A stretch of DNA of 64,000 bases from Escherichia coli (GTDB lineage Bacteria > Pseudomonadota > Gammaproteobacteria > Enterobacterales > Enterobacteriaceae), in assembly GCA_022969815.1 (NCBI GenBank), contig GCA_022969815.1_4535.1, one strand, 5' to 3'. Of this stretch, positions 1 through 64,000 are shown piece after piece. The number at the start of each line of letters is the position of its first letter. The first letter of the stretch is position 1. The translations under genes and the position numbers were made by a program. The notes under the pieces were generated by a model. That model was given only the letters and a program-made list of their open reading frames with translations, did no database searches and was not told the origin of the DNA.

Positions 1-297
1 TTGGTCACGATCGTAATAAGATTTGTAAGAATTGATTGTGTCTATATAAATGTTCTTGGCAATCTCTGCCAGGAAGATTCGGTCCACAATATCTTTCTTT
101 CGTGCTACACCGATAATCTCTTGCAGGTAAGGAACACCGAACGAGGTGTTAAGGAACCATTCTCCACGATATGTTTTGAGGGTGATCCCTAATGTCTGCG
201 CTGCAATCTCGGTACGAGTGGTTGTCAAAACAAGATCCCCATCATCCATGATGAGGTCGTTGTCTGATCCCAATTTTAAATCATATGGGATACCCAT
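1..297 (-). CDS. baseplate wedge protein, gpW/gp25-like (partial; C-terminus lies beyond window start)
   Basis: ATG at 297 preceded by AGGAG RBS; translation MGIPYDLKLGSDNDLIMDDGDLVLTTTRTEIAAQTLGITLKTYRGEW fits the gpW/gp25 family pattern; lies in a baseplate gene block. Confidence 0.45.
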   Translation of the reverse strand, partial: MGIPYDLKLGSDNDLIMDDGDLVLTTTRTEIAAQTLGITLKTYRGEWFLNTSFGVPYLQEIIGVARKKDIVDRIFLAEIAKNIYIDTINSYKSYYDRDQ

Positions 298-299
298 TA

Positions 300-1034
300 T
301 TATGCTCCTGAAGGTTTCAAGGATTCCGCACTTGAGCTTCCGCTCTGAATGTTGCGAACCGTATGGGTGTGGGTATGGAAGCCAATACCATTACCGTCTG
401 TCATCAATCCATTCTGATCAATCTGTAGTCCGTTAATGTTTGCAGACGTGCCTTTGAAAGTCATGACACCACCTGTCAAATCCAGGGTGCCGGAACCGTC
501 TGTCATTGTTATTCCAGAAGGAGTAATATCAATCTTCATTCCTTGGCTATTCCATATAGATATAGTGCCAGAAGGATCGAAAGATGCATACGTGTTTTTG
601 TTATTTGAAATAACTACCTTCTCGGAATCTACTGCTTCTGTTGAATCGGTGCCTGTGGAAATCTTAGGAATAAAGCAAATCGGATATAAACCGCAAGGCT
701 GCATCAATGTAGTCGTTGTGGCTGCTTCTCCAGAAGTTTGCATTGCATTCGAAGGATCTCGTTCAGAGAAAATAACAACACCAATATCACCGGATTTAAT
801 AGGGAAGGAGATACGCCCTGTACCTCCTCCGTTAACCATAAAAGGAACATCGTGGAAGGTTGGATAGTCGATAGAATCTTCTTCTGATCGCGTATTCTTC
901 ACAATGGATTCCAATGTCAGTGTTTTTGCACCGTAGTTAACACCTGTAACTCGCACTGGTAATGAGGTATGCACCTCTGCCAGTTGTTCTGTCATCATGC
1001 CACGCATTGCTGTGACAAAGTTCAAAGCATCCAT
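300..1034 (-). CDS. baseplate central spike protein (gpV-like), putative
   Basis: 244-aa ORF, AGGAAGG RBS, start overlaps stop of upstream gene; Gly/Thr/Ser-rich C-terminal half typical of spike proteins; position directly upstream of gp25-like gene. Confidence 0.35.
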   Translation of the reverse strand: MDALNFVTAMRGMMTEQLAEVHTSLPVRVTGVNYGAKTLTLESIVKNTRSEEDSIDYPTFHDVPFMVNGGGTGRISFPIKSGDIGVVIFSERDPSNAMQTSGEAATTTTLMQPCGLYPICFIPKISTGTDSTEAVDSEKVVISNNKNTYASFDPSGTISIWNSQGMKIDITPSGITMTDGSGTLDLTGGVMTFKGTSANINGLQIDQNGLMTDGNGIGFHTHTHTVRNIQSGSSSAESLKPSGA

Positions 1035-2047
1035 TATTTACCTTCCTTCGTCATAATTGCAGATACAGATACACACTCAACTTCTGTCACCCACTCGCTA
1101 CCTTCCTTGTCCCCGTGATGCGATACAGATACCACTTTAAATGGACCATCATAATCGCGGCTCTTGAGCCAAATGGTTTTTTCAGGTAAGATTGCACCAT
1201 TCATCTGGCATTTGAACTTCACACCGTCTGTAGGTTTCTTGGCTTTCTTAGAAGCTTTAGTCACCTTCTTGGCAGGTTTGATATCGTTGTGGAATGGTTC
1301 TGGGCTTCCTATCAACCCTGTTTCAGGACTGATGTAGGCGCTTCTTGCGTTGGACATTTGAGAACGAGGTGTAACATAAACAGACCCATCTTGAATGGAC
1401 ACGTTATGATCAATACTCTTACAAATGTGTTCCAGGTAGTGTGAAGTATTTCCACACATCGCTGTCGCAGAAGAAAGGGTCTGATCATTATCAATATGAA
1501 TGTTACCTTCTGTTGTCCCAAGATCCTTAACAAGATCTGCAACAACACGTTTTACTTTCGTTCCTTTAGGGTAGCTACGACTGGTACGGGCTTCAGAGAT
1601 GTTGATACCCCCGTCCAGACAATGGAGAACAGTTTTACGATCGACGCTATCAAACGTATCACTTACCCACTGAATTGTACCCTTGAAAATCATAACCAAT
1701 TCTTGCCCTTCGTATCCAACTGCTAAAGCTACTGCCAGGTTGTTACGAATGCCTCGGTTGATGTAGTTTACTGTGTCATCCGACAGGTTGTAAATAGTAA
1801 TCTCCGCCTGGTTAGGATCTTTGTTATTATCTTTCTTGATATTGAAAGTAATTTGATGATGTTCAAGTAGATACAAATTAGAAGAAGATTTTGTAGTGCT
1901 TCCCAATTTAGTATCCAAATCTACTGTTGATTTAAAGGATGAGTTGCTTGTCCTTTTCTGCACGGTATTCGTTGCCGTACCAATCAACAGTTTATATGCC
2001 CTGTTCAGATTGGGAACAGGGGCTTTTGTATATTCTCTTTCTGCCAT
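1034..2047 (-). CDS. baseplate hub-like protein (P2 gpD / Mu gp44-like), putative
   Basis: 337-aa ORF in tail/baseplate block between tape measure and spike; assignment by synteny only. Confidence 0.3.
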   Translation of the reverse strand: MAEREYTKAPVPNLNRAYKLLIGTATNTVQKRTSNSSFKSTVDLDTKLGSTTKSSSNLYLLEHHQITFNIKKDNNKDPNQAEITIYNLSDDTVNYINRGIRNNLAVALAVGYEGQELVMIFKGTIQWVSDTFDSVDRKTVLHCLDGGINISEARTSRSYPKGTKVKRVVADLVKDLGTTEGNIHIDNDQTLSSATAMCGNTSHYLEHICKSIDHNVSIQDGSVYVTPRSQMSNARSAYISPETGLIGSPEPFHNDIKPAKKVTKASKKAKKPTDGVKFKCQMNGAILPEKTIWLKSRDYDGPFKVVSVSHHGDKEGSEWVTEVECVSVSAIMTKEGK

Positions 2048-2065
2048 ACAATCTCCCCTTAACTA

Positions 2066-2479
2066 TTAAGCTTGGTTCGATAGATTATCTATGTAAACCA
2101 AAACAAAACGTTTTTCAATTCCTGTTGTTGTGTAACCAGGACGACCATTAATCTTCACCGTGTCAATCATATAAAGCTGTCCGTCTGGAACGCCTTCAAG
2201 ATATTTGTACGGTTTCAACAGATCGAGTCCGTTGGTTATCTTAAACGTTACACTTGGTTCATCTCCTGACAAACCTATAAGACACTGCCAGGCTTCATCA
2301 CGAGTATTCCAGCGTAAACGTATGTCATAATCCACACCATCCAATGTTACGGTGTAGGTTTGGTCTGGATACTCTTCAGTTTTTAAATACCAGGCGAAGT
2401 AATCAGAACGGTCTTCCAAGAAGACAGCCTTGTATCCAGAGTTTGTTGTGCTTCGTGTTGCTTTAGAGTAAGTTGCCAC
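2066..2479 (-). CDS. hypothetical tail-associated protein
   Basis: 137-aa ORF co-oriented and tightly packed in tail gene block. Confidence 0.4.
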   Translation of the reverse strand: MATYSKATRSTTNSGYKAVFLEDRSDYFAWYLKTEEYPDQTYTVTLDGVDYDIRLRWNTRDEAWQCLIGLSGDEPSVTFKITNGLDLLKPYKYLEGVPDGQLYMIDTVKINGRPGYTTTGIEKRFVLVYIDNLSNQA

Positions 2480-2481
2480 GA

Positions 2482-3189
2482 TTAACCTCCGTTATTCGAC
2501 GGTGTGTTGGTATCCCTTGCAGCATCCCTGTTGATCGGGTTGTCAACTTTAGCTCCGCCAGTTGGCGCTTTGCTCTTAACTTCACCACCAGTAGATTTGT
2601 TCGGAGCGGTCTTCACAGCTATCGCGTTAGTTGTTGCAGTGCTCACCAGACGAATCTGTTCCAGTTCCAGATTAAATTGCATAGCAAACTCTGAACGATA
2701 TTCGTAAGTGTAACCTTTCAGGATCACGTTCTCGAAAGTACGGTGTTCTGTCAATAGAACTATCGGTTGACGAGCATCAAAAATCTGATCCAAATACTCA
2801 ATTGCTTGAGAGATACGTGTTCCATTAACACCTGCACTGTAAAGCTGATCACGCATCAAACGTACAGGCGTTTCTGTAATAACACCTGTCAATTTAAAAG
2901 TGTTGTTGTTTATTTTGACGTTATCACTCACTGTACTACCTGATTCAACAGGGAAGCTTGTGATATCGGCTGAACGAGTTACTCCAACTTCCGGTGCGGA
3001 GTCGAAAGTAATCGCCATAAAGTTTTGTATGTATTGATCACTTGAGCTATTGTAAACACTGGCTAAGATACAAAAACCGTTATCACCTTTCACCGTGGAG
3101 GCGGAGTTATTCGTATTTTGTGTTGAGTTCACCTCTTGCTCGGATTTGTAGACGGCTCTTACCGACTGTTGTGGAGTCATTGCTGCCAT
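2482..3189 (-). CDS. hypothetical tail protein (first gene downstream of tape measure)
   Basis: ORF 2482..3216 begins with a TTG; ATG at 3189 (MAAMTPQQ...) preferred as start; synteny. Confidence 0.4.
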   Translation of the reverse strand: MAAMTPQQSVRAVYKSEQEVNSTQNTNNSASTVKGDNGFCILASVYNSSSDQYIQNFMAITFDSAPEVGVTRSADITSFPVESGSTVSDNVKINNNTFKLTGVITETPVRLMRDQLYSAGVNGTRISQAIEYLDQIFDARQPIVLLTEHRTFENVILKGYTYEYRSEFAMQFNLELEQIRLVSTATTNAIAVKTAPNKSTGGEVKSKAPTGGAKVDNPINRDAARDTNTPSNNGG

Positions 3190-3346
3190 GATAACCTCAT
3201 AGTAATGGTAATGCAAAGAGGAAGATGCAAGATCTTCCCATATTGATTATAATACCACAAATGTCGCCGTTATGTCAATGTAAAAATAATCCTTGACTAC
3301 CGTGATCCGCCTTGCTACACTGTATTTATTAACTAAGGAGGAAATT

Positions 3347-4360
3347 ATGGGCGTGATTAAAGGTTGGGACATTCAGAAGAAAGAATGTGAAGAAGTGGCA
3401 AGACCAGGTATTACTGTTCTTGGATTTGTTGAACCGTGGAATGGTGCACATACTAAACTGATGCTGAAATGTGAGAAGCATGGAGAATGGAATACAACCT
3501 CCATCAACAACTTCAAAAAGAATGGTTCTGGTTGTAATGGTTGTCGAGCAGATATATGTGGTGCGAGAGCAGAAGGGAATAGTTTTGCAAGTAAAAATGC
3601 TATCTCAGATGAGCAACACATTAAGGATTTCTTGGCTACCGGATTGTTTGCAGAGGGGACGACTTTCGTAAACACAGGGGTGAAAACAAAAGCTAAGAAC
3701 GATTGTTTCTGGAAAGTAACTTGTCCTGTTTGTGCGGTAGACGAATACTCCAAAGCAGGATTAGGAGATGGATCTTTTGAAGCCAGAACTTCGCATATGA
3801 AACGGGGTCAAATCCCTTGTCGTTGCTCTCCTCGGCATATCTACTCTAAAGATCAGTGGATGTTTAGATTTCAGTTAATGTGTGAAGAAAAAGGTTATAC
3901 TTTTGTCAAGGCCATTTATGAAGGGGAAGCATACTCTCACGGAGATGTTGAATACACCTGTCCAGAACACGGCTCGCAACGCATGACTGTGAAGAACCTC
4001 ATGTCAGGTAAAGGTTGTCCAGAGTGTGCCAATAAAACGCAACAGTTCTGTTATATTAATGAAGTGTACGATGAAGATAATAATCTCTGTGCTCTTAAAT
4101 TTGGAATTGCCAATGATGCTGAACGTAGGATCAAAGGTCAGAATTCGAAGAATGCTTTCATAATGAAACAGAAAGTTGTCTACTTCTTTGATGATATCAA
4201 GTCGTGCCGAGCAGCGGAGAGGGAGTGTTTGAAGCTGTTGGAGTGCGGTGTTGTGAATAAATTTCAGTTGAAGGATGGACACACAGAAACAACACACCTT
4301 TCAAACTACACCAAGATTGTCGATATCTTTGAAGAATTTGGAGGGATGTTACAGAAATGA
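3347..4360 (+). CDS. zinc-ribbon repeat protein with C-terminal T5orf172/GIY-YIG-like segment; possible free-standing homing-endonuclease-like gene
   Basis: AAGGAGG RBS before ATG at 3347; three repeats of C-x-x-H-G...G-x-G-C-x-x-C; C-terminal LCALKFGIANDAERRIKGQ resembles GIY-YIG-like core; only plus-strand gene inside the minus-strand virion module. Confidence 0.4.
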   Translation: MGVIKGWDIQKKECEEVARPGITVLGFVEPWNGAHTKLMLKCEKHGEWNTTSINNFKKNGSGCNGCRADICGARAEGNSFASKNAISDEQHIKDFLATGLFAEGTTFVNTGVKTKAKNDCFWKVTCPVCAVDEYSKAGLGDGSFEARTSHMKRGQIPCRCSPRHIYSKDQWMFRFQLMCEEKGYTFVKAIYEGEAYSHGDVEYTCPEHGSQRMTVKNLMSGKGCPECANKTQQFCYINEVYDEDNNLCALKFGIANDAERRIKGQNSKNAFIMKQKVVYFFDDIKSCRAAERECLKLLECGVVNKFQLKDGHTETTHLSNYTKIVDIFEEFGGMLQK

Positions 4361-4388
4361 AAAAAGGGGCCGAAGCCCCTTTCTTTTA
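4361..4388. terminator. bidirectional rho-independent terminator
   Basis: AGGGGCCGAAGCCCCT hairpin flanked by A-run upstream and T-run downstream, between convergent genes. Confidence 0.6.
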
Positions 4389-5174
4389 GTTGCTGTTTGA
4401 CTGTCCACTTAACGTCTGCAAAGTCAGGCTCTGCATGAACGATTCAGAAGAAGCTTTAGCATTGAAATCAATGTAATCGGAAAGACGAGAAACATCACTT
4501 TGTAATGTCAAGGCAACTTCCGGTGTCAACGTAATGTTGAAGGTCGGGTTTGTCTGGTACTGCATAGCTTTAGATTGGAAATTCTGTGCGTCTTGACGAA
4601 TAGATTCTCCGGTAAACGTATAATTGTTTGCCGCAGATCCTGATCCATCTTTCTCAAAATATCCCACAACCTTATCCCAAATAGAAACACCTTCATCATT
4701 TTTGGAAGTGAGTCCATCTGAAACCGCCGCAAAAGGGTTAAAGGTTCTGTTCGCCATATCCCACACACTGGCATCTTTTCCTGTAGCTGCATAAATGAAA
4801 CCGAAGTTCTCGCGCATGAAGCTATCCAACCCTGTAAAGATGTTCAGGAACATGGTTGCAGTTTTGGCTGTGTTGACAGTTAACTTACCCATCTCTTCAC
4901 CCAAATCTTTCGCTACCTTATCCAACATTTTTACGTTGTCCAACCAGGACTCGTCTTTAGGTATTGCGTTCATAAATCCTTCCAGGAAATAGTTCTGCAT
5001 ACCTTGCCCGACCAAGCCTACCGTGGCAGTCAAGCGTGTGTACTCTTTAGAAGCTTCCATTTGCTCATTGGTCAACGCAGCACCAGTACGTTGAAGCATA
5101 CGGAGGGTTTCTTGGAAGCCTTCTCCGTTCTTGCTAAACATACGTTGGTAATGCATGAGGTCGTCACCAAGGTT
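4386..5174 (-). CDS. tail tape measure protein, exon 2 (3' exon; 5' boundary modelled)
   Basis: Reading frame of ORF 4386..5156 stays open upstream to about 5182; helix-rich sequence continuous in character with exon 1; modelled exon start at 5174 (NLGDDLMHYQ...). Confidence 0.5.
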   Translation of the reverse strand, partial: NLGDDLMHYQRMFSKNGEGFQETLRMLQRTGAALTNEQMEASKEYTRLTATVGLVGQGMQNYFLEGFMNAIPKDESWLDNVKMLDKVAKDLGEEMGKLTVNTAKTATMFLNIFTGLDSFMRENFGFIYAATGKDASVWDMANRTFNPFAAVSDGLTSKNDEGVSIWDKVVGYFEKDGSGSAANNYTFTGESIRQDAQNFQSKAMQYQTNPTFNITLTPEVALTLQSDVSRLSDYIDFNAKASSESFMQSLTLQTLSGQSNSN

Positions 5175-5529
5175 CTCAAGGCTTTGATTTTAAAGGAGTT
5201 TTTGTTAGTAACTCCCCCAGTTCTAACTTCGAACTGCTGCAACTTTCATTGCAGGAAAGACTATATCTTCATCTACGTGAGATGCTTCGCACTTCGCCCC
5301 ACTTGGGGCTACTCTACTCGCTTCCGTATCACTACGTGCTTTCGATAGTCGTTGAACTTTACTCTCGGTGAGAGTCTTAGCTGCTGATTACCCATTGTAC
5401 CATCTTGACAATTTTCAAGCATTCACGCCTGGCGTTGCCGCCTACGTTGTAGCTTGTCAAGCTTTAGGGAGTTCCAGCAATTCACGAAGTTTTCATTACC
5501 TTATCGCTAAGGTACGGCCCCTGTTAAGA
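5175..5529 (-). mobile_element. group I intron (ORF-less, subgroup IA-like) interrupting tape measure gene; boundaries approximate (+/-15 nt)
   Basis: Minus-strand RNA carries the conserved core elements in canonical order: P AAUUGCUGGAA (plus 5472-5482), Q AAUCAGCAGC (5380-5389), R GUUCAACGACUAUCGA (5342-5357), S AAGAUAUAGUCU (5258-5269), then P9-like hairpins; no ORF in the 355 nt. Confidence 0.7.
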
Positions 5530-6690
5530 AAGGCGACCAATCTGTGCCGAGTTCATGCCACGACGCTCACCTTCATTCACAGTTGCCTGTATGAAAGCTA
5601 ATGGATCGTTCTGCATGTGTTTAATTTGTGAAGGGTTCCAACCGAACATGTTCATGATATCGTTGATACCGTTATCACCCCCACGCCATTTTCCTTTTTT
5701 CTCATCCCATTCAGCAGCCATCATCGAGTTACCCAAACGTTCACGAACGTCTTTAAGGTTATCGATTGACTTAATAATGTTTGCCGAGTCAACACCGTTC
5801 TGTTCACCCCAAGCAGTCATTGTCATAATGGCGTTAGCGTTTGCCTGAACGTTCTCTGCACCACGACCTATGAACTTGATACGATCGTTAGCAGTTTGTA
5901 ACGTATTACCTACAACAGAACCACCTGCAAACAGTCCTGCACCAATCATGGATGAAACCATCATGCGAGGATTAAGGCCCAAAGCGCCATCTCTCATTTG
6001 CGAGTATTGACGATCTTTATCTCGGCGTTGCTGTGCCAGTTCACGTTTATGGTTACGCTCAATATCACGTAGCTCTTTATCACGCATACGCTGACGTTGT
6101 TTGGCTTCTGCTTCCAATTCACGACGAACTCGACGACGACCACGTACTTCATCTTCGATATCTTTTACTTTCTCTCGGTGAGATCGACGAAGATTATCAA
6201 GCTGGTGGGCCAGTGTCTGGTTCATACGTTGAAGAGTGATATCTCCACGTTTGTACGATTCTACAGAAGCATCCATGATTTGTTTGGCTTGGCGTTGCGC
6301 ATCTAAGGAAGCTTTGGTATACTGCATACCACGCTTTTCAAAGTTCTCCATACGGAGATTGCCTAAATCATTACGACGAGCCTGTAGCTCGGCAGCGCGT
6401 TCTTCTGGAGTTTTCTTTCCTGGTTTAGCTGGACGACCAGGACCGGAGGTAGTTCCACCACCTTTTGGAGTAGGAGGGGGAGCAGGGCGAGCAGGGAAAG
6501 TCTGCGCTTTACGCATTTCTCTTTCGATCTCTTTCATCTGCTGCCTAAACTTACTCATGTTTAAGGTGGGCTGTATTCTTTCAGCGAACTTTTTAACACT
6601 CTCTACAGAATCTTTGGCTTCTTTGAGACTGTTCTTGTCCACCTTAAATGTGACTACGTTACTGATTTTAGCCGCGTTTATATCTAACAA
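5530..6690 (-). CDS. tail tape measure protein, exon 1 (5' exon; 3' boundary modelled)
   Basis: TTG start at 6690 with GAGGA RBS; charged coiled-coil-like sequence with Pro/Gly-rich linker; unspliced frame hits a stop at 5524-5526 just inside the intron. Confidence 0.5.
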
Positions 6691-6705
6691 AGTATTTTCC
6701 TCATG

Positions 6706-7044
6706 TTAGTGGATCATTTTCTTAAACATGTCTTGCATTTGAGTAGCGTTCTCTTGTTGCTTTCTCTTTATTGAAGTGTCTTTGGTGTACAGAGCTTCAA
6801 TATATTCCTCATAAGTGAGGTACTCGTACATCCCCAATAGATAATCCACCCCGTATTGATCCAGGGTGGAGCGTGTTTCCGAGGTATTCTTCACGACCTT
6901 GCAGAGAATGATCTCATACCACTTCAACGTAAGGGTCTTCTCTGCTGTTTCCATCGCATGACGAATGGCTGGGCTTAGTTCGTTGCCAGATCCTGAACTG
7001 CTTGGAACTGGGTCAACAGTTTTCCGAAACCTCGTTTGAAAAAA
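6706..7044 (-). CDS. tail assembly chaperone, -1 frameshift extension ORF (GT-like product when fused to upstream ORF)
   Basis: Frame of ORF 6706..6954 is the -1 frame of ORF 6975..7457 and stays open back to the slippery heptamer at 7038-7044. Confidence 0.45.
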   Translation of the reverse strand, partial: FFQTRFRKTVDPVPSSSGSGNELSPAIRHAMETAEKTLTLKWYEIILCKVVKNTSETRSTLDQYGVDYLLGMYEYLTYEEYIEALYTKDTSIKRKQQENATQMQDMFKKMIH

Positions 7045-7457
7045 GGGCCGTAGTTCACCTCAAGAACTTTTGCTGTCAAGTCGAGGACAAGTTCTGGGTG
7101 AGCAAAGAAGAGTTCGTCGAAGTTATCAGATACGTTGTGACCTGCTTCGGTATATACTTCATCTAAGATCTTACGGAGGAACACAGTAAGGTTCTTCTCT
7201 TCAAGACCAGAGAACAATTGAATAAGTGCCATTGCAATACGAGATTCCAGATCTTCTTCAGCCGACATAAGGGCAGTATTGTACATGGTCATAGGTACAG
7301 CTAAAACGCTACCGAGTTCTGGGATACGCTCGAAGACCTTTGAAGGACTCCATTTCAGAATACGGAAGGTTACAAAACGGGTTTCATCTAAGTAGATTTT
7401 TACGATTTCTTCTGGACGTGCATATTGTTTGATAGTATCATCTTGTTGTTCGGACAT
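6975..7457 (-). CDS. tail assembly chaperone (G-like), putative
   Basis: 160-aa acidic ORF between tail tube and tape measure genes; contains slippery site near its 3' end. Confidence 0.45.
   Translation of the reverse strand: MSEQQDDTIKQYARPEEIVKIYLDETRFVTFRILKWSPSKVFERIPELGSVLAVPMTMYNTALMSAEEDLESRIAMALIQLFSGLEEKNLTVFLRKILDEVYTEAGHNVSDNFDELFFAHPELVLDLTAKVLEVNYGPFFKRGFGKLLTQFQAVQDLATN
7038..7044 (-). promoter_or_regulatory. -1 programmed ribosomal frameshift slippery heptamer U_UUU_UUC
   Basis: Minus-strand sequence GGC CCU UUU UUC AAA in the 0 frame of the chaperone gene; -1 frame open for about 110 further codons. Confidence 0.45.
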
Positions 7458-7479
7458 AGTTTCCTCTCTTTTTAGTTAA

Positions 7480-7503
7480 ATAAAAAGGGCATTTCTGCCC
7501 TTT
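7480..7503 (-). terminator. rho-independent terminator after tail tube gene
   Basis: GGGCATTTCTGCCC hairpin followed on minus strand by T-run. Confidence 0.5.
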
Positions 7504-7508
7504 CGTTA

Positions 7509-7988
7509 TTATTGAATGGTCAGTGCGGAGATAGAGTTAAGAACACTCATACCTACACCAACTTCATTACGTAACAGGCTTGCATCTTTCAGACCGATAA
7601 CCCATTGGTTCTCTGTAATCATTTCGCCCATAGTGTCTTCAGGTTGAGATTGAATCCAACCAATGGTGCTAATGTAGTAACCACGAGGATCTTCCAGGTA
7701 AACACTGAATGCTACTTGACGAGTAGAATACATTGTTTGAGCATAAGTTGCCAAAACTTCGTTTGCCGGAGATGTACGTTGCAGAGAAATAGTCATGGTG
7801 CCGAGACGGTTGCGGCTAAGAGCCAGAGAAACATCGCCATCAGTACCAGCATATGGGTTAATAATATCGTTGGCTTTTGCAATTACAATTTTAGTGTCGG
7901 TTGCAAAACCCCACGGCTCCCATCCACCCAGGGACAGAACGATTTGGGAAGGATCATAGGCCATTACGCCAGTAAGCATTTTATCCAA
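7509..7988 (-). CDS. tail tube protein, putative
   Basis: 159-aa ORF immediately downstream of sheath-sized gene and followed by terminator; synteny. Confidence 0.45.
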   Translation of the reverse strand: MDKMLTGVMAYDPSQIVLSLGGWEPWGFATDTKIVIAKANDIINPYAGTDGDVSLALSRNRLGTMTISLQRTSPANEVLATYAQTMYSTRQVAFSVYLEDPRGYYISTIGWIQSQPEDTMGEMITENQWVIGLKDASLLRNEVGVGMSVLNSISALTIQ

Positions 7989-8034
7989 TTTGGATCTCCT
8001 TTAGGGATAAGGCGAGGTTGCCCCCGCCAAATTA

Positions 8035-9408
8035 TTAGTTTGCAGTACGGTTGGTCAGGACGTGAACCTGAACCTTAACGTAATGGAAGAATCCTGCGTA
8101 AACGTATTCAATCTTCATGCCGTCAACCAGACGCTGATTAATCTGCGAATCAGTCATGTCAGCACGAGAAGGAAGGTAAACGATAGGCTTCAGGTCAACA
8201 CGCAGTCCAGTTTCTTCTGAAACAACCACTTCGTTAGAAATAGAGCCATTCAGAATACCAACTTGGATCGGGTTAGCCAGAACCGCTTGTTTAATCAGAG
8301 CCAGACCATTGGAAGTAGCACGAACACCACCACCCAACATTGACTGCTGTTTGAACAGAGTGAACAGAGATTCTTCGGTACGAGCTTTGAACCACAGAGC
8401 GTGAACTACGTAGTCAGCAAAGAAACCGTTAACCATCAGACCATCGCGGTAGAACAGAGTTGCGTGTTCTTTACGGTAGATGTTACCATTCTGTTGAACA
8501 ATGTTATTTTCCGCAGTCTGACCGAGTTTCTCGATTTCAACTCCAACCAGAGTTTTACCATGCAGAGTCGTAGTACCAGGCTGTGCAGAGCAGATAGAAC
8601 CAACAACAGCAGCTTCTGGGAATACAGAGTCTGCGTCGCTCATCCACAGAGCAAAACAGGTATTGACATAGCCAAGGTCATTTAAACGCTCAAGAACGTT
8701 GTCTTCGGCTTTAGTAGTGATACCAACGTCTGAACTGGAGAAGAAGTATACTTTGTCATTCTCTTCTACCCAAGCAGCTACGTCAAGAATATCTTCAACA
8801 GCATGGGAGTCAGACAGAACCCAGAACCAGCTACTATCAATATCGTGCAGAGCGGAGATATCTTCGGTAATACCGTTAGCGTAGACGGTTTCTTTAGCGA
8901 AGCCGCTTGCATCCAGAGAAGCGTATTTGCCTACAACTGGAGAAACAGTGATCACAGCGCCATCGTTAGCAACGGTAAACAGACCACCGTAAACTACGTC
9001 TGCATTGATCATTTCTGTCAGACCAACAACGATTTCTTGTGCTGTTGCAGTGTCGTCAGCAATGAATTTGAAATCTTTCTTGTTCTTGCCTTCTTTGATA
9101 GTGATAACATATGTTGCACTATCTTCAACTGCTGGGGTCAGGGTAAAGTTTGTTACTTCACGCTTACCAACAATCACTTGACTTGGTGCGAATAATCCGT
9201 TAAACAGTTTAACTGCCATGATATAGGCTGGATCATTAACACCGTAACCCGCTTCCAGAAGTGCGTCAGAAGAGGTGTAATATTCAATCGCGTTACCAGT
9301 GACAGTCTGACCAGTAAGGATCAGGGGAATGTCAAACTGGGTTTCACGGATTGATGTAGCTCCGTACAGTAAAGTTACGGTTGCTACCTTTTCACGAAAA
9401 GTTGCCAT
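8035..9408 (-). CDS. tail sheath protein, putative
   Basis: 457-aa ORF upstream of tube gene; size and position typical of contractile-tail sheath. Confidence 0.5.
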   Translation of the reverse strand: MATFREKVATVTLLYGATSIRETQFDIPLILTGQTVTGNAIEYYTSSDALLEAGYGVNDPAYIMAVKLFNGLFAPSQVIVGKREVTNFTLTPAVEDSATYVITIKEGKNKKDFKFIADDTATAQEIVVGLTEMINADVVYGGLFTVANDGAVITVSPVVGKYASLDASGFAKETVYANGITEDISALHDIDSSWFWVLSDSHAVEDILDVAAWVEENDKVYFFSSSDVGITTKAEDNVLERLNDLGYVNTCFALWMSDADSVFPEAAVVGSICSAQPGTTTLHGKTLVGVEIEKLGQTAENNIVQQNGNIYRKEHATLFYRDGLMVNGFFADYVVHALWFKARTEESLFTLFKQQSMLGGGVRATSNGLALIKQAVLANPIQVGILNGSISNEVVVSEETGLRVDLKPIVYLPSRADMTDSQINQRLVDGMKIEYVYAGFFHYVKVQVHVLTNRTAN

Positions 9409-9441
9409 TTATGCTCCTGTTAGAAACTTATTCCAATGAAT

Positions 9442-10080
9442 TTATTCGTTGGGGTTGTTAAATAATGATCCATCATCAGTTACTGGTGAGTATTCGCCAT
9501 TAACCTCATGAACTACGTAAATTCTATCCAGAGTTAAATCCAGAGGTGTGGGATCATTGTAGCTATCTCTGAATGATCGAATATGCATGTTGACAGCCTC
9601 TATAGGGGTTGTCATAATATCCTCAATACTCATACGAGTGTTGAAGGTCATAATCATACGCGCTCTAACTTCAGTCTTATCTCCATCCAGAACTGTGTTT
9701 GCCTGTGTGATATTTGTTGCTGACAGGAAACCCATCCCTTTGGAATAGAGATGCTTGTATTTTAATTCCTCTGCACCACGTAGAGCAGCCAGAACATAGC
9801 TCAACAGAGTAGTGGGTCTTCCACGGAAAGCCATGAGTTCAATCTCATAGGTATTGTCCATCTCGTAGGAAAACATATCCTGCTCTATTTTGCCTCGGTA
9901 AGACCACCCGCCAGAATCACTGGAGGTGATAATACGTAGTGCCAGGTATGGATTGGTTGGTTGGACGAACGGTTTGTCCATCACGTAAATTGGCAATCCA
10001 GTTAATTCTTGAAGGAAACTACCTATGTTAAGATAGATAGCATTCTCATACGCTTCGATTTGTTCGTAGATATTAGCCAA
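9442..10080 (-). CDS. hypothetical virion protein (head-tail region)
   Basis: 212-aa ORF in co-directional late block. Confidence 0.45.
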   Translation of the reverse strand: MANIYEQIEAYENAIYLNIGSFLQELTGLPIYVMDKPFVQPTNPYLALRIITSSDSGGWSYRGKIEQDMFSYEMDNTYEIELMAFRGRPTTLLSYVLAALRGAEELKYKHLYSKGMGFLSATNITQANTVLDGDKTEVRARMIMTFNTRMSIEDIMTTPIEAVNMHIRSFRDSYNDPTPLDLTLDRIYVVHEVNGEYSPVTDDGSLFNNPNE

Positions 10081-10522
10081 AGTTTCCTCCCTCTTGATCG
10101 TAATCCCACGTATTGTTTTGATCGTCTAATATGGCGACACAATGATGATGGGTTAGGAAAGTAGTTCGAGTCCAATCTTTAAGGGAGTACACAGAATACC
10201 ACTGACCATCAATCAAGATTTGGTCGGATAGTTGAGAGGTTCCTTGTTGGATGCCTCGCATTTCTGTTTTAGTCCAGAAACTATATTGCGCCTTTGATCT
10301 GTACCCTTCGGGCAGTGCTTTTAGAGTTTTTCCAGAGATTGGTTGCAGACTTGCAGCCGCTATCTCAAACTCTTCATATTCTACGGTACTACCCATATTG
10401 GCGATAACAGAACCTACAGCTTCTTTGTAGACACGTCTACGCCCTTGATATGAGGTAAGATCAAGGAGAGTGAATTGATCAAGTAACACCTGTATCTCCT
10501 TTTTAGTATACATCAAAAACAA
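10073..10522 (-). CDS. hypothetical virion protein
   Basis: 149-aa ORF, overlapping stop/start with neighbour. Confidence 0.45.
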   Translation of the reverse strand: MFLMYTKKEIQVLLDQFTLLDLTSYQGRRRVYKEAVGSVIANMGSTVEYEEFEIAAASLQPISGKTLKALPEGYRSKAQYSFWTKTEMRGIQQGTSQLSDQILIDGQWYSVYSLKDWTRTTFLTHHHCVAILDDQNNTWDYDQEGGNFG

Positions 10523-10534
10523 AATTTATGCAAG

Positions 10535-11023
10535 TTATTTTTTAGACTTGCCTTTTGTGATCTTCGAGTCTATCTCGTTAATCATGTGCCCTGTGTCAAT
10601 CAAAGTATGCGTAGAGTAATTCCCTTTATCACGACGAATCTTAATTGTCACCGGAGAAAGTGCTCTATATCGTTGGGAAGCTATTGCTCTTGCTATTCCT
10701 TCACGAGAAGCTTTCGCTATCGGCTCAAAAACTCCGAGTCCTTTATTTCGCATAAGGTATTGAACAAAAACATTCGGTAATAGCTTGGCTATCTCTTTAC
10801 TGGAAATCACAGCACCGTCAGTCATAAACGGACGGGCTGGAATATTATTTGTTTCGTTACCATATTGCTGGATAGCAGCTATCGCTGGAATAGTGAGATC
10901 TGATTCAGGGTGTCTCTTGTTTTCAAGGAAACCAGCTTCAATTTCCACATTCTCTAATACCATCATCTTTTTAATGATTGTATCCCAGTCTGTGTCTGTA
11001 CCTGGTAAGATCTCACTTTTCAT
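10535..11023 (-). CDS. hypothetical virion morphogenesis protein
   Basis: 162-aa ORF in late block. Confidence 0.45.
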   Translation of the reverse strand: MKSEILPGTDTDWDTIIKKMMVLENVEIEAGFLENKRHPESDLTIPAIAAIQQYGNETNNIPARPFMTDGAVISSKEIAKLLPNVFVQYLMRNKGLGVFEPIAKASREGIARAIASQRYRALSPVTIKIRRDKGNYSTHTLIDTGHMINEIDSKITKGKSKK

Positions 11024-11571
11024 TATTTGTCCCTACGATAATATGATACAGGTCCGTAGTTTCGCAGATAGTTTACGTTACGTGTTTTACGATCTACACT
11101 GGCAACATTACCTAAACCATTCACAGAGTTAGGATCGCTGTTGACACGATCGATTTCACGAGCATCTACACCGCCAATCAGAACACGACTTGTTGCACCA
11201 CGTCCAGCGGTACACCCTGGAATAACCATTAAGCCGTTCAGGTAGTTGTTGTAGATATCTTCCCAAGGAGATTTGTATTCTACTTGACCGTTACTAAATT
11301 TAACTTCTACTTCCACTTCGCCCATCTTTTCACGGCGGGACATTGCACCACCACTTTGACTGTTGTTATTTAAAACATCAGTGTTCCACAGGTATTCAAG
11401 AACAGAAATTAAACTGTTCCATAGAACAGCACACTTATTAGAGTCGGCGTTACCAATAATATCGATCCATGTCTGGATAATCTGAATCAACACTGCGTCT
11501 GGCAAAGTTTCTTGAGACGGATTATAAACAAGGATTCGAACCATTGGTGCCAATTCAGTAGCAATCAGCAT
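11023..11571 (-). CDS. hypothetical virion protein
   Basis: 182-aa ORF in late block. Confidence 0.45.
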   Translation of the reverse strand: MLIATELAPMVRILVYNPSQETLPDAVLIQIIQTWIDIIGNADSNKCAVLWNSLISVLEYLWNTDVLNNNSQSGGAMSRREKMGEVEVEVKFSNGQVEYKSPWEDIYNNYLNGLMVIPGCTAGRGATSRVLIGGVDAREIDRVNSDPNSVNGLGNVASVDRKTRNVNYLRNYGPVSYYRRDK

Positions 11572-11580
11572 AACTTCTCC

Positions 11581-11925
11581 TTACTTTTTACGGAGTGATC
11601 GTTTCTTGGCTGGTGAATCTACTGCTTCAACTTTCAGAACTTCCTGTTCGACTTCGATCTCTTTGTAATCTTCGAAGCTGACAAGGAAATAGCCCATGTG
11701 CTCTTCGCTACTAAACGGATGAACCAACAGACCAGTTTCTTCACGCAGACGTTGTAAGAAATGAATAAAATTACCACCTAAAGCAACACGACCATCTTTC
11801 AGATAGAAAGACATTGGAGGCGCTTGAGTGAGAGTCTTCTCTGCATCCAGATTGCTCACGAGCTTAGAGAAGTCCTGAATCATTTCGTGGTAGCTGAAGT
11901 AACGTTTTAATTGTGGGTTTGACAT
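11581..11925 (-). CDS. hypothetical head-associated protein
   Basis: 114-aa ORF immediately downstream of capsid terminator. Confidence 0.45.
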   Translation of the reverse strand: MSNPQLKRYFSYHEMIQDFSKLVSNLDAEKTLTQAPPMSFYLKDGRVALGGNFIHFLQRLREETGLLVHPFSSEEHMGYFLVSFEDYKEIEVEQEVLKVEAVDSPAKKRSLRKK

Positions 11926-11957
11926 AACAATCTCCTCGGTATATAGTGTTCATATAA

Positions 11958-11990
11958 CAAAAAAGGCTCGCCCATCACGGACGAGCCTCT
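11958..11990 (-). terminator. rho-independent terminator after major capsid gene
   Basis: AGGCTCGCCCATCACGGACGAGCCT hairpin followed on minus strand by TTTTT. Confidence 0.55.
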
Positions 11991-12007
11991 TTTAGAACAG
12001 AGTTCTA

Positions 12008-13006
12008 TTAAGCAGTGGTCAGACGAACAATCAGTTCTGGGCGAACGTTAACTGCCAGAAGAGAGAATTCAGACTGAAGACTTACAGTACGGTGCTCACT
12101 GATCATGAACGTGTACAGTTCACGAGCAACAGTGTTAGCCAGTTCTGGAGTATCCGCAGGAGCGTAGTGCGCCTGGAACATATCCGCGATACCCATAGGC
12201 AGAACATATGCTTCACCAGCAGGGATGTTACCGTGAATATCTTCGATGTAGGTTACGCCGTTCCATTCGAACACCTGAACGTCCATGTTACCGTTCAGAC
12301 GGTCACGCAGGAGGTTAGGAGTGCCCTGGAAGTACTGGTAAGCCTGACGAACGAACGGAGAGTTAACCAGAGAAGCGAAGAACTCACGAGAGCACAGAGC
12401 AACGATACGAGTAGCGGTAGAACCGTCTTGTTTTTCGTCGATGATGTATGCACGAGCTTCTTGCTCAACGGTAGCCGCTGGAGAAACAGTGGTAGAAGCG
12501 AAATCTACAGGAACTGATTTCTGGGTAGCGCCCCACTCGGTGTACCAGTTGTACGCAGAGTTAGCAGCGCCGCCGCCAGTGTATGCACGACCCATTACTG
12601 CTTCAGCAAAGATCTTCTCTTTGGTTTTTGCAGCATCGCGCAGAATCTGCGTCATATAACGGTTAACTACTTCTGCTTCAGTACGCAGAGAGTCGTTGAT
12701 ACCAGCCATAGCGAAGCTACGGAAAGACTGGATATCTTGAGCTTTGATGTTCTTATCCAGTGGGAAGAATGGGATACGGAACACTTTGACTTCTGGAGTA
12801 TCCATAGTCAGGAAGTTACGCTCACCACCACGTTCACGGGCAGGAATCAGACCATCTTGAGTTTTTTGTTTGCCGATTTCAACAACGGTAGTTGCATGGT
12901 ACTGTACATCAAACAGACCCAGGCTGGCAATCAGTGTATCAGGAGTATCCTGAAGTTCGATCATTGGGCTGAAATCAACAACCTGATCTAAAATTACTGC
13001 TGGCAT
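12008..13006 (-). CDS. major capsid protein, putative
   Basis: 332-aa ORF followed by a strong terminator, downstream of portal/scaffold-like genes; Ala/Gly/Thr-rich composition. Confidence 0.55.
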   Translation of the reverse strand: MPAVILDQVVDFSPMIELQDTPDTLIASLGLFDVQYHATTVVEIGKQKTQDGLIPARERGGERNFLTMDTPEVKVFRIPFFPLDKNIKAQDIQSFRSFAMAGINDSLRTEAEVVNRYMTQILRDAAKTKEKIFAEAVMGRAYTGGGAANSAYNWYTEWGATQKSVPVDFASTTVSPAATVEQEARAYIIDEKQDGSTATRIVALCSREFFASLVNSPFVRQAYQYFQGTPNLLRDRLNGNMDVQVFEWNGVTYIEDIHGNIPAGEAYVLPMGIADMFQAHYAPADTPELANTVARELYTFMISEHRTVSLQSEFSLLAVNVRPELIVRLTTA

Positions 13007-13028
13007 TATATTAATCTCCTATCAAAAA

Positions 13029-13421
13029 TTAAGAAGTGAAAACGACTTTTTCAGTCAGTTTCAGATCACGAGTTTCCAGTGCTGCTACGCCAGCGTCGTC
13101 AATCAGATTACCGTTGCTATAGAATACAGCAAAGCGGTTCAGAGTCAGGTCGCGTACACCAACAACGGCGGTGAAAGTGTCACCAACTGCAACATCATCG
13201 ATACCGAACAGAGCATCAGTCCACAGCAGAACTTTAGCAGCATCAGCGGCAGCGGCAGCTTCGGTGTTGTCAGCTTTCAGTACGGAACCAATTTTCATGG
13301 TTGCGGTTTTAACCAGGTTTACTTCGCGTACACAGTGTCCGAGGTCAGAGCTAAAAACTCCACCCAGAACCAGGTGTCCGAATTCCTGGCGAGAGTTAGA
13401 TAAAGTAATTCCTTTAGCCAT
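13029..13421 (-). CDS. hypothetical head protein (decoration or assembly)
   Basis: 130-aa ORF between scaffold-like and capsid genes. Confidence 0.4.
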   Translation of the reverse strand: MAKGITLSNSRQEFGHLVLGGVFSSDLGHCVREVNLVKTATMKIGSVLKADNTEAAAAADAAKVLLWTDALFGIDDVAVGDTFTAVVGVRDLTLNRFAVFYSNGNLIDDAGVAALETRDLKLTEKVVFTS

Positions 13422-13440
13422 TTAATTTAATCTCCTAAGA

Positions 13441-14559
13441 TTATTGTTTCTGGGCTTTTTTGAGTTCGGCAGCTTTCTGACGAATCAGTTCAGATGCAGA
13501 TTTGGCAACAACTTCCACATTGGCAACATCAGCGCCTTGTTCTTTACCAAACTCTTTCTTAACTGCTTCAACTTCTGCACGGGCTTTTTCGAATGCGTTA
13601 ACAACAGTTTCAGCGATCTCTTTATTATCGATCAGGTATTTAACCAGTGCTTCAACTTTTTCTTCTTCTACGAAAGCGTAAGACTTAACAACAGTGGTGT
13701 ACTCTTCTTCGATACGAGCCAGTTCAGCTTTACGAAGTTCTTCTGCTGCGAGTTCTGCTTTAGCGATCTTTTCCTGTGCTGCCAGTTCTGCTTGTTCACG
13801 GGCTTCTGTCGCTGCTTTTTCTACAGCTTCAGCAATCTGTGCTTTCATCAGGTCTTGGAATTCGGCAGATTTCAGGAATTCTTCTTTGTTAATATTTTCC
13901 AAAGGTAATTCTCCTTTATTGATTCCAGTTGTGTTTGCAGATTTGTCACCTGCGGGGTTAGCCTCTGCATCCACAGAGTTCTTATTGGTTTGAGCATTAT
14001 GTGCTTTCACCAGATAATCTTTAACTTGATCGTGTTTCAGAGCACCTTTAATAAGATCGCCAAGAGCATCTTCGATCAGGTCTTCAAAGAAATCGACGGA
14101 AACCATAACGTCACCATCAACAACTTGATAATCGGTAGTACGTACAACAGGTTTAGCAACTTCTTCGAGTTCAACAACTAAACCGTTCAAAGTAAAGTTT
14201 ACGGCAAACATACCGTGATCAGAACAGAAGATTGCAACGTTAGCATCAAAGTCTACATCTGCCAGCCAAACCCAGTCCCAACATGTGGAGAACTTTTCGT
14301 TTACAGCGTTGGCGATGCGGTCCATTACTTGCTGAATGTAACCTTTACGTAATTCAGTAACGTCTTCACCCATTTTAGCCAGAGCTTCGATTTTCTCGAA
14401 GGTCACTTCAGGAGAGCCGTCAGATTTAAAAAGCAGTGGGGTATTGTAACCAGACGCTGCACCACCTTGAAAATCGAAAGTGTATGCGATATGTGCGCCC
14501 AGAGTTTCTTCCGTAGCTTTACCCGAAAAGTCTACGTTAGTAAGATATGTATTTGCCAC
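13441..14559 (-). CDS. scaffolding-like protein, putative
   Basis: 372-aa ORF with long C-terminal Ala/Glu/Lys-rich coiled-coil-like region. Confidence 0.4.
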   Translation of the reverse strand: MANTYLTNVDFSGKATEETLGAHIAYTFDFQGGAASGYNTPLLFKSDGSPEVTFEKIEALAKMGEDVTELRKGYIQQVMDRIANAVNEKFSTCWDWVWLADVDFDANVAIFCSDHGMFAVNFTLNGLVVELEEVAKPVVRTTDYQVVDGDVMVSVDFFEDLIEDALGDLIKGALKHDQVKDYLVKAHNAQTNKNSVDAEANPAGDKSANTTGINKGELPLENINKEEFLKSAEFQDLMKAQIAEAVEKAATEAREQAELAAQEKIAKAELAAEELRKAELARIEEEYTTVVKSYAFVEEEKVEALVKYLIDNKEIAETVVNAFEKARAEVEAVKKEFGKEQGADVANVEVVAKSASELIRQKAAELKKAQKQ

Positions 14560-14561
14560 AA

Positions 14562-15041
14562 TTAGTCCTTCTTGACTTTCACGCCCATCGCACCTATACT
14601 CAAACCTTTAAGAACGCCGTCCTTACGAGCTTGATATAGTTCAGGGTCGTTGAATTGGATTTTAACGAGGGGAGTTCCTTCCACAACGAGTTCGTCACCA
14701 ATGTAACAATCAACTTCGTTCACCCAAGCTTTAACTGGGGCAAATTTGTCTGTGTTCTTCATGTGACCAAGATTACCACTTACGTTAGTAATATTCTCAT
14801 TGAAGTTGTCTACCATCTTCCTGATTTCCATATCAGACATACGCTCACCGTGGAGGTCGTCTTTTTCAGGTGGACAATACAATACCTCAATAACCTGCAT
14901 TTGCTCTTCGTCAAACTTATTATGTTTGATTACTGTTTGAGGTTGTTGAGGGGGTGTAGAATCTTGTTGGGATGGGGTTGATTCTTTCATACCGCTGAAC
15001 GATTTGAAGAGTTCCCAGAGTGTATCTTTATTAAGTTCCAT
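14562..15041 (-). CDS. hypothetical head morphogenesis protein
   Basis: 159-aa ORF between portal and scaffold-like genes. Confidence 0.4.
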   Translation of the reverse strand: MELNKDTLWELFKSFSGMKESTPSQQDSTPPQQPQTVIKHNKFDEEQMQVIEVLYCPPEKDDLHGERMSDMEIRKMVDNFNENITNVSGNLGHMKNTDKFAPVKAWVNEVDCYIGDELVVEGTPLVKIQFNDPELYQARKDGVLKGLSIGAMGVKVKKD

Positions 15042-15132
15042 ATGAACCTCTTAAAAACAAATATCCCATAAATCTTAGTCTACAGGATATTCGTCATTTT
15101 GTCAATACCTAAAATCAAAAAAGTTTAATTTT

Positions 15133-16698
15133 TTAATTCGATAAGTTTGCTGCTGATGGATCAAGAGCCGAAACGCTGGTGGATGTACCTGTACCTGCGG
15201 TCGCCATACCGTCTCCAGAACGTGAAGTTTTATCTGGCATGAATGTCTCCATATATTCTACGAATTTATCCTTGTCAGAAACAATGTCGTCTGGTATACG
15301 ATAATCAAAGCCTAACTTCTCTAAGAACTCATTGATAATTTCCGCTGTAAGTGGAATAGCTCCTGCTGCAACAATCTGTTGGATCGCTTTAGCGTTTACT
15401 TCGATATCAGGATCACCCATTTCACCACTAACAAACTTCGGCATATCTTCATCAGAAAGGAAGATATTGTTTAAGCGAAGTGCTTGTGGAATGAGTTGAG
15501 AGTTAATAGCTTCAACAACAATATCTACATCGCGTTCAATGAAGTGTGAGAGCAGGGTCTGTTTATTATCGGACAATGCAAAACTGCCAGCGTCCCCGTC
15601 ACCCATTATCAATACACCCGCACCAAAACGGTTGTAAATATCCAGTTTACGTTGTTTGATCAGTTCTTGCGTATCAAACTGTTTACCAGCCCCTTCTACG
15701 CCCTGGAACACCAGATCGTACTGACGCATAACAGTTCCTTCATAAACGTCTGAAGGTAATACCATGTATGCTTGTTCACCAGAGTGCAGGTTGGCAATAT
15801 TTGCCTGGAGAACTCGTAAGGACTGTGCTTCATCTCCAGCAGGATCAAGAGATGCGCGGTTAAGAATATCGCTCGGTACTTTCAGAACAGGCATACCGCC
15901 CAAATCTTTAGAAACCCCGATAACTTCGAATTCTTGAATTAAAGATTTTTCACGCCAACTACGATAAACAGCCAACAGAGGTGACACACCCAAAGGATTG
16001 TTTTCTGTGATATTGCTACCCACAAAAATAACCTTGTTCATAGGGATTTGACGTACACCCAGTTGCAACTTACTGTTACCTGGAGCCAACATGGTATTAG
16101 TGATGTTCTGGTTTACCGAAATAACGGTGCGACCATCATCAGAATAGGTGAAAGGGTTTGCCATATCCAAAGTATCTTGCGGTCGGAAAGCAAGTTTAGT
16201 GAGGCGGTAATAGCCATAGTATGGACTCTTCGGATCTTCGTCAAGTTCAAACACCTTTTCAGCAAATGCAAAACCGAACTGTTTGTAAGTAAGAAGAGAT
16301 CTCACATACTGACGTAATGGTGCTTGCATGTTGCGTAACATATATTCAATAAACTTTGCAGCTTTTCTTGACTTGGCAGAGTTTACGTTGTATTTTATTT
16401 TAAAGTCGAAAAATGCTCTGTCTACGAAAATGTATGTTGCGTCAAGAGCGGTAGCAACATCTGGGTCTTCACCCATTTCCTTATAAGTACGGATGTTTTC
16501 AGGAAAGCGTGTTTCATACGGTTGCATGAAGTTAGTGAATGCTTTGATTGAGTTCAACCCAATCGTCCCGATTTCAGGAGAGAGAAGTAAACTCTTTTCT
16601 TTCTCTGCCTGTTTTGACGGAGAGAGAGCAGCTTTGTTCACTGCACTTTGTTTCCAGTAATCCGACTTCTTAGTGTACTGTCTTTTTTCTGTTGACAC
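15133..16698 (-). CDS. portal protein, putative
   Basis: 521-aa ORF immediately downstream of large terminase gene. Confidence 0.5.
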   Translation of the reverse strand: MSTEKRQYTKKSDYWKQSAVNKAALSPSKQAEKEKSLLLSPEIGTIGLNSIKAFTNFMQPYETRFPENIRTYKEMGEDPDVATALDATYIFVDRAFFDFKIKYNVNSAKSRKAAKFIEYMLRNMQAPLRQYVRSLLTYKQFGFAFAEKVFELDEDPKSPYYGYYRLTKLAFRPQDTLDMANPFTYSDDGRTVISVNQNITNTMLAPGNSKLQLGVRQIPMNKVIFVGSNITENNPLGVSPLLAVYRSWREKSLIQEFEVIGVSKDLGGMPVLKVPSDILNRASLDPAGDEAQSLRVLQANIANLHSGEQAYMVLPSDVYEGTVMRQYDLVFQGVEGAGKQFDTQELIKQRKLDIYNRFGAGVLIMGDGDAGSFALSDNKQTLLSHFIERDVDIVVEAINSQLIPQALRLNNIFLSDEDMPKFVSGEMGDPDIEVNAKAIQQIVAAGAIPLTAEIINEFLEKLGFDYRIPDDIVSDKDKFVEYMETFMPDKTSRSGDGMATAGTGTSTSVSALDPSAANLSN

Positions 16699-16801
16699 TT
16701 TCTTCCTCCGGCACTGTGCTTAAAGATCAATAGGGCAAGGGTTAAATAAATTAACCCGCCCATAAAGTCATTGTACACTTTAAAGTAACTTTTGTCAACA
16801 A

Positions 16802-18880
16802 TTATCTTCGACGAGGGGCACTTACCGTAGTGAAATGCCTTGAGTTCATGTTACTGTACCCAGTAGGTGCATTTGTTGTTGCAGGTATCGCTACAGCCTT
16901 GTGTGCCGTCTCTTTCGCCAGAGTGTTGAAGCAAGATGCTGCGGCATCTGGAAGGTCATCTTTAAGCATTGCTGTAGATCGTTCACCGTTAAAAGATTCC
17001 AATTCTTTATAAAAGTGATTCAAAGTTTCAATGTTAGGAAATGAATCTTCCACGATATAAACAAAGCCGTTCTGACAGGCACTACTGAATGGCATGAAAC
17101 GTTGGAGTTTCTTTTTGTTACCTGGCATTGCGTCCGGTTTAACAACGAAGCCTTCAACAATAAGTTTTTTAGCCGATTCCGTGTATTCGATGAGTCCAGC
17201 ACCAGACGGGTCTTTTGGAAGAACGATCTGAACATCTGGTCCATCAATCTTAGCTTGTTGGAGGATCAGGTTATCCCTGTCACCAGGTAAGCGTCGGAAT
17301 CTTCCGAAAACTTTACTCTTCTCGTCTATAGCATCGTAATCATAATCCCCGAAGATATAAATGTTCCCGTTTAGGTCTTTACCCATCTTAACAGATGCCG
17401 TATAGTCGGGATAACGATAACGTTCACTTGGAACGGATACAGCTTTATCCCATGCACGCATATACTTCATGTTGTTAGGAACATCTTTGTATTCTATCTT
17501 GTGAAGCCATTCACGTTGGAAGAATGATTCCTCTTGAATACGGGCAAACCAACAACCGTCCAGAAGCTGTGCTCGCTTGATCGCTGTCTGCGATTTAAGA
17601 GAAGCCAGGTATTTCGGGTTAAGGCGAATCAGTTCAGGGTTATCAAAGATCGTACCACCGATAAACACAAACGTTTGAGGCTCGATCGTAACAACCTCAC
17701 CAGTGTTTGGGTTCTCCATGAAACAGTTTTCAGGATACTTCTCTTTAAGTTCCTCTGCTGTGTCGGCAAATACAGGCTCATCATTTACAATAATGAAGTA
17801 GGTTTGTTTACCACACATATCTTCACGAGGATAACCACCTTCGTCAAGATAAGGTAACACCCAGTTCAGTACCCAGCTATCCGCATCGGGGTTACAGGTA
17901 CAGAGCATGAAAGATGTTTCTGACTCGGAACGCATACGACCGAGAAGATAAAGCATCTCATACTGGGTGAAATGGGTGAGTTCGTCAAAACCAACCATAC
18001 TGTACTGTGTACCCTGATGGTTAGTCTCGGCTGTAACGTTATCATTTTCCAGATGGTCAAACTTCAAAGTACCGCCGTTAGTGGCCTCGAAGATAATGTC
18101 CATCGTACTTTCTTTTACGTGCGGTTGTAAAGGCAGGTACAGACGTTTAGCTTCTGTAAACAAACCACCTGGCTTACGGTGTGCAGTGGTGTTCTTACGG
18201 AATAAGATACCACCGAACAAAGGATCTTTATAGGCAAACTTAAGAGCTTTTAGCAGTAGCAGACGAGACTTGCCGCTATTGCCAGTAACGAAGCAGTGAT
18301 TGCCCCGTCTAAGGACAATATAGCTACTTGGAGTTTCAAAGCAATATTTTTTATCATCGGATGTAATAACCTCGTGTATTTTTAAATAAGTGTTTTGTTT
18401 GCCTGGGATGTTAAACGGAACGCGCTTACCAAAAGGATCTTCAATGTATCCTTTCAGTGGTGCTCCTGCTTGTTGCAGAGCAATAAGATCTCCCACAGCA
18501 ATCTCAAAATGTTTTTTGGATTTCTTTTTCTTGTAAAAGACGAAACGATGTTCCATACTCAATTCTTGGAACACTCCTGCACCGTTAGTGATTCGGTACA
18601 AGTTATCATCTTTCATATCATATTCTACGAAGTAAGGCGTGACCAATTCTAAGCGTTTTCTCTTAGGATTATACTGATAGATATCTTCTCCGCTGTATTG
18701 GCTTATTTGTTTCCAGCCGTCGCGGGTAAGATACTCTGTTTCAGCAGATACACAACCTGCGGCACCACCATAAATCATAACTTCCGGCATTAGATCCATT
18801 GCCAGCGTCTGTTTACCTGGTTGAGCTTTTACTTCGATATCAGCGCCAGCTAAACTGCCAGCCGCTTTTTTCTTAGCCAC
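16802..18880 (-). CDS. terminase large subunit (intein-containing precursor)
   Basis: Walker B-like MVGFDELTHF plus downstream nuclease-like region; Walker A is reconstituted as YGGAAG|SGKS only after removal of residues 43-201. Confidence 0.8.
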   Translation of the reverse strand: MAKKKAAGSLAGADIEVKAQPGKQTLAMDLMPEVMIYGGAAGCVSAETEYLTRDGWKQISQYSGEDIYQYNPKRKRLELVTPYFVEYDMKDDNLYRITNGAGVFQELSMEHRFVFYKKKKSKKHFEIAVGDLIALQQAGAPLKGYIEDPFGKRVPFNIPGKQNTYLKIHEVITSDDKKYCFETPSSYIVLRRGNHCFVTGNSGKSRLLLLKALKFAYKDPLFGGILFRKNTTAHRKPGGLFTEAKRLYLPLQPHVKESTMDIIFEATNGGTLKFDHLENDNVTAETNHQGTQYSMVGFDELTHFTQYEMLYLLGRMRSESETSFMLCTCNPDADSWVLNWVLPYLDEGGYPREDMCGKQTYFIIVNDEPVFADTAEELKEKYPENCFMENPNTGEVVTIEPQTFVFIGGTIFDNPELIRLNPKYLASLKSQTAIKRAQLLDGCWFARIQEESFFQREWLHKIEYKDVPNNMKYMRAWDKAVSVPSERYRYPDYTASVKMGKDLNGNIYIFGDYDYDAIDEKSKVFGRFRRLPGDRDNLILQQAKIDGPDVQIVLPKDPSGAGLIEYTESAKKLIVEGFVVKPDAMPGNKKKLQRFMPFSSACQNGFVYIVEDSFPNIETLNHFYKELESFNGERSTAMLKDDLPDAAASCFNTLAKETAHKAVAIPATTNAPTGYSNMNSRHFTTVSAPRRR
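18278..18754 (-). mobile_element. mini-intein (159 aa, no endonuclease domain) in terminase P-loop
   Basis: Begins CVSAETEYLTRDG (canonical block A), internal SMEH (block B-like), ends ...HCFVTGN followed by Ser +1; excision yields perfect GxxxxGKS P-loop. Confidence 0.7.
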
Positions 18881-18889
18881 TTCTCCTCC

Positions 18890-19231
18890 TTACTTACTGA
18901 TAATCCCTTTCTCTTGCAGAGCCTTAATGTAGTTTTGTAAACCGATCACTTTGTTTCGGTCTTGACTCCAGAGAACATTATTTGTGGTCCCGTTATCAAC
19001 TACTTCAGAACGAGAAACACCTTTAGCAATTTGTTGATCTGTGTACGGTACAGGTTCACTTACACCTTCCATTAAAGAAGAGTCTGGTCCTCTGACTTCC
19101 TGCACTGCTACAGCTTTACATTCGTCAATTAGAATCGGGGAGGCTTTTGTTGAGGATGTGCAACCCGTCATCATTAGGGCCGAAGCAAGACATAGACCCA
19201 GTAGTAGTTTTTGCATAATTTGTTTTCTCAT
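18890..19231 (-). CDS. o-spanin (outer-membrane lipoprotein, Rz1-like), putative
   Basis: Signal peptide ending in lipobox-like ALMMTGC; gene overlaps 3' end of i-spanin gene in another frame. Confidence 0.45.
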   Translation of the reverse strand: MRKQIMQKLLLGLCLASALMMTGCTSSTKASPILIDECKAVAVQEVRGPDSSLMEGVSEPVPYTDQQIAKGVSRSEVVDNGTTNNVLWSQDRNKVIGLQNYIKALQEKGIISK

Positions 19232-19532
19232 CGTTTACCTTCTTCTCCTTGTTTGCTAAATCTTTTTTCAATTTAGCATTCTTTTCGGAGAGGGAAGCTA
19301 TTTGGTTGTTAAGTGCCAGACGTTCATCATCGGCTTTCTTTTGAAGAACATCGAAGTCTTGTTTAGCTTTTGCTTGTTGTTGCTGATAGATAGTTACTTG
19401 ATGTTGTTCTCCTGCTGCGTAACCATTATCATACAGAGCCTTTCCGCCGAAGTACAAACCAGCTAAAAGTGCAACTAACAGAAGAATAACGTAAAACCAC
19501 TTACTCTTCAGAATCATTGTTATCAGTGTCAT
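19125..19532 (-). CDS. i-spanin (Rz-like), putative
   Basis: N-terminal transmembrane helix WFYVILLLVALLAGLYF followed by coiled-coil-like periplasmic domain; overlapped by lipoprotein gene. Confidence 0.5.
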   Translation of the reverse strand: MTLITMILKSKWFYVILLLVALLAGLYFGGKALYDNGYAAGEQHQVTIYQQQQAKAKQDFDVLQKKADDERLALNNQIASLSEKNAKLKKDLANKEKKVNDEKTNYAKTTTGSMSCFGPNDDGLHILNKSLPDSN

Positions 19533-19799
19533 CTTTAAATCTCACTTTAGGTAAGGATGGAGAGTTATTCACTACCTTCTTCACTTCCATCGGTTTGGCT
19601 TCCGCAAGAATCTCTTCCCACGTCTTCTCGATCATCATCTAATTCGTCCTCAAGATCCCATTGACGGGAGTAATCATTTTTCCTGTCACGATGGACAGAA
19701 GCTTTGTTAAAATCATTCTTAACTACAAAGTTGCGCATATTTTATCCTCCTCAATATTGATCTTATCACAAAACATATACACAATGCAAGCCCTAAAAA

Positions 19800-19830
19800 G
19801 AAAAAAGCCCCTAACCTTTCGGAAAGGGGT
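19800..19830 (-). terminator. rho-independent terminator
   Basis: CCCCTAACCTTTCGGAAAGGGG hairpin followed on minus strand by T-run. Confidence 0.4.
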
Positions 19831-19879
19831 TGTTAAAATAACAAGGAGGAGAGGGCAAAGTGCCCCAAGAGAGGAGAGG

Positions 19880-20170
19880 TTAAATTACAATTTTCTTAGG
19901 CTGTTCTTCCACAACGGTAGGAGTTTCTTCCTCCATTGCTTCATAATGTTCTTCCAACCAGTCTTCTACTTGCTCTTTAATGGCTTTCGCTGCTTGGAAT
20001 CGGAGAGGTTTTGCTGCTTCGTTATCATACACAAGTTCAACGATGTATTTCATTGCTGCGAGATAGTTCTCGGCAAACAATTCCTTCACTGTTGCTTGTG
20101 CTGCATCCATAGCATAAATTTGTTGCATTTCTGCTGTAGGTCGTCCACGACCACGTTTGAGTTTAGGCAT
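19880..20170 (-). CDS. hypothetical DNA-binding protein (small terminase subunit candidate)
   Basis: 96-aa ORF with N-terminal KRGRGRP basic motif, upstream of packaging genes; weak assignment. Confidence 0.3.
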   Translation of the reverse strand: MPKLKRGRGRPTAEMQQIYAMDAAQATVKELFAENYLAAMKYIVELVYDNEAAKPLRFQAAKAIKEQVEDWLEEHYEAMEEETPTVVEEQPKKIVI

Positions 20171-20228
20171 ATACAGTCCTCCTACATTTTATCCTATCAT
20201 ATAAAAAGGATGGTGTCAAGGTTTATAA

Positions 20229-21065
20229 TTAAGACAGTACAGAAGTAGGGGCTTCTAACCAAGTAAGGGAGATAACCACCCTGTTTGCATTTCCAGATGT
20301 GTTTATCAGTTCCATCCTAAAAGATCCACCTGCTGGTATTATCCTGTAACCAGAAGATACTGAACTAACTCCTGTTGCCCTGTTGTTCGGATTTGCACCA
20401 GAGGCTGGGATAAATGCAGGTATGAAGTACACAGTACCCACCGTAGGGTTTCCAGTTAAGGATCGAAATTGCGCAGCGGAGTTTGTTCCATATTTTAAGT
20501 TAACGTTCCTGTTAGCGTAAGAAGTACCGACTACACCTCCCGTAGAACCTGTGATAATTTTAGCTTCAAAACCTGTATAGAAAGGAGCAAAACTCCAATC
20601 TATAAAAGCACATTCTTTATCTGTAGGAGCCATAAACTCAAACCACTGTGTCACTCCTGATGGTAAACTAACATCTACCGTAAGTTGAAAAAGTCTACCT
20701 TCTATACTTGCAGCTTCTACTTGTGTCAATGTTTGTGTGAGGACTCTTGGATCTGACAAACCTGCAATTTTACGCATCGCGGCTTTTATATCAGTGTTTT
20801 CTGCCCTACGTATCGAAATCTTACCTGGTGCTGTACCCTCTGCTATTACAGAAGCAACGCCCCAGTTAGGCTGGATGAAAAAATCTTCATTAGGTTGTAA
20901 TAAGATGCAGTTTTTAACTTCAGACAGTGTTTCATTGTTTAAAGCTAAACGTATACCGACAGAGGATACGTTCTCTATGACATGTGCATATTTAGGATCT
21001 ACTTGAACTATGTCGAAAATGTTAGTCCATGCATTCGTCCCTATACCAGGTGCAATTATTTTCAT
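20229..21065 (-). CDS. hypothetical protein
   Basis: ATG at 21065 (MKIIAPGIG...) with GGAGA RBS preferred over upstream start of ORF 20229..21125. Confidence 0.45.
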   Translation of the reverse strand: MKIIAPGIGTNAWTNIFDIVQVDPKYAHVIENVSSVGIRLALNNETLSEVKNCILLQPNEDFFIQPNWGVASVIAEGTAPGKISIRRAENTDIKAAMRKIAGLSDPRVLTQTLTQVEAASIEGRLFQLTVDVSLPSGVTQWFEFMAPTDKECAFIDWSFAPFYTGFEAKIITGSTGGVVGTSYANRNVNLKYGTNSAAQFRSLTGNPTVGTVYFIPAFIPASGANPNNRATGVSSVSSGYRIIPAGGSFRMELINTSGNANRVVISLTWLEAPTSVLS

Positions 21066-21074
21066 TGGTATCTC

Positions 21075-21104
21075 CAAAATAAAAAGCCTCCACGAGGGAG
21101 GCTT
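21075..21104 (-). terminator. rho-independent terminator
   Basis: AGCCTCCACGAGGGAGGCT hairpin followed on minus strand by T-rich run. Confidence 0.45.
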
Positions 21105-21185
21105 GGAATATGTTAGGGCTAACATGTGTCCCTAATGCTATTTTAACATTTTGGTATAAAAATGTCTTTAGGATAATTCTTAGAA

Positions 21186-21455
21186 TTAAGGTCGGTTAAT
21201 TACCTTAACAGTTTGTCCTTTGTCGTTCATCAGATAGGCTGATTCAGTTTTGTGAACAAAGATAACACGTTCACCTGCGATAACAGAGGCTACCACGCCA
21301 TCTGGTCGATCATAACCTTCCCAATGATACTGAATAATTACGTCATCCTCTAAGCAGTAAAAGAATTCTTCTTCATTTACATTGAAAGGGACGGTATTGT
21401 AAATCTTTACTTCATCTTCTTTAGAAAATTTACGGATTGTTTTTAACGTATACAT
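21186..21455 (-). CDS. hypothetical protein
   Basis: ORF 21186..21683 truncated to ATG at 21455 (MYTLKTIRKF...) because its N-terminal part overlaps tRNA genes. Confidence 0.4.
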   Translation of the reverse strand: MYTLKTIRKFSKEDEVKIYNTVPFNVNEEEFFYCLEDDVIIQYHWEGYDRPDGVVASVIAGERVIFVHKTESAYLMNDKGQTVKVINRP

Positions 21456-21568
21456 GATTTGTCCTATTAAGTATTTAGTGTTTAGTGGGTTGTGCGTTTT
21501 AGGAGTCGCACCCCTCCCTCTTAGAAGGAACCAGGCAAGGTCTTCAAAGATACCGCTGGCGCGATATT

Positions 21569-21647
21569 TGGAGGCGGGAATCGGATTCGAACCGATGATC
21601 TCCAGCATATGAAACTGGCGAGGACGACCAAACTCCTCTATCCCGCT
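21569..21647 (-). tRNA. tRNA-Met (anticodon CAU; Ile2 not excluded)
   Basis: T-arm ATCGG-TTCGAAT-CCGAT, anticodon loop UUCAUAU, encoded CCA; folded by eye. Confidence 0.55.
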
Positions 21648-21651
21648 ATTA

Positions 21652-21724
21652 GGTGTCCCGTGCTGGATTCGAACCAGCATCACAATAGTTGTGGATCTCT
21701 TATCCTGTAAGTCTAACGGGAAAC
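21652..21724 (-). tRNA. tRNA-like element, anticodon arm unresolved
   Basis: Canonical T-arm GCTGG-TTCGAAT-CCAGC and acceptor-like 3' end, but no canonical anticodon stem-loop found. Confidence 0.3.
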
Positions 21725-21798
21725 TGGTTGTTTCGACAAGAATCGAACTTGTATCTCACGATTATCAGTCGTGGGTTCTACCATTGAACTACGAAACA
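21725..21798 (-). tRNA. tRNA-Ile (anticodon GAU)
   Basis: Acceptor UGUUUCG/CGAAACA, D-arm GUUC-AAUGGUA-GAAC, anticodon loop CUGAUAA, T-arm, encoded CCA. Confidence 0.6.
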
Positions 21799-21821
21799 TT
21801 TAATTGGTAGGAATTGCAGGA

Positions 21822-22163
21822 TTACCAAGTAACATCATGCCCTGAATGGAAAGCGCAATGACAGTTCTTACAGAGTAAGACGCAATTCTCTATCTCTTTG
21901 TCTATTCTTGCAAGTGACCAGCCACGCATAGATCCGTAGTTCTTATCTTTTATTGCTGGGTCAAGATGGTGAATATCCAAAGATTCTTCATACTGATTAA
22001 ATCCGCAAGCGGCGCACTTACCTCCTAACTTATCACGAGCATATTTTTTCTTATGTTGTCCAAGTTCTGTCGTATACTTATTATGACAGGCTCCACAAAT
22101 AGATTTCTTATGTCCGTAGAATTTCGTAGGATCTTCTTCGCCACAATGACTGCATTTACACAT
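21822..22163 (-). CDS. HNH endonuclease
   Basis: 113 aa; Cys-rich MCKCSHCGEED...CGACHNKY...CKNCHCAFHSGH with zinc-finger/HNH spacing; embedded in tRNA cluster. Confidence 0.55.
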   Translation of the reverse strand: MCKCSHCGEEDPTKFYGHKKSICGACHNKYTTELGQHKKKYARDKLGGKCAACGFNQYEESLDIHHLDPAIKDKNYGSMRGWSLARIDKEIENCVLLCKNCHCAFHSGHDVTW

Positions 22164-22184
22164 ACAAAAAATCTCTTTACAAAT

Positions 22185-22260
22185 TGGTCAGCCTAAGAAG
22201 ACTTGAACTTCTAACCTCACCGCCCCAAACGGCGCACTCTTCCAATTGAGCTATAGGCTG
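22185..22260 (-). tRNA. tRNA-Pro (anticodon UGG)
   Basis: Acceptor CAGCCUA/UAGGCUG, anticodon stem CGCCG/CGGUG with loop UUUGGGG, T-loop UUCAAGU, encoded CCA. Confidence 0.6.
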
Positions 22261-22460
22261 TTAATAAAAAATCTCACGTCTTATACAAGCTAACCTTTTG
22301 CCTGATGCATGAAATTTAAATACATTCTAAAGGTACACCGTAAAAGATTGTCGGGGCGATACTTCAAAAACATACCGATCCGTAGATCGATAATCAGACA
22401 AACTTCGACGGCTCCTCGTTTTTAACTTCACACTTAAGGTAGTGACTCACCTTTGTTATA

Positions 22461-22536
22461 TGGCTGGTCTGTCTGGATTTGAACCAAACCTACGACAGTC
22501 AAAGTGTCGTGTGCTACCGGACTACAATACAAACCA
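22461..22536 (-). tRNA. tRNA-Gln (anticodon UUG)
   Basis: Starts with U1-A72 pair as in bacterial tRNA-Gln; anticodon stem CGACA/UGUCG, loop CUUUGAC; T-loop UUCAAAU; encoded CCA. Confidence 0.6.
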
Positions 22537-22626
22537 TTTAATGAAGGGCAACCAGAAGAGGTGTGAGAGAAGGAGAAAACCATGAGTAAAAGAGAAAGTT
22601 TTCTGGCAACCCTTTATTAAATAATT

Positions 22627-22700
22627 TGGAGCGTTCTACGAGTTTCGAACTCGTGCCGCCGACTTGGAAGGACGGAATGCTACCGCTACACCAAGAACGC
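22627..22700 (-). tRNA. tRNA-Gly (anticodon UCC)
   Basis: Acceptor GCGUUCU/AGAACGC, anticodon loop CUUCCAA, T-arm ACGAG-UUCGAAA-CUCGU, encoded CCA. Confidence 0.55.
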
Positions 22701-22929
22701 CCTACATCTTTACTATACTACATTTTACTATCAGTTGTCAATAGTTTTATTGGGCGGGACAGTGACGAGTATCCCATTGGGTGACTAACCCTACGTTCGG
22801 TTGTGATTAATCTCCTGGGTGTCGCTTGCAACACTGGAAAACTCTCACGTCGATGGGAGAATCCGCTTCTTCTTTACCCCATCCAACCCTACTCCGGTCA
22901 AGTTTCAGGTGACTCTTTTTGTGATCAAC

Positions 22930-23260
22930 ACAATACTAAGAACACTGTCTTTCGAGCAGACCTTGTGCACAGGATACGACGATCAATCACAGTGCTCTTA
23001 ATGTTGTGCCACAATAATAAGAACATTCAAACGATGACCACTTTTAGTGGAGAGATTTACAAAATGCTCTTAATGTTGTGTTGTGAATACTAACCTCGGA
23101 ACTCATTACCGCGCTTTGGCTCGACCTTATTACAGGTTAGTGAATGTCTTTCGTCCGATTACATTCAATAAATTTGCTTTCTTCACAACGATAAGAACAC
23201 TTAACAGAAGATAGGTCTGATTGCCTCGGATGATTTCTCAGTAGCCTAAATGTTCTTACC
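22930..23260. repeat. repeat-containing spacer within tRNA cluster (TAAGAACA motif x4, 15-bp direct repeat x2)
   Basis: TAAGAACA at 22937, 23018, 23192 and inverted at 23251; GCTCTTAATGTTGTG at 22994-23008 and 23066-23080. Confidence 0.45.
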
Positions 23261-23268
23261 TGTTATGT

Positions 23269-23344
23269 TGGTGCTCCAAGTAGGACTCGAACCTACGACC
23301 TCATGCTTACAAGGCAAGTGCTCTACCAACTGAGCTATTGAAGC
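23269..23344 (-). tRNA. tRNA-Thr (anticodon UGU)
   Basis: Acceptor GCUUCAA/UUGGAGC, D-arm AGCUCAGUUGGUAGAGC, anticodon loop CUUGUAA, T-arm GUAGG-UUCGAGU-CCUAC, encoded CCA. Confidence 0.6.
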
Positions 23345-23696
23345 GTATTGCGCCCCTTCAGCCATGCTTGATGTTGACCAGAACACAGTTAAACTGTGGG
23401 AGGAGGAACACCGCAGGGGGCTTCAGTTGGACGACTTACAGGGAGCGACCCTGTTTCTTTTCTGGGACTCGGCAGGATTCGATACCTGCAATTCCAGAAG
23501 CCTCTTGGCAACTGAGGGTTTACCTTAACCCTACAAGTCCATAATTCTTAAATACTTTGGAGCCTTACTGATAAACCGTTAGTTTGTAACATAGCGTATT
23601 TCCATTCTGGGGCACCGCCTGTGAATGTAATTCCAATACAAACTTTCTCAAGATCAAACCAATTATCAAATAACATTACAACCTCCAGTTTGAATT

Positions 23697-23780
23697 TGGT
23701 GTGAGATGATGGATTCGAACCACCGCGCCTTTCAGAAGGGATTTACAGTCCCCCGCAATCGACCACTCTGCCAATCTCAC
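23697..23780 (-). tRNA. tRNA-Tyr (anticodon GUA)
   Basis: Acceptor GUGAGAU/AUCUCAC, anticodon loop CUGUAAA, long variable arm, T-arm GGUGG-UUCGAAU-CCAUC, encoded CCA. Confidence 0.6.
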
Positions 23781-23904
23781 AAAATTGTTTTTAAAGTAGC
23801 CAGTATTCGCGGTACTGACTATGCGGTATCGGAGATGGTGAGAGCCATCTGCCGAAAGTTTACTCTGTTAAAGTAAGAAACAACAAGCTACATTAAAAAC
23901 AACT

Positions 23905-23990
23905 TGGCGGTAGATGTAGGACTCGAACCTACACGCCGTTTCCGACTACAGTTTAGCAAACTGTTGTGGCTACCATTTCACCAATCTACC
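23905..23990 (-). tRNA. tRNA-Ser (anticodon GCU)
   Basis: Acceptor GGUAGAU/AUCUACC, anticodon stem ACAGU/ACUGU with loop UUGCUAA, long variable arm, encoded CCA. Confidence 0.6.
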
Positions 23991-23996
23991 TAAATT

Positions 23997-24086
23997 TGGA
24001 GGAAGGTAATGGAGTCGAACCATCACCGTATCTCTACAATGGGCCAGGGTTCAAATCTGGTTGCGTACCACTACGCCCTACCTTCC
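23997..24086 (-). tRNA. tRNA-Ser (anticodon UGA; long variable arm, Leu not excluded)
   Basis: Acceptor GGAAGGU/ACCUUCC, anticodon loop UUUGAAC with one stem mismatch, long variable arm, T-loop UUCGACU, encoded CCA. Confidence 0.5.
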
Positions 24087-24321
24087 ATACATTTAATCTA
24101 ACATAAAACGATGTTGATTGTCAACACCTTTTAAAACATTTTATTATGAATGGTGACTCCACCAACCCCCGTTCTCCACGAACGGTACTCTTCGAGCAAT
24201 CTACCCTTGCAATCAAACGTTGTACACCGTTAGCTTACTCATGCATATTTGCCTCATTCTCTGCCAACCATGATCAGTGGTAGGGTTCAAATCACTTGAG
24301 CTAATTCATACTAAAATGTTC

Positions 24322-24396
24322 TGGTGTCTTTACAAGGAATCGAACCTTGACTAAGAGTTTAGAAGACTCCTGTGCTATCCATTACACCATAAAGAC
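24322..24396 (-). tRNA. tRNA-Arg (anticodon UCU)
   Basis: Acceptor GUCUUUA/UAAAGAC, anticodon stem GGAGU/ACUCU with loop CUUCUAA, T-loop UUCGAUU, encoded CCA. Confidence 0.6.
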
Positions 24397-24398
24397 GT

Positions 24399-24473
24399 TG
24401 GTGGCCCTGACTGGTTTCGATCCAGTTGCCTATCGGTTATGAGCCGACTGCTCTCCCATTGAGCTACAGGGCC
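24399..24473 (-). tRNA. tRNA-Met (anticodon CAU; elongator or Ile2-type)
   Basis: Acceptor GGCCCUG/CAGGGCC with G1-C72, D-arm AGCUCAAUGGGAGAGC, anticodon loop CUCAUAA, encoded CCA. Confidence 0.6.
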
Positions 24474-24684
24474 GTAAATGTGGTAACAGAGACGTTGAAA
24501 GTAGTAGGAAGTAGCTACCATTCCTCGGACGTAAGCCCAACATTCAGCGTAAATGTTCTTGAGCCGAAGCTTTTCCATATGTTCTTTGGTAGCTAACCTC
24601 CGAACAAGTAGCCTCTAACATCTCCCCGATGCAAATCCGTCTTAACAACAGTCAACGACCCTGTTACCACACTTGATAAAGCGT

Positions 24685-24713
24685 ATCTTAACAAAATAAG
24701 ACACGCTTGTCAA
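24685..24713 (-). promoter_or_regulatory. sigma70-like promoter upstream of tRNA cluster
   Basis: Minus strand TTGACA - 17 nt - TAAGAT, located between upstream minus-strand genes and the first tRNA. Confidence 0.45.
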
Positions 24714-24730
24714 TACTTATTTCAAATATT

Positions 24731-24979
24731 TTAGGCGTAATCTTGAACCTCTTCAGAGTCACGTTTTTCAAGTAGTGCTATAACAAGTGCTTCAGCATTT
24801 TGCCAAGAGTTCTCCAGGTCCATTTGACGCATAAGAGCCAGGAAATCGATAACTTTAACGTCCTCGTTGATGACGATCCTAACACCGTCTTCACTCTCGG
24901 TAACATACTTCTCTGGGTTGAACATGAAGATTGCTCCACCTTCACCGTCAGTCAACACATGTTTTTCTACTAAAGACAT
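24731..24979 (-). CDS. hypothetical protein
   Basis: 82-aa acidic ORF, co-directional with tRNA cluster. Confidence 0.4.
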   Translation of the reverse strand: MSLVEKHVLTDGEGGAIFMFNPEKYVTESEDGVRIVINEDVKVIDFLALMRQMDLENSWQNAEALVIALLEKRDSEEVQDYA

Positions 24980-24990
24980 ATTGATTCCTC

Positions 24991-25251
24991 CTAATCGATT
25001 GTTTGTTCGTCCTCCATTACATTAGAAATGAGAACGTCTGTTATACCTTGATGCTGATAGACCCTTTCGGGGCTGTCGTCAAATGCCAAGCCTGTACATA
25101 TCGAACAGAGATCTGACTCTTGAATAATTCCATTTTTATCACGTCTGGAATGGTTAGTCAAGTGTCTGTTACAAGCCCGACAACGAAAATAAAAATTGTT
25201 TTGCATAAATCCTTCGAACCCCAAAATGGGGAGTAATCGGCATCTCCTCAC
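24991..25251 (-). CDS. hypothetical Cys-rich protein
   Basis: 86-aa ORF with CRACN...CSIC cysteine pairs. Confidence 0.4.
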   Translation of the reverse strand: MRRCRLLPILGFEGFMQNNFYFRCRACNRHLTNHSRRDKNGIIQESDLCSICTGLAFDDSPERVYQHQGITDVLISNVMEDEQTID

Positions 25252-25280
25252 TTTTAGTGTAGCACGAAGGTTATGTTAAG

Positions 25281-25472
25281 TCAACTGGGAATAATCTTAT
25301 CGCGTTTTGTTTCGTAACCTGTCCACTCAAGATCTCCCCAACCCTCATCACCATCCATCAAGTTATCTTCATCATCGTAAGATGAAATGTTGTAAATTGA
25401 CTTCGGATTACAAGACATACAATCTTTGATTGGGATGTGGTGCCACTTGCACGGATTCTCGCTGGTACTCAT
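25281..25472 (-). CDS. hypothetical Cys-rich protein
   Basis: 63-aa ORF with CKWHH...CMSC motif; first gene of minus-strand unit. Confidence 0.4.
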   Translation of the reverse strand: MSTSENPCKWHHIPIKDCMSCNPKSIYNISSYDDEDNLMDGDEGWGDLEWTGYETKRDKIIPS

Positions 25473-25789
25473 GTTAATCTCCTCTGTTATCGTGTTCTTG
25501 GGATGAACTCTAACATATGTAAGATCTAAAAGTCAACTAATTCTTTTAACTACTAACTAATAATAATTATTTTCTTTTTTGTTAGTTAGTTTGTTGATCA
25601 GTATAGAGCAGATCTGTTACTATCTAACTGTCTTTAAGATCTTTAAAACCTAAGTCTTTTAGATCGAGCATATACTTAACCAATAAAAACAAGACCTTAA
25701 CTCGCTGCGCTCGTTAATAGGTTTTTAGGGTATCACATTTCGATAATCAAAGTCAAGACAATTTTCAAATTATTTTCATTGTGCAAAGC

Positions 25790-25817
25790 TTGTGTTCTTT
25801 GGTGTATGTGTTATAGT
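25790..25817 (+). promoter_or_regulatory. sigma70-like early promoter (extended -10)
   Basis: TTGTGT - 16 nt - TG-T-TATAGT about 30 nt upstream of the first plus-strand gene, inside a 375-bp AT-rich divergent region. Confidence 0.4.
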
Positions 25818-25847
25818 GAATAAACTTAAACAAGAGAGGAGATATAA

Positions 25848-26060
25848 ATGAGTATTGCTAAGACAGCCAAACAACGTATGAAAGAAGGTATCAACCTAAC
25901 ACCACGACCTAAGCCTGGAGGTCACTATGTAACACATGCAAAAACTTACTGGGTTGATCAGATAGTCGGTAGTCGTGAAGTGGACAGTCCAAAAGAGTTC
26001 GACCGCCTGTGTTATGGGTACAGCGATATGGAAGACTTCATAGATCGCATTGTGGATTGA
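25848..26060 (+). CDS. hypothetical protein
   Basis: GAGAGGAG RBS; first gene of plus-strand block. Confidence 0.5.
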   Translation: MSIAKTAKQRMKEGINLTPRPKPGGHYVTHAKTYWVDQIVGSREVDSPKEFDRLCYGYSDMEDFIDRIVD

Positions 26061-26132
26061 TTAAGGTGCGAGGTAAGGTGATTTATCATCTTCATTTAAA
26101 TAGTACGTTAGAGACGCATTTAGGAGGGTAGG

Positions 26133-26459
26133 ATGAGGTTTACAAGACAAGAGGTGGTTGTACTGGACGAGGTAATGACAATGATCGTCTTTTACTATGA
26201 AGATATCTTCTGTGCAGCGTATCATTTAAACGACATTCAAATTGAATGGCAGCAGATAGCATTCCTGTTGGACAAGAGTAATCATCTGGATGGATTTGAG
26301 TATTTGGAATGGGATGGTGCAAGACAAATCAAAATTGTTGGATTAAATCATGATCAGCTTGTTGACATTGATTGCAAGCTGTGTCATTATCAGTTCTCAA
26401 ACAAAGTTAAACTCGAAAGACAATTGGAGGTAGTTAAAGATGATAGCACTAATCAGTGA
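26133..26459 (+). CDS. hypothetical protein
   Basis: AGGAGGG RBS 6 nt before ATG. Confidence 0.5.
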   Translation: MRFTRQEVVVLDEVMTMIVFYYEDIFCAAYHLNDIQIEWQQIAFLLDKSNHLDGFEYLEWDGARQIKIVGLNHDQLVDIDCKLCHYQFSNKVKLERQLEVVKDDSTNQ

Positions 26460-26552
26460 TCACCCATACCTGGCAACATTTGTTCTGATTTTTGCCCTTG
26501 CTGTAATTCACGATGTTCTGATAAGTTATTTTGACAACAAAGGAGGTAAGAA

Positions 26553-26747
26553 ATGAAAGATGTTATTCAAATGATTTTCCGTGTCACCCTTGATGATAAT
26601 CATGTTGTTAAAGGCACCCAGAACTACACAGAAGCGAAAGAACATTTCCTGGAATGGATTGAGACGTTGAAGACACAAAACGTGTCCTACAGTCGCGTTA
26701 CGCTCTCTGGCGACCATATGCCGATCATGGAGTATACAAAGAAATGA
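26553..26747 (+). CDS. hypothetical protein
   Basis: AAGGAGGT RBS. Confidence 0.5.
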   Translation: MKDVIQMIFRVTLDDNHVVKGTQNYTEAKEHFLEWIETLKTQNVSYSRVTLSGDHMPIMEYTKK

Positions 26748-26983
26748 GTAAATATCCAATTACAGGTGTGACCTACTCGTGCGTAGGTAAAGGTGGTTTG
26801 TATTCGGTTGTGGAATTTCCAAAACCTGCTGGAGTATCTAAAGTCTTCGATCCAATCGTTATCTATGAAGACTTACGTACTGGACAACACTACTGGCGTT
26901 TCCAGGGTGATTTTTTAGATCGTATGGAGGTAGTTAATGGCGACAACACCGAAGAAGTCATCAAAAACAAAAACCGCTACTAA
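26744..26983 (+). CDS. hypothetical protein
   Basis: ATGA start/stop overlap with upstream gene. Confidence 0.45.
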   Translation: MSKYPITGVTYSCVGKGGLYSVVEFPKPAGVSKVFDPIVIYEDLRTGQHYWRFQGDFLDRMEVVNGDNTEEVIKNKNRY

Positions 26984-27293
26984 GAAACCCAAGAAGAACG
27001 AAGTTCTGAAGGTTGCTAAATCAGTCCCTAAGAAAGATAAATTTGATACGGAGGCATTCGTCTTTGACACAGCTATCGAGAAAATTGAAGAAGCGTTGCA
27101 GCGTCTTGAGGAGCAGGAGGCAGACCCAATGGCTGAACCACTCACCCAAGATCAACTCTACTGGTGGGGAGTATGGACCTTGCAAATGCCAGACGCAAAA
27201 AGACGAGGAATGACTTCAGTTCCTACTTGTGCAAAAGAGGCTGCTGTGTTAGGCTTGTACGAGAAATCCAAGAAAGGGGGTAAAAAGAAATGA
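26937..27293 (+). CDS. hypothetical lysine-rich protein (possible nucleic-acid binding)
   Basis: GGAGG RBS; N-terminus MATTPKKSSKTKTATKKPKKNEV and C-terminal KKGGKKK. Confidence 0.45.
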   Translation: MATTPKKSSKTKTATKKPKKNEVLKVAKSVPKKDKFDTEAFVFDTAIEKIEEALQRLEEQEADPMAEPLTQDQLYWWGVWTLQMPDAKRRGMTSVPTCAKEAAVLGLYEKSKKGGKKK

Positions 27294-27571
27294 CCAAGAC
27301 TTTCCTGAAGTGTGTAAAAGCAAAAGAGAACGAATGGTACTCTGGACTCTTTACTGTAGGCAAGAAGTACGAGATCCTCAACGGGACAGGTAAGAAGTTT
27401 TCTCTTGTTGTAAACGACGAAGGTGCGGAGCAAATGGTATTTGCTGAAAGCTCTGTCTACGGTATCTTTGAAGTAGTGCAAGAAGGTTCTCCATTAGTCC
27501 TGGAGTATCTCGGCACTAATCAACCATACACTGCCCTGGATGTTATCAACAACAAGAAGGATGCAAAATGA
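27290..27571 (+). CDS. hypothetical protein
   Basis: AAGGGGG RBS; overlapping stop/start. Confidence 0.5.
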   Translation: MTKTFLKCVKAKENEWYSGLFTVGKKYEILNGTGKKFSLVVNDEGAEQMVFAESSVYGIFEVVQEGSPLVLEYLGTNQPYTALDVINNKKDAK

Positions 27572-27750
27572 TTCTGCTTTATTCCGGTAAGGCAAAATAC
27601 ATGCAAGGTGTTAAGCGTGTAGAGGTTACTAAGACGGTTACAATTGGAAAGTCTTTCGTGGTATACTGCTTCCTTGTTAACGGAACAGAGTATGCTGTTG
27701 CAAAGACTTTGGTTGATAATGGTAAAACTTGGAAAGTGGAGGCACTATGA
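27568..27750 (+). CDS. hypothetical protein
   Basis: AAGGAT RBS; overlapping stop/start. Confidence 0.45.
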   Translation: MILLYSGKAKYMQGVKRVEVTKTVTIGKSFVVYCFLVNGTEYAVAKTLVDNGKTWKVEAL

Positions 27751-27944
27751 TCAGTGTGGCTGGATGGGTTGTACTGGCAACCCTCAATGGGAATGTCACC
27801 GTGGAGACTAAAACAATCTTCAAAGCACCAGAAGATTGTTATAACTCTCTGGTGGCATGGCCTCGTGATGAGGATGATAAGGCAGAGTATCAGTGTTTTT
27901 ACATTGAAGCTCAACCTGTTGAATTTGAGGTTAAAGTGAAATGA
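27747..27944 (+). CDS. hypothetical protein
   Basis: GGAGG RBS before ATG at 27747, preferred over upstream start of ORF 27729..27944. Confidence 0.45.
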   Translation: MISVAGWVVLATLNGNVTVETKTIFKAPEDCYNSLVAWPRDEDDKAEYQCFYIEAQPVEFEVKVK

Positions 27945-28426
27945 AAATAAAAATTACTAAAGCAGAGGTAGATAATCCACAATTCTTTTCTTTGAATAAA
28001 AGCTACGATATTAAAAACGGAGACGAGTTTGATGTTGTAGATATTGTAACAGAGGCTGATGGTGTAGACATTGGATATATGATTGTTCCGCCTTGTGGTG
28101 GTAGTCCTATTATCGTATTGCGTGACGAAGCTGTAGAGGTATGTTCCGATGAACCTCCATATGACAGCCCATACATGACAGAGTGGGTTGTTGCTGTGGA
28201 TGTTGGAGGTATGGTTTCTGTACTGAAAGCTCCTAATCTCCACCCTGGCTTCACAGAGAACGGTAAGACAGCTTTGGATTACGGGTTGCCGGAAGATGTT
28301 GACAATACACCGCCAGGTATGTATCGTTGGATCTGCTCTTTCCACGAAGAGAAGGATTGGGAATCAGGTCTTGTGGATGATTGGCATTTCGAAGTGGAGA
28401 GTTCCTTTTTAATCATGCCAGCTTAG
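27941..28426 (+). CDS. hypothetical protein
   Basis: GAGGT RBS; 161 aa. Confidence 0.5.
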   Translation: MKIKITKAEVDNPQFFSLNKSYDIKNGDEFDVVDIVTEADGVDIGYMIVPPCGGSPIIVLRDEAVEVCSDEPPYDSPYMTEWVVAVDVGGMVSVLKAPNLHPGFTENGKTALDYGLPEDVDNTPPGMYRWICSFHEEKDWESGLVDDWHFEVESSFLIMPA

Positions 28427-28436
28427 AGGAGGTTAT

Positions 28437-28793
28437 ATGGGTGCTATTATTTGGCTTGACGATTTACGTGATCCGAAAGATTACGGTTGTCCAGATGCAA
28501 TCTGGTTTAAAACATCACAGGAACTTCTTGCCTCTCGTTACATGAATGAGGTGCAGAAGGGTTATCGTTCTGTAGACGAGTGGCATTTTGACAATGATTT
28601 AGGAGAAGACTCTGATCAAGAGGGGTACGATGTTTTCTTGCGCTTGGAAGAACTTCTGTTTTTCGGTAAGCCTTGTTTTGGCAATCCTCTTATTTTTGTA
28701 CATACTTCTAACCCAGCAGCGGCAGAGAAGTTTATGCTTGCAGAGGAATCTATGTTGAGGTATGGTATTGAAATGATTCGTGTGAACTATTAA
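28437..28793 (+). CDS. hypothetical protein
   Basis: GAGGAGG RBS; 118 aa. Confidence 0.5.
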   Translation: MGAIIWLDDLRDPKDYGCPDAIWFKTSQELLASRYMNEVQKGYRSVDEWHFDNDLGEDSDQEGYDVFLRLEELLFFGKPCFGNPLIFVHTSNPAAAEKFMLAEESMLRYGIEMIRVNY

Positions 28794-28802
28794 GGAGGTG
28801 TT

Positions 28803-28937
28803 ATGCTTTATGTTATTTGGGTAGATGAAGGGGATGGGTTTTATGTATACAAACACACTAACCACTGGCCCGATGTAGAAAAAGCACTTGCAACTTTTGA
28901 AGATTGCTTTTACGATATACATACAGACGAAGAGTAA
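28803..28937 (+). CDS. hypothetical small protein (44 aa)
   Basis: AGGAGG RBS 5 nt upstream; fills gap between flanking genes; below the ORF-track size cutoff. Confidence 0.35.
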   Translation: MLYVIWVDEGDGFYVYKHTNHWPDVEKALATFEDCFYDIHTDEE

Positions 28938-28948
28938 GGAGAAACCTA

Positions 28949-29305
28949 ATGAGCAGTCTTGATCATAACATTTGTCACCAACCTCTCACCTGGATTGGTG
29001 AGGGTCATTATGCGCAACGTGTTATCGTCTGTGCTGCGAATAAGTATATTCTGAATAATGGTGAAGAGTTAATTATCCCTTGCGTTCGACATGCAAATCC
29101 TGTACTATATGCACAGTTAAGCGTGTTGAAAGAAGCAGGTGCGATCAGCAAAACTTTGTGCACGCCAGATAATCAAGGCTTTATCGATCAGTATTACAAT
29201 TGGTGGAGTCGTGAGGATGCTTACATCATCGCGGAAAATGCTGACCAGATTGACCATGAGCGTAATGGTCACGACCATGAACTATTTAGCGAGGGATTAT
29301 ACTAA
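28949..29305 (+). CDS. hypothetical protein
   Basis: GGAGAAA RBS before ATG at 28949 (MSSLDHN...). Confidence 0.45.
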   Translation: MSSLDHNICHQPLTWIGEGHYAQRVIVCAANKYILNNGEELIIPCVRHANPVLYAQLSVLKEAGAISKTLCTPDNQGFIDQYYNWWSREDAYIIAENADQIDHERNGHDHELFSEGLY

Positions 29306-29850
29306 TGTTTATTACAAGCGATTTGCATTTTATGCACAAACGTATTCGAGAGTTTGCTCCTGAATATCGTCCGTGGGAAGATATGGACCACATGACAGAA
29401 GCTCTGATTGAAGCATGGAACAAATGTGCTACTACTCCTGGTGTTAAGATGTGGCATTTGGGCGACTTCTGTTTCGGGACTGAAGAAGATACCCGTAAGA
29501 TTGCTTCCCGTCTCCAAGGAGATATCACTTATCTTGTTGGGAACCATGATTACAGCAAGCACCGAGAAGTGCTTGCAGAGTATGGCGAAGTGGTGTATTA
29601 TGACGAAGTGAAATACCAGAAGCTGTTCTTCGTCTTAAGTCATTACCCTATTGCCTCCTGGAACAAACAGGGTCGCGGTAGCATAATGCTCCACGGACAT
29701 TCTCACGGATCTTTCCCTGATGAAGCCTACGGTAAGATGCTTGACGTTGGTTGGGATGCACATGGCAAGATCCTGCACTTTGATGAAGTTATTGAAATGA
29801 TGGAAAAACGAGAAGTCATCACTGTAGACCATCATAAAATTATCCGATAG
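29305..29850 (+). CDS. metallophosphoesterase (calcineurin-like phosphoesterase)
   Basis: Motifs SDLHFMH, GDFCFG, GNHD, HGHSH in canonical order. Confidence 0.75.
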   Translation: MFITSDLHFMHKRIREFAPEYRPWEDMDHMTEALIEAWNKCATTPGVKMWHLGDFCFGTEEDTRKIASRLQGDITYLVGNHDYSKHREVLAEYGEVVYYDEVKYQKLFFVLSHYPIASWNKQGRGSIMLHGHSHGSFPDEAYGKMLDVGWDAHGKILHFDEVIEMMEKREVITVDHHKIIR

Positions 29851-29858
29851 GAGGAACA

Positions 29859-30185
29859 ATGCAAATTTATACAGATGATCGTAAGTACGAAACGATTCTT
29901 GACGAAGATACTGGACGAATCACAATCTTGCGCCACGGGGAAGAGTGGCGAGATGAAACTGGGGATAATTATATCTTATCTCTGATTCATCTTGTTGAAC
30001 AGATGCGTGACGACTACACCGAACTTCATTACGAAAATGAATTGAATAAGGTGAAGTTTGAAAACGAGATTGAAGAGAAAAACTTTGAAATCCTACAGCT
30101 TAAAGAAGAAAATCTTCGTCTTGAAGAAGAGATTGATGCTCTCCAGGAAGAGATTTACGAACTCAACAACGAACTGAATGCTTAA
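29859..30185 (+). CDS. hypothetical coiled-coil protein
   Basis: AGGAGG RBS; C-terminal heptad-like EE/LQ-rich segment. Confidence 0.5.
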   Translation: MQIYTDDRKYETILDEDTGRITILRHGEEWRDETGDNYILSLIHLVEQMRDDYTELHYENELNKVKFENEIEEKNFEILQLKEENLRLEEEIDALQEEIYELNNELNA

Positions 30186-30194
30186 GGAGGAAAA

Positions 30195-30347
30195 ATGGCA
30201 ACAATCTATATTTTGTTTGCTCTTTGGAGTCATGGTAGTAATGATTATACACAAGAATTCGGATCGCAAGGGGCTTGTGAGATGGCTTTAGCAGAAGGCA
30301 TCCGTAAGAATGTATTTGATCGTGGATTCTGCACACCTAAAGGTTAA
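30195..30347 (+). CDS. hypothetical small protein (50 aa)
   Basis: AAGGAGG RBS; below ORF-track cutoff. Confidence 0.35.
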   Translation: MATIYILFALWSHGSNDYTQEFGSQGACEMALAEGIRKNVFDRGFCTPKG

Positions 30348-30356
30348 GGAGAAAAC

Positions 30357-30548
30357 ATGAAGAAAGATATCGTTGTTGTTGGTTGGCTGACTTGCCCTTG
30401 TGGTAGTAATGACATAACTGTAAACACAGAGGGTGATAAAAATTATTTATTCTACGGTGATAAAATCACTTGCAATACCTGTGGACGTGTTGGTATTATA
30501 GAAACCGATGATTGTTGTGCTTTTGAATCTTGGGATGAAGAGGAATGA
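30357..30548 (+). CDS. hypothetical zinc-ribbon protein
   Basis: AAGGAG RBS; CPCG...CNTCG cysteine pairs. Confidence 0.5.
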   Translation: MKKDIVVVGWLTCPCGSNDITVNTEGDKNYLFYGDKITCNTCGRVGIIETDDCCAFESWDEEE

Positions 30549-30772
30549 GTACTGCATTTTATGTACGTAACGAGGATGAAGATTTCCTTGCTTCTTTCGA
30601 CGACGATTGCGATCTTGAAGAAATGTATGAAGACATGTTGGATTATGCCAAAGGTCAACGCTTTACGAGTGTTGATCATATGTTGGCAACTTCAACCATA
30701 ATCTTGGATCAAGATTTAGATGAGATCTGCAATCGATTAAAAATTGCATTATTTACTTGGGACGAAACATAA
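30545..30772 (+). CDS. hypothetical acidic protein
   Basis: overlapping stop/start; GAAGAGGA RBS. Confidence 0.45.
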   Translation: MSTAFYVRNEDEDFLASFDDDCDLEEMYEDMLDYAKGQRFTSVDHMLATSTIILDQDLDEICNRLKIALFTWDET

Positions 30773-30996
30773 TGGCAACAACATTCTATTTTGAAGGTAG
30801 TGAGAAAAAGACTTCCATTACCTTTCAAAGAAACACACCAGCAGAAGATTTCTTATGGATGATAATCGATCATCTGAGAAGCGAAGGTATTCACCATATA
30901 GACGAGTATTTCGCAGAGTCTACAGACTGGCAAAACGTTGTTATGGAAGATGTTATTTTCGAACTACACCATATTATTACGGAGGAAGGAATTTGA
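30772..30996 (+). CDS. hypothetical protein
   Basis: ATG at 30772 (MATTFYFEG...) preferred within ORF 30757..30996. Confidence 0.45.
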   Translation: MATTFYFEGSEKKTSITFQRNTPAEDFLWMIIDHLRSEGIHHIDEYFAESTDWQNVVMEDVIFELHHIITEEGI

Positions 30997-32108
30997 AACA
31001 GACGAATCAAACACTTTACGGTAAAGACTCAAATGGCAAACTGAAGCAATGGACTGTTTTCACAGACGGTGCAACAGTTACTGTAGCTCACGGTAAAGTT
31101 GGTGGAAAGATTACACAAAAATCATACGAAGCGGAAGCTAAAAATACTGGACGTGCAAATGCAACCACTCCAGAAGAACAAGCAGAAGCTGAAGCTTTTG
31201 CCAAGTGGACAAAACAACTGAAAAATGGTTATTATAAAACTATGGAAGAGGCGGAGAACCACGTCCCATCCACACCTATGAAATGCCAGGACTATAAAGA
31301 TTTTGCGCATAAGGTGGTCTTCCCTGGATATGCACAATACAAACTGAATGGCTTACGTTCAATGATCAACATGAAGGGCGAATGTTTGTCTAAAGCTGGA
31401 GAAGTTTACAAACTCCCTCCGCACTGGCAAGGTATTCCAAACTTCATCAGCGAAGTTGTTGGTCATCCTCTGGATGGGGAAGTGTTCGCTGGTCTTGGTG
31501 TTCTTAGTTTGCAACAGATTAATAGTGCATGGAAAAAGCACAATGAGAACACGCCGCTCCTGAACTATTATGTTTATGATGTTCCTGTGGCAGATATGCC
31601 ATTTGAGAAGCGTGTTGAAGTATTGGCGGCTCTTAAGGCTGTAGCTGAAGAGAGTGGTCTGGATGAACTGATCTGTGTAGTACATACAGAGTATATTGAA
31701 AATCAAGAACAGTTGGATGCATTTTATGCTAAAGCTTTGCTTGAAAAAGCTGAAGGTATTGTGTATCGTAATGCTCATGGTGTCTATGAGTTTGATAAAC
31801 GTTCCTATGACGTGATCAAACGAAAACCGCGCCAGACTTTGGAAGTTAAAGTTATTTCTATGCGTTCTGATAAAAATAACGATGGGGTGTTGACAGGTGA
31901 GATGGAGAATGGTAAACTTGTTGAGTTCTTGATGCGAAAAGATGCTCACGAAACTATCAACTACCGTAAAGCAGAAAATGCCGAAACTTTGATTGATCAG
32001 TTTGTTGAGATTGAGTATGAAGAATTTTCTGACGAAGGTATCCCAACTAAACCAGTCGGTGTACGTCTTCGTAAAATGATCCCAGGGACTTGGGAGCCAG
32101 CAGAATAA
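30993..32108 (+). CDS. WGR-domain protein with ligase-like nucleotidyltransferase core (putative ATP-dependent DNA/RNA ligase)
   Basis: TTG start at 30993 with GGAGGAAGG RBS; N-terminal W...HGKVGGK...KNGYY (WGR-like); KLNGLR resembles ligase motif I KxDGxR (D to N); HPLDGEVF resembles motif IV. Confidence 0.45.
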   Translation: MKQTNQTLYGKDSNGKLKQWTVFTDGATVTVAHGKVGGKITQKSYEAEAKNTGRANATTPEEQAEAEAFAKWTKQLKNGYYKTMEEAENHVPSTPMKCQDYKDFAHKVVFPGYAQYKLNGLRSMINMKGECLSKAGEVYKLPPHWQGIPNFISEVVGHPLDGEVFAGLGVLSLQQINSAWKKHNENTPLLNYYVYDVPVADMPFEKRVEVLAALKAVAEESGLDELICVVHTEYIENQEQLDAFYAKALLEKAEGIVYRNAHGVYEFDKRSYDVIKRKPRQTLEVKVISMRSDKNNDGVLTGEMENGKLVEFLMRKDAHETINYRKAENAETLIDQFVEIEYEEFSDEGIPTKPVGVRLRKMIPGTWEPAE

Positions 32109-32118
32109 AGGAGGTTGT

Positions 32119-32307
32119 ATGTTGATTTTAACAGTGTATATCTTGTTGTCAGTATTGGCTGTATGCTGTATGTTTCTTAGCTGTTGCAAAGATAAGACAC
32201 TTTTAGTCTCTGTAGCAAAAACTATAGATGCGATAATGGCGGGTGTTGGGTACGCAGCAGTGATCTACATTTTCTGTTTTTACTTTGTGGCTGAATGGGT
32301 TAATTAA
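32119..32307 (+). CDS. small membrane protein
   Basis: AAGGAGG RBS; two hydrophobic helices. Confidence 0.5.
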   Translation: MLILTVYILLSVLAVCCMFLSCCKDKTLLVSVAKTIDAIMAGVGYAAVIYIFCFYFVAEWVN

Positions 32308-32316
32308 GGGGGATTT

Positions 32317-32505
32317 ATGGGTGTTGAAGTTTTTCTGATTCTTTTGTTGCTTTCTATTGTGGCTTGTGGTATTATTATGGCTTCTACATTCCCATTAAAC
32401 ACTTGGTGGCGAAAATTAAGTCTGATGCTTATATACTGTGCAGCAGGTGCACAAATGGGTTCGGTTGTTGTCTACTTGACTGAACTCGCAAAAAACTATT
32501 TTTAA
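32317..32505 (+). CDS. small membrane protein
   Basis: AGGGGGA RBS; two hydrophobic helices. Confidence 0.5.
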   Translation: MGVEVFLILLLLSIVACGIIMASTFPLNTWWRKLSLMLIYCAAGAQMGSVVVYLTELAKNYF

Positions 32506-32518
32506 TAAGGAGAACAAG

Positions 32519-33247
32519 ATGATCGAGAACTTTTTTAAAGAGATTAAGGTAGATGTGGACTTCTATAAGAAAGCAGCTAAACATGTAATCGATTGGAATG
32601 CAAAAGCGCGTGGCGGAGAACAGCCGGAATTTGACCAGGCAATGTTTGTTTCCCAAATCGGGTTTGTTCGTGAAGAACTGAAAGAGTATGAAGAAGCCGC
32701 TAAAACTAATGATCACGTTGAACTCCTGGATGCAGCCGCCGATGTATTCGTTGTTTCCAGTTACCTGGTGTACATGTTCTTTGGTGAAGAAGCAACTCTG
32801 AAGTTCCTTGAGAATCAGGTTGGTACTGTCTTCACAGAAACAATCTACACCGATTTCGACAACATGGAAGCTACCTTTACTGATCCTGTTCAGATGGCAG
32901 TATTGAGTGCTGGTATTATGAACCTTGCGCGTGATACGCTGGTGCGTTCTGTCTATGCAGACAAAAAGATTATGAAAGAAGTTCTTGACAGTAATGATTC
33001 TAAGTACCCTACTAAGAAGCAACTGCTGGCTGTATGGAATACTTCCGATATTGATCTTGCAATTTCACAAGAATGCGCAGCGATTGAAGAGCGTAATGCC
33101 AATCGTCCTGAAGGTGCTTACACTGGCGTACATGCCACGTACAATGAAAAACAGAAAGTTTATGTGTTCTTTGATGATAAAGGTAAGATCATGAAACCTT
33201 CTACCTTTGTTAAACCTGATATTGCAAAAATCATTGCTAAGAAATAA
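32519..33247 (+). CDS. MazG-like nucleotide pyrophosphohydrolase, putative
   Basis: EELKEYEEAAKTNDHVELLDAAADV fits the E-x-x-E...E-x-x-D metal-binding pattern; weak. Confidence 0.3.
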   Translation: MIENFFKEIKVDVDFYKKAAKHVIDWNAKARGGEQPEFDQAMFVSQIGFVREELKEYEEAAKTNDHVELLDAAADVFVVSSYLVYMFFGEEATLKFLENQVGTVFTETIYTDFDNMEATFTDPVQMAVLSAGIMNLARDTLVRSVYADKKIMKEVLDSNDSKYPTKKQLLAVWNTSDIDLAISQECAAIEERNANRPEGAYTGVHATYNEKQKVYVFFDDKGKIMKPSTFVKPDIAKIIAKK

Positions 33248-33252
33248 TCTGT

Positions 33253-33278
33253 AAGCCGCCCTTCGGGGCGGTTATTGT
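33253..33278 (+). terminator. putative rho-independent terminator
   Basis: GCCGCCCTTCGGGGCGGT hairpin with weak T tract. Confidence 0.35.
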
Positions 33279-33304
33279 GAGAGTTAAATAATAGGAGGAA
33301 ATAT

Positions 33305-34183
33305 ATGTTCGTTAAATCTTTTAAATCTGCACTTCCGATGGTTGCTGGTGATAATGCTTCTGTAGCGTCTCTGAACGAGTTCAACGAATTTCCGATTGAC
33401 TTTGTACCTGCCGAAGGATCTCAAGCCCATACTATTGGTCTGGTTCGTTTTGAAGATGATGGGAAATACGTAAAAGAGTTCTCCGATCTGGAACTCCTCC
33501 AGGTTGGTCAATCTGTTAAGAAAGTTGACAAGAAGAAAGTTAAACGTCTTCTTAATGAACGCTTGGAAGAAATTCGAGTAGATATGGAAAGCCAAGGTCA
33601 AGAATTCTTTGTCGCTAAAGAAGACATGAAAGTCCTGAAAGCTGATATTGAATTTGGTCTGCTCCCAGAAACCGAACCGGAAGATTTCTTCAATTATGTG
33701 GTTCTGGATAAAACAACCAACCTGTTCTATGTGATCAATGGTAGTAAGAAAGTAGCGGAAGCTATTACTTGCTTCTTCCGTAATGTTTTGGGGACTTTCC
33801 CCTCTGTAGGTTTTAGTGTGCACGAAGAAGCAATTGTCAAAGGTTTTGGTACATTGCTGAAAGAACACGAAGCTGATCGCCTTACTCTTGGCAATTACAT
33901 TAAACTGGAAGATAGTGAAGGTGTTGTTGTCTGGACGAAAGAATCTCTTTACGATTCCAAAGCAATCGAACTTAAAGAAGATGGTAAAGATGTTGTCGCT
34001 ATTGGCTTGGAGTACGATGGTGTGCTGGAGTTTGTCGTAGATAAAGAGTTGAAGTTGAGCAAGCTTCGTTTCCCTAAATACTTCAACGATGACGAAGGCT
34101 CTATTGAAGCATCTACTCTACTTTGCTTCAACGAGATTCGTGGTTTGATGGCAGATCTGACGAAAGCAACTATTCTTAAATAA
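33305..34183 (+). CDS. hypothetical protein
   Basis: AGGAGG RBS; 292 aa acidic protein. Confidence 0.5.
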   Translation: MFVKSFKSALPMVAGDNASVASLNEFNEFPIDFVPAEGSQAHTIGLVRFEDDGKYVKEFSDLELLQVGQSVKKVDKKKVKRLLNERLEEIRVDMESQGQEFFVAKEDMKVLKADIEFGLLPETEPEDFFNYVVLDKTTNLFYVINGSKKVAEAITCFFRNVLGTFPSVGFSVHEEAIVKGFGTLLKEHEADRLTLGNYIKLEDSEGVVVWTKESLYDSKAIELKEDGKDVVAIGLEYDGVLEFVVDKELKLSKLRFPKYFNDDEGSIEASTLLCFNEIRGLMADLTKATILK

Positions 34184-34187
34184 GTGC

Positions 34188-34216
34188 TTGACTTGCAGAC
34201 TTCATTGTGATACTAT
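34188..34216 (+). promoter_or_regulatory. sigma70-like promoter
   Basis: TTGACT - 17 nt - TACTAT, followed by a GCCTACC...GGTAGGC hairpin in the leader. Confidence 0.5.
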
Positions 34217-34254
34217 GCCTACCTACTCAACGAGGTAGGCTTTTAGGAGGTGTT

Positions 34255-34464
34255 ATGAAAAAGACAATTGTGGCGTTACTGTTGGCAACAAGTTTCTCGG
34301 CAGCGGCTGGACAAACTACTCTCATTCTTTCGGATGAGGAAGTTAGCGGCAATACTAAATATTGTTTCTATTCCAACTCCATCTACGACAAAGTTATCCA
34401 GATCTCTGCGAGTCGGCAATGTCCTTACACAAAAACATTCAGTACGGATGATGACGATGAATAA
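34255..34464 (+). CDS. small secreted protein with signal peptide
   Basis: AGGAGG RBS; MKKTIVALLLATSFSAAAGQ signal-peptide-like N-terminus; ATG at 34255 preferred within ORF 34207..34464. Confidence 0.5.
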   Translation: MKKTIVALLLATSFSAAAGQTTLILSDEEVSGNTKYCFYSNSIYDKVIQISASRQCPYTKTFSTDDDDE

Positions 34465-34508
34465 TAGGGGGAATTATCAGCGGGTATATTTTAATAAAAC
34501 CAGAAGAT

Positions 34509-35600
34509 TTGCACAAGTATGTTGACCTAAACACTGTTGTGGTTATCGATTATGACCAAGTGGCTTTCCAAGCAGCTTCTGCTGTAGAGAAGCGTCGTAT
34601 CTTGGCTAAACATGCAGCCTCCGGTTCCGAAAAAGAATTTGACAATAAGACAGAGTTTTGGGGTAAGAGTAAAACTGAAATTGGTGGTTGGCTTGGAGCA
34701 TTGAATGCTAAACGAGAAGAGCAGGGTAAACGTCCTTTCACCAAAGAAGAGTTTGAAATTGTCGATGTGCAGTACGTACCAGACACTTTGTCACATGCTT
34801 TTCAAGCAGCTAAAACAAAAGTTCAAGCGATCTTAAAGCATTTAAGTTTAGAAAAATATTGCGGAGTTATCGGTGTAGGGAAAACCTTCCGACATGATTT
34901 TAAGATGCCTACCGAATATAAATCTGAACGATCTGACATTAAGCCTTTACAACTATCCGATACCAAAGACTACTTGGTAGAGCAACACAATGGGGATGTT
35001 GTTACGGTTATCGAAGCCGATGATGAATTAGAGAAGTACGGTTTCCAAGGCTACAAAGATTACAAACGCACAGGAAAATTCTCTTACATCCTGGCGTCAA
35101 TAGATAAAGACAGCCTATCCACTCCAAGCATCCTCTTTAACTTCTACAAAGAAGACGGTGTATTCAAGAATCCAGATATCATCTTGATAGACGAGTCCAT
35201 CGGAGACTTGTGGATTGTTGAAAAGGGCAAGAAAAAAGAGGTGAAGGGTTGGGGATCTTTCTGGTTGGCCTATCAGATGCTGATGGGAGATAAAACGGAT
35301 AGCATCCGTCCTTACCAGGATTTTGGTATTAAGTTTGGAGACGTTTCTTGCTTCAACTTGATATCTGAATGCAAGACCCAAGCTGAACTTTTCCAGAAAG
35401 TGAAAGATACATTTTATACCTGGTTCCCTGAAGGTGTTAAATTTACATCTTGGGATGGGGAAGCAGTAGAATTAACAACCGATCAATGGATCGAGACAAT
35501 ATTCCAACTTGTTTACATGAAGCGTTGGGATAACGATAACACAACTTTTGAGAGTATGCTTCAAGCGTACATTTCACAACAGGAGACAATTAATGAGTAA
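34509..35600 (+). CDS. 5'-3' exonuclease / flap endonuclease (T5 D15-like family)
   Basis: TTG start; motifs VVVIDYDQVAFQA, VIEADDELEKYG, ILASIDKD, GDKTDSIRPYQDFGIKFG match FEN-family blocks. Confidence 0.55.
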   Translation: MHKYVDLNTVVVIDYDQVAFQAASAVEKRRILAKHAASGSEKEFDNKTEFWGKSKTEIGGWLGALNAKREEQGKRPFTKEEFEIVDVQYVPDTLSHAFQAAKTKVQAILKHLSLEKYCGVIGVGKTFRHDFKMPTEYKSERSDIKPLQLSDTKDYLVEQHNGDVVTVIEADDELEKYGFQGYKDYKRTGKFSYILASIDKDSLSTPSILFNFYKEDGVFKNPDIILIDESIGDLWIVEKGKKKEVKGWGSFWLAYQMLMGDKTDSIRPYQDFGIKFGDVSCFNLISECKTQAELFQKVKDTFYTWFPEGVKFTSWDGEAVELTTDQWIETIFQLVYMKRWDNDNTTFESMLQAYISQQETINE

Positions 35601-36558
35601 ATTAACAACAGAGCAGAAAGTAGAAATCATTAGCCTTAAAACACAAGGTCTTTCTTCTCGCCAGATCGCTGCATTAGTTCTCGGTAGCGCGACAAAGAAA
35701 AGTACAGTGAACGATTTCTTGGTTCGTGAAAACTCTGCCAACGCTGGAACTCCTAAAGTTAAACCAGAAGGTCCAGTAGTTAAAATTATTGACGTTGAAA
35801 CAGCGCCAGAAATTGCGTATACTTTCCGTCGATTCAAAGCTTTTATCTCTCCTGATCAGGTGATTCGCCGTGGTTACTTGTTGTCCTACTCTTCCGCAGA
35901 TCTGCGTACTGCTGAAGTTGAAGGTAAGAACTTGGCAAGCTACCCTCTGTTCGATATTGATCACACAGACGATTGGGAACTGTGCCAAGACATTTGGAAG
36001 CTTTTGGATGAAGCTGATATCGTTGTAGCTCACAACGGTGTTAAATTTGACCGTGCTTATATTAACCAGCGTTTCGCATACCACGGAATGGTTCCTCCGT
36101 CGAACTATGTTGTGGTCGATACTCTGAAAGCGGCTAAGAAACAATTCTTCTTACCGTCTAATTCTCTGAAAGAGATGGGTGCTTACTTTGAAACAGAGAG
36201 CGAAAAACTTGATAACGAAGGGTTCCCGTTGTGGAAGGCTTGTTGTGAAGGTGATCGTGATGCGTTTGAACGTATGCAAACTTACAACGATGGTGATGTA
36301 GTTTCTCTGCGAGATCTGTACATTAAGATTCTGGCGTGGATTCCGCAACATCCTAACGTATCTGCTTACTACGAAGATACTAAAGTTCGTTGCTCTCGTT
36401 GTGGCAGTGCACATGTGAATGTACTGGCAGATAAGAAGTACCACACAGCAGTAAGTTCTTTTGATATTATTCGTTGTGAAGATTGTGGTGGACTTTCTCG
36501 TGGACGTGTTAACAGCCGTTCCAAAGATAAGATGAAAAATACCATTGTCGGGATTTAA
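35593..36558 (+). CDS. DnaQ-like 3'-5' exonuclease with N-terminal helix-turn-helix
   Basis: AGGAG RBS; Exo motifs IIDVETAP (I), VAHNGVKFDRAYINQRF (II), YNDGDVVSLRDLY (III); C-terminal CxxC pairs. Confidence 0.5.
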   Translation: MSKLTTEQKVEIISLKTQGLSSRQIAALVLGSATKKSTVNDFLVRENSANAGTPKVKPEGPVVKIIDVETAPEIAYTFRRFKAFISPDQVIRRGYLLSYSSADLRTAEVEGKNLASYPLFDIDHTDDWELCQDIWKLLDEADIVVAHNGVKFDRAYINQRFAYHGMVPPSNYVVVDTLKAAKKQFFLPSNSLKEMGAYFETESEKLDNEGFPLWKACCEGDRDAFERMQTYNDGDVVSLRDLYIKILAWIPQHPNVSAYYEDTKVRCSRCGSAHVNVLADKKYHTAVSSFDIIRCEDCGGLSRGRVNSRSKDKMKNTIVGI

Positions 36559-36562
36559 TAAG

Positions 36563-36585
36563 AAAGGGGCTTCGGCCCCTTTTTT
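36563..36585 (+). terminator. rho-independent terminator
   Basis: AGGGGCTTCGGCCCCT hairpin followed by TTTTTT. Confidence 0.6.
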
Positions 36586-36595
36586 CATTTAAGTG

Positions 36596-36624
36596 TTGAC
36601 ACAGAGAACTAATTGCGATACAAT
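36596..36624 (+). promoter_or_regulatory. sigma70-like promoter
   Basis: TTGACA - 17 nt - TACAAT. Confidence 0.6.
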
Positions 36625-36667
36625 CTTTATCAACAAGGCATACCGCCTTAAACAAGAGGAGACTATC

Positions 36668-37126
36668 ATGAGTAAGAATATTATTGTTTTTCGTAACGCT
36701 GCTGATTTCCGTAATTATGCCGCAGAATCTGGTCGTAACAATGCAGCCCGTGCTTTGTATCGTCAGTTCTTACGTTTAAATAATCTGGACCGTAACGAGC
36801 TAATCCAGGATTCCTCTGGTTTGACAGTAGGGAAAGATAACCGTCAACAGGTACTTATCGGAGGTTGCCTGTACGGTGTGTCTGTGAACGATAAAGGTGA
36901 TTGCCGTCAGTACGACAGTGACTATGTTGGTCTGATTAATATCTCCCCGACTACGGGCAGAGTTCTACTGGCATTCACTAACGATTTGTCTTTACACAAG
37001 AAACCAAACTTGATCCGCACAAAAGGAAACAATGCATCTTATAACGCTGCTCTTAGCGAAGATGCTTCTGTAGAGCTTGAAAACTTTAAAATCTGGGATA
37101 ACACCACTCCAGAACAGAATTACTAA
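36668..37126 (+). CDS. hypothetical protein
   Basis: GAGGAG RBS before ATG at 36668 (MSKNIIVF...). Confidence 0.5.
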   Translation: MSKNIIVFRNAADFRNYAAESGRNNAARALYRQFLRLNNLDRNELIQDSSGLTVGKDNRQQVLIGGCLYGVSVNDKGDCRQYDSDYVGLINISPTTGRVLLAFTNDLSLHKKPNLIRTKGNNASYNAALSEDASVELENFKIWDNTTPEQNY

Positions 37127-37135
37127 GGGGGTTGA

Positions 37136-37363
37136 ATGAGCATTACATTAACGGGTAATGAAATTTTTGAATTATTTGAAATGTTAGGGATGAGTTATTC
37201 TATTGACAAAGACCCTGATCTTCTAAATGTGGAGATCACCGTTTTAGAGAATGGTGAACTTCTTGATGATAACGGTAATGTTATGTACCGTGGTCGCGTT
37301 GCTTATTACACAGACTACCCTGAAGAAGGTGGAGTCGGAATCCAGGAGGAAAATTATGTCTAA
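37136..37363 (+). CDS. hypothetical protein
   Basis: AGGGGG RBS. Confidence 0.5.
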   Translation: MSITLTGNEIFELFEMLGMSYSIDKDPDLLNVEITVLENGELLDDNGNVMYRGRVAYYTDYPEEGGVGIQEENYV

Positions 37364-37754
37364 TGCATTTAATGATCAAGTTGACGGACACCATTACACA
37401 GATATGGTAATGCAACCTATAGAGTTGGCTTATCTTGTAGGTGGCACACCTTGTTTCTGCAAGCTTGCTAAATATTCTACTCGTGTCAAGGGTGATCGCA
37501 TGATCAACTTGGACAAAGCTATTCATTGCATCGCACTGGAAGCTACCATGATGGAGAACCATAGTTTCATGGTACAGGAAAACTACCCAGCAGCCACAAG
37601 TAAGGCCAAAACTGATCAAGCCATGTTGCTGATTGACTTTTTCACAAAAGATCCCTTAATCCGCGAAGCTTTGAAGTGTATGTATTGTTCTTACTACCAA
37701 GATGCAATGATAGCTATCAGAAAACTTAAGGAACAAATTAGTAATGGCGAATAA
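37356..37754 (+). CDS. hypothetical protein (DUF3310-like VDGHHY motif)
   Basis: AGGAGGA RBS; ATG at 37356 overlaps upstream stop. Confidence 0.4.
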   Translation: MSNAFNDQVDGHHYTDMVMQPIELAYLVGGTPCFCKLAKYSTRVKGDRMINLDKAIHCIALEATMMENHSFMVQENYPAATSKAKTDQAMLLIDFFTKDPLIREALKCMYCSYYQDAMIAIRKLKEQISNGE

Positions 37755-37935
37755 CACAAAACAGTACGGAGAAGGTGAGGTTTATAAAATTTATAACCGT
37801 AAAGGGGATAAGCTTTTAGTAACTATCACCATCCCAGAAAATATGTGCAAGGCAGGTTTGGATCGCCTGTTGTTCTTTAAACACAATATTCCACCTGGTG
37901 AATACACAATCAAGAAGGTGCCAATTGTCAAGTAA
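37744..37935 (+). CDS. hypothetical protein
   Basis: 63-aa ORF overlapping neighbours by a few nt. Confidence 0.4.
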   Translation: MANNTKQYGEGEVYKIYNRKGDKLLVTITIPENMCKAGLDRLLFFKHNIPPGEYTIKKVPIVK

Positions 37936-37948
37936 AGAACCTAAAGTA

Positions 37949-38503
37949 ATGTGGGGCGAAGGAACGCCCTGGAAAACCCAATCGGAGTTCTATACATATT
38001 TACGTGGATGTTTACGTCAAGCATGGATGCGACACCCAAACAAAATCAAAGTTCTTCAAGCTAAACGTTACAAAGTTGACCGCCTTGACAAAGACGGAAA
38101 TGTGATGTTAGATAAGAAGACGGGTAAACCAAAACAAGTTTGGAACTGCAAATGTGAACTTTGTGGACATACAGGAGGAATGAAAGACTTCCAGGTTGAC
38201 CACATTCATGCAGCTAAAGCCTTGCAATGTTTTCAGGATATTCCTGACTTTGTTTTGCGTTTGATTTATGTCAAAGAAGAAGATTTGCGTATGGTTTGTA
38301 AGCTTTGCAACTCTATCTTAGCCTATGCAGATAAGCAGGGCATCTCCTTCGAGGCAGCAGCCGTTGAGAAGGAAGCTATTGCGATCTGTCAAGCGAAGAA
38401 AGATAAGAAGTGGTTGGAGTCCAAAGGTGTGACACCTGAATCCACAGCAGCAAAACGACGCAAACAAATAGTCCAAATCTTATTGACCGAAAGAGGTCTT
38501 TGA
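37949..38503 (+). CDS. HNH endonuclease-domain protein, putative
   Basis: CKCELCGHTGGMKDFQVDHIH resembles the HNH core; ATG at 37949 preferred. Confidence 0.45.
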   Translation: MWGEGTPWKTQSEFYTYLRGCLRQAWMRHPNKIKVLQAKRYKVDRLDKDGNVMLDKKTGKPKQVWNCKCELCGHTGGMKDFQVDHIHAAKALQCFQDIPDFVLRLIYVKEEDLRMVCKLCNSILAYADKQGISFEAAAVEKEAIAICQAKKDKKWLESKGVTPESTAAKRRKQIVQILLTERGL

Positions 38504-38534
38504 GGTACTATGAAATAACTGGAGAGGAGGGATT

Positions 38535-39152
38535 ATGAAGATAGTTTGTGATTGGGATCTGGTGGTTGCTCCACTGGATGTTGCTTGGCTGGAATGGTTG
38601 GTTAAAGTTAGCGGAGATTGTGTAGGCTTCTGCGGAGCTGTCAAAAATGTTGACTACGATCTTACTAAATACTTCCCAGGTTTCCGTGAGAAGTTTAACA
38701 TCGATCCTTACGGCTTTCTGGATAATTCCCATCTCTACGATACAATGGGATGTATCAAACCCATGGCTAACTTCTTAGAAGGTGTTGTGAAAGAGGGAGA
38801 TAATGCACTTATTGCAAGTGTGACTAAAGGTGGACACCTTAGCTCAAAACACAAACATGTTTTAAGAACTTTGCCAACCATCGATTTTGGTAAAGGTTCT
38901 GGTAATGGTTTCTTTGCCACAAAAGAAAAATACCTATTGCCTTGTGATATTGCCATAGATGACAGGGCAGAAAACCTGTTGTATTTTCCAGATCATGTTG
39001 TTAAGATTTACTACAATACGATGTATAAAGATTTGTATTTGGAAGAATTAAAAAAGAAACCAAATGTAGTTGTCACAGGTTTGTACAATCAAGCAGAAAC
39101 CTGTTGGCAAGTTTATTCAATGTTAAAAGAACGAGGAGAAATTAATGTCTAA
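38535..39152 (+). CDS. HAD-like 5'-nucleotidase, putative
   Basis: GAGGAGGG RBS; N-terminal IVCDWDLVV fits HAD motif I DxDxV; later DD motif; weak. Confidence 0.3.
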   Translation: MKIVCDWDLVVAPLDVAWLEWLVKVSGDCVGFCGAVKNVDYDLTKYFPGFREKFNIDPYGFLDNSHLYDTMGCIKPMANFLEGVVKEGDNALIASVTKGGHLSSKHKHVLRTLPTIDFGKGSGNGFFATKEKYLLPCDIAIDDRAENLLYFPDHVVKIYYNTMYKDLYLEELKKKPNVVVTGLYNQAETCWQVYSMLKERGEINV

Positions 39153-40140
39153 TATCAGTGCACAAGTCATCGCCCAGTCTATGAACGCAGAAGGGCAAGT
39201 GATTACAACTTTCGAACTGGAATACCCACGTATCATCCATTCTGAGTTGATGACGCACCGCTTATTCTCCCGCAACGCGGCTTCAAGCCGTGCTATTCCG
39301 GTGAAGACCCTGATTGAAATGGTTCGCAAAGAACCTGCTGCACCTGTTCGTTTTGGTCAACACCAACCTGGAATGCAGGATCAAGGCGTAGAATATGATG
39401 CTCTTATTGGGGCAGGTTACTCAGGTCGTGAGTGGTGGAATTTAGCTGCGCTTAGTGCAGCAAACTTTGCAGAACAAATGGCGGAAGCTGGTTACGCGAA
39501 GCAGGTTTGTAATCGCCTTCTTGAACCATTCCAGAGAATGAAGACGGTTCTGACAGCAACCGAGTATGAAAACTTCTGGTGGCTACGTGATGACGCTGAT
39601 GCTGATCCGACTATTGAAGCTTTAGCTAAAGTTATGTTTGAAGCTTATGAAGCCTCTACTCCAGAACTGCTGGCTCCAGGACAATGGCATACGCCTTACG
39701 TAGATCACGTCTACGAGAACATCGGTCTGGAAGGTGATGATGTTTTGGTATTCGCTGGGTATAGCACTACAGATGAAAATGGCAATACTGTCATGCTGTC
39801 GCTGGAAGAAGCACTTGCAATCTCTTCTTCTTGTTGCGCACAAGTGAGCTATCGTCGTCTGAATGCAACTAAAGACAAAGCTTTGGATATCTACGGACGT
39901 TTGCTTACTGGTCGTAAAGTCCACGCTTCTCCGTTTGAACATCAAGCTACACCTATGCAAGCAACCTTTGAACTTCTTGGTGAGAATGCGTCTGAAGATA
40001 TTCTTATTAACGTTCCGTGGTATGCAGCTTCTTGGGAAGTAGGTATTACTCACAGTGATCGTAACGAAAAACTGTGGTCTGGAAATTTCAAAGGATTTAT
40101 CCAGCACCGTCAGCTTTTAAATAATCATACTAAATGGTGA
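39145..40140 (+). CDS. thyX: flavin-dependent thymidylate synthase-like protein (ThyX family)
   Basis: THRLFSRNAASSR matches ThyX signature RHRx7S with first Arg replaced; C-terminal HASPFEHQ; 331 aa, longer than typical ThyX. Confidence 0.55.
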   Translation: MSNISAQVIAQSMNAEGQVITTFELEYPRIIHSELMTHRLFSRNAASSRAIPVKTLIEMVRKEPAAPVRFGQHQPGMQDQGVEYDALIGAGYSGREWWNLAALSAANFAEQMAEAGYAKQVCNRLLEPFQRMKTVLTATEYENFWWLRDDADADPTIEALAKVMFEAYEASTPELLAPGQWHTPYVDHVYENIGLEGDDVLVFAGYSTTDENGNTVMLSLEEALAISSSCCAQVSYRRLNATKDKALDIYGRLLTGRKVHASPFEHQATPMQATFELLGENASEDILINVPWYAASWEVGITHSDRNEKLWSGNFKGFIQHRQLLNNHTKW

Positions 40141-40156
40141 TTCGAGTAAATTCTTA

Positions 40157-40186
40157 TTGACTTTAGTATGAGATTTAGTGTAGTAT
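40157..40186 (+). promoter_or_regulatory. sigma70-like promoter
   Basis: TTGACT - 18 nt - TAGTAT, followed by a GGGGGAGGTGAGATTCCCCC hairpin. Confidence 0.4.
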
Positions 40187-40236
40187 AGCAAAACGTTGGG
40201 GGAGGTGAGATTCCCCCTTTACAAAAGGAGAAAATT

Positions 40237-40647
40237 ATGTCATTAGTAAACACTACCACTTGGGCTACCGTGAGCATGTCTACCGTTAAGTCTACCCCAA
40301 TCTGGAAGCAAGAGTCAGAAAAATACCGTGGTCATATTCCTCACGATCGTCACGCAGATGTACTTCGTGCCGCTCTGGTGTTCCTTGGTATGAACGAAGA
40401 TGGCAACTTCTCTGTTGAGCGTAATGTTAACATTCGTAGTAACAACGACAACAGTCTGGTTTATATCAACACAACTCTTTATACTTTTGCTGTTAAAGAA
40501 AGCTGTCCTTTCAAACATATCTACCAAAAGAATGATATTTTTCATTATGGTGATGAAGAATTTGGCGGTTGGGGTGTGACTCACACAAAAATGGACGATT
40601 TCGGTAATTCCTACGATCCTGCAAGAGCAGAAGACAATTCACTTTAA
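40237..40647 (+). CDS. hypothetical protein
   Basis: AAGGAG RBS. Confidence 0.5.
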   Translation: MSLVNTTTWATVSMSTVKSTPIWKQESEKYRGHIPHDRHADVLRAALVFLGMNEDGNFSVERNVNIRSNNDNSLVYINTTLYTFAVKESCPFKHIYQKNDIFHYGDEEFGGWGVTHTKMDDFGNSYDPARAEDNSL

Positions 40648-40657
40648 GAGAGGGATA

Positions 40658-40903
40658 ATGACCGATAATAAATACGAAGGCTGTGAGATTGAAGTTTACT
40701 TTGATGAGACAGTAGGCTGTAATGTTACAGTGATTTTAGATACTTCCAAACGCTTATCACCAAAACGACAAGAAGCAGATCGCAAAGCTAAAGCGAAAGG
40801 TTTCCACGATATAAATCATTTTGAAGGGTTCCTTTATGCGAACGGACTGTTTAACGAAATGAAATTTGGATACGATGTAGACGTGCTTGGGATTCATAGT
40901 TAA
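40658..40903 (+). CDS. hypothetical protein
   Basis: GAGAGGG RBS. Confidence 0.5.
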   Translation: MTDNKYEGCEIEVYFDETVGCNVTVILDTSKRLSPKRQEADRKAKAKGFHDINHFEGFLYANGLFNEMKFGYDVDVLGIHS

Positions 40904-40917
40904 GATAGGGAGGAGAA

Positions 40918-43164
40918 GTGATTCGATACGTTACTAAATCAAATGGCAAGACAGAAGAGTTTAATCCTGAAAAACTGCGTAAATGGTCTGAATTTGCAGC
41001 AGGGAAACTGAACTGGTCGGAAATTGAATTAGAAGCTGTGAAACGTTGTTACGATGGGGTGTCTACTCGTGATTTACATAAAGCTATGATCGCCGCATGT
41101 ATTGACAAAAAGACCCAAGCGTATAGCGACATGGCAGGTCGATTGCTTCTCGGTATGATTTACAAACAGGCTCACGGGGGATACCACAGTATCCCTTCCC
41201 TGTACACCTTCTACCAGGATATGGTGAAGCGTGGACATTGGGCTAAGATGGATTATACCGAAGAAGAAATCAAAGAGATTGGTAAGATTGTCAAACACAA
41301 CAAGAATCTAACCTACGGTTATTCCGTTCTTCGTCAGATGGCAGATAAATACCTGGTTCGTGATGCTGTGAATGATGTTGTTCATGAGTCACCGCAATTC
41401 CTGTTTATTGGTGTGGCAATGCGTGTTATGGAGATCCAGCCTAAAGATCGTCGTATTGACGATATCAAAAAGCTGTACACATATGTAAGTGATCTTCAGA
41501 TTAACTTACCATCTCCATATCTGACAACGTTACGTACTCCGATCAAGGGTAGCGCGTCTTGTTGTTTATTCCGTGCAGACGATACAGCAGAGTCTTTGGC
41601 TATTGCAAACTATCTGGCACACGAATACACGTTAAATAATGCAGGGATTGGTGTTAACCTCCAGACCCGTGCAACGGGACAGGGTGTTAAGAACAACCGT
41701 ATCATTCATGGTGGTCTTCTCCCTTACCTGAAGTGGATGGAAGATAGTGTAGGAGCTTCTAAACAAGCGAGTCGTGGTGGTAGTGCAACGGTTACGTTCA
41801 CAATCTTGGAGCCAGATTTTGAAGATCTGATTCGACTGAAGAACCCAACCACTCCGATCGATAAGCGTGTTGATAAGCTGGATTATTCTGTTGTTGTAAA
41901 CCGCTCCTTCCTTCGCCGTGCTGCTAAAGGTGAAGAGTGGATGCTTGTGAGTTGTGACGAAGCACCGGAACTTTACGAAGCACTGTACAAAAGTGAAGAA
42001 GAGTTCGATGCTGTCTACGATAAAGTTAGTCGCCGTCGCATCAAAAAGAAAATTGTTAAGGCTCGTGACCTGTTGACTGAAATCATTGTTCAACGTGCAG
42101 AGACTGGACGTATTTATATGTTCTTCGCTGACAACGTAAACAATCACACTCCTTTCCTGGATACCGTGTATCAGTCGAACTTATGTCAGGAGATCTTTTT
42201 ACCTACTAAAGCGTTCCATAAAATGACGGATCTCTTTACTGGTGAAAACACAGAAGATCAAGAATTGGCTTTATGCTTCTTGTCCTCTATCGTTGCTGGG
42301 CGAGTTACGCCGGAGCAATACGAAGATGTTGCGTACTACACTGTATTGACGATTGATAACGTTATTGAGACGATGGAATACCCATTCAAACATAACGAGA
42401 TCACAGCTAAGGCTCGCCGCTCTATTGGCGTAGGTATTACAAACCTTGCACATTATCTGGCAAGCAACTTTGTAACCTATTCTGATCCTTATGCGAAGAA
42501 GCTGATGCATGAATTAGCAGAACGTCATTACTTCTGGTTGGCACAAGCCTCTCTGCGCTTGGCGAAAGAGAAAGGTAATGCCGAGTGGATGGATAAAACT
42601 AAGTGGCCTCAAGGTTGGCTCCCTATTGACACCTACGCTAAAGCAGTAGATACTATTGGGGACTTTGAACTGAAGCTGGATTGGGAAGGCTTACGTGCTG
42701 GTATCATTGAACAAGGCGGTATCCGTAACAGTGTGCTTGCAGCAGTGGCCCCGAACGAATCAAGTAGCTTGGTGAGTAACACTACCAACTCACTCTACCC
42801 TGTACGTGACACGATCATGTACAAACAGAGTCAGAAAGGTAACGTACTGTTTATCGTACCGGATTACGAAAAACTGAAAATGTTCTATCAGTCGGCGTGG
42901 GATACCCCGTCTAAAGATATTGCCGAGATGTACGGACTCTTCACTAAGTTTACGGATCAGGGTATCTCCTGTGATGCTTGGTTGGATTATTCCAAAATGG
43001 AAGGTGGACGTTTATCAGTGAAAGCCGAGATGCAGTTTATCTTGACATTTGCAAAACTTGGTGGTAAATCTCTTTACTACCTGAACAGCCGAACCAAATC
43101 AGCGGAATCTATGGCCCAAGAAGACAACCTGAAAGAGTCTGGATGTGAGGGTTGCAGCATGTGA
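40918..43164 (+). CDS. nrdA: ribonucleoside-diphosphate reductase alpha subunit (class Ia)
   Basis: GTG start with GGGAGGA RBS; ATP-cone-like N-terminus, active-site motif SNLCQEIFLP, C-terminal CEGCSM redox cysteines; 748 aa. Confidence 0.85.
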   Translation: MIRYVTKSNGKTEEFNPEKLRKWSEFAAGKLNWSEIELEAVKRCYDGVSTRDLHKAMIAACIDKKTQAYSDMAGRLLLGMIYKQAHGGYHSIPSLYTFYQDMVKRGHWAKMDYTEEEIKEIGKIVKHNKNLTYGYSVLRQMADKYLVRDAVNDVVHESPQFLFIGVAMRVMEIQPKDRRIDDIKKLYTYVSDLQINLPSPYLTTLRTPIKGSASCCLFRADDTAESLAIANYLAHEYTLNNAGIGVNLQTRATGQGVKNNRIIHGGLLPYLKWMEDSVGASKQASRGGSATVTFTILEPDFEDLIRLKNPTTPIDKRVDKLDYSVVVNRSFLRRAAKGEEWMLVSCDEAPELYEALYKSEEEFDAVYDKVSRRRIKKKIVKARDLLTEIIVQRAETGRIYMFFADNVNNHTPFLDTVYQSNLCQEIFLPTKAFHKMTDLFTGENTEDQELALCFLSSIVAGRVTPEQYEDVAYYTVLTIDNVIETMEYPFKHNEITAKARRSIGVGITNLAHYLASNFVTYSDPYAKKLMHELAERHYFWLAQASLRLAKEKGNAEWMDKTKWPQGWLPIDTYAKAVDTIGDFELKLDWEGLRAGIIEQGGIRNSVLAAVAPNESSSLVSNTTNSLYPVRDTIMYKQSQKGNVLFIVPDYEKLKMFYQSAWDTPSKDIAEMYGLFTKFTDQGISCDAWLDYSKMEGGRLSVKAEMQFILTFAKLGGKSLYYLNSRTKSAESMAQEDNLKESGCEGCSM

Positions 43165-43166
43165 TA

Positions 43167-43190
43167 ACAGGGGCTTCGGCCCCTTTTTAT
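43167..43190 (+). terminator. rho-independent terminator
   Basis: AGGGGCTTCGGCCCCT hairpin followed by TTTTT. Confidence 0.55.
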
Positions 43191-43202
43191 TGAGGAGAGA
43201 TT

Positions 43203-43541
43203 ATGAGCACACTTATAGTTTTACCTGGAGTAACCCCAATCTACCGACCTGGGTTTAAGCCTCTGTTGATTCGCCCTGAAGATTTTACCCCTACTTGGTG
43301 TCACCATTATCTTGGTGGGCTTGAAATAGCTAACATGCAGATTTGGGAATCTTTTTATCCAGAAGCCACGGCTTACGCAATAACAAGGGCAAGAAGTGAA
43401 GAAACAGTGACTGTTATACTTGGTAGAAGCGTATGGGAAGCACTGGAAGCTTTCTACCGGAGCAATGATTTTGAGGAAGAAGATATTTTAAGCTTAAGAG
43501 GTTTTTGTGAAATAGTGGAGGATTTAAATGGCAGCAATTAA
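43203..43541 (+). CDS. hypothetical protein
   Basis: GAGGAGAG RBS. Confidence 0.5.
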   Translation: MSTLIVLPGVTPIYRPGFKPLLIRPEDFTPTWCHHYLGGLEIANMQIWESFYPEATAYAITRARSEETVTVILGRSVWEALEAFYRSNDFEEEDILSLRGFCEIVEDLNGSN

Positions 43542-44613
43542 TTTACATAACGAGACTTACAAAACAGGTAAATATCCAGTTTTCATGGGGGAACAGTTGG
43601 GGATTTTTGATTCTATCAACGTGACTTACCCTGAAATGCACCGTCTGTATAAACTCCAGAAAGCCCAAGATTGGGATGAGAATGAAGTGGATCTTAGTCA
43701 GACCCGTAAAGACTTTGTAGCGTGTTCAAAAAACAACTACGATGTTATGATCAAGAACTTGTCGTTCCAGTGGGAGAATGATTCCCTGGCAAAATCAATC
43801 ATCACTTTGTTCTCTCCGTTTTTGAGCAACAATGAAGCTTGCGCTATGATGATGAAGCAGAGTGAAATGGAAGTGCTTCATGCTCTAACTTACTCGGAGA
43901 TCGTTCGCCAGTGTACTCCAAACCCTGTAGAAGTTATTGATCAGATTATGGAGAACGATAAGATCTTCAACCGTATGGGTATCATTGCAGAGATCATGGG
44001 AGATTTGGAAGAAGCAGGTCACAAATATGCACTTGGTCTGATTGAAGCTGATGATAAACTACGTTTGCTGGTCATGAAAGGTCTGGTAGCCCTGATTGGT
44101 CTGGAAGGTATCCAGTTTATCTCTTCTTTCTCGGCAACGTTCGCCTTGGCAGAACAGCAACTGTTTGTAGGTGCTTGTAAACTGATTCAGAAAATCATGT
44201 TGGATGAAATCCTGCATGTTAAAATGGACTATGCTGTCATTGATGCTCTGATGCAAGATCCTGTGTGGAAAAAGATCTACGAAGATAACATCGAAGAACT
44301 TACGACTATTCTGGATACAGTTATCGCTCAAGAAGAGCAGTGGTGTGATTATCTGTTTAGTGAAGGACGTTTTATCGTTGGACTGAATGCTGAACTATCC
44401 CGTCAATGGGTGTACTTCAATGCGGCTCCAATTTATCGTCGTCTGAAGATGAAGCACAGCTTTAAATCTCCTAAACAGAACCCACTACCTTGGATGGACA
44501 TTTGGTTAAACCCAGATCAGATTCAAGCAGCGGCGCAAGAGATCCAAGTTACAGCTTATAAACTGAACTCGGCTAACAAAGATGTTTCTGATGATATGGA
44601 GTTTGACTTCTAA
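43528..44613 (+). CDS. nrdB: ribonucleoside-diphosphate reductase beta subunit (class Ia)
   Basis: Di-iron ligand helices (EVLHALTYSE), acidic C-terminal tail ending DDMEFDF; 361 aa. Confidence 0.8.
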   Translation: MAAINLHNETYKTGKYPVFMGEQLGIFDSINVTYPEMHRLYKLQKAQDWDENEVDLSQTRKDFVACSKNNYDVMIKNLSFQWENDSLAKSIITLFSPFLSNNEACAMMMKQSEMEVLHALTYSEIVRQCTPNPVEVIDQIMENDKIFNRMGIIAEIMGDLEEAGHKYALGLIEADDKLRLLVMKGLVALIGLEGIQFISSFSATFALAEQQLFVGACKLIQKIMLDEILHVKMDYAVIDALMQDPVWKKIYEDNIEELTTILDTVIAQEEQWCDYLFSEGRFIVGLNAELSRQWVYFNAAPIYRRLKMKHSFKSPKQNPLPWMDIWLNPDQIQAAAQEIQVTAYKLNSANKDVSDDMEFDF

Positions 44614-44831
44614 TGAAACTTAAATGTGTAGGATTGATCGACACATTCAAAGACGTATTTGACAAAGGGGCTTCCTATGAAGCCTCGGAGTTAAAGAACG
44701 GTTTTTGTGATGTGCATGGTAAACGTCTTAAGAAAAACGGAGAACCCTGGCTTGGTGTTATGTCTTGTGGTCATATTGTGGTTAACGGTGTTGCAAAGTT
44801 TGAAATCGTAAAGGAGGAAGATAATGAGTGA
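44613..44831 (+). CDS. hypothetical protein
   Basis: 72-aa ORF overlapping nrdB stop. Confidence 0.4.
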   Translation: MKLKCVGLIDTFKDVFDKGASYEASELKNGFCDVHGKRLKKNGEPWLGVMSCGHIVVNGVAKFEIVKEEDNE

Positions 44832-44967
44832 GTTTCGTTTTTGCCCTATTTGTGGTGGTACAGGTAATGCCTTAATTAGTGCGGAGCAGTACAGCCCGTG
44901 TTGGCATTGTTCTGGTAGTGGTTTGGTAGTTGAAGAAAACAAAGAGGAGGAAAAAGATGGGGATTGA
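44824..44967 (+). CDS. hypothetical zinc-ribbon peptide (47 aa)
   Basis: CPICGG...CWHCSG motif; below ORF-track cutoff. Confidence 0.3.
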   Translation: MSEFRFCPICGGTGNALISAEQYSPCWHCSGSGLVVEENKEEEKDGD

Positions 44968-45283
44968 TATCGAGTGGAAGATGGTGCAAGGCGCACCATA
45001 TAAGAAATGGGAAGAAGTGTTTAAAGGCGATCCGCAGATTGAAGATCAATTCGATGGGGATTTCAACTGGTTTCTTTACGAAGGTATTGGACTGGTAAGC
45101 GTATCCCCGTGGTTTGATGCAGATCCTGAAGATTGTGTTTTTGGTATTGAACTTGCGTCAGGATGCAGCGCACGGGCAATAGACCTCACAAGTTTGGATA
45201 AAAAAGCCAATGAGATCTATTTTGAACTGCTTAATAAGTATAACATTGAAACTGAAACGTTAGTATCACAAAACGTCTGGTAA
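44957..45283 (+). CDS. hypothetical protein
   Basis: GAGGAGGA RBS before ATG at 44957. Confidence 0.45.
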   Translation: MGIDIEWKMVQGAPYKKWEEVFKGDPQIEDQFDGDFNWFLYEGIGLVSVSPWFDADPEDCVFGIELASGCSARAIDLTSLDKKANEIYFELLNKYNIETETLVSQNVW

Positions 45284-45292
45284 GGAGATTAA

Positions 45293-45490
45293 ATGAAAGA
45301 CCAAATGATTAATGGACCTCGTGTAACAGTCAGTCCTAAAACTTTTGCATCTCTTCTGGACGACACTGGTGAGGTTTATACTTACACAAGAGATTCACTG
45401 CCTCTGCCTGAAAGTGCACAGGGTTCACGTTCGCTTTTTTATAAAGGTGTTCTTTTTACGGAAGCAAAAGAAGACAAGGAGACTAAATGA
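45293..45490 (+). CDS. hypothetical protein
   Basis: AAGGAG RBS. Confidence 0.5.
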   Translation: MKDQMINGPRVTVSPKTFASLLDDTGEVYTYTRDSLPLPESAQGSRSLFYKGVLFTEAKEDKETK

Positions 45491-46479
45491 GATACCTGGT
45501 AACAGGTGGTCTTGGTTTCATTGGGAGCGCCGTAGTGCGCTCTCTTTGTCAAGATCCTAATAACGAAGTTTTTGTTATTGATAAAATGGGCTACGCAGCC
45601 GATATTGAAAATGTAGGGGATATCACTCACGCCAAACTAAGTATGACAGATTTGGCAAACGAAGCACAGGTCAAAAGTTTAGTGGTAGAATGCAACCCTG
45701 ATTTCATCATTCATTTAGCGGCAGAGAGTCATGTGGACAACTCTATCAAGAATCCACGAGCTTTCATCGACTCCAATATCATCGGTACATATAATCTGTT
45801 AGAAGCTGCAAGGCTTCTTCCTAAGAACAAGCTGAAGATGTTTGTACACGTCTCTACAGACGAAGTGTACGGTGATATGGAGGACTCTGGTGCTCCATTT
45901 ACCGAAGAGACAGCTTATGCTCCTTCAAGCCCATACAGCGCGTCTAAGGCGGCATCTGATCACCTTGTCAAAGCTTGGCACCGTACTTACGATTTGCCTG
46001 TAGTGATAACCAACTGTTCCAATAACTTTGGGCCTTACCAACACCCTGAAAAATTGATTCCGAAAGTGATCACGAACATCTTGACAAGCAAAGAAATTCC
46101 AGTGTACGGTAAAGGCGATCAAGTAAGAGATTGGCTTTTTGTTGAGGACCATGCGCGAGCTATTCTTCAAGTAGCTTCTGGCGGCGAACCTGGACAAACT
46201 TACAACGTAGGCACACGTAATCCTAAAACCAATATGGAGATCATCTATATGATTTGTGATTACATGGATGCCGTACACCCGCAAAGTGGAACCTACCCGT
46301 CTTCGAGTTTAATAACTTTTGTTGAAGATCGTAAAGGACATGACTTGCATTATGAAATCAACCCTGCTAAGATTGAATCTGAACTGGGTTGGAGTGCAAA
46401 CTCCACATTTGAACAAGACCTTTACTCTACGATAGAGTGGTATTTAAACAACCCTCAATGGTGGAGAGAAAAGATTTAA
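45487..46479 (+). CDS. rmlB: dTDP-glucose 4,6-dehydratase
   Basis: N-terminal [10 protein letters not shown] Rossmann motif, YSASK catalytic motif; 330 aa. Confidence 0.8.
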
Positions 46480-46487
46480 GGAGGGTT

Positions 46488-47366
46488 ATGAAAGGTATTA
46501 TTTTGGCGGGAGGAAGTGGAACCCGCCTACACCCTGTAACACGCAGTGTGAGCAAGCAATTGCTCCCTGTGTATGACAAACCTATGATTTATTATCCTTT
46601 ATCAGTCTTGATGTTGGCAGATATTAAGGATATCTTAATCATCACAACCCCAGGCGATCAGGAAGATTTTGAGTATCTTCTTGGAGATGGATCTATGTTT
46701 GGGATAAAAATCACTTACGCAATGCAGTCTGAACCACGAGGTCTTGCAGATGCTTTCATCATCGGTAAAGATTTTATTGAGGAAGATTCCGTTGCCCTTA
46801 TTTTAGGGGATAACTTGTTCTTCGGACAAAGTTTCGGAAAACTTCTTATCCAAGCCAGCGAAATGGTGGATGTTTGGGGTGGAGCTTGTATCTTCGGGTA
46901 TCTGGTGAAAGATCCTGAACGATTCGGTGTTGTTGAGTTCGGAAGTAATCGCCAAGCTATCTCTATTGAAGAGAAACCGGAACATCCTAAATCAGACTAT
47001 GCCGTCACGGGTTTGTATTTCTATGACAACTCTGTTGTTCAACGTGCATTGGAAGTAACTCCTTCTGATCGTGGAGAACTGGAGATCACAGATATCAATC
47101 GCAGCTACCTCGAAGACAGAAAGTTACAAGTTGAAGTTCTTGGAAGAGGATTCACTTGGCTGGATACAGGGACACACGCCAGTCTAATGGAAGCAGGTCA
47201 ATTCGTGCAGACTATTGAGAACTGCCAAGGATTGAAGATTGCGTGCCTGGAAGAGATTGCTTTCAAAAAAGGGTGGATTTCTTTAGAGACTTTGGTGTAT
47301 CATGGCAACTCATTGAAGAAAACAGAGTACGGGCAATATCTGTTAAAATTAGCGGAGGGTAAATGA
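46488..47366 (+). CDS. rmlA: glucose-1-phosphate thymidylyltransferase
   Basis: N-terminal [16 protein letters not shown] signature; AAGGAGGG RBS before ATG at 46488; 292 aa. Confidence 0.85.
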
Positions 47367-47923
47367 AAATAAAAGAATTAAGTATTCCTGGTCTGGTTGT
47401 CTTTAAACCTCAAGTTTACAAAGATGATCGTGGTTCCTTCACGGAGACGTTTAACGAGAAGATTTACGAAGAGGTTATTGGCAAACAAACGTTTGTTCAG
47501 GATAACCATTCATTCTCTACTTTAGGTGTTCTTCGCGGAATGCACTTTCAAGTAAATAACCCGCAAGGTAAGCTTGTACGTTGCACACGAGGTGAAGTTT
47601 TTGACGTGGCTGTAGATCTTCGTGAAGGTAGTCCAACCTTCGGACAATGGGAAGGTGTGATTCTTAGTGGGTGTAACAATAAACAGTTGTGGATTCCACC
47701 TGGCTTTGCACATGGTTTTGTTGTAACCTCTTATGAAGCCAACTTTGAATACAAGTGCACCAACTACTACGATCCGGCATCTGAACGTAGTTTGTTGTGG
47801 AACGATCCTACTGTGAATATTGATTGGGGTTTTGATATGATTTTCAATGATGAGAATTTTGTACCTATCATTTCGGAAAAGGATGCACAAGCTAAAACAC
47901 TGAAGGAGCTTATGGAATCATGA
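47363..47923 (+). CDS. rmlC: dTDP-4-dehydrorhamnose 3,5-epimerase
   Basis: 186 aa cupin-like with GMHFQ and IPPGFAHGF motifs. Confidence 0.75.
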
Positions 47924-48762
47924 AAACATATTTAGTATTGGGTGGTAATGGTCAATTAGGTCAGGCACTGCGTAAAGTGGTGCCGGAGAATGTGACTTTG
48001 GTGTATCCAGAAAAGCGTGTAGATATCACCAGTTTTGAAGCTGTAAGAAAAGCGATCATGGACACCCCAAATATTAACGGTGTTATCAACTGTGCGGCAT
48101 ACACTGCGGTGGACAAAGCAGAGACAGATGTTGATGCAGCTATGGCTGTAAATTTACACGGGGCAGCTAATATTGCTGCCTTCTGTAAGGCTTGGGATAT
48201 TGACATGGTGCATATTTCTACTGACTATGTGTTCAACAGCGATAAACCGTTGTTCCATCAGGATGAACCCAACCCTATCAATGTTTACGGGTTATCTAAA
48301 AGTTTGGGTGAAGCTGCTGTTCGTGGTATCTACCATAAAGCTTTTATTATCCGCACGGCTTCTGTGTATAGCGAGTTTGGTAACAACTTCCTGAAGACTA
48401 TGGTATCTCGTTACAACGATGGTCAAAGAGACTTCTCGGTAGTTGCAGATCAAACATCTCGACCAACTTATGCCCCAGATTTGGCTAAGATGATTTTCCA
48501 AGTGTTGGAAACAGGATATAACACCCGTACTTTGCATTACGCTGGGAACATCACTGTTTCGTGGCACCAGTTCGCAAAAATGATATTGACACGTATGCCT
48601 GAATCTGTTATTATACACCCGACCTCTGCTGCAACCTATAATTCGGCAGCGATGCGACCAGCAAAGTCTATACTAATTACGTCTGGTTGGAACGAACCTT
48701 CAAGCGTCAGACAAGGTATTGAAGAATCTTTAGCAGTATTACTTAATAAGGAGAGAGCATGA
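47920..48762 (+). CDS. rmlD: dTDP-4-dehydrorhamnose reductase
   Basis: N-terminal LVLGGNGQLGQAL Rossmann motif; 280 aa; last gene of the four-gene rml block. Confidence 0.75.
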   Translation: MKTYLVLGGNGQLGQALRKVVPENVTLVYPEKRVDITSFEAVRKAIMDTPNINGVINCAAYTAVDKAETDVDAAMAVNLHGAANIAAFCKAWDIDMVHISTDYVFNSDKPLFHQDEPNPINVYGLSKSLGEAAVRGIYHKAFIIRTASVYSEFGNNFLKTMVSRYNDGQRDFSVVADQTSRPTYAPDLAKMIFQVLETGYNTRTLHYAGNITVSWHQFAKMILTRMPESVIIHPTSAATYNSAAMRPAKSILITSGWNEPSSVRQGIEESLAVLLNKERA

Positions 48763-49019
48763 ATTTTGTAATTTACGGCAAACCAAATTGCCAGTTCTGT
48801 GAAATGTCCAAACAACTCTTAACTATGCGTGAAAAAGAGTTTGAATATCTGACATTAGATCAGGATTATGATTTTGAAGTGATGACTCAAGCAGTGATCG
48901 CAGCAACAGGAATTGCACCTCGCACCTTCCCGCAGATTTTTGTGGAAGAGCTTGGAGCAGTAACCCACGTAGGCGGTTTTACCGAACTGCGTGATTTCAT
49001 GGCTCAAATTGCGGAGTAA
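48759..49019 (+). CDS. glutaredoxin-like protein (NrdH-like)
   Basis: 86 aa with CQFC redox motif near N-terminus. Confidence 0.65.
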   Translation: MNFVIYGKPNCQFCEMSKQLLTMREKEFEYLTLDQDYDFEVMTQAVIAATGIAPRTFPQIFVEELGAVTHVGGFTELRDFMAQIAE

Positions 49020-49024
49020 TATAA

Positions 49025-49174
49025 ATGAAAAGTAAACAGAAACGTAAGATCTTTTCTCGTGCTTTAGCAAACGAGCTTAAGTCCAACACAAAGAAGACGA
49101 AACCGAAACGTGAGACTTCTCCTGAACATTTACTGTTTGACGAACTGGATCACGGAGTAGAGGACGACGAATAA
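49025..49174 (+). CDS. hypothetical small basic protein (49 aa)
   Basis: Fills gap before lysozyme gene; below ORF-track cutoff. Confidence 0.3.
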   Translation: MKSKQKRKIFSRALANELKSNTKKTKPKRETSPEHLLFDELDHGVEDDE

Positions 49175-49182
49175 AGGAAAAC

Positions 49183-49686
49183 ATGGCTAAAAAAGTAGTA
49201 GATGAGTTTGACATGTTGGCTGTTGATGAAGGACTGAAGCTGACTGTTTACCCAGACACCTTGGGATATTGGACAGTCGGCATTGGACACCTCTTAACTA
49301 AAAAGAAAGATAAGGCGGAAGCTATTCGTATTCTGGATGCTCTTGTTGGTCGCAAGACTAACGGAGTTATCACAGAGAAAGAAGCCCGTGCTATCTTTGC
49401 TGACGATGTTGAAAAGGCGAAAAAACAGATTAAAAACAGTTCCATTCTTGCCCCAATTTATGATAAGGTGAGTGAAACCCGTAAACTGGCAATCATCAAT
49501 ATGGTGTTCCAGTTGGGGTTAACCGGAACGGAAGGCTTTAAAAATAGCTTGACTTTAATCAGTAATTCGTACTATACTCAAGCTGGTAAAAACATGAGAG
49601 CCAGTAAATGGTACTCTCAAACGCCAAACCGTGCAGAACGAGTAATCAAGGTTCTAACATCTGGGACTCTTGATTCTTACAACTAA
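49183..49686 (+). CDS. endolysin, T4 lysozyme family (GH24)
   Basis: DEGLKLTVYPDTLGYWTVGIGHLL and later blocks closely parallel T4 gene e lysozyme along the full 167 aa. Confidence 0.9.
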   Translation: MAKKVVDEFDMLAVDEGLKLTVYPDTLGYWTVGIGHLLTKKKDKAEAIRILDALVGRKTNGVITEKEARAIFADDVEKAKKQIKNSSILAPIYDKVSETRKLAIINMVFQLGLTGTEGFKNSLTLISNSYYTQAGKNMRASKWYSQTPNRAERVIKVLTSGTLDSYN

Positions 49687-49687
49687 C

Positions 49688-49710
49688 AAAGGGGCGCAAG
49701 CCCCTTCTAT
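49688..49710 (+). terminator. putative rho-independent terminator
   Basis: GGGGCGCAAGCCCC hairpin with short T tract. Confidence 0.4.
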
Positions 49711-49723
49711 AAGGAGTGCTACT

Positions 49724-50479
49724 ATGGGAAAAACAGCTACCGCTAAATCACCGCGCCAGAAGTTAGCTTCTAATGCGAAAGTAGAAAGTCGTTATGCTGC
49801 AAAAGCAGTTGGAAATGATGACTATCGTTTAGATGGGTTTTCACCAGAAGGAGATCAGCAACAAATCGTTCAAAGTATGATCTGGAATGATCTTACAGTC
49901 GTAAATGCTCCAGCAGGGACAGGCAAGACTTCCGTGACTTTATGGAAAGCTTTGCAGATGCTTCGAGCAGGAGATTTCCGTAAGCTTCTTTTTATTAAAA
50001 ACCCGACTGAAGTTGGTGATGATCAGATTGGTTTCCTTTCAGGAGATAAAACTGATAAACTGGCGGCGCACTACGAATCAACCAAACGAATCTTCCAGCA
50101 GTTTATGACTGCAAACAAATTAGAGAATGATATTGGTTCCGGTAAGATTGAACTTAATATCCCGAACTACCTACTGGGTGCTACCCTGGACAACACTATC
50201 GTGATCATTGATGAAGCACAGCTTATGTCTCCAGAAACATTAAAACTTCTGGTAGAGCGTGCAGGGATCAACACTCATGTTGTTGTTCTTGGAGATGTTC
50301 GTCAAACCTACGCTATCAAAAAGCGTGCAAACGGTTTGAAAGATCTTCTTGACAAAGTTGCCCCTGAAGGTGAAGATGGTGTTCGTGTCCCTCTGGTAGA
50401 CTTTATCGGTTATGTGCAGTTAACCACAGATGACAACAAACGATCTCGTTTGTCTAAGTTCATCACGGAAATTTATTAA
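49724..50479 (+). CDS. phoH: PhoH-like ATPase
   Basis: Walker A NAPAGTGKT and Walker B-like IVIIDEAQ; AAGGAG RBS before ATG at 49724. Confidence 0.75.
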   Translation: MGKTATAKSPRQKLASNAKVESRYAAKAVGNDDYRLDGFSPEGDQQQIVQSMIWNDLTVVNAPAGTGKTSVTLWKALQMLRAGDFRKLLFIKNPTEVGDDQIGFLSGDKTDKLAAHYESTKRIFQQFMTANKLENDIGSGKIELNIPNYLLGATLDNTIVIIDEAQLMSPETLKLLVERAGINTHVVVLGDVRQTYAIKKRANGLKDLLDKVAPEGEDGVRVPLVDFIGYVQLTTDDNKRSRLSKFITEIY

Positions 50480-50517
50480 TAACAAAAAGCAAGGATGCTT
50501 TATTAAAGGGAGGGTCG

Positions 50518-51015
50518 ATGGTACAGACAATTATAGATCGGACTGGTATTGATGAATGTTACCAAACTGGGCTTGTGAAGCCTAACGAGTTCCGACAGAT
50601 TTGCGTGAATCATATTGAGAAAGAAATTGCACTAACTTTGGAGAACCTTACCCTCCGAGACAAGCTGTCAATGTTTGTGGCTTGGTGTAAAGGTGAAGAT
50701 TGGTTATTGGCCCATTTTCAAGAACTTTCTGATAGTCAAGAAGGCTTATATGAATGTATAATAGGAATAGCTGGCTCCAATCCTGAACTTCTCCATTTGG
50801 AAGAAGAAGAGGCGAAGTTACTGTTCTTAAGCAACATGTTCAATCGTAAAGCATTGCTTGTTCGTGAGTGTAGTGATCTTTTAAATCATCCACTGGCGAT
50901 CACAAACGAAATACTGGTTGACAAAGAGACATTACGTGCGATAGACTATCTGCGCAAGTATGTCAACGGCGGGAAAGCAGTTCTTAAAACATTAACAGAG
51001 GAGGAAGCAGAATGA
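50518..51015 (+). CDS. hypothetical protein
   Basis: GGAGGG RBS. Confidence 0.5.
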   Translation: MVQTIIDRTGIDECYQTGLVKPNEFRQICVNHIEKEIALTLENLTLRDKLSMFVAWCKGEDWLLAHFQELSDSQEGLYECIIGIAGSNPELLHLEEEEAKLLFLSNMFNRKALLVRECSDLLNHPLAITNEILVDKETLRAIDYLRKYVNGGKAVLKTLTEEEAE

Positions 51016-51698
51016 CTACAATTATCGCAACCAAAAACAAGATCCTTAGCGACGGTAAAGTAACTTTCGGTGGTCGTGTAGATTCGACCAATTTCAAGAA
51101 AGTACGTAAAATTGGGGATTATCTCGTAGGTGGTGCAGGGCGTTTAACTTCGGTTTTAGCTTTCTTCCAGTGGTTCGAACAGAACCTGCAATGTGAAGCG
51201 GCGCGTGAGGCAGTGCCTGGATTGATGATCAGTTCTAACCCTGATCGTGAAGATGAAGAGTTTATTGCTCTCGTTGTTCACCCAGACGGACGTATTTTCC
51301 TACATGAAGGTAATGATCCTACCCGTGCATACCCAATCGACGAAGAATATTACGCAGTAGGTAGTGGTTCCGATTTCGCGCTCGCAGCCCTGGACGGCGG
51401 TGCTTCGCCAGAAGCTGCTATGGAAGTTGCCAAGAAGCGTGACGCATACTCTGGTGGCGAAACCTTCGTTGAAGAATTAGACGAGATCATCGAACTGACT
51501 GATGAAGATCTCGAAAACTTCACCAAACAAGAACTGATCAACCTGCTTAAGTTTGGTAATCCTGCTGGTGAAGAAACTCCTCGTGACGTGGCAGGTGACG
51601 AGACGGTAGAAGAAGTTGTAGTAGAAAAAGACTTGACTTCAAAACCGGAAAATATTAATCTCGTAAATGTAGCGGATTTCGAGAATCCCGCTTCTTAA
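51012..51698 (+). CDS. HslV/proteasome beta-like Ntn-hydrolase with acidic C-terminal extension, putative
   Basis: Thr at position 2 (MTTIIATKN...), GGAGR and YYAVGSGSDFALAALDGG blocks parallel HslV; about 60-aa acidic tail. Confidence 0.45.
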   Translation: MTTIIATKNKILSDGKVTFGGRVDSTNFKKVRKIGDYLVGGAGRLTSVLAFFQWFEQNLQCEAAREAVPGLMISSNPDREDEEFIALVVHPDGRIFLHEGNDPTRAYPIDEEYYAVGSGSDFALAALDGGASPEAAMEVAKKRDAYSGGETFVEELDEIIELTDEDLENFTKQELINLLKFGNPAGEETPRDVAGDETVEEVVVEKDLTSKPENINLVNVADFENPAS

Positions 51699-51704
51699 TA
51701 AAAC

Positions 51705-51730
51705 TGCCCCTTCGGGGGCATTTCTTACGC
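51705..51730 (+). terminator. putative rho-independent terminator
   Basis: GCCCCTTCGGGGGC hairpin followed by T-containing tract. Confidence 0.4.
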
Positions 51731-51743
51731 AGAGGAGATTATT

Positions 51744-52181
51744 ATGTTGAACGTTCCTGTTAAATTCGTCGATAGCTGTGTTAATGCTTACCAACAAACT
51801 TGTAAACGTGCCTCAAACTGTTTGCAGTCTTTGATTCAAACGCGGTACGTGATCCAAAAGAAAAGAAAGTGGTTTGGTAAGGATTCTTATAGTGTTAATG
51901 CGTTCGGGGAGTATCAACTCCAGTATGACGATAACATGCAACACATCTTAGAGTTTTTACTGATAAAAGATAAAATCTCCCCTGCGGATTACCAGTTACT
52001 TAAATTCTACGATCAGAGTTTGTCTATTGAGGAAGTTATTCAAGATATCCTTTCTCGTAAGACAGATAAGAACACTGTTGGTATTACAAACTTAGAGATG
52101 CAATTGCTCAATGAGATCTTTTTGTTTGTGGAAGATGAGTCTGTAACTAAGGAGGAGCTTTTAAATGGCTTTAAGCTATGA
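51744..52181 (+). CDS. hypothetical protein
   Basis: AGAGGAG RBS. Confidence 0.5.
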   Translation: MLNVPVKFVDSCVNAYQQTCKRASNCLQSLIQTRYVIQKKRKWFGKDSYSVNAFGEYQLQYDDNMQHILEFLLIKDKISPADYQLLKFYDQSLSIEEVIQDILSRKTDKNTVGITNLEMQLLNEIFLFVEDESVTKEELLNGFKL

Positions 52182-52674
52182 TCGTCCAGAGTCCGATTAC
52201 TATCCGACTCCGCAAAAAGCGATTAACTCGTTATTTAGCATTATTGATTTTAAAAATTTGAAAGAGGAAGGATTTACATTTGCAGAACCGTGTAAAGGAC
52301 AAGCAGCGGCTATTTACCGTCACTTTCCTGAAGGTTCTCAGTATTGTGAGCTTGAAGAAGGTAAAGATTATTTTAGTCACGTATGGGAAAATCGTCCCGA
52401 CATTATAATCACGAACCCTCCATTCAAGCTGGCATTAGAGTTCTTGGAAAAGAGCTTGAAAGAAGCAGACGTGTCAGTCTACCTGCTTCGCCTGGGATTC
52501 CTTGAGTCAAAGAAACGTCGAGCGTTTCATCAAGAAAACCCACCTACGAATTTGATTGTACTCTCCGAACGTCCTTCGTTCGTAGCAGGTGGAACAGATA
52601 AGACAGCGTATGCTTGGTACGTATACGATCCAAAACAAATTTTGGGTCTAACTCAACCATTTTATTTCGTTTAA
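52165..52674 (+). CDS. DNA N6-adenine methyltransferase (small phage Dam-like), putative
   Basis: DYYPTP near N-terminus and catalytic IIITNPPF (NPPF/Y motif IV). Confidence 0.55.
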   Translation: MALSYDRPESDYYPTPQKAINSLFSIIDFKNLKEEGFTFAEPCKGQAAAIYRHFPEGSQYCELEEGKDYFSHVWENRPDIIITNPPFKLALEFLEKSLKEADVSVYLLRLGFLESKKRRAFHQENPPTNLIVLSERPSFVAGGTDKTAYAWYVYDPKQILGLTQPFYFV

Positions 52675-52684
52675 GGAGCACACT

Positions 52685-52921
52685 ATGGCTAAATTTACTA
52701 TGACCGTTTCTATTGATTTTGATGATGAGGACGGAGGCATTAACTTAGGTATTGCTCAGAGCCTGGAAGGTGATTTGAACCCGACACAAGCAGCTATGGC
52801 GGTATTCTTTAAAGATGCCATAACAGTTACAGCAACACATTCTGCAAATCAAACTGTAGATTACGGTAGCATGGTTCAAGCCTTGGTTGATGCTCAAAAC
52901 GGTGAAGATTGGGATGATTAA
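52685..52921 (+). CDS. hypothetical protein
   Basis: AAGGAG RBS. Confidence 0.5.
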   Translation: MAKFTMTVSIDFDDEDGGINLGIAQSLEGDLNPTQAAMAVFFKDAITVTATHSANQTVDYGSMVQALVDAQNGEDWDD

Positions 52922-53124
52922 TGGCTTATAATTATTATTGCGTTTACGCAAATGAAGCAAAGAAAGGCGACACTGGCACTAACGTCTATGCAGAATCAGA
53001 AACACATGCAAAAGAAATTGGTGCGATCCTTCTGTCACGTTGGACAGGTGGTAACTATTCTGCTGTGGATTTGTTCGCAGAAATGGATGATACCATCCAA
53101 GAAGATACTATCACCACAACCTGA
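52921..53124 (+). CDS. hypothetical protein
   Basis: 67-aa ORF with overlapping stop/start. Confidence 0.4.
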   Translation: MAYNYYCVYANEAKKGDTGTNVYAESETHAKEIGAILLSRWTGGNYSAVDLFAEMDDTIQEDTITTT

Positions 53125-53188
53125 TATTGCTTGAAGTAGTTGGTACTCTCCTTGTTTCGGCAAGGAGGGTATTTTTAAGGAGGAAGTT

Positions 53189-53380
53189 ATGCAAGAGAAT
53201 GAAGAGGTAGTTGTTAAAAAGTTCCCGACACGTACACAGGCAGTCAACTTTGCTTCTGATTTGCTTGTAGATGTGGAAGGAGTTCTCATTAGACATGAAG
53301 GGGATTCCTGGAATGTCTCTTATAACGTAAACAGATCAATTATCTATTTAGGAGAAGAGAACTTCTCTCGTATAGATTGA
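53189..53380 (+). CDS. hypothetical protein
   Basis: AAGGAGG RBS. Confidence 0.5.
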   Translation: MQENEEVVVKKFPTRTQAVNFASDLLVDVEGVLIRHEGDSWNVSYNVNRSIIYLGEENFSRID

Positions 53381-53394
53381 TCGAAGGAGTAGTT

Positions 53395-53967
53395 ATGCGT
53401 TCTACTTACACAGGTAAGATTAATTCTGGTATCATTTTAGCAGCAGCAGGAATCATCAGCAAAACTTTCAAAGTGGCAAACCTACCAGAGTGTGTAGATT
53501 TTGACCACGTATTCAATCCGTTAAATCCTTCTCGTTGTGTTGTTCGTAGCAATGTTGAGAATCCAAACGAGAACTTGTTTTATGTAACAGCACCTTCACA
53601 AAGTATTCTGAACCAAGTGGAGGCTAAAATTATTACCGAAGGTAGTTATTTCTCATTACTACCTTGTAAATCGGTGGAGATTGAAGATAGTATCACCTTC
53701 GCAAATAACTTGGTCTTGACCATGTTCATGGTTTCTGATAAAGACTGTGGAGACGATATGGTTTTAGCTGTAAGGAATGTTTACGACACATTGGGTATTG
53801 CTTATAGCTGTAAGTTGTGCGATGATTATAAATCTTGTTCAGACTTTTACATAAATGGTGTTCGGGTATGCCGTGTTGAATCCTACTGGGTGCAAGACAC
53901 ATACGTAACAGTAGCGAACGTGATCAATGAACCTATGTTCAGCCACGCTTTAGCGTTAATCATTTGA
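53395..53967 (+). CDS. hypothetical Cys-rich protein
   Basis: GAAGGAG RBS before ATG at 53395. Confidence 0.45.
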   Translation: MRSTYTGKINSGIILAAAGIISKTFKVANLPECVDFDHVFNPLNPSRCVVRSNVENPNENLFYVTAPSQSILNQVEAKIITEGSYFSLLPCKSVEIEDSITFANNLVLTMFMVSDKDCGDDMVLAVRNVYDTLGIAYSCKLCDDYKSCSDFYINGVRVCRVESYWVQDTYVTVANVINEPMFSHALALII

Positions 53968-53977
53968 GGAGGAAGGA

Positions 53978-54307
53978 ATGGAAATTACTACAGAACAGGC
54001 TCTTATCGACGAAGGGCGTAAAATCTTAGAGAAGCATTTGGGAGATATACATCAAACCCCTGGCTACTTAGGGTGGCGCATGGTTGAAGCTGTAGATTTC
54101 CTTCCTCGTACAAAACAAGACGTTGAAATGCGTTCTCTGTTCTTGCTTGTCAAAGTAGACGGGGATACGCCTTTCAAACTCGCAGCTTCACACATTGAGA
54201 AGGTGGAGGAGAAAGCTTATTCAGAGTTTGCTGAACTCGTATTACAGGAGGATCTCGAAGGGAAGGTAAACATTTTTATTTTTCTGGATTTTGAGGAGGA
54301 GATATGA
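53978..54307 (+). CDS. hypothetical protein
   Basis: GAGGAGG RBS. Confidence 0.5.
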   Translation: MEITTEQALIDEGRKILEKHLGDIHQTPGYLGWRMVEAVDFLPRTKQDVEMRSLFLLVKVDGDTPFKLAASHIEKVEEKAYSEFAELVLQEDLEGKVNIFIFLDFEEEI

Positions 54308-55041
54308 TTTTATATAAAGAGATTACCGTGGAGCAGGATCAAGACCTCTTCATTATCGGGGACTTGCATGGTTGCTACGATCTTTACTTGAAAGGTAAGA
54401 ATTATCTTGGTATCCGAGATACAGATGTGGTTGTGTCTCTCGGAGATTTGACAGATCGTGGTAAACAAAACTTCAAATGTGTTGTGGAATTTACACGCAA
54501 AGAGAATCGTTATGCGCTTTGTGGTAATCACGAAGATATGATGATTAAAGGCTTACTGGAAGGGGATCGTCGTTACTACGAATGTTGGTATCAGAACGGT
54601 GGTCATACGGTATTGGAAGAATGTGATGAAGAAGGATCTACTCTGCTCGCTACGATGGTTGAGGACAACCCTGTGATTTTGGTTGTGAACTATCGAGGTA
54701 TGAAGTTAGGGTTTATTCATGGTGGATATCCTTCCTCTTTTGAATATCTCCCCCTGACAGACATACCACACCTACGTATGAGCAAAGCAAAAGAAGCTAC
54801 TTTCGCTGAAGCTTTGATGTGGGATCGTGATATGGTGGAGTGTGCCAAAGAAGGCATGAAACTTCCGGTTGTTATGGGTGTTGATTATGTGTTTCACGGG
54901 CACTCTTATGTGAAAGAACCTTTGATCAATGCTAATCGTGTTTATATGGACACTGGGTCTGTTTTCAATAACAACTTAACGTTTGCCTATTTTGATGCAG
55001 ACGGTGGACTTCAGTTTTATTCAACTTTACAGGAGGATTAA
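54304..55041 (+). CDS. Ser/Thr protein phosphatase (lambda PPase-like metallophosphatase)
   Basis: GDLHGCYD, GDLTDRG, GNHE motifs in canonical order. Confidence 0.8.
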   Translation: MILYKEITVEQDQDLFIIGDLHGCYDLYLKGKNYLGIRDTDVVVSLGDLTDRGKQNFKCVVEFTRKENRYALCGNHEDMMIKGLLEGDRRYYECWYQNGGHTVLEECDEEGSTLLATMVEDNPVILVVNYRGMKLGFIHGGYPSSFEYLPLTDIPHLRMSKAKEATFAEALMWDRDMVECAKEGMKLPVVMGVDYVFHGHSYVKEPLINANRVYMDTGSVFNNNLTFAYFDADGGLQFYSTLQED

Positions 55042-55334
55042 TGTATAAAATTACAATCGTAGAATCTGTGGGCGAGATTCGTAAAGAAATTATTCTGGAG
55101 ACGGAAGATCTGGAACTGGTACGTGAAATCATAATTGGGAAGGATGTAGATAAGGTTGAGTCGGACGCTCCGAATCTGATGATCGATGATCAATATGCAG
55201 AATTTCGTCGTATTTTTGAGGAGGAAAGGAAGAAGTGGGGCAAAGAACCACACGTTTTTCGTCCTTATAATCCATATCCTTCTGGTGATCCGTGGATCAT
55301 GACTAACAGAAACCCGTTTGAAATAACCTGTTGA
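55041..55334 (+). CDS. hypothetical protein
   Basis: AGGAGG RBS. Confidence 0.5.
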   Translation: MYKITIVESVGEIRKEIILETEDLELVREIIIGKDVDKVESDAPNLMIDDQYAEFRRIFEEERKKWGKEPHVFRPYNPYPSGDPWIMTNRNPFEITC

Positions 55335-55342
55335 GGTGGCCT

Positions 55343-55921
55343 ATGAGCAACCTATTTTACACAGGTGTGGGAAGTCGAGAGATAACCCACGAAGAATGGG
55401 ATTTAATGGTCGCTGTAGCAAAGTGGTTGGCTAACTGTGGTTTTACTTTACGTTCAGGTAATGCAAACGGTAGTGACTCTGCTTTCGAAACTGGTGTAGA
55501 AGAATCTAAAAACAAAACTCTCAAGGAGATTTATATCCCTTGGGAGAAGTTTGAAGGCAATGATATCCCAGGTGAGAAGATAGTGCTTGCTAATCCTGAC
55601 AGTATGAACTATGCTATCAGTCTCCAGTGGATAAAGGAAATCCATCCAGCATTTGATAAACTTAAACAAGGTGCACGTAAATTGCATCAACGCAACGTTC
55701 ATCAGGTGTTGGGACAAGATCTGGAGCATCCCGTGCCTTCCTTATTCTTATTGGCATGTTCCAAAGAGGATAAGAAGGGAGATGTTATGGGCGGAACAAG
55801 GACGGCGTGGCTCATCGCTAAAGCTAATAACGTTCCATGTTTTAACTTACGTGGTAAAACAAAGGAAGAACTTTATGCTTTTCTTAAACCGTTGGTCAAG
55901 GGGGCAATCAGTGGCAATTAA
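55343..55921 (+). CDS. DprA/SLOG-family Rossmann-fold protein, putative
   Basis: YTGVGSRE and LRSGNANGSDSAFETG resemble DprA/Smf blocks; ATG at 55343. Confidence 0.35.
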   Translation: MSNLFYTGVGSREITHEEWDLMVAVAKWLANCGFTLRSGNANGSDSAFETGVEESKNKTLKEIYIPWEKFEGNDIPGEKIVLANPDSMNYAISLQWIKEIHPAFDKLKQGARKLHQRNVHQVLGQDLEHPVPSLFLLACSKEDKKGDVMGGTRTAWLIAKANNVPCFNLRGKTKEELYAFLKPLVKGAISGN

Positions 55922-56435
55922 GTTAAATCGTGCAAACGTAGGTAATCGTTTTAACCTTAGCCGTATAAACGAGGATACAGATGTTACAGCAGATATTGAA
56001 AAAATCATGCAGGGTATTGTCCATCACGGTTTGCGTTTTGCCAGGGATTTGGTAATCTTCCGTTATGACGGAGAAGATGATCGTTCAAAGAATGATGGGA
56101 TTATCTTCGTAGATAAAGATTTAACCCAAGCAGATATTGAACAGATCAACCGTTATTTTATTGGTGTAGGGGATCTTCAAGACACGCAGCTTGCACGTAT
56201 GGCAGAAATTCTGGCGAATAAATTGTTGCAAGATATCGGAAAAGTTCTTGACAAAAATCCAAAACATGTTATAGTGACTATCCACAAAATGAGTTTTATT
56301 AAGTATCTTAACAAACCTGGTAAACTGGGTTATGGATGGATACGCACAAGTGGACCACAAACCACTCTCGAAACCGAGATGTGCTATACAATTGAAGAAG
56401 TAAAACGTGAGGAGGAAGAAAATGGCGGAATTTAA
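55911..56435 (+). CDS. hypothetical protein
   Basis: GTG start at 55911 with AAGGGGG RBS; upstream part of ORF 55653..56435 lies inside the preceding gene. Confidence 0.35.
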   Translation: MAIKLNRANVGNRFNLSRINEDTDVTADIEKIMQGIVHHGLRFARDLVIFRYDGEDDRSKNDGIIFVDKDLTQADIEQINRYFIGVGDLQDTQLARMAEILANKLLQDIGKVLDKNPKHVIVTIHKMSFIKYLNKPGKLGYGWIRTSGPQTTLETEMCYTIEEVKREEEENGGI

Positions 56436-56712
56436 TGAAGTGAAAAGTTACGAAAGCAACTTCGTAAGCAATTGGGAAGCATGGGATGAGATGGGTGTTG
56501 GTGAACTCTATTTCTACAATGTAACCCTTCGTCCAGAATATCAACATCTCATTCCAGAAGGCACTGTGCAGATCGGTATGTTCATGTCTTCTCAAGACGG
56601 TGTTGTGCAGTTTGAGTTTTACTCTGACACAGAACTGAACGAATTCACTTATCGTGCATTCAATATCGTATTAGCTTTAGGAGAGGAGAAATTTTATGAC
56701 GACGAAGTATAA
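56422..56712 (+). CDS. hypothetical protein
   Basis: GAGGAGGAAG RBS before ATG at 56422. Confidence 0.45.
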   Translation: MAEFNEVKSYESNFVSNWEAWDEMGVGELYFYNVTLRPEYQHLIPEGTVQIGMFMSSQDGVVQFEFYSDTELNEFTYRAFNIVLALGEEKFYDDEV

Positions 56713-56893
56713 AACAGTAGCAGAAGCACTGAAAGCAGCACACGAAGCCATTGCAGAAGCTGAACAATTGGCTGATGAAACTGGCACAAGTTTTCACTTC
56801 TCAGTTGAATATGGGATGGGTGGTACTTATGACCCAGAAGATGAGAACGAATACACTGGGACCAACTGGCACCCATCTTCCCTCGGTTGTTAA
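56696..56893 (+). CDS. small protein, paralog family member 1 (C-terminal W-x-SS-x-C)
   Basis: GGAGAGGAG RBS; C-terminus GTNWHPSSLGC. Confidence 0.5.
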   Translation: MTTKYKTVAEALKAAHEAIAEAEQLADETGTSFHFSVEYGMGGTYDPEDENEYTGTNWHPSSLGC

Positions 56894-56907
56894 TAAGGAG
56901 AAATAAA

Positions 56908-57126
56908 ATGAGTGATCGTAATGCACAAGCATTAGCAGACAAAGCAAAAGAAATCATGAAGCTTGTGGATGCACTGGCAGCAGAAGCTGAACAGTTTGGT
57001 TTCGGAGTAAGCTTAGAAAATGATGCAATTTCTTTTGAAGATTGGCAGTCTTCCGCTTGCTATGGCGAAGGTGATGATGGTTTCACCGTGGATTCGGATG
57101 GTGTTTGGTACAGCAGTAATTGTTAA
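56908..57126 (+). CDS. small protein, paralog family member 2
   Basis: AAGGAG RBS; C-terminus DGVWYSSNC. Confidence 0.5.
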   Translation: MSDRNAQALADKAKEIMKLVDALAAEAEQFGFGVSLENDAISFEDWQSSACYGEGDDGFTVDSDGVWYSSNC

Positions 57127-57135
57127 GGAGGGATC

Positions 57136-57405
57136 ATGTCAGAAGGTATCGCCTTAATCAAGGCAAAAGTTAAAGAGATGGAAGCATCACAACAGAAGTT
57201 CCGCAACGAGATTGAAGAACTTTGTGAGCAGTTCCAAGAACAAGCGTGGATCGGTGATTACGGGAATGGGGAAACTTATTACCCAACAGGAACAAACGCA
57301 GAAGAACATTACCTCACCTATATCTGCGGAGACTATGATGTTGAGATTGACGAAAACGGTCTGATGACCCAAGGTCTTTGGGTGTCTTCCTCGGAAATGT
57401 GCTAA
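57136..57405 (+). CDS. small protein, paralog family member 3
   Basis: AAGGAGGG RBS; C-terminus QGLWVSSSEMC. Confidence 0.5.
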   Translation: MSEGIALIKAKVKEMEASQQKFRNEIEELCEQFQEQAWIGDYGNGETYYPTGTNAEEHYLTYICGDYDVEIDENGLMTQGLWVSSSEMC

Positions 57406-57413
57406 TAAATAAT

Positions 57414-57436
57414 AACCCGCTTCGGCGGGTTTTTTA
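57414..57436 (+). terminator. rho-independent terminator
   Basis: CCCGCTTCGGCGGG hairpin followed by TTTTTT. Confidence 0.55.
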
Positions 57437-57447
57437 TTGTGTGAGTG

Positions 57448-57476
57448 TTGACAAGACACGAAGAACCTGGTAGACT
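57448..57476 (+). promoter_or_regulatory. sigma70-like promoter
   Basis: TTGACA - 17 nt - TAGACT. Confidence 0.5.
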
Positions 57477-57504
57477 TGTCTCATCAACTAAGAGAGGAGG
57501 ATAT

Positions 57505-58449
57505 ATGAAAGTATTAATCGGTAGTCGTGCGTTGGAAATGATTTGTCGTTCTCGTGGTGTAGAACTGTATCGTGCTTGCGTAGATCTGGATTACCTCTGC
57601 ACTGAAGAAGAGTGGCAAGCAGAAGCCCAGAAATTCTCGAAAGATCGTTTCGTGGAAATTGTTGAACGTAAAGGTAACAAAGGGCATATCAAAATGATCG
57701 CGGGTGCTCATCTGGAATACGATATTGCTCAACCAGGGGATTCTACAGAAGCATTGATCGAATACATTAAAGAGAATGCAGATCATCTGCCACATATTGG
57801 TTACGATGTGGTTGCACCTTTGGATGTTTTGTATCTCCTGAAAATGAGTCACCGTTTTAAGAAGGACAGTCCTCACTTCCTGAAAACAATGAAGGATATC
57901 CACTTCATGCGTAACCTTGGAGCGAAGATCCCTGAAGAGTTGGAAGATACATACAAACTGCGTCAGAAGGAGTCCTATAATTACGGGCACCCTAATCTGA
58001 ACGTGAAAAGTAAAGATTTCTTCAAGGGTGATGAAGTGCCTTATGTGTATGATCACGATACCATCCATGAAGCTGTTGCCGTGTTGGGTGATCCCGCTTA
58101 TAAATCATACATGAAAGACGATAGCGAAGTGATGACCAGTAAAGAGAAGTTCTTTGCACAACCTAAACATATCCGTTTGCTGGGTGTTTACGAAGAAGCT
58201 TGTGTCCTGGCATTAGAGCGTTCACAGATCCCGTTTGGGGAAGATGTAGATGGTCCAACTCCTAAACAAAGTTTTATGATGGCTTTATCCAAAGTTTGTA
58301 CCTCGATCACCAGTGGATGGTTTCGTGAATATGCCTGGGAAAACTTCCAAGTTGTGGTAAAACTGTATGAGCAAATGGGCCAAGATGATTACGTGGCACG
58401 TTTTAAAGCAAATCTTCACATGGTGAAACCTTACGAAGGAGGTTATTGA
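57505..58449 (+). CDS. hypothetical protein
   Basis: GAGAGGAGG RBS before ATG at 57505; 314 aa. Confidence 0.5.
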   Translation: MKVLIGSRALEMICRSRGVELYRACVDLDYLCTEEEWQAEAQKFSKDRFVEIVERKGNKGHIKMIAGAHLEYDIAQPGDSTEALIEYIKENADHLPHIGYDVVAPLDVLYLLKMSHRFKKDSPHFLKTMKDIHFMRNLGAKIPEELEDTYKLRQKESYNYGHPNLNVKSKDFFKGDEVPYVYDHDTIHEAVAVLGDPAYKSYMKDDSEVMTSKEKFFAQPKHIRLLGVYEEACVLALERSQIPFGEDVDGPTPKQSFMMALSKVCTSITSGWFREYAWENFQVVVKLYEQMGQDDYVARFKANLHMVKPYEGGY

Positions 58450-58450
58450 T

Positions 58451-58849
58451 ATGGGTTGGTGTGATCAGTCACAAAGTTACTTCAAAGTAACACATGTGGA
58501 TCTCAATAAAGCAAGAGTGAAGTTGTTGAGTATTGAAAAAGAAACAGCAGCTATTGACAAACGCCTCCGAGAGAGTAAAGTGGTAATCACTTCTTGGTTC
58601 GGACTGAAACGTAAAATCCTTACGCAGCGAGAGCATGTAATTAAAAATATGCATGGTTGGGCTTGGTTCCACGACATGGCAAAACACTTGGGGTACATTT
58701 CTACTGAAGAACACGACCTCTTGGAGCTACGTTATCGCCTTCCAGATGTAGAAGATTTAGACTTGTGGATCAGTTCCGAACAAATCTTCTTAACCGAGAG
58801 CGATTGGAAGAAAGTCAATATTTGTCTTAAATGGAGGGAGAATGAGTAA
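58451..58849 (+). CDS. hypothetical protein
   Basis: GAAGGAGG RBS. Confidence 0.5.
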   Translation: MGWCDQSQSYFKVTHVDLNKARVKLLSIEKETAAIDKRLRESKVVITSWFGLKRKILTQREHVIKNMHGWAWFHDMAKHLGYISTEEHDLLELRYRLPDVEDLDLWISSEQIFLTESDWKKVNICLKWRENE

Positions 58850-59525
58850 AGTAGTTTTATCAACATTTGATGGATCTGGAATCATGGTACTTCGTTACGC
58901 AGAAGCAGGGCATAAATGCTACTGTGTAAATGCTGACGAAGGTGATCACGGGGCTTATGAAGTTCGCATGGAACATCCTAACATCACTTACGTGAACGCA
59001 TGGATTGATTCCAACTTCAACCCTGAAGATTACGGTATTCCTAAGCCAGATATTATCTTTGGCTTCCCTCCGTGTACCATGCTTGCTGGTTGCGGTAGTA
59101 AGCACGAACGTAGCGCAGAAGAATTGGAAGAAGCTTTGGCTAACATTCGTATCGTGGAAGCTTTAGGAAATAAATACAACGTTCCGTGGATGATTGAGAA
59201 TCCAGTGGGTAAACTGTCAACATTGTGGCGTAAACCGGATTTCTATTTCGATCCTTACGAATATGGCGGATATCTGTTTGATGAAGAAGGCAGCTTCCAC
59301 CCTAAAATGCCTACCCGCGACGGTTACACAAAGAAAACCTGTATTTGGCATGGCAATGGTTTTGTTAAGCCTGTGAAGAAGCCTGTGGAACATATTGGTT
59401 GCTTCTGGGGCTGGAAAAGTTTAGGCGGAGCAAGTGCGAAAACAAAACAACTCCGATCGTTAACTGCTCGCGGTTTTGCTCGTGCTGTGTTTTTATCTAA
59501 CAACCTTTTAGATAAGGAGGAATGA
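58842..59525 (+). CDS. DNA cytosine-5 methyltransferase-like protein (minimal), putative
   Basis: LSTFDGSG (motif I-like FxGxG), GFPPCTML (motif IV PC), ENPVG (motif VI ENV-like); only 227 aa. Confidence 0.4.
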   Translation: MSKVVLSTFDGSGIMVLRYAEAGHKCYCVNADEGDHGAYEVRMEHPNITYVNAWIDSNFNPEDYGIPKPDIIFGFPPCTMLAGCGSKHERSAEELEEALANIRIVEALGNKYNVPWMIENPVGKLSTLWRKPDFYFDPYEYGGYLFDEEGSFHPKMPTRDGYTKKTCIWHGNGFVKPVKKPVEHIGCFWGWKSLGGASAKTKQLRSLTARGFARAVFLSNNLLDKEE

Positions 59526-60190
59526 TGACCCATTTAAAACCTTTTGGTGGAAAACCTATTGTGGCGTATCAAGTAGATCGTGATGATTGGGAAGGCAGTG
59601 TAGTTGTCTTTGGTAATCATTTCTTTGCTGTGCGTCGTAAAGGCGCAAGTATGTTGGATTGTGAGGAGGAGTATTGTCATGTCTCCCGCGCCAAAGAATT
59701 CGACCAGTATGCAGAAAAAGGTTTTGTGCCTGTCAAAGCTTTACTGGAGGCAGGATGGTGGATACACTCTGCTCATGATGGTGTTAGACTTGACGAGTCT
59801 GTAGATAATCTTGAGGCAGATTTTGACGAATGGGAAGATGGCATGTATGTTGAGGAGGATCTTGTATTTTCCCTTGACGAGAAAAGTGTGTGGAAGAACT
59901 GGGAAGAAATGGAACGTCACGCGCATTTTATCAACAACGCTTTGATTCGTAAAGCCTGGTTCACGGAGGCGGTGAAGATAGCGTATCCGCAATTCACCTT
60001 TACAGAGGTTTGGGGCGGTCCCCACCACATCACCCATACAGCATTTTTCGACTTCCCTGGTTCACGTTACAAAGGTAATGTAATGTGGGACTGGGATGAG
60101 AATGAAGTACCATCTGTTCAAGACTTTCGTTGTTATGTTTGCCAAGGCGATCAAGAAGCCCTTGACAAATACCTGCAAAGTCTGGTATAG
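59522..60190 (+). CDS. hypothetical protein
   Basis: AAGGAGGA RBS. Confidence 0.5.
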   Translation: MMTHLKPFGGKPIVAYQVDRDDWEGSVVVFGNHFFAVRRKGASMLDCEEEYCHVSRAKEFDQYAEKGFVPVKALLEAGWWIHSAHDGVRLDESVDNLEADFDEWEDGMYVEEDLVFSLDEKSVWKNWEEMERHAHFINNALIRKAWFTEAVKIAYPQFTFTEVWGGPHHITHTAFFDFPGSRYKGNVMWDWDENEVPSVQDFRCYVCQGDQEALDKYLQSLV

Positions 60191-60204
60191 TGCAAGCAAC
60201 TGAA

Positions 60205-60236
60205 CAAAGCCTCCTTTTCAGGGGGCTTTTCTTTTA
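60205..60236 (+). terminator. rho-independent terminator
   Basis: AGCCTCC...GGGGGCT hairpin followed by TTTTCTTTT. Confidence 0.45.
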
Positions 60237-60247
60237 TGGGAGGAAAT

Positions 60248-60742
60248 ATGTTTCAAGTAGAAATTCATGTGCACGACAGTTGTTCAAATTGCGAAACTTG
60301 TGGTTACAATAGTTCAACCATGATCACTATTAGCGGAGACTTAGGACATGCTAAGTTTGGCGAAGTCGCAAGCTGCTTCGGCGGAGAGGATGCAGATTGG
60401 CATGATATTGCTTTGTGGCTATGCGGAAGACTGAATGTAAATTGTAAAGACTTCCCTGAACTGTTGAGCCGAAATCTTGTCGATAGTCGGGAACAAGCCT
60501 ACAATATTTATGCCGCTTCTGTTTATGTTGATCATAAATGGGTAGAAGATGAAGAAGCTGAACGTTTGCTACGCCTCTACTATGAAGCAGAGGAAGCTTA
60601 TGATAACTATTACAGCATGTCCAACATCCTGCGTTTGTTTGCAGAGTTTGATATTTACTTTGAAGTGAGTTATTCTGAAGATGAAGTGTATGATTTTGAT
60701 GACGATGATTACGAGGAGGATGAAGAATGCCAAGACGATTAA
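60248..60742 (+). CDS. hypothetical acidic protein
   Basis: GGGAGGA RBS before ATG at 60248; very acidic C-terminus. Confidence 0.45.
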   Translation: MFQVEIHVHDSCSNCETCGYNSSTMITISGDLGHAKFGEVASCFGGEDADWHDIALWLCGRLNVNCKDFPELLSRNLVDSREQAYNIYAASVYVDHKWVEDEEAERLLRLYYEAEEAYDNYYSMSNILRLFAEFDIYFEVSYSEDEVYDFDDDDYEEDEECQDD

Positions 60743-61530
60743 TAGTGATCAGCGGCGCTGGTCTAAGCGCCGATAGCGGTGTACAAACATTCCGTACAGA
60801 AACAGAGAGTGGAAAAGCCTTATGGGACGAGTACGATTTAGAGGAGGTTTGTAATATTGGGGCATTCCAGGCAGGTTATCGTAGACGTACATGTCCCGAT
60901 TTACCTGTTATCGGAGGTGAGGATGAGGAAGGATACAACCTCTACAACAAGACCCATGATTTCTATAACAAGCGTCGTATAGAGTTGGATAATATAGATC
61001 CAAACGCTGCACATCGTCTGATTGCTCGTTTATACTCAGAGTATGGCGCTGATCGTATTTTAAACATCACCACTAACGTGGACGATCTTTTGGAACGTGC
61101 TGGTGTTGTTCACGAAGATGTTCTGCATGTGCATGGCTACCTACCAGAAATTGTAGTGGATCGGAAGTTTATTAAAGAAATCGGTTATGCAAGTGTGGAT
61201 GTGGATAAGTACGATTACGTGAAACCTAACGTTGTCTTCTTCGGGGAATCTGCTCCGCTGTACACAGAGATGTACCATATGCTCGATAATCTCACATCTC
61301 AGGATATGGTGATTGTTGTAGGTTGCTCTAATCAAGTGATCAACTTCAACTGGGAGTTGTTCCCAGCCCTCAATACAGGAACAAAGATGGTCGTAGTTAA
61401 TCCTGGGGTTAATTACGAAGAAACACTTCTCTATGAAGATCGTGGAGTTTTTGTTTACCGAGAAAAAGCTGCAACAGCCTTCAGTAATGAAGGTTTCATT
61501 AAAATGATCGAAGACCACTTAAACAAATAA
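60727..61530 (+). CDS. Sir2-family (sirtuin-like) NAD-binding protein lacking the zinc ribbon
   Basis: VISGAGLSADSGVQTFR, ITTNVDDLLERAG, HVHG, KPNVVFFGES, VVGCS parallel sirtuin catalytic blocks; no CxxC...CxxC Zn module. Confidence 0.55.
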   Translation: MPRRLIVISGAGLSADSGVQTFRTETESGKALWDEYDLEEVCNIGAFQAGYRRRTCPDLPVIGGEDEEGYNLYNKTHDFYNKRRIELDNIDPNAAHRLIARLYSEYGADRILNITTNVDDLLERAGVVHEDVLHVHGYLPEIVVDRKFIKEIGYASVDVDKYDYVKPNVVFFGESAPLYTEMYHMLDNLTSQDMVIVVGCSNQVINFNWELFPALNTGTKMVVVNPGVNYEETLLYEDRGVFVYREKAATAFSNEGFIKMIEDHLNK

Positions 61531-61536
61531 ACCAAC

Positions 61537-61562
61537 CAAGGGGCTACGGCCCCTTTCTTATT
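61537..61562 (+). terminator. rho-independent terminator
   Basis: AGGGGCTACGGCCCCT hairpin followed by TTCTTATT. Confidence 0.5.
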
Positions 61563-61573
61563 AGGAGATTACT

Positions 61574-61846
61574 ATGCAACAAGAAACTTTCGATTTTTAT
61601 CTCGCCAATTATGTCTACTACTTCTCTAATGGTACACAGAAAGGGGAAGGCAACCTTTATCTGGCTACCAACACTGGAGCAGGTGTTCGTAAAGCCAATA
61701 TTGATTTAGCAAGAGAAACAGTTCGTTCTGGACTGGAAGAGACGCTTGAAACTCCGGTTGTTGTGGTTATACAAACTATCAGTTACCTTGCAACCTGTAC
61801 TAAAGAGGATTTTGAGGCTCCTCAAACACAATCTAACGAAGCATAA
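61574..61846 (+). CDS. hypothetical protein
   Basis: AGGAG RBS; last plus-strand gene before convergent terminator. Confidence 0.5.
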   Translation: MQQETFDFYLANYVYYFSNGTQKGEGNLYLATNTGAGVRKANIDLARETVRSGLEETLETPVVVVIQTISYLATCTKEDFEAPQTQSNEA

Positions 61847-61882
61847 AAGAAAGGCACCCAAGTGGGTGCCTTTTCTATTTTA
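61845..61882. terminator. bidirectional rho-independent terminator
   Basis: AGGCACCCAAGTGGGTGCCT hairpin flanked by A-rich and T-rich runs between convergent genes. Confidence 0.55.
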
Positions 61883-61915
61883 GAGCGTCTCTGTGTGATT
61901 TAAGGGGGTTCTCGG

Positions 61916-62146
61916 CTATTTGTGAAGTGCTCTCTCGTACAACTCAATAATCAACTCGTCTTCGGCAGTAATACGGGCCATTTGATCTGTCTTCAGGATT
62001 GCTGGTTGGTAATGATGCATTTCACTGCTCAAGATACACTCCCACTCATCTTCCCCTACTCTCTCACCTACGTGAATCTTCACAGGATACCAGAAAGGAT
62101 TGTCCACCAGGAATGCCATACAACCTTCTTCGATTTTGCTCAACAT
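61916..62146 (-). CDS. hypothetical protein
   Basis: AAGGAG RBS upstream of ATG at 62146. Confidence 0.45.
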   Translation of the reverse strand: MLSKIEEGCMAFLVDNPFWYPVKIHVGERVGEDEWECILSSEMHHYQPAILKTDQMARITAEDELIIELYERALHK

Positions 62147-62169
62147 AGTAATCTCCTTTGTTCAGATAT

Positions 62170-62192
62170 GAAAAAACCCGCCGAAGCGGGTT
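62170..62192 (-). terminator. rho-independent terminator or attenuator
   Basis: ACCCGCTTCGGCGGGT hairpin followed on minus strand by TTTTTT. Confidence 0.45.
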
Positions 62193-62236
62193 CATGTGCT
62201 GCGGTAGGATCAGTATCCTACAACAAGAATTGTTTG

Positions 62237-62521
62237 TCAACGTTTAGAGTAGAAAAACTCCTCGTATTCTGATCGTGTGACTATTGCTGGGCGACCTTTA
62301 GTGCCGAAGAAGTTTGCGCTTGGGCCTTGTGCCATACCTTTATTGAACAAGCAGTAATCCCCACGCATATAAATCCCAGAGAATGTTTCAACAACATCGT
62401 ATTTGCCAACGCTGGAGAACTTAATTTCTCCATCTGCATCTCGAACTGCGATCACAGCTTGTTCAGGCCATTCTTCGTTGAGAGCTTTAAGACCGTTGTA
62501 AACTTCTTGTACGAGTTCCAT
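62237..62521 (-). CDS. hypothetical protein
   Basis: AAGGAGG RBS upstream of ATG at 62521. Confidence 0.5.
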   Translation of the reverse strand: MELVQEVYNGLKALNEEWPEQAVIAVRDADGEIKFSSVGKYDVVETFSGIYMRGDYCLFNKGMAQGPSANFFGTKGRPAIVTRSEYEEFFYSKR

Positions 62522-62530
62522 ATTACCTCC

Positions 62531-62704
62531 TTAAAGTACGATTTTTTCTTCGTCTGGTTTGTCATAATTTGGAGAGTAGACATGTGAAGGGTTGAAACCC
62601 TTGAAGCTACCACGTCCTTTACGAGGACAGTTGAAAGTACGAGCCTGATGATCACCGAAAGACTTACCACAATGCACACATTTGAAGTTGGTAACTTTAT
62701 TCAT
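62531..62704 (-). CDS. hypothetical zinc-finger protein
   Basis: AAAGGAGAAG RBS before ATG at 62704 (MNKVTNFKCVHCGK...); CxxC...C motif. Confidence 0.45.
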   Translation of the reverse strand: MNKVTNFKCVHCGKSFGDHQARTFNCPRKGRGSFKGFNPSHVYSPNYDKPDEEKIVL

Positions 62705-62759
62705 GTTCTTCTCCTTTAGGTTAATAGGCTGCACCTATTAAGATGCAGCTTTTGATAGA

Positions 62760-62861
62760 TTATTTAGATGAGTCCAGAATATCTTTTACTTTGGCGATGA
62801 TAACATCTTGATACTTATGGATGTGATATCCTACTACTAAACCTACGATAAATGCAATCAT
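62760..62861 (-). CDS. hypothetical small membrane peptide (33 aa)
   Basis: GGAGAAAATA RBS; hydrophobic MIAFIVGLVVGY; below ORF-track cutoff. Confidence 0.25.
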   Translation of the reverse strand: MIAFIVGLVVGYHIHKYQDVIIAKVKDILDSSK

Positions 62862-62877
62862 TATTTTCTCCTATTAT

Positions 62878-63459
62878 TTAAAATGAAGCTTGCACTGGCA
62901 TATCGAACCAGTAGAAAGATTGCGCCTGTTGCGGCGTAACTTTGCTATTGGTTGCTACAGCCAACACTCCAACATTGATACCTATCTGATCGTCGTCGAT
63001 CTTATAATCTGAAGACCAGAGCTTAAGAGTCAACGGTGTTTTTCCAACGAGAAGATCAAGTCCTGCGTTTCCCCAGAGATTCACTTCAATCGCCTCGTCT
63101 TGAGATACATCTTGCTCTACTTCCTGTAGTTTGTCAAACACTTTCTGCACATCTTTTGGGTTAAGACGGATACTGTGCAGATAGTCAAACATGTTCACAA
63201 AATCTTGTGCTCGTTTTGTGTTTTTAGATACAGGATGAAGACAGTGTGGCACTAACGGCGACACACGAATATACCCGCCCTCATCATACCAACGCACAAT
63301 AAACACGTCTCGACTTGGCTGACGGTCTTTCGCTAAGATCGTAACTTCTTGACCCTCTTCAATGGATGGGTAGTCTGGATCATACGCTGATGCACCATAG
63401 ACCAAAGCTATGTGTCCAACATCCAAAGGTGTTTTTCCGTCCCAATAAGTTGTTTCCAT
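62878..63459 (-). CDS. hypothetical protein
   Basis: AGGAGGG RBS upstream of ATG at 63459. Confidence 0.5.
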   Translation of the reverse strand: METTYWDGKTPLDVGHIALVYGASAYDPDYPSIEEGQEVTILAKDRQPSRDVFIVRWYDEGGYIRVSPLVPHCLHPVSKNTKRAQDFVNMFDYLHSIRLNPKDVQKVFDKLQEVEQDVSQDEAIEVNLWGNAGLDLLVGKTPLTLKLWSSDYKIDDDQIGINVGVLAVATNSKVTPQQAQSFYWFDMPVQASF

Positions 63460-63467
63460 TTTCCCTC

Positions 63468-63731
63468 CTAAATAAGATCTGTGAAGTAGTGAATAACTTC
63501 AATATTATGGAAAAGCGTTTTACGCTCTTTTGTGTATTCTGTTGTCGTGACAGTCACCTTAGCCACCCCAAAATCTTTCATAGGGAACGTGGGTGCCTCT
63601 TTCAGAATATTCTGTACTGTTTGAATGGCTTCAAATTCTGTCTCCCAATAACTGAAGTAACCTTCGTCGTCCGTGACGAGATTCCTGCCTTCCAAGTTCA
63701 CGAAACAATAAAACTCTCGCGGTGTTGTCAT
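63468..63731 (-). CDS. hypothetical protein
   Basis: 87-aa ORF with start overlapping upstream stop. Confidence 0.45.
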   Translation of the reverse strand: MTTPREFYCFVNLEGRNLVTDDEGYFSYWETEFEAIQTVQNILKEAPTFPMKDFGVAKVTVTTTEYTKERKTLFHNIEVIHYFTDLI

Positions 63732-63886
63732 TCCACCTTCTCCAGAGCTTTCTTGAAGAATGTGGCATGTAATAGATGACCCTCTGCATCAAACCATGTC
63801 ACTTTACAGGAGTCCCCGTAGTCCTCTGTGACGGTCATGATAACGGCTTCCCCACGTAAGGTTACAACATCACCTACTGTAATCAT
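63728..63886 (-). CDS. hypothetical small protein (52 aa)
   Basis: GGAGGA RBS; ATGA overlap with upstream gene. Confidence 0.35.
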   Translation of the reverse strand: MITVGDVVTLRGEAVIMTVTEDYGDSCKVTWFDAEGHLLHATFFKKALEKVE

Positions 63887-64000
63887 AAATCCTCCGGTGT
63901 GCCAGCACGTAAAGCAGCTAAAGGTTCAGCCACAGCTTCCAGGGCAGCTTCAATCTGATCTTCAATCACATCACGAACCATTGCAATACGCTCATCGATA
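63883..64000 (-). CDS. hypothetical protein (partial, N-terminus beyond window end)
   Basis: Open minus-strand frame running off the window end, terminating at TGA overlapping the next ATG. Confidence 0.35.
   Translation of the reverse strand, partial: IDERIAMVRDVIEDQIEAALEAVAEPLAALRAGTPEDL

Follow-up and report, generated by a model that had tools for sequence, protein, structure and literature searches.

Genes and transcription signals at the locus

The locus lies in a window of 64 kb, which is the whole stretch of DNA analysed. This region, which belongs to a Phapecoctavirus (Stephanstirmvirinae), was 97–98% identical to Escherichia phages phiWec188 and phiWec190 and approximately 75% identical to the common phages of the phAPEC8/Mt1B1_P17 type. 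It contained the following features:

56248–56275, + strand: promoter-like site, TTGACA-16-TATAGT with a TG extension (11 of 12 matches; a consensus match only)
56422–56712, + strand: ORF of 96 aa, PHROG 4991 (function unknown)
56696–56893, + strand: gene A, 65 aa, canonical family member (PHROG 899, AlphaFold2 model)
56908–57126, + strand: gene B, 72 aa counted from the ATG, B subtype (PHROG 899)
57136–57405, + strand: gene C, 89 aa, C subtype (PHROG 899)
57414–57441, + strand: intrinsic-terminator-like hairpin AACCCGC-TTCG-GCGGGTT (7 bp, G+C-rich, 57414–57431) followed by the T-run TTTTTATTGTG
57448–57476, + strand: promoter-like site, TTGACA-17-TAGACT with an extended TG, 5' of the putative nucleotidyltransferase gene
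57505–58449, + strand: partner gene, 314 aa, Pfam DUF7277 (N-terminal) and DUF7275, PHROG 2141

Genes A, B and C were each preceded at 6–9 nt by a strong Shine–Dalgarno sequence (GGAGAGGAG, AAGGAG and AAGGAGG, respectively), and their products ended in GTNWHPSSLGC, DGVWYSSNC and QGLWVSSSEMC. An earlier note on this DNA had described the three ORFs (65, 72 and 89 aa), their strong ribosome-binding sites and these C-termini, all of which were present in the sequence as stated. It had also placed a terminator and then a promoter after the block, in agreement with the hairpin/T-run at 57414–57431 and the promoter-like site at 57448–57476.

The 3' end of the 96-aa ORF ran 17 nt into gene A, and the two are therefore probably co-transcribed. 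The upstream promoter-like site (56248–56275) could drive this ORF and genes A, B and C as one transcript; the number of promoter-like sites in the region was not above the shuffled expectation. Members of the 96-aa ORF cluster were found near the module in few loci (L012, L027, L050 and the window).

A family of small acidic proteins ending in cysteine

Pairwise BLASTP detected a weak match between A and C (E = 0.016) and no match between A and B or B and C. Since pairwise comparison was nearly blind among the three proteins, their paralogy had to come from profiles. An independent profile, PHROG 899 (function unknown), matched all three (A, 6.7e-14; B, 2.5e-4; C, 8.6e-13), and these matches covered its C-terminal 74 positions (approximately 148–221). 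In an alignment of A, B, C and their orthologues, a Y-G pair, a Trp, a Ser and the terminal Cys were invariant. The shared profile and this alignment bear out the paralogy proposed in the earlier note: A, B and C are true paralogues of one family. Nor was the common C-terminal motif coincidental, as it proved to be the most conserved feature of the family and was present in hundreds of homologues. When the 64-kb window was translated in six frames, A, B and C were the sole ORFs of 40 aa or more with a W..S..C-type tail.

The gene A protein contained a helix (residues 8–29), the segment FHFSVEYGMGGTY and the tail N-W-H-P-S-S-L-G-C-COOH, in which the last residue was its single Cys (pI 4.4). The gene C protein contained AWIGDYGNGETYYP, a longer insert and a canonical tail (L-W-V-S-S-S-E-M-C-COOH; pI 4.1). 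The gene B protein (pI 4.05) had a short tail, VWYSSNC-COOH, and an internal DWQSSAC-YGEG, which provides a second copy of the motif (WQSSAC, residues 45–50). This arrangement is characteristic of the B subtype, in which the tail is W-x-S-S-x-C or W-x-x-S-S-C and an internal DW-x-SS-x-C-YGE replaces FxFSxxYGMGG; the short B-type tail was also kept in other phages. The pI values of A, B and C (4.05–4.36) were close to the family median of 4.5.

An AlphaFold2 model of A (104 sequences; pLDDT 89, pTM 0.71) contained a helix at residues 8–29, strands at 33–36, 42–45 and 58–60, and a short terminal turn (helix 61–64). The N-terminal helix expected from the earlier reading was thus recovered with good confidence, while the tail was the least confident part of the model (pLDDT 68 in the last block). 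Pfam, NCBIfam and PADLOC models gave no match to A, B or C, only sub-threshold noise of the coiled-coil type, and word-indexed homologue searches with single small proteins as the query returned close orthologues only.

A HMMER profile built from A, B, C and their orthologues was searched against 1.84 billion representatives (cut-off E ≤ 1e-3). The family comprised 255 clusters at 50% identity, its members were nearly all 65–150 aa long, and the match always ran to the last residue. The general layout was an N-terminal amphipathic helix (..EAExIADExG), the motif FxFSxxYGMGGTYYP, a variable acidic linker and the tail G-W-x-[S/P/A]-S-S-x-x-C. The length of the linker set the Trp at 14–72 residues past the YG motif. 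Cys was the last residue in 143 of 147 family representatives and the sole Cys in 83 of the 147. Among the 143 that ended in Cys, Trp was at position −7 in 137, and Ser was at both −4 and −3 in 139. A and C shared the spacing S-x-x-C-COOH with the family at large, and divergent paralogues without YGMGG still kept the helix and the tail. The label ‘RraB’ carried by one homologue in JGI (P0225) was rejected as isolated and unsupported.

In 55 viral contigs that were fetched via a back-translated YGMGG DNA pattern and whose ORFs were searched with the family HMM, tandem sets of two to five paralogues were common. The number of copies ranged from one to six among phages, and the copy-number variation anticipated for the family was thus observed.

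Age of the subtypes

Subtype HMMs were built from the Phapecoctavirus orthologues of A, B and C. These HMMs placed small proteins of T4-like phages in the C, A and B types, the margin being 20–77 bits. The order of the subtypes was A-B-C in the window, C-A-B followed by a fourth copy in Edwardsiella phage PEi20 (L104), and C-B in Aeromonas phage 25 (L111). Since the subtypes are recognisable in T4-like phages, either they separated long ago or the whole block is transferred together. The profile assignments make A, B and C ancient subtypes, which are also found in T4-like phages.

Between the window and Mt1B1_P17, dN was 0.11 for A, 0.19 for B and 0.17 for C, compared with 0.15 for the downstream enzyme gene and 0.38 for the next ORF. 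The dN/dS ratio was 0.04–0.18 where it could be computed; dS was saturated. Judged from these rates, A, B and C are under purifying selection between the two Phapecoctavirus clades and evolve no faster than their neighbours. Arms-race diversification of A, B and C was not apparent between the two clades compared. The tandem copies, which had been taken for diversified paralogues, are not of recent origin, each subtype being recognisable in T4-like phages.

Linkage to a conserved downstream gene

Neighbour clustering yielded one outstanding conserved neighbour of the small genes, a protein of approximately 300 aa with DUF7277 and DUF7275. Of the 35 small-gene loci with enough flanking sequence, 34 had its gene directly 3' of the small genes and in the same orientation, often after a gap of 4–60 nt. 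In the window, gene C ended at 57405 and the partner gene started at 57505 on the same strand. The earlier note had let the block end at the terminator, yet the gene beyond it (57505–58449) is the one partner of the family that is conserved across unrelated phages.

In a reverse test, 80 viral loci were selected by the DUF7277/DUF7275 protein alone. Small members were found upstream on the same strand in 71 of them by HMM and in four more by motif. Counted by lineage (75% identity), 35 of 36 carried one to six small copies upstream; the next best neighbours were an HNH-like protein (9/36 lineages) and a metallophosphatase (8/36). The adjacency held across Phapecoctavirus, T4-like, Otagovirus-like and jumbo phages, in which the identity of the enzyme was only 40–50%. 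In RB69, the module consisted of the small members ORF139c/138c (a split copy), ORF137c and ORF136c, and the enzyme ORF134c.

The arrangement was not uniform. One lineage (L062–64, L071) had the enzyme, and small genes were not detected in it. Distant homologues of the enzyme (approximately 30% identity; Gordonia, Streptomyces, roseophage) had no small member immediately upstream, which suggests an effector role for the enzyme and an accessory one for the small proteins. A jumbo-phage contig (L039) had an extra small copy apart from the enzyme gene, and in the common phapecoctaviruses an unrelated 91-aa gene was located between A and B.

The partner is a predicted nucleotidyltransferase

The enzyme gene was present in 706 phage records. 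The phages included Phapecoctavirus, RB69-like and other T4-like phages (of Escherichia, Klebsiella, Enterobacter, Acinetobacter and Aeromonas), phages of Pseudomonas syringae and jumbo phages. Among 185,579 bacterial species genomes (one genome each), the module was found on five contigs, all from metagenome-assembled genomes. Given this near-absence from bacterial genomes, the module is unlike a classical toxin–antitoxin addiction module.

Conservation was judged on alignments of 27 and 37 homologues. The invariant residues were G6-S7, D27-x-D29, K113, H116, H184-D185, H188, E230-E231 and E238-R239; E71 (at least 90% of sequences), D131 and C265 were nearly invariant, the conserved Cys being part of K-V-C-T-S-I-T-S-G-W. 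On the signature G-S...D-x-D...E, the 314-aa protein is predicted to be a Pol-beta-type nucleotidyltransferase, and a few GenBank annotators had written ‘putative nucleotidyltransferase’ for its homologues. The AlphaFold2 model of the enzyme (pLDDT 90.9, pTM 0.85) had a bilobed MenT-like fold and was closest to the tRNA-nucleotidyltransferase toxins MenT1, MenT3 and MenT4. Independently, Foldseek gave MenT1 as the top match of the model (E 7e-4). K113 and D131, which may correspond to the catalytic Lys and Asp of the C-terminal motifs III and IV, were 18 residues apart, compared with 15–22 in MenT1, MenT3 and MenT4, a comparison made by spacing. The fold relatives also included ANT(2'') and LnuA, which are O-nucleotidylating, hydroxyl-directed enzymes. 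The enzyme was mildly acidic overall, and its segment 106–170 (with K113, R117, K127 and R136) had a pI of 9.6.

Sequence models did not recover this relationship. Among 27 enzyme homologues, Pfam gave DUF7275 and DUF7277 only, without AbiEii/DUF1814 even at E ≤ 10; PADLOC (including AbiE) and NCBIfam gave no match to the enzyme, and PDB sequences gave none to its profile. The Ser/Thr phosphoacceptor of MenT, two residues before the first catalytic Asp, was absent: the phage motif was R-x-[P/C]-x-D-x-D, in which the window has Cys25 and most homologues have Pro. A HEPN reading of an R-x6-H in the enzyme was rejected because the His was not conserved.

From the modelled fold, tRNA may be the target of the enzyme, with a weak echo in nearby tRNA and RNA-repair genes. 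Of 60 loci selected by the enzyme, many of them related to one another, 16 had tRNA genes no more than 5 kb away, and RNA-repair genes were located near two distant homologues of the enzyme.

Comparison with known systems

MenT toxins add nucleotides to the 3'-CCA ends of tRNA and block aminoacylation (PMC7450476). MenA1 (68 aa), encoded just upstream, neutralises MenT1, and its N-terminal helix lies across the electropositive active site (PMC10435456, PMC11375011). The phage module resembles MenAT1 of Mycobacterium tuberculosis in that a small, upstream-encoded protein with an N-terminal helix is paired with a bilobed Pol-beta-type nucleotidyltransferase. In contrast, neither MenAT1 protein had sequence similarity to the phage proteins. 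MenA1 is a helix-loop-helix protein, whereas the phage small proteins combine a helix with a three-stranded sheet and a Cys-terminal tail. The phage enzyme is approximately 120 residues longer than MenT1, with an extra helical region (DUF7275), and has no Thr/Ser phosphoacceptor. Furthermore, the phage module has one to six small genes and occurs in lytic phages, almost never on bacterial chromosomes.

AbiE (AbiEi/AbiEii) and MenAT3/MenAT4 (DUF1814; PMC7450476) share the fold class and Pol-beta motifs I and II with the phage enzyme. In the second lobe, K113/D131 of the phage enzyme may correspond to K189/D211 of MenT3 and K171/D186 of MenT4, an equivalence drawn from spacing only. The antitoxins of these systems differ in being large COG5340 wHTH proteins, and AbiE and MenAT3/MenAT4 defend bacteria against phages, whereas the module described here is carried by phages. 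The AbiEii models of Pfam and PADLOC did not match the phage enzyme.

In HepT-MntA, a type VII toxin–antitoxin system, the nucleotidyltransferase AMPylates its small partner and is itself the antitoxin; HepT is a HEPN RNase that is modified on Tyr. This system likewise pairs a Pol-beta-type enzyme with a small partner and is a precedent for modification of the small proteins, although these have neither a HEPN motif nor a conserved Tyr site. The searched literature contained no mention of DUF7275, DUF7277, the PHROG numbers, the YGMGG motif, RB69ORF134c or the linkage between the small genes and the enzyme. The pairing of a nucleotidyltransferase with a small upstream partner is known; its phage-borne, multi-copy form, the fold of the small proteins and the free C-terminal cysteine motif are new.

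Proposed function of the small proteins

The conserved pairing points to an uncharacterised two-part phage system, and we consider it likely that the function of A, B and C is tied to that of the MenT-like nucleotidyltransferase encoded downstream. We tentatively hypothesize (probability approximately 0.42) that they are cognate acidic regulators of the enzyme, in whose basic cleft the Cys-terminated tail would act as a pseudo-substrate. A, B and C are small, very acidic cytoplasmic proteins with an N-terminal amphipathic helix on a three-stranded sheet, and together with the gene of the predicted MenT/AbiEii-like enzyme their genes make up a conserved module that is specific to phages. The helix and the acidic surface would dock onto the basic active-site cleft and the conserved tail would enter the active site as a pseudo-substrate, which would bring the Trp, the Ser hydroxyls and the carboxylate/thiol of the terminal Cys close to the catalytic metal site at D-x-D/E. 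Binding of this kind would gate or inhibit the transfer of nucleotides, probably to the 3' ends of tRNA, and the subtypes may differ in timing or specificity. For this module, we infer the interaction of the small proteins with the enzyme, the direction of regulation, the insertion of the tail and the tRNA target.

The family-wide tail, the linkage found in both directions, the nucleotidyltransferase signature with its MenT-like fold and the distant homologues in which the enzyme stands alone count for regulation of the enzyme by the small proteins. In addition, the charges are complementary (pI 4.05–4.36 in the small proteins, 9.6 in segment 106–170 of the enzyme), and MenA1–MenT1 provides a precedent that is alike in logic, not in ancestry. 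Other observations count against it. Antitoxins are not usually retained as sets of three to six paralogues that diverged long ago; in the window, gene C and the enzyme gene are separated by a terminator and a promoter; the DUF1814/AbiEii sequence match and the MenT phosphoacceptor are both missing; bacterial genomes hardly ever carry the module; and one lineage (L062–64, L071) has the enzyme without detectable small genes. In addition, the invariant Ser-Ser and terminal Cys suggest chemistry, such as modification or metal binding, over mere binding.

In a rival reading, the small proteins would be substrates or carriers, with the enzyme placing an NMP or a phosphate on Ser-4/Ser-3 of the tail or on the terminal Cys. 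Once modified, they would act as the active product or as protein-linked primers, the paralogues being alternative substrates. We regard this as unlikely, although it would explain invariant small nucleophilic residues at a fixed distance from a free C-terminus, a tail that is the least confident part of the model of A (pLDDT 68 in the last block) and the tight linkage to the enzyme gene. Fold relatives such as ANT(2'') and LnuA nucleotidylate hydroxyl groups, and phosphate transfer to Ser/Thr has a parallel in the auto-phosphorylation of the MenT family (PMC11375011). On the other hand, the actinophage homologues of the enzyme do without the small family, and a conserved folded domain with a helix would be needless for a simple substrate tail. 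We also know of no MenT-like enzyme that modifies a separate protein, which counts further against a substrate role. The invariant Cys at the very C-terminus may instead, together with Ser and Trp, be a ligand for a metal or Fe-S cluster or take part in redox chemistry, the tails of homo- or hetero-oligomers building one site, possibly with Cys265 of the enzyme. Both the retention of several distinct subtypes together and the nearly invariant Cys of the enzyme (in K-V-C-T-S-I-T-S-G-W) would fit such a site, but a single thiol in each chain makes for weak ligation. Cys265 is Ile or Val in the actinophage homologues yet kept in lineages without small genes, so it has no clean correlation with the small genes, and we consider a metal or redox site very unlikely.

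The earlier suggestion of host-directed factors would make A, B and C independent anti-defence or takeover proteins (for example, acidic nucleic-acid mimics), next to the enzyme gene merely by inherited gene order and with no functional coupling. Their small size, acidity and position in the early region agree with this, as do the separate transcription unit in the window, the extra copy away from the enzyme gene in the jumbo-phage contig L039 and the unrelated 91-aa gene between A and B in the common phapecoctaviruses. Against it, the adjacency persists at 40–50% enzyme identity with no other conserved neighbour, evolution is not accelerated and defence-related models gave no match; it appears improbable. 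The least credible proposal, to which we give hardly any weight, is that the small proteins are RiPP precursors, with the tail S-x-x-C-COOH closing into a lanthionine or aminovinyl-cysteine ring and the N-terminal part serving as the leader. The tail resembles AviCys sites of the epidermin or cypemycin type, and the spacing S(−3)-x-x-C(0), the obligatory C-terminal Cys and the tandem multi-copy small genes would all fit, although a Ser/Thr...Cys core with a C-terminal Cys is insufficient alone. Neighbour clustering found no conserved gene for a dehydratase, cyclase, flavin decarboxylase or radical-SAM enzyme, only the nucleotidyltransferase; no signal or export gene was found. Furthermore, the whole of protein A is predicted with high confidence to be a compact fold, and the spacing in the B-type tail differs.

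Regulation of the enzyme by A, B and C can be extended into a fuller but rather doubtful picture of a widespread, phage-only system. Here, a MenT-like enzyme would act on tRNA 3' ends, either for host shut-off or for repair or countering of tRNA damage inflicted by defence systems. The small proteins would be a new class of regulators whose Cys-terminated tail (W-x-S-S-S-x-x-C) mimics the substrate of the enzyme or is covalently joined to it, and the long-separated A, B and C subtypes would adjust the timing or the choice of target.

PHROG 899, PHROG 2141, DUF7277 and DUF7275 are all labelled as of unknown function, although much-used phages commonly carry them, and the enzyme is present in therapeutic-candidate phapecoctaviruses. 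With the small proteins tied to a MenT-like enzyme, two families that had no assigned role become a single system open to testing. If the proposal is true, phages would use the enzyme fold that serves bacteria as an abortive-infection and toxin effector, and the conserved free C-terminal cysteine would be a new regulatory or pseudo-substrate motif. Early genes that often occur as a block annotated ‘hypothetical’ would also gain a function.

Gene B and its counterparts in relatives

In B-type proteins, the tail motif DW-x-SS-x-C was duplicated internally and joined to YGE-G (residues 45–50 of gene B, the middle of the window's three small Cys-tailed paralogues, 56908–57126). The internal copy stood at the position that the FxFSxxYGMGG strand-turn occupies in canonical members, and this second motif was also kept in the B-type proteins of T4-like phages.

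The orthologues of genes A and B were separated by an extra 91-aa gene in common phapecoctaviruses, as in Escherichia phage Mt1B1_P17 (contig L001, 3467–3742). The inserted gene was unrelated, and its product ended in FQPEEKY, without the Cys tail. The window's clade (phiWec188 type) had no such gene between A and B. In phage RB69, two short annotated ORFs, ORF139c and ORF138c (L138, 1614–1920), seemed to be the two parts of a single family member that a frameshift had split: FSVGDYGSGRTYYPKGE occurred in one of them, and the C-terminus of the other was GAWVSSPALC.

Genes surrounding the module

The module consists of the small genes and the downstream enzyme gene for a predicted nucleotidyltransferase.

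Other genes in the window
21569–24473, minus strand: cluster of 11 tRNA genes (Met ×2, Ile, Pro, Gln, Gly, Thr, Tyr, Ser ×2, Arg)
54304–55041: metallophosphatase, annotated as 'serine/threonine protein phosphatase' in phiWec188
55343–55918: PHROG 768 protein, DprA-like or SLOG-type, with a weak match to Pfam DNA_processg_A, in the same early block as the module
58842–59525: DNA-methyltransferase-like protein (PHROG 757) containing GFPPCT, downstream of the module
60727–61530: SIR2/CobB-type NAD-dependent deacylase, labelled after the annotation of relatives, downstream of the module

Of the 36 enzyme lineages, 8 encoded a metallophosphatase homologue no more than a few kb from the module, a moderate association that shared gene order alone may explain.

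The window's tRNA cluster was 33 kb away from the module. tRNA genes directly abutted the module in some T4-like contigs, and they were found close to the module or an enzyme homologue in L124 (3615–4567), L101 (4005–4407) and L139 (4850–5358). Seven tRNAs immediately preceded the enzyme gene in L124, from which the small genes were absent. In Gordonia phage Cucurbita, a distant enzyme homologue was followed by tRNAs 1.2 kb downstream. RNA-repair-type genes were located 1–2 kb upstream of distant enzyme homologues in two phages.

RNA-repair-type genes upstream of distant enzyme homologues
L141, 265–1810 (roseophage DSS3_VP1): metallophosphoesterase and RNA ligase 2
L140, 1–684 (Streptomyces phage BillNye): polynucleotide kinase

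One small family member (L039, 8781–9059) had no enzyme gene in the 8.7 kb downstream. Since L039 and L133 belong to the same 305,782-bp jumbo-phage contig, which encodes the enzyme elsewhere, jumbo phages may hold extra family copies unlinked to the enzyme.

Follow-up and report, generated by a model that had tools for sequence, protein, structure and literature searches.

An apparently intact zinc-less sirtuin of a Phapecoctavirus-like coliphage and the acidic-protein gene that overlaps it

The window (the whole stretch of 64 000 nucleotides that was analysed) belongs to a Phapecoctavirus-like coliphage, and its DNA is 99 % identical to that of phage phiWec188. It includes two overlapping genes, the first encoding a highly acidic protein and the second a sirtuin. 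These genes, the candidate signals around them and the landmarks within the sirtuin are as follows.

60162..60191, + strand: promoter-like sigma-70 match (TTGACA-18-TATAGT with TG, 11/12), a pattern from a consensus scan only, located where the preceding gene ends
60206..60229, + strand: terminator-like GC-rich hairpin followed by a T-run, the 5' boundary of the two-gene unit
60248..60742, + strand: acidic-protein gene, 164 aa, PHROG 9509 (ORF and profile match), with GGAGG 4 nt before the ATG
60713..60742, + strand: putative translational-coupling region, acidic tail and sirtuin start
60727..61530, + strand: sirtuin gene, 267 aa, PHROG 2162 and Pfam SIR2
60754..60795, + strand: residues 10–23, GAGLSADSGVQTFR, the NAD-binding glycine-rich loop and the Phe-Arg of the cofactor-binding loop (from alignments)
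60964..60975, + strand: residues 80–83, Y-N-K-R, aligned with Tyr92...Arg95 of E. coli CobB, the acyl-carboxylate pocket pair of class III
61075..61083, + strand: residues 117–119, N-V-D of TTNVDD, the nicotinamide-ribose pocket, corresponding in the alignment to CobB N130-I131-D132
61132..61134, + strand: catalytic His136, aligned with CobB His147
61135..61224, + strand: residues 137–166, Cys-less relic of the zinc ribbon with a conserved I-G-Y (from alignments and the AF2 model)
61538..61555, + strand: terminator-like hairpin followed by T-rich sequence, 8 nt past the sirtuin stop codon

An earlier note on this DNA had recognised the sirtuin catalytic blocks in the second gene, and all of the motifs (GAGLSADSGVQTFR, TTNVDDL, HVHG, VVFFGES and VVGCS) are indeed present. 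The ORF matches the Pfam SIR2 profile (PF02146) at 75.4 bits (E 7.1e-21; gathering cut-off 24 bits), and the PHROG 2162 profile matches it full-length (residues 2–267, E 7e-100). As the first score lies above the gathering threshold and the second match covers the whole protein, this is not a chance ORF. A protein annotated as cobB in phiWec188 is 100 % identical to it. However, a true CobB orthologue, as that annotation implies, is ruled out at the equivalog level by the NCBIfam scores, which fall far below the curated CobB equivalog/subfamily cut-offs (NF040867 and NF001753; 84.9 bits against a cut-off of 320, and 101.4 bits against 243).

Homologues of the sirtuin were found in 981 phage records, and the phages that carry it include T5-like, rV5-like, phi92/phAPEC8-like, KVP40-like and jumbo phages. 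Identity is 50–60 % to the proteins of Vequintavirus, Mydovirus and T5-like phages, and 37–40 % to those of Vibrio and Yersinia jumbo phages. Judged by its sequence, the protein is a member of an already known phage family and is not new. Phage sirtuins have been described as a sirtuin clade of their own with a predicted role in RNA repair (Iyer, Burroughs, Anantharaman and Aravind 2022, PMC9503650), and the missing zinc ligands of phage Sir2 proteins (KVP40 and phiSt2) were reported in 2016 (PMC5107563). Literature searches found no biochemical characterisation of any phage sirtuin. The locus by itself adds nothing beyond the public annotations and these two papers.

Among relatives of known structure, the best by sequence were E. 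coli CobB (1.6e-17), Sir2Af2, Sir2Af1 and SIRT5. The fold comparison that the earlier note had proposed, sirtuin versus defence-type SIR2, was made with an AF2 model (pLDDT 90.2, pTM 0.87), and the model fell within the canonical sirtuins, which made up 50/50 of the top matches in a Foldseek search of the PDB with CobB (1s5p) in first place (TM 0.72/0.85). Sequence and predicted fold together put the protein beside E. coli CobB and class III, and away from defence-type SIR2. The Rossmann fold that marks the Sir2 family is predicted as well.

When genuine E. coli CobB was aligned, its GAGxS, F-R, N117/D119 and His136 positions (phage numbering) were all matched in the phage protein, and the FGE loop is retained in VVFFGES. 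N117 and H136 occur in 146/146 full-length cluster representatives and D119 in 142/146, while F22 and R23 of the cofactor-binding loop are found in 135 and 144 of the same 146. On this comparison the NAD and catalytic site is intact, and the enzyme is apparently active. The acyl-pocket pair, which binds the carboxylate of succinyl- or malonyl-lysine and has Y102/R105 as its SIRT5 counterpart, is also largely kept; Y80 is present in 140/146 and R83 in 111/146 representatives, and both are invariant in a 40-sequence family alignment. Where R83 is replaced, it is by L, F, M or V, the spectrum expected for residues lining an acyl-chain pocket.

The features that CobB, SIRT5 and Sir2Af1 share with the phage sirtuin are the GAGxS, F-R and (T/Q)N(V/I)D motifs, a catalytic His, an FGE loop and the Tyr92/Arg95 pair. 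The differences from CobB and class III are an identity of about 28–32 %, the lack of zinc ligands and a change of GTSxxVYP to GCSNxVINFNW; in place of the peptide-binding strand of CobB, GTSGHVYP, the phage family has its own G-C-S-N-x-V-I-N-F-N-W, from which the Pro is missing. Compared with CobB, the phage protein also has Cys42 in place of Ala76 and no N-terminal extension. Because the peptide strand is altered, as is the zinc module, which makes up one side wall of the cleft for the peptide, the substrate of the phage sirtuin could differ.

The absence of zinc-ribbon cysteines, remarked on before, was confirmed. There is no Cys between His136 and the KPNVVFFGE strand (residues 137–166) and no conserved Cys column here in 120 homologues, so that the protein lacks the Cys4 zinc-ribbon module used as a feature of membership in the Sir2 family. 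Zinc cysteines are likewise absent from all of the PHROG 2162 phage sirtuins compared, a family that includes the T5 Sir2-like protein and Sir2/CobB of KVP40 and phiSt2. The segment is modelled as beta strands at 137–144, 148–151 and 165–169 with a pLDDT of about 95. When cluster representatives were sorted by their Cys count in this segment, 45 had 0–1 and 96 had at least three, mostly as CxxC...CxxC, and in the Cys-bearing relatives the segment is of comparable length and includes the same I-G-Y. As these relatives have their CxxC...CxxC in a hairpin of about equal length, only the ligands were lost here; sequences and model together indicate that the zinc ligands disappeared in a sub-clade, and that the beta-hairpin they once stapled was retained.

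The earlier note had proposed a divergent NAD-utilising enzyme, whether deacylase, ADP-ribosyltransferase or NADase, and this was borne out in part: use of NAD is predicted from the intact site, a deacylase is favoured, and an NADase is very improbable. Defence SIR2 NADases (ThsA, DSR1/2, SIR2-HerA and SPARSA; SIR2_2) belong with the phage sirtuin to the Sir2 superfamily; they too are not known to have a canonical zinc ribbon, and the Asn and His are conserved in them. Unlike them, the phage sirtuin still has both the acyl pocket and a small domain of canonical type, and its carrier is a lytic phage. Among the PADLOC defence SIR2 models only PDC-S65 matched, with 15 bits (E 0.002) across a stretch of 35 residues, and Pfam SIR2_2 gave no match at E up to 0.1. 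The sirtuin is single-domain, and no defence sensor or partner (SLOG, HerA, pAgo/APAZ, TIR or DSR C-terminal domain) is fused to it or adjacent. With no PADLOC or SIR2_2 match, a defence-type SIR2 identity was ruled out.

It is very improbable that the protein is an NAD+ hydrolase, or an enzyme with NAD-derived small molecules as substrates, that alters host NAD pools or defence signalling. Its orthologue in a Yersinia jumbo phage lies 2–5 kb downstream of the NAD-salvage genes for NAMPT and NadM-Nudix, and in KVP40-like Vibrio phages the sirtuin is combined with NAD salvage (PMC5107563); such neighbours fit any NAD-consuming activity. Against hydrolysis stand the lack of an above-noise match to defence SIR2, the canonical deacylases among the fold neighbours and the conserved substrate pocket. 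In addition, no NAD-salvage genes are annotated in the whole genome of PsgM04F (96 % identical to the window over 59500–62000), and depletion of NAD would be expected to hurt a lytic phage that depends on host metabolism. The suggestion that the enzyme manipulates host NAD metabolism or counters NAD-depleting defence also found no support.

Transfer of mono-ADP-ribose to a host protein or nucleic acid so as to reprogramme it, an activity of the macro-linked SirTM sirtuins and a weak one of some canonical sirtuins, would be compatible with an NAD site that is intact together with its residues for nicotinamide cleavage, and the changed peptide strand and zinc module would allow a non-canonical acceptor. 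ADP-ribosylation of host proteins is common among phages (reviewed in PMC9503650). We nevertheless consider this activity improbable, as the catalytic His and Tyr/Arg acyl pocket needed for deacylation are conserved and the closest relatives are all deacylases. In the neighbouring genes that were scanned there was no SirTM-type macro-domain operon partner, nor did a macro, NADAR or any other enzyme able to reverse the modification adjoin the sirtuin.

The protein encoded upstream has a net charge of –32 and a pI of 4.05 (41 Asp+Glu vs 9 Lys+Arg). Its N-terminal beta-hairpin bears an invariant C-x2-C-G and one more Cys that is likewise invariant; there is also a helical core, and the acidic tail, which is disordered, reads ...DFDDDDYEEDEECQDD at its end. 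It is probably metal-binding. Cys165 in the acidic tail was considered as a fourth zinc ligand, a candidacy weakened by the fact that its TGC codon and the preceding GAA make the sirtuin ATG in both genera that have the arrangement described below; distant homologues do not have this residue. The start at 60248, given already in the earlier note, is the one annotated in phiWec188 and shared by most homologues, and with its GGAGG it is to be preferred to the mechanical ORF start at 60236, which is unlikely.

That this gene ends in an acidic tail and overlaps the sirtuin gene, as noted previously, is correct. The overlap is 16 nt (60727–60742), up to the stop codon of the acidic-protein gene; the Shine-Dalgarno sequence of the sirtuin, GAGGAGG (60713–60719), falls within Glu codons of the tail, and the sirtuin ATG (60727–60729) arises at a GAA|TGC (Glu-Cys) codon junction. 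The same GAATGC/ATG arrangement is found in Justusliebigvirus Bas60, whose partner protein shares only about 35 % identity, and retention of the overlap across two genera at this level of identity argues for coupled expression. The sole element of the locus that we did not find described elsewhere is this conserved coupling of sirtuin translation to that of an acidic protein with a Cys motif.

The acidic-protein family is found only in Stephanstirmvirinae and some jumbo phages (137 records vs about 981 for the sirtuin), and as most sirtuin phages are without it, the core function of the enzyme cannot depend on this partner. A 21–25-aa insertion in the sirtuin (residues 49–73) was rejected as a partner-specific docking site, since long segments are present at this position in 73/119 homologues, down to 53 % identity. 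The homologues with a long segment include proteins of 280–282 aa, and the named members of that size class (P0062 and P0092) are T5-like and partner-less.

The tail had been called DNA-mimic-like, and the very high negative charge density is indeed shared with the DNA mimics Ocr and ArdA, but no similarity of fold to solved DNA mimics, or to any known fold, was detected. The acidic protein could still be an anti-restriction or anti-defence DNA mimic that is functionally unrelated to the sirtuin and next to it through synteny only. Its extreme acidity and disordered acidic tail would suit this role, as would the finding that its jumbo-phage homologues do not adjoin a sirtuin. However, besides the missing structural match to Ocr/ArdA, it differs from them in its translational coupling to an enzyme gene, by an overlap with the sirtuin start that is conserved in two genera, and in its conserved CxxC...C, a motif that to our knowledge is not a feature of known DNA mimics. 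A stand-alone DNA mimic therefore seems quite unlikely.

The main rival to a deacylase is RNA-end repair. According to the published prediction, which was made because phage orthologues elsewhere sit among RNA-end-processing genes (PMC9503650), the sirtuin would use NAD+ in the manner of Tpt1/KptA to ADP-ribosylate and take off a 2'-phosphate, or to process a phosphorylated RNA end in another way, after tRNA cleavage by host anticodon nucleases, in company with enzymes that process cyclic phosphates and heal RNA ends. Such neighbourhoods were confirmed in two cases. In Vequintavirus Bas53 the gene of an Rnl1-type RNA ligase (RNA_lig_T4_1) is followed by cREC-type, sirtuin and MazG-like genes, and kinase and phosphoesterase genes lie upstream in divergent orientation; in T5-like DT571/2 a HAD_SAK_2 'Swiss-army-knife RNA repair' phosphatase gene lies two genes downstream of the sirtuin. 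No RNA-end-healing neighbourhood of this kind, drawn from RNA ligase, cREC, kinase, MazG, HAD, 2H and Nudix genes, surrounds the sirtuin in the window, where the adjoining genes encode the acidic protein of PHROG 9509, an uncharacterised protein of 222 aa, a protein resembling C5-MTases and a DUF7275 protein. Here and throughout Stephanstirmvirinae, the sirtuin gene has no RNA ligase, cREC or HAD_SAK gene next to it and is coupled to PHROG 9509 instead.

There are 11 tRNA genes in the window, and cREC (28437..28793) is clustered there with phosphoesterase, ligase and MazG-like genes, which would fit RNA repair, but the sirtuin is 28–32 kb from this cluster, and neither the window nor the complete PsgM04F genome has a detectable RNA ligase or polynucleotide kinase. 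The gene for one remote relative of the acidic partner (98 % probability in hhalign) overlaps that of an RNA ligase, and a NADAR gene is found two genes further along. However, this pairing is on a single metagenomic contig (L006), and a general link of the partner family to RNA ligase was not confirmed, as an unrelated gene is found at that position in the closest annotated relative, Xanthomonas phage XbC2. The genes downstream of the partner homologue in XbC2, L008 and Serratia phage BF yielded no Pfam domain. The conserved Arg83 could bind a phosphate as well as a carboxylate, but its hydrophobic replacements are more in keeping with an acyl pocket than with phosphate binding. We know of no sirtuin for which 2'-phosphotransferase activity has been demonstrated, and as the folds are unrelated any likeness to Tpt1/KptA would be a functional analogy only. 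In the Tpt1/KptA reaction an anionic oxygen displaces the nicotinamide of NAD+, and the ribose 2''-OH then attacks (PMC11417386). RNA-end repair appears possible, if rather doubtful, at this locus.

Our preferred reading, held tentatively and at somewhat less than even chances for all of its parts jointly, is that the gene pair encodes a catalytically competent, zinc-less, CobB/class III-like phage sirtuin acting as an NAD-dependent lysine deacylase, together with a coupled acidic partner. The sirtuin would bind NAD+, cleave off nicotinamide and move the ADP-ribose to the oxygen of an acyl-lysine in host or phage proteins. Given the conserved CobB Tyr92/Arg95 pair, it probably takes acidic acyl groups such as succinyl, besides acetyl. 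The two proteins would be expressed as a translationally coupled two-gene unit, and the acidic protein may be a stoichiometric partner, either regulator or adaptor, in Stephanstirmvirinae. We give little credence to a more radical form of this partnership, an obligate two-subunit enzyme in which the acidic protein is a metal/substrate module or NAD gate and which acts on a non-protein substrate, such as the phosphorylated ends of cleaved tRNA, to oppose host anticodon nucleases; if true, it would be the first sirtuin shown in nucleic-acid repair.

Among lytic phages with sequenced genomes, roughly a thousand encode this sirtuin, and an answer to whether it is a deacylase or an RNA-repair enzyme would settle an open annotation. 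A deacylase would mean that host acylation is reset during infection, and the protein would show that the small domain of a sirtuin can fold without zinc. As a separate observation, which speaks against deacylation, the host already has a CobB of its own.

On nucleotide comparison, region 59500-62000 of the window shares 99 % identity with Escherichia phages phiWec188 and phiWec190 and 96 % with a record named Pseudomonas phage PsgM04F and, as judged from these sequences, the window is a portion of a Phapecoctavirus-like (Stephanstirmvirinae) coliphage genome. The Sir2-like feature is real and was correctly described in an earlier note: the ORF at 60727..61530 (+) is present with the sirtuin catalytic motifs reported there, and its 267 aa product passes the Pfam SIR2 model (75.4 bits, threshold 24 bits) and matches PHROG 2162 over its whole length (E 7e-100). 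The sirtuin is ordinary, in that an identical protein is already in GenBank (phiWec188, 100 % identity, labelled 'cobB: NAD-dependent protein deacylase') and the family is already in PHROGs. The best solved relative by sequence is E. coli CobB (1s5p, E 1.6e-17), followed by Sir2Af2, Sir2Af1 and SIRT5. The earlier note had proposed a structure comparison, and the AlphaFold2 model (40 homologues; pLDDT 90.2, pTM 0.87) is confident and has the canonical sirtuin fold, the best 50 Foldseek matches in the PDB all being canonical sirtuins with CobB first (TM 0.72/0.85). A CobB orthologue was ruled out because the score falls far short of the thresholds curated for the NCBIfam CobB/deacylase models, and a defence-type NADase SIR2 because there was no meaningful match to the PADLOC defence models or to Pfam SIR2_2.

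The lack of zinc-ribbon cysteines noted earlier was also borne out. Residues 137-166 include zero Cys, no conserved Cys column was found there among 120 homologues, and the zinc cysteines are absent from all seven phage-record sirtuins aligned (Phapecoctavirus, Justusliebigvirus, Vequintavirus, one T5-like phage, one Vibrio phage and two jumbo phages). Of 146 full-length cluster representatives (50 % identity) retrieved with the family profile, 96 have at least three Cys, usually as CxxC...CxxC, in a segment of comparable length with the same I-G-Y, and 45, concentrated among the closest relatives of the sirtuin, have 0-1. Since relatives with CxxC...CxxC have a comparable segment, and the zinc-module strands are present in the AlphaFold2 model (pLDDT ~95), the zinc-ribbon scaffold is, by alignment and model, retained and the loss limited to the ligands. 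The missing ligands are not new, as Skliros et al. 2016 (PMC5107563) found no zinc ligand site in the Sir2/CobB of Vibrio phages phiSt2 and KVP40, suggested that salt bridges take its place, and named T5 and others as carriers; both the zinc-less small domain and the distinct phage clade are published.

In order to compare active sites, the genuine E. coli cobB, taken from host DNA within a 'phage' record (ON470612.1), was aligned with the phage sirtuins. HMMER alignments to PDB chains are consistent with it; their numbering offset was checked on the CobB mutants A76G and I131C. CobB N130/D132 correspond to phage N117/D119, catalytic H147 to H136, and Y92/R95, the class III pair binding the succinyl-lysine carboxylate, to Y80/R83, while the Ala76 position is occupied by Cys42. 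CobB GTSGHVYP is replaced by G-C-S-N-x-V-I-N-F-N-W, which, with the zinc region, is a family-specific departure from CobB. Conservation among the 146 representatives was as follows.

Conservation of sirtuin residues (residue, count, alternatives)
H136, 146/146, none
N117, 146/146, none
D119, 142/146, S, T
F22, 135/146, Y, W
R23, 144/146, H, K
Y80, 140/146, H, M, W, F, C
R83, 111/146, L, F, M, V, A

With the NAD and catalytic residues conserved in this way, the sirtuin is almost certainly catalytically competent, and it can be securely inferred to bind NAD+ and cleave nicotinamide by canonical sirtuin chemistry. The bound NAD+ would release nicotinamide, with acyl-lysine as the favoured acceptor, leading to lysine deacylation. 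We tentatively favour this lysine deacylase reading because residues specific to acyl-lysine chemistry or recognition are kept (the His, the FGE loop and the Tyr/Arg pair), because the replacements of Arg83 are hydrophobic, as expected of an acyl pocket, and because the closest relatives are all deacylases. Of the activities suggested earlier for a divergent NAD enzyme, deacylation is thus the one tentatively preferred, and ADP-ribosyltransferase or NADase activity has no specific support; nor has the suggested manipulation of NAD or counter-defence role.

The main rival is RNA repair. Sirtuin homologues occur in 981 phage records, from Escherichia, Salmonella, Klebsiella, Vibrio, Erwinia and other phages, and Iyer et al. 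(PMC9503650) predicted a KptA-like RNA-repair role for the phage clade from gene neighbourhoods. Two of these, recurrent in two other phage lineages, were confirmed: Vequintavirus Bas53 has the order Rnl1-type RNA ligase, cREC-type protein, sirtuin and MazG-like, with a kinase and phosphoesterase on a divergent transcript, and T5-like DT571/2 has a HAD_SAK_2 'RNA repair' phosphatase two genes 3' of the sirtuin. The window includes a related cluster.

28437..28793 (+), cREC_REC 'cyclic-phosphate processing receiver' protein (Pfam E 2.6e-13)
29305..29850 (+), calcineurin-like phosphoesterase
30855..32108 (+), ATP-dependent DNA-ligase-family protein
32519..33247 (+), MazG/PRA-PH-like pyrophosphohydrolase
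21569..24473 (-), 11 tRNA genes, ~4 kb upstream of the cluster

This cluster is syntenic with the Vequintavirus RNA ligase-cREC-sirtuin-MazG block, yet lacks the RNA ligase, kinase and sirtuin. In this phage the sirtuin is thus distant from the healing genes (28-32 kb), and no RNA ligase or polynucleotide kinase was detectable in the window or the whole PsgM04F genome, so that RNA repair, which the neighbourhoods in the two other lineages support, is a weaker candidate here. The annotation of the whole PsgM04F genome lists no gene for NAD salvage; in a Yersinia jumbo phage, NAMPT and NadM-Nudix are situated 2-5 kb upstream of the sirtuin gene. Beyond the window, this phage type (PsgM04F, 43836..44363) encodes a NADAR-domain protein, labelled hypothetical (Pfam E 7e-34), that may process ADP-ribose. 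In DT571/2, a HAD_SAK_2 phosphatase (6982..7488, T5.105 homologue, Pfam E 2e-20) carries the RefSeq label 'Sir2 (NAD-dependent deacetylase)' via PHROG 18062, probably an annotation error spread from the PHROG name.

The sirtuin closes a rightward operon of nucleotide-metabolism genes and genes of unassigned role. As described earlier, it is overlapped, by 16 nt, by an upstream gene (60248..60742) whose product has an acidic C-terminal end, ...DFDDDDYEEDEECQDD. The signals around this pair are as follows.

60162-60191 (+), near-consensus sigma-70-like promoter match (11/12, extended -10 TG)
60206-60229 and 61538-61555, terminator-like hairpins flanking the pair
before 60248 (+), GGAGG, strong Shine-Dalgarno of the acidic gene
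7 nt before 60727 (+), GAGGAGG, strong Shine-Dalgarno of the sirtuin gene

The predicted start of the promoter match lies just 5' of the first hairpin, which transcripts would reach immediately; possible readings of 60162..60229 (+) are a promoter overlapping a terminator and an attenuator-like 5' leader of the pair. A 90 aa gene (61574..61846) is the last of the operon before a bidirectional terminator-like hairpin (61849..61874, both strands), where a convergent leftward block of small genes is met.

What is new at this locus is limited to the conserved translational coupling of the sirtuin to this acidic Cys-motif protein. Glu codons GAGGAG of the tail form the sirtuin Shine-Dalgarno, the GAA/TGC junction supplies its ATG, and CAAGACGATTAA overlaps the conserved sirtuin N-terminus M-P-R-R-L. 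Because its codons have these roles, the conserved tail end E-E-x-E-E-C-Q-D-D is at least in part a product of the overlap, and little weight should be put on the tail, earlier called DNA-mimic-like, as a sign of DNA mimicry. Justusliebigvirus Bas60 has this GAATGC start overlap too, though the partner there is just ~35 % identical. This conserved coupling argues for co-expression of, and a functional link between, the two proteins.

The acidic protein (41 acidic and 9 basic residues, pI 4.05) belongs to PHROG 9509, a family without assigned function, and has no match in Pfam, NCBIfam or PADLOC; the 'aminoacyl-tRNA synthetase' label on the Bas60 homologue is unsupported. C19-E-x-C22-G and C47 are invariant, and the AF2 model, which is confident (pLDDT 87.5), has a long N-terminal beta-hairpin with the CxxC in its turn, four helices and a disordered tail (157-168). 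Homologues occur in 137 phage records, those listed belonging to Stephanstirmvirinae, while jumbo phages gave weak matches to the N-terminal part. As ~144 records have a sirtuin with 60 % or more identity to the window copy, the two genes co-occur roughly 1:1 within that subfamily, but the partner is missing from most phages that carry the sirtuin. In metagenomic contig SRR22103695_7103 (1374..3554), the gene of one distant homologue (98 % hhalign probability across the Cys domain) and a PF09414 RNA ligase gene overlap by 14 nt, and a NADAR-domain gene follows two genes downstream; no second such pairing was found in related jumbo-phage loci. The block resembles an insertion, flanked by a DUF5856 gene upstream and thymidine kinase downstream, in a jumbo-phage region otherwise syntenic with GAP32, XbC2 and Serratia BF.

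Further genes in the sirtuin operon include, ~5-6 kb upstream, a calcineurin-like/NinI-type phosphoesterase (54304..55041, +) and a DprA-like (SLOG-type Rossmannoid) protein (55331..55921, +, PHROG 768). Three genes upstream of the pair is a 334 aa protein with DUF7277 (E 2e-9) and DUF7275 (E 2e-76) (57445..58449, +). A 227 aa C5-cytosine-methyltransferase-like protein (58842..59525, +, PHROG 757; motifs GFPPC and ENP/ENV-type) appears to lack a target-recognition domain, as it matches type II MTases weakly and only over their N-terminal half; at this position the relative in Justusliebigvirus encodes a Dcm-like MTase of full size.

ON470612.1 ('Escherichia phage vB_EcoS-640R1, partial genome') carries E. 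coli chromosomal lolD-lolE-nagK-cobB-ycfZ-ymfA-potD, which indicates host DNA, by assembly contamination or transduction. OR584014.1 is 96 % identical to this coliphage region, yet its entry names it a Pseudomonas coronafaciens phage, and comparable records are labelled as Campylobacter or Acinetobacter phages; for Phapecoctavirus-like genomes these host labels look doubtful.
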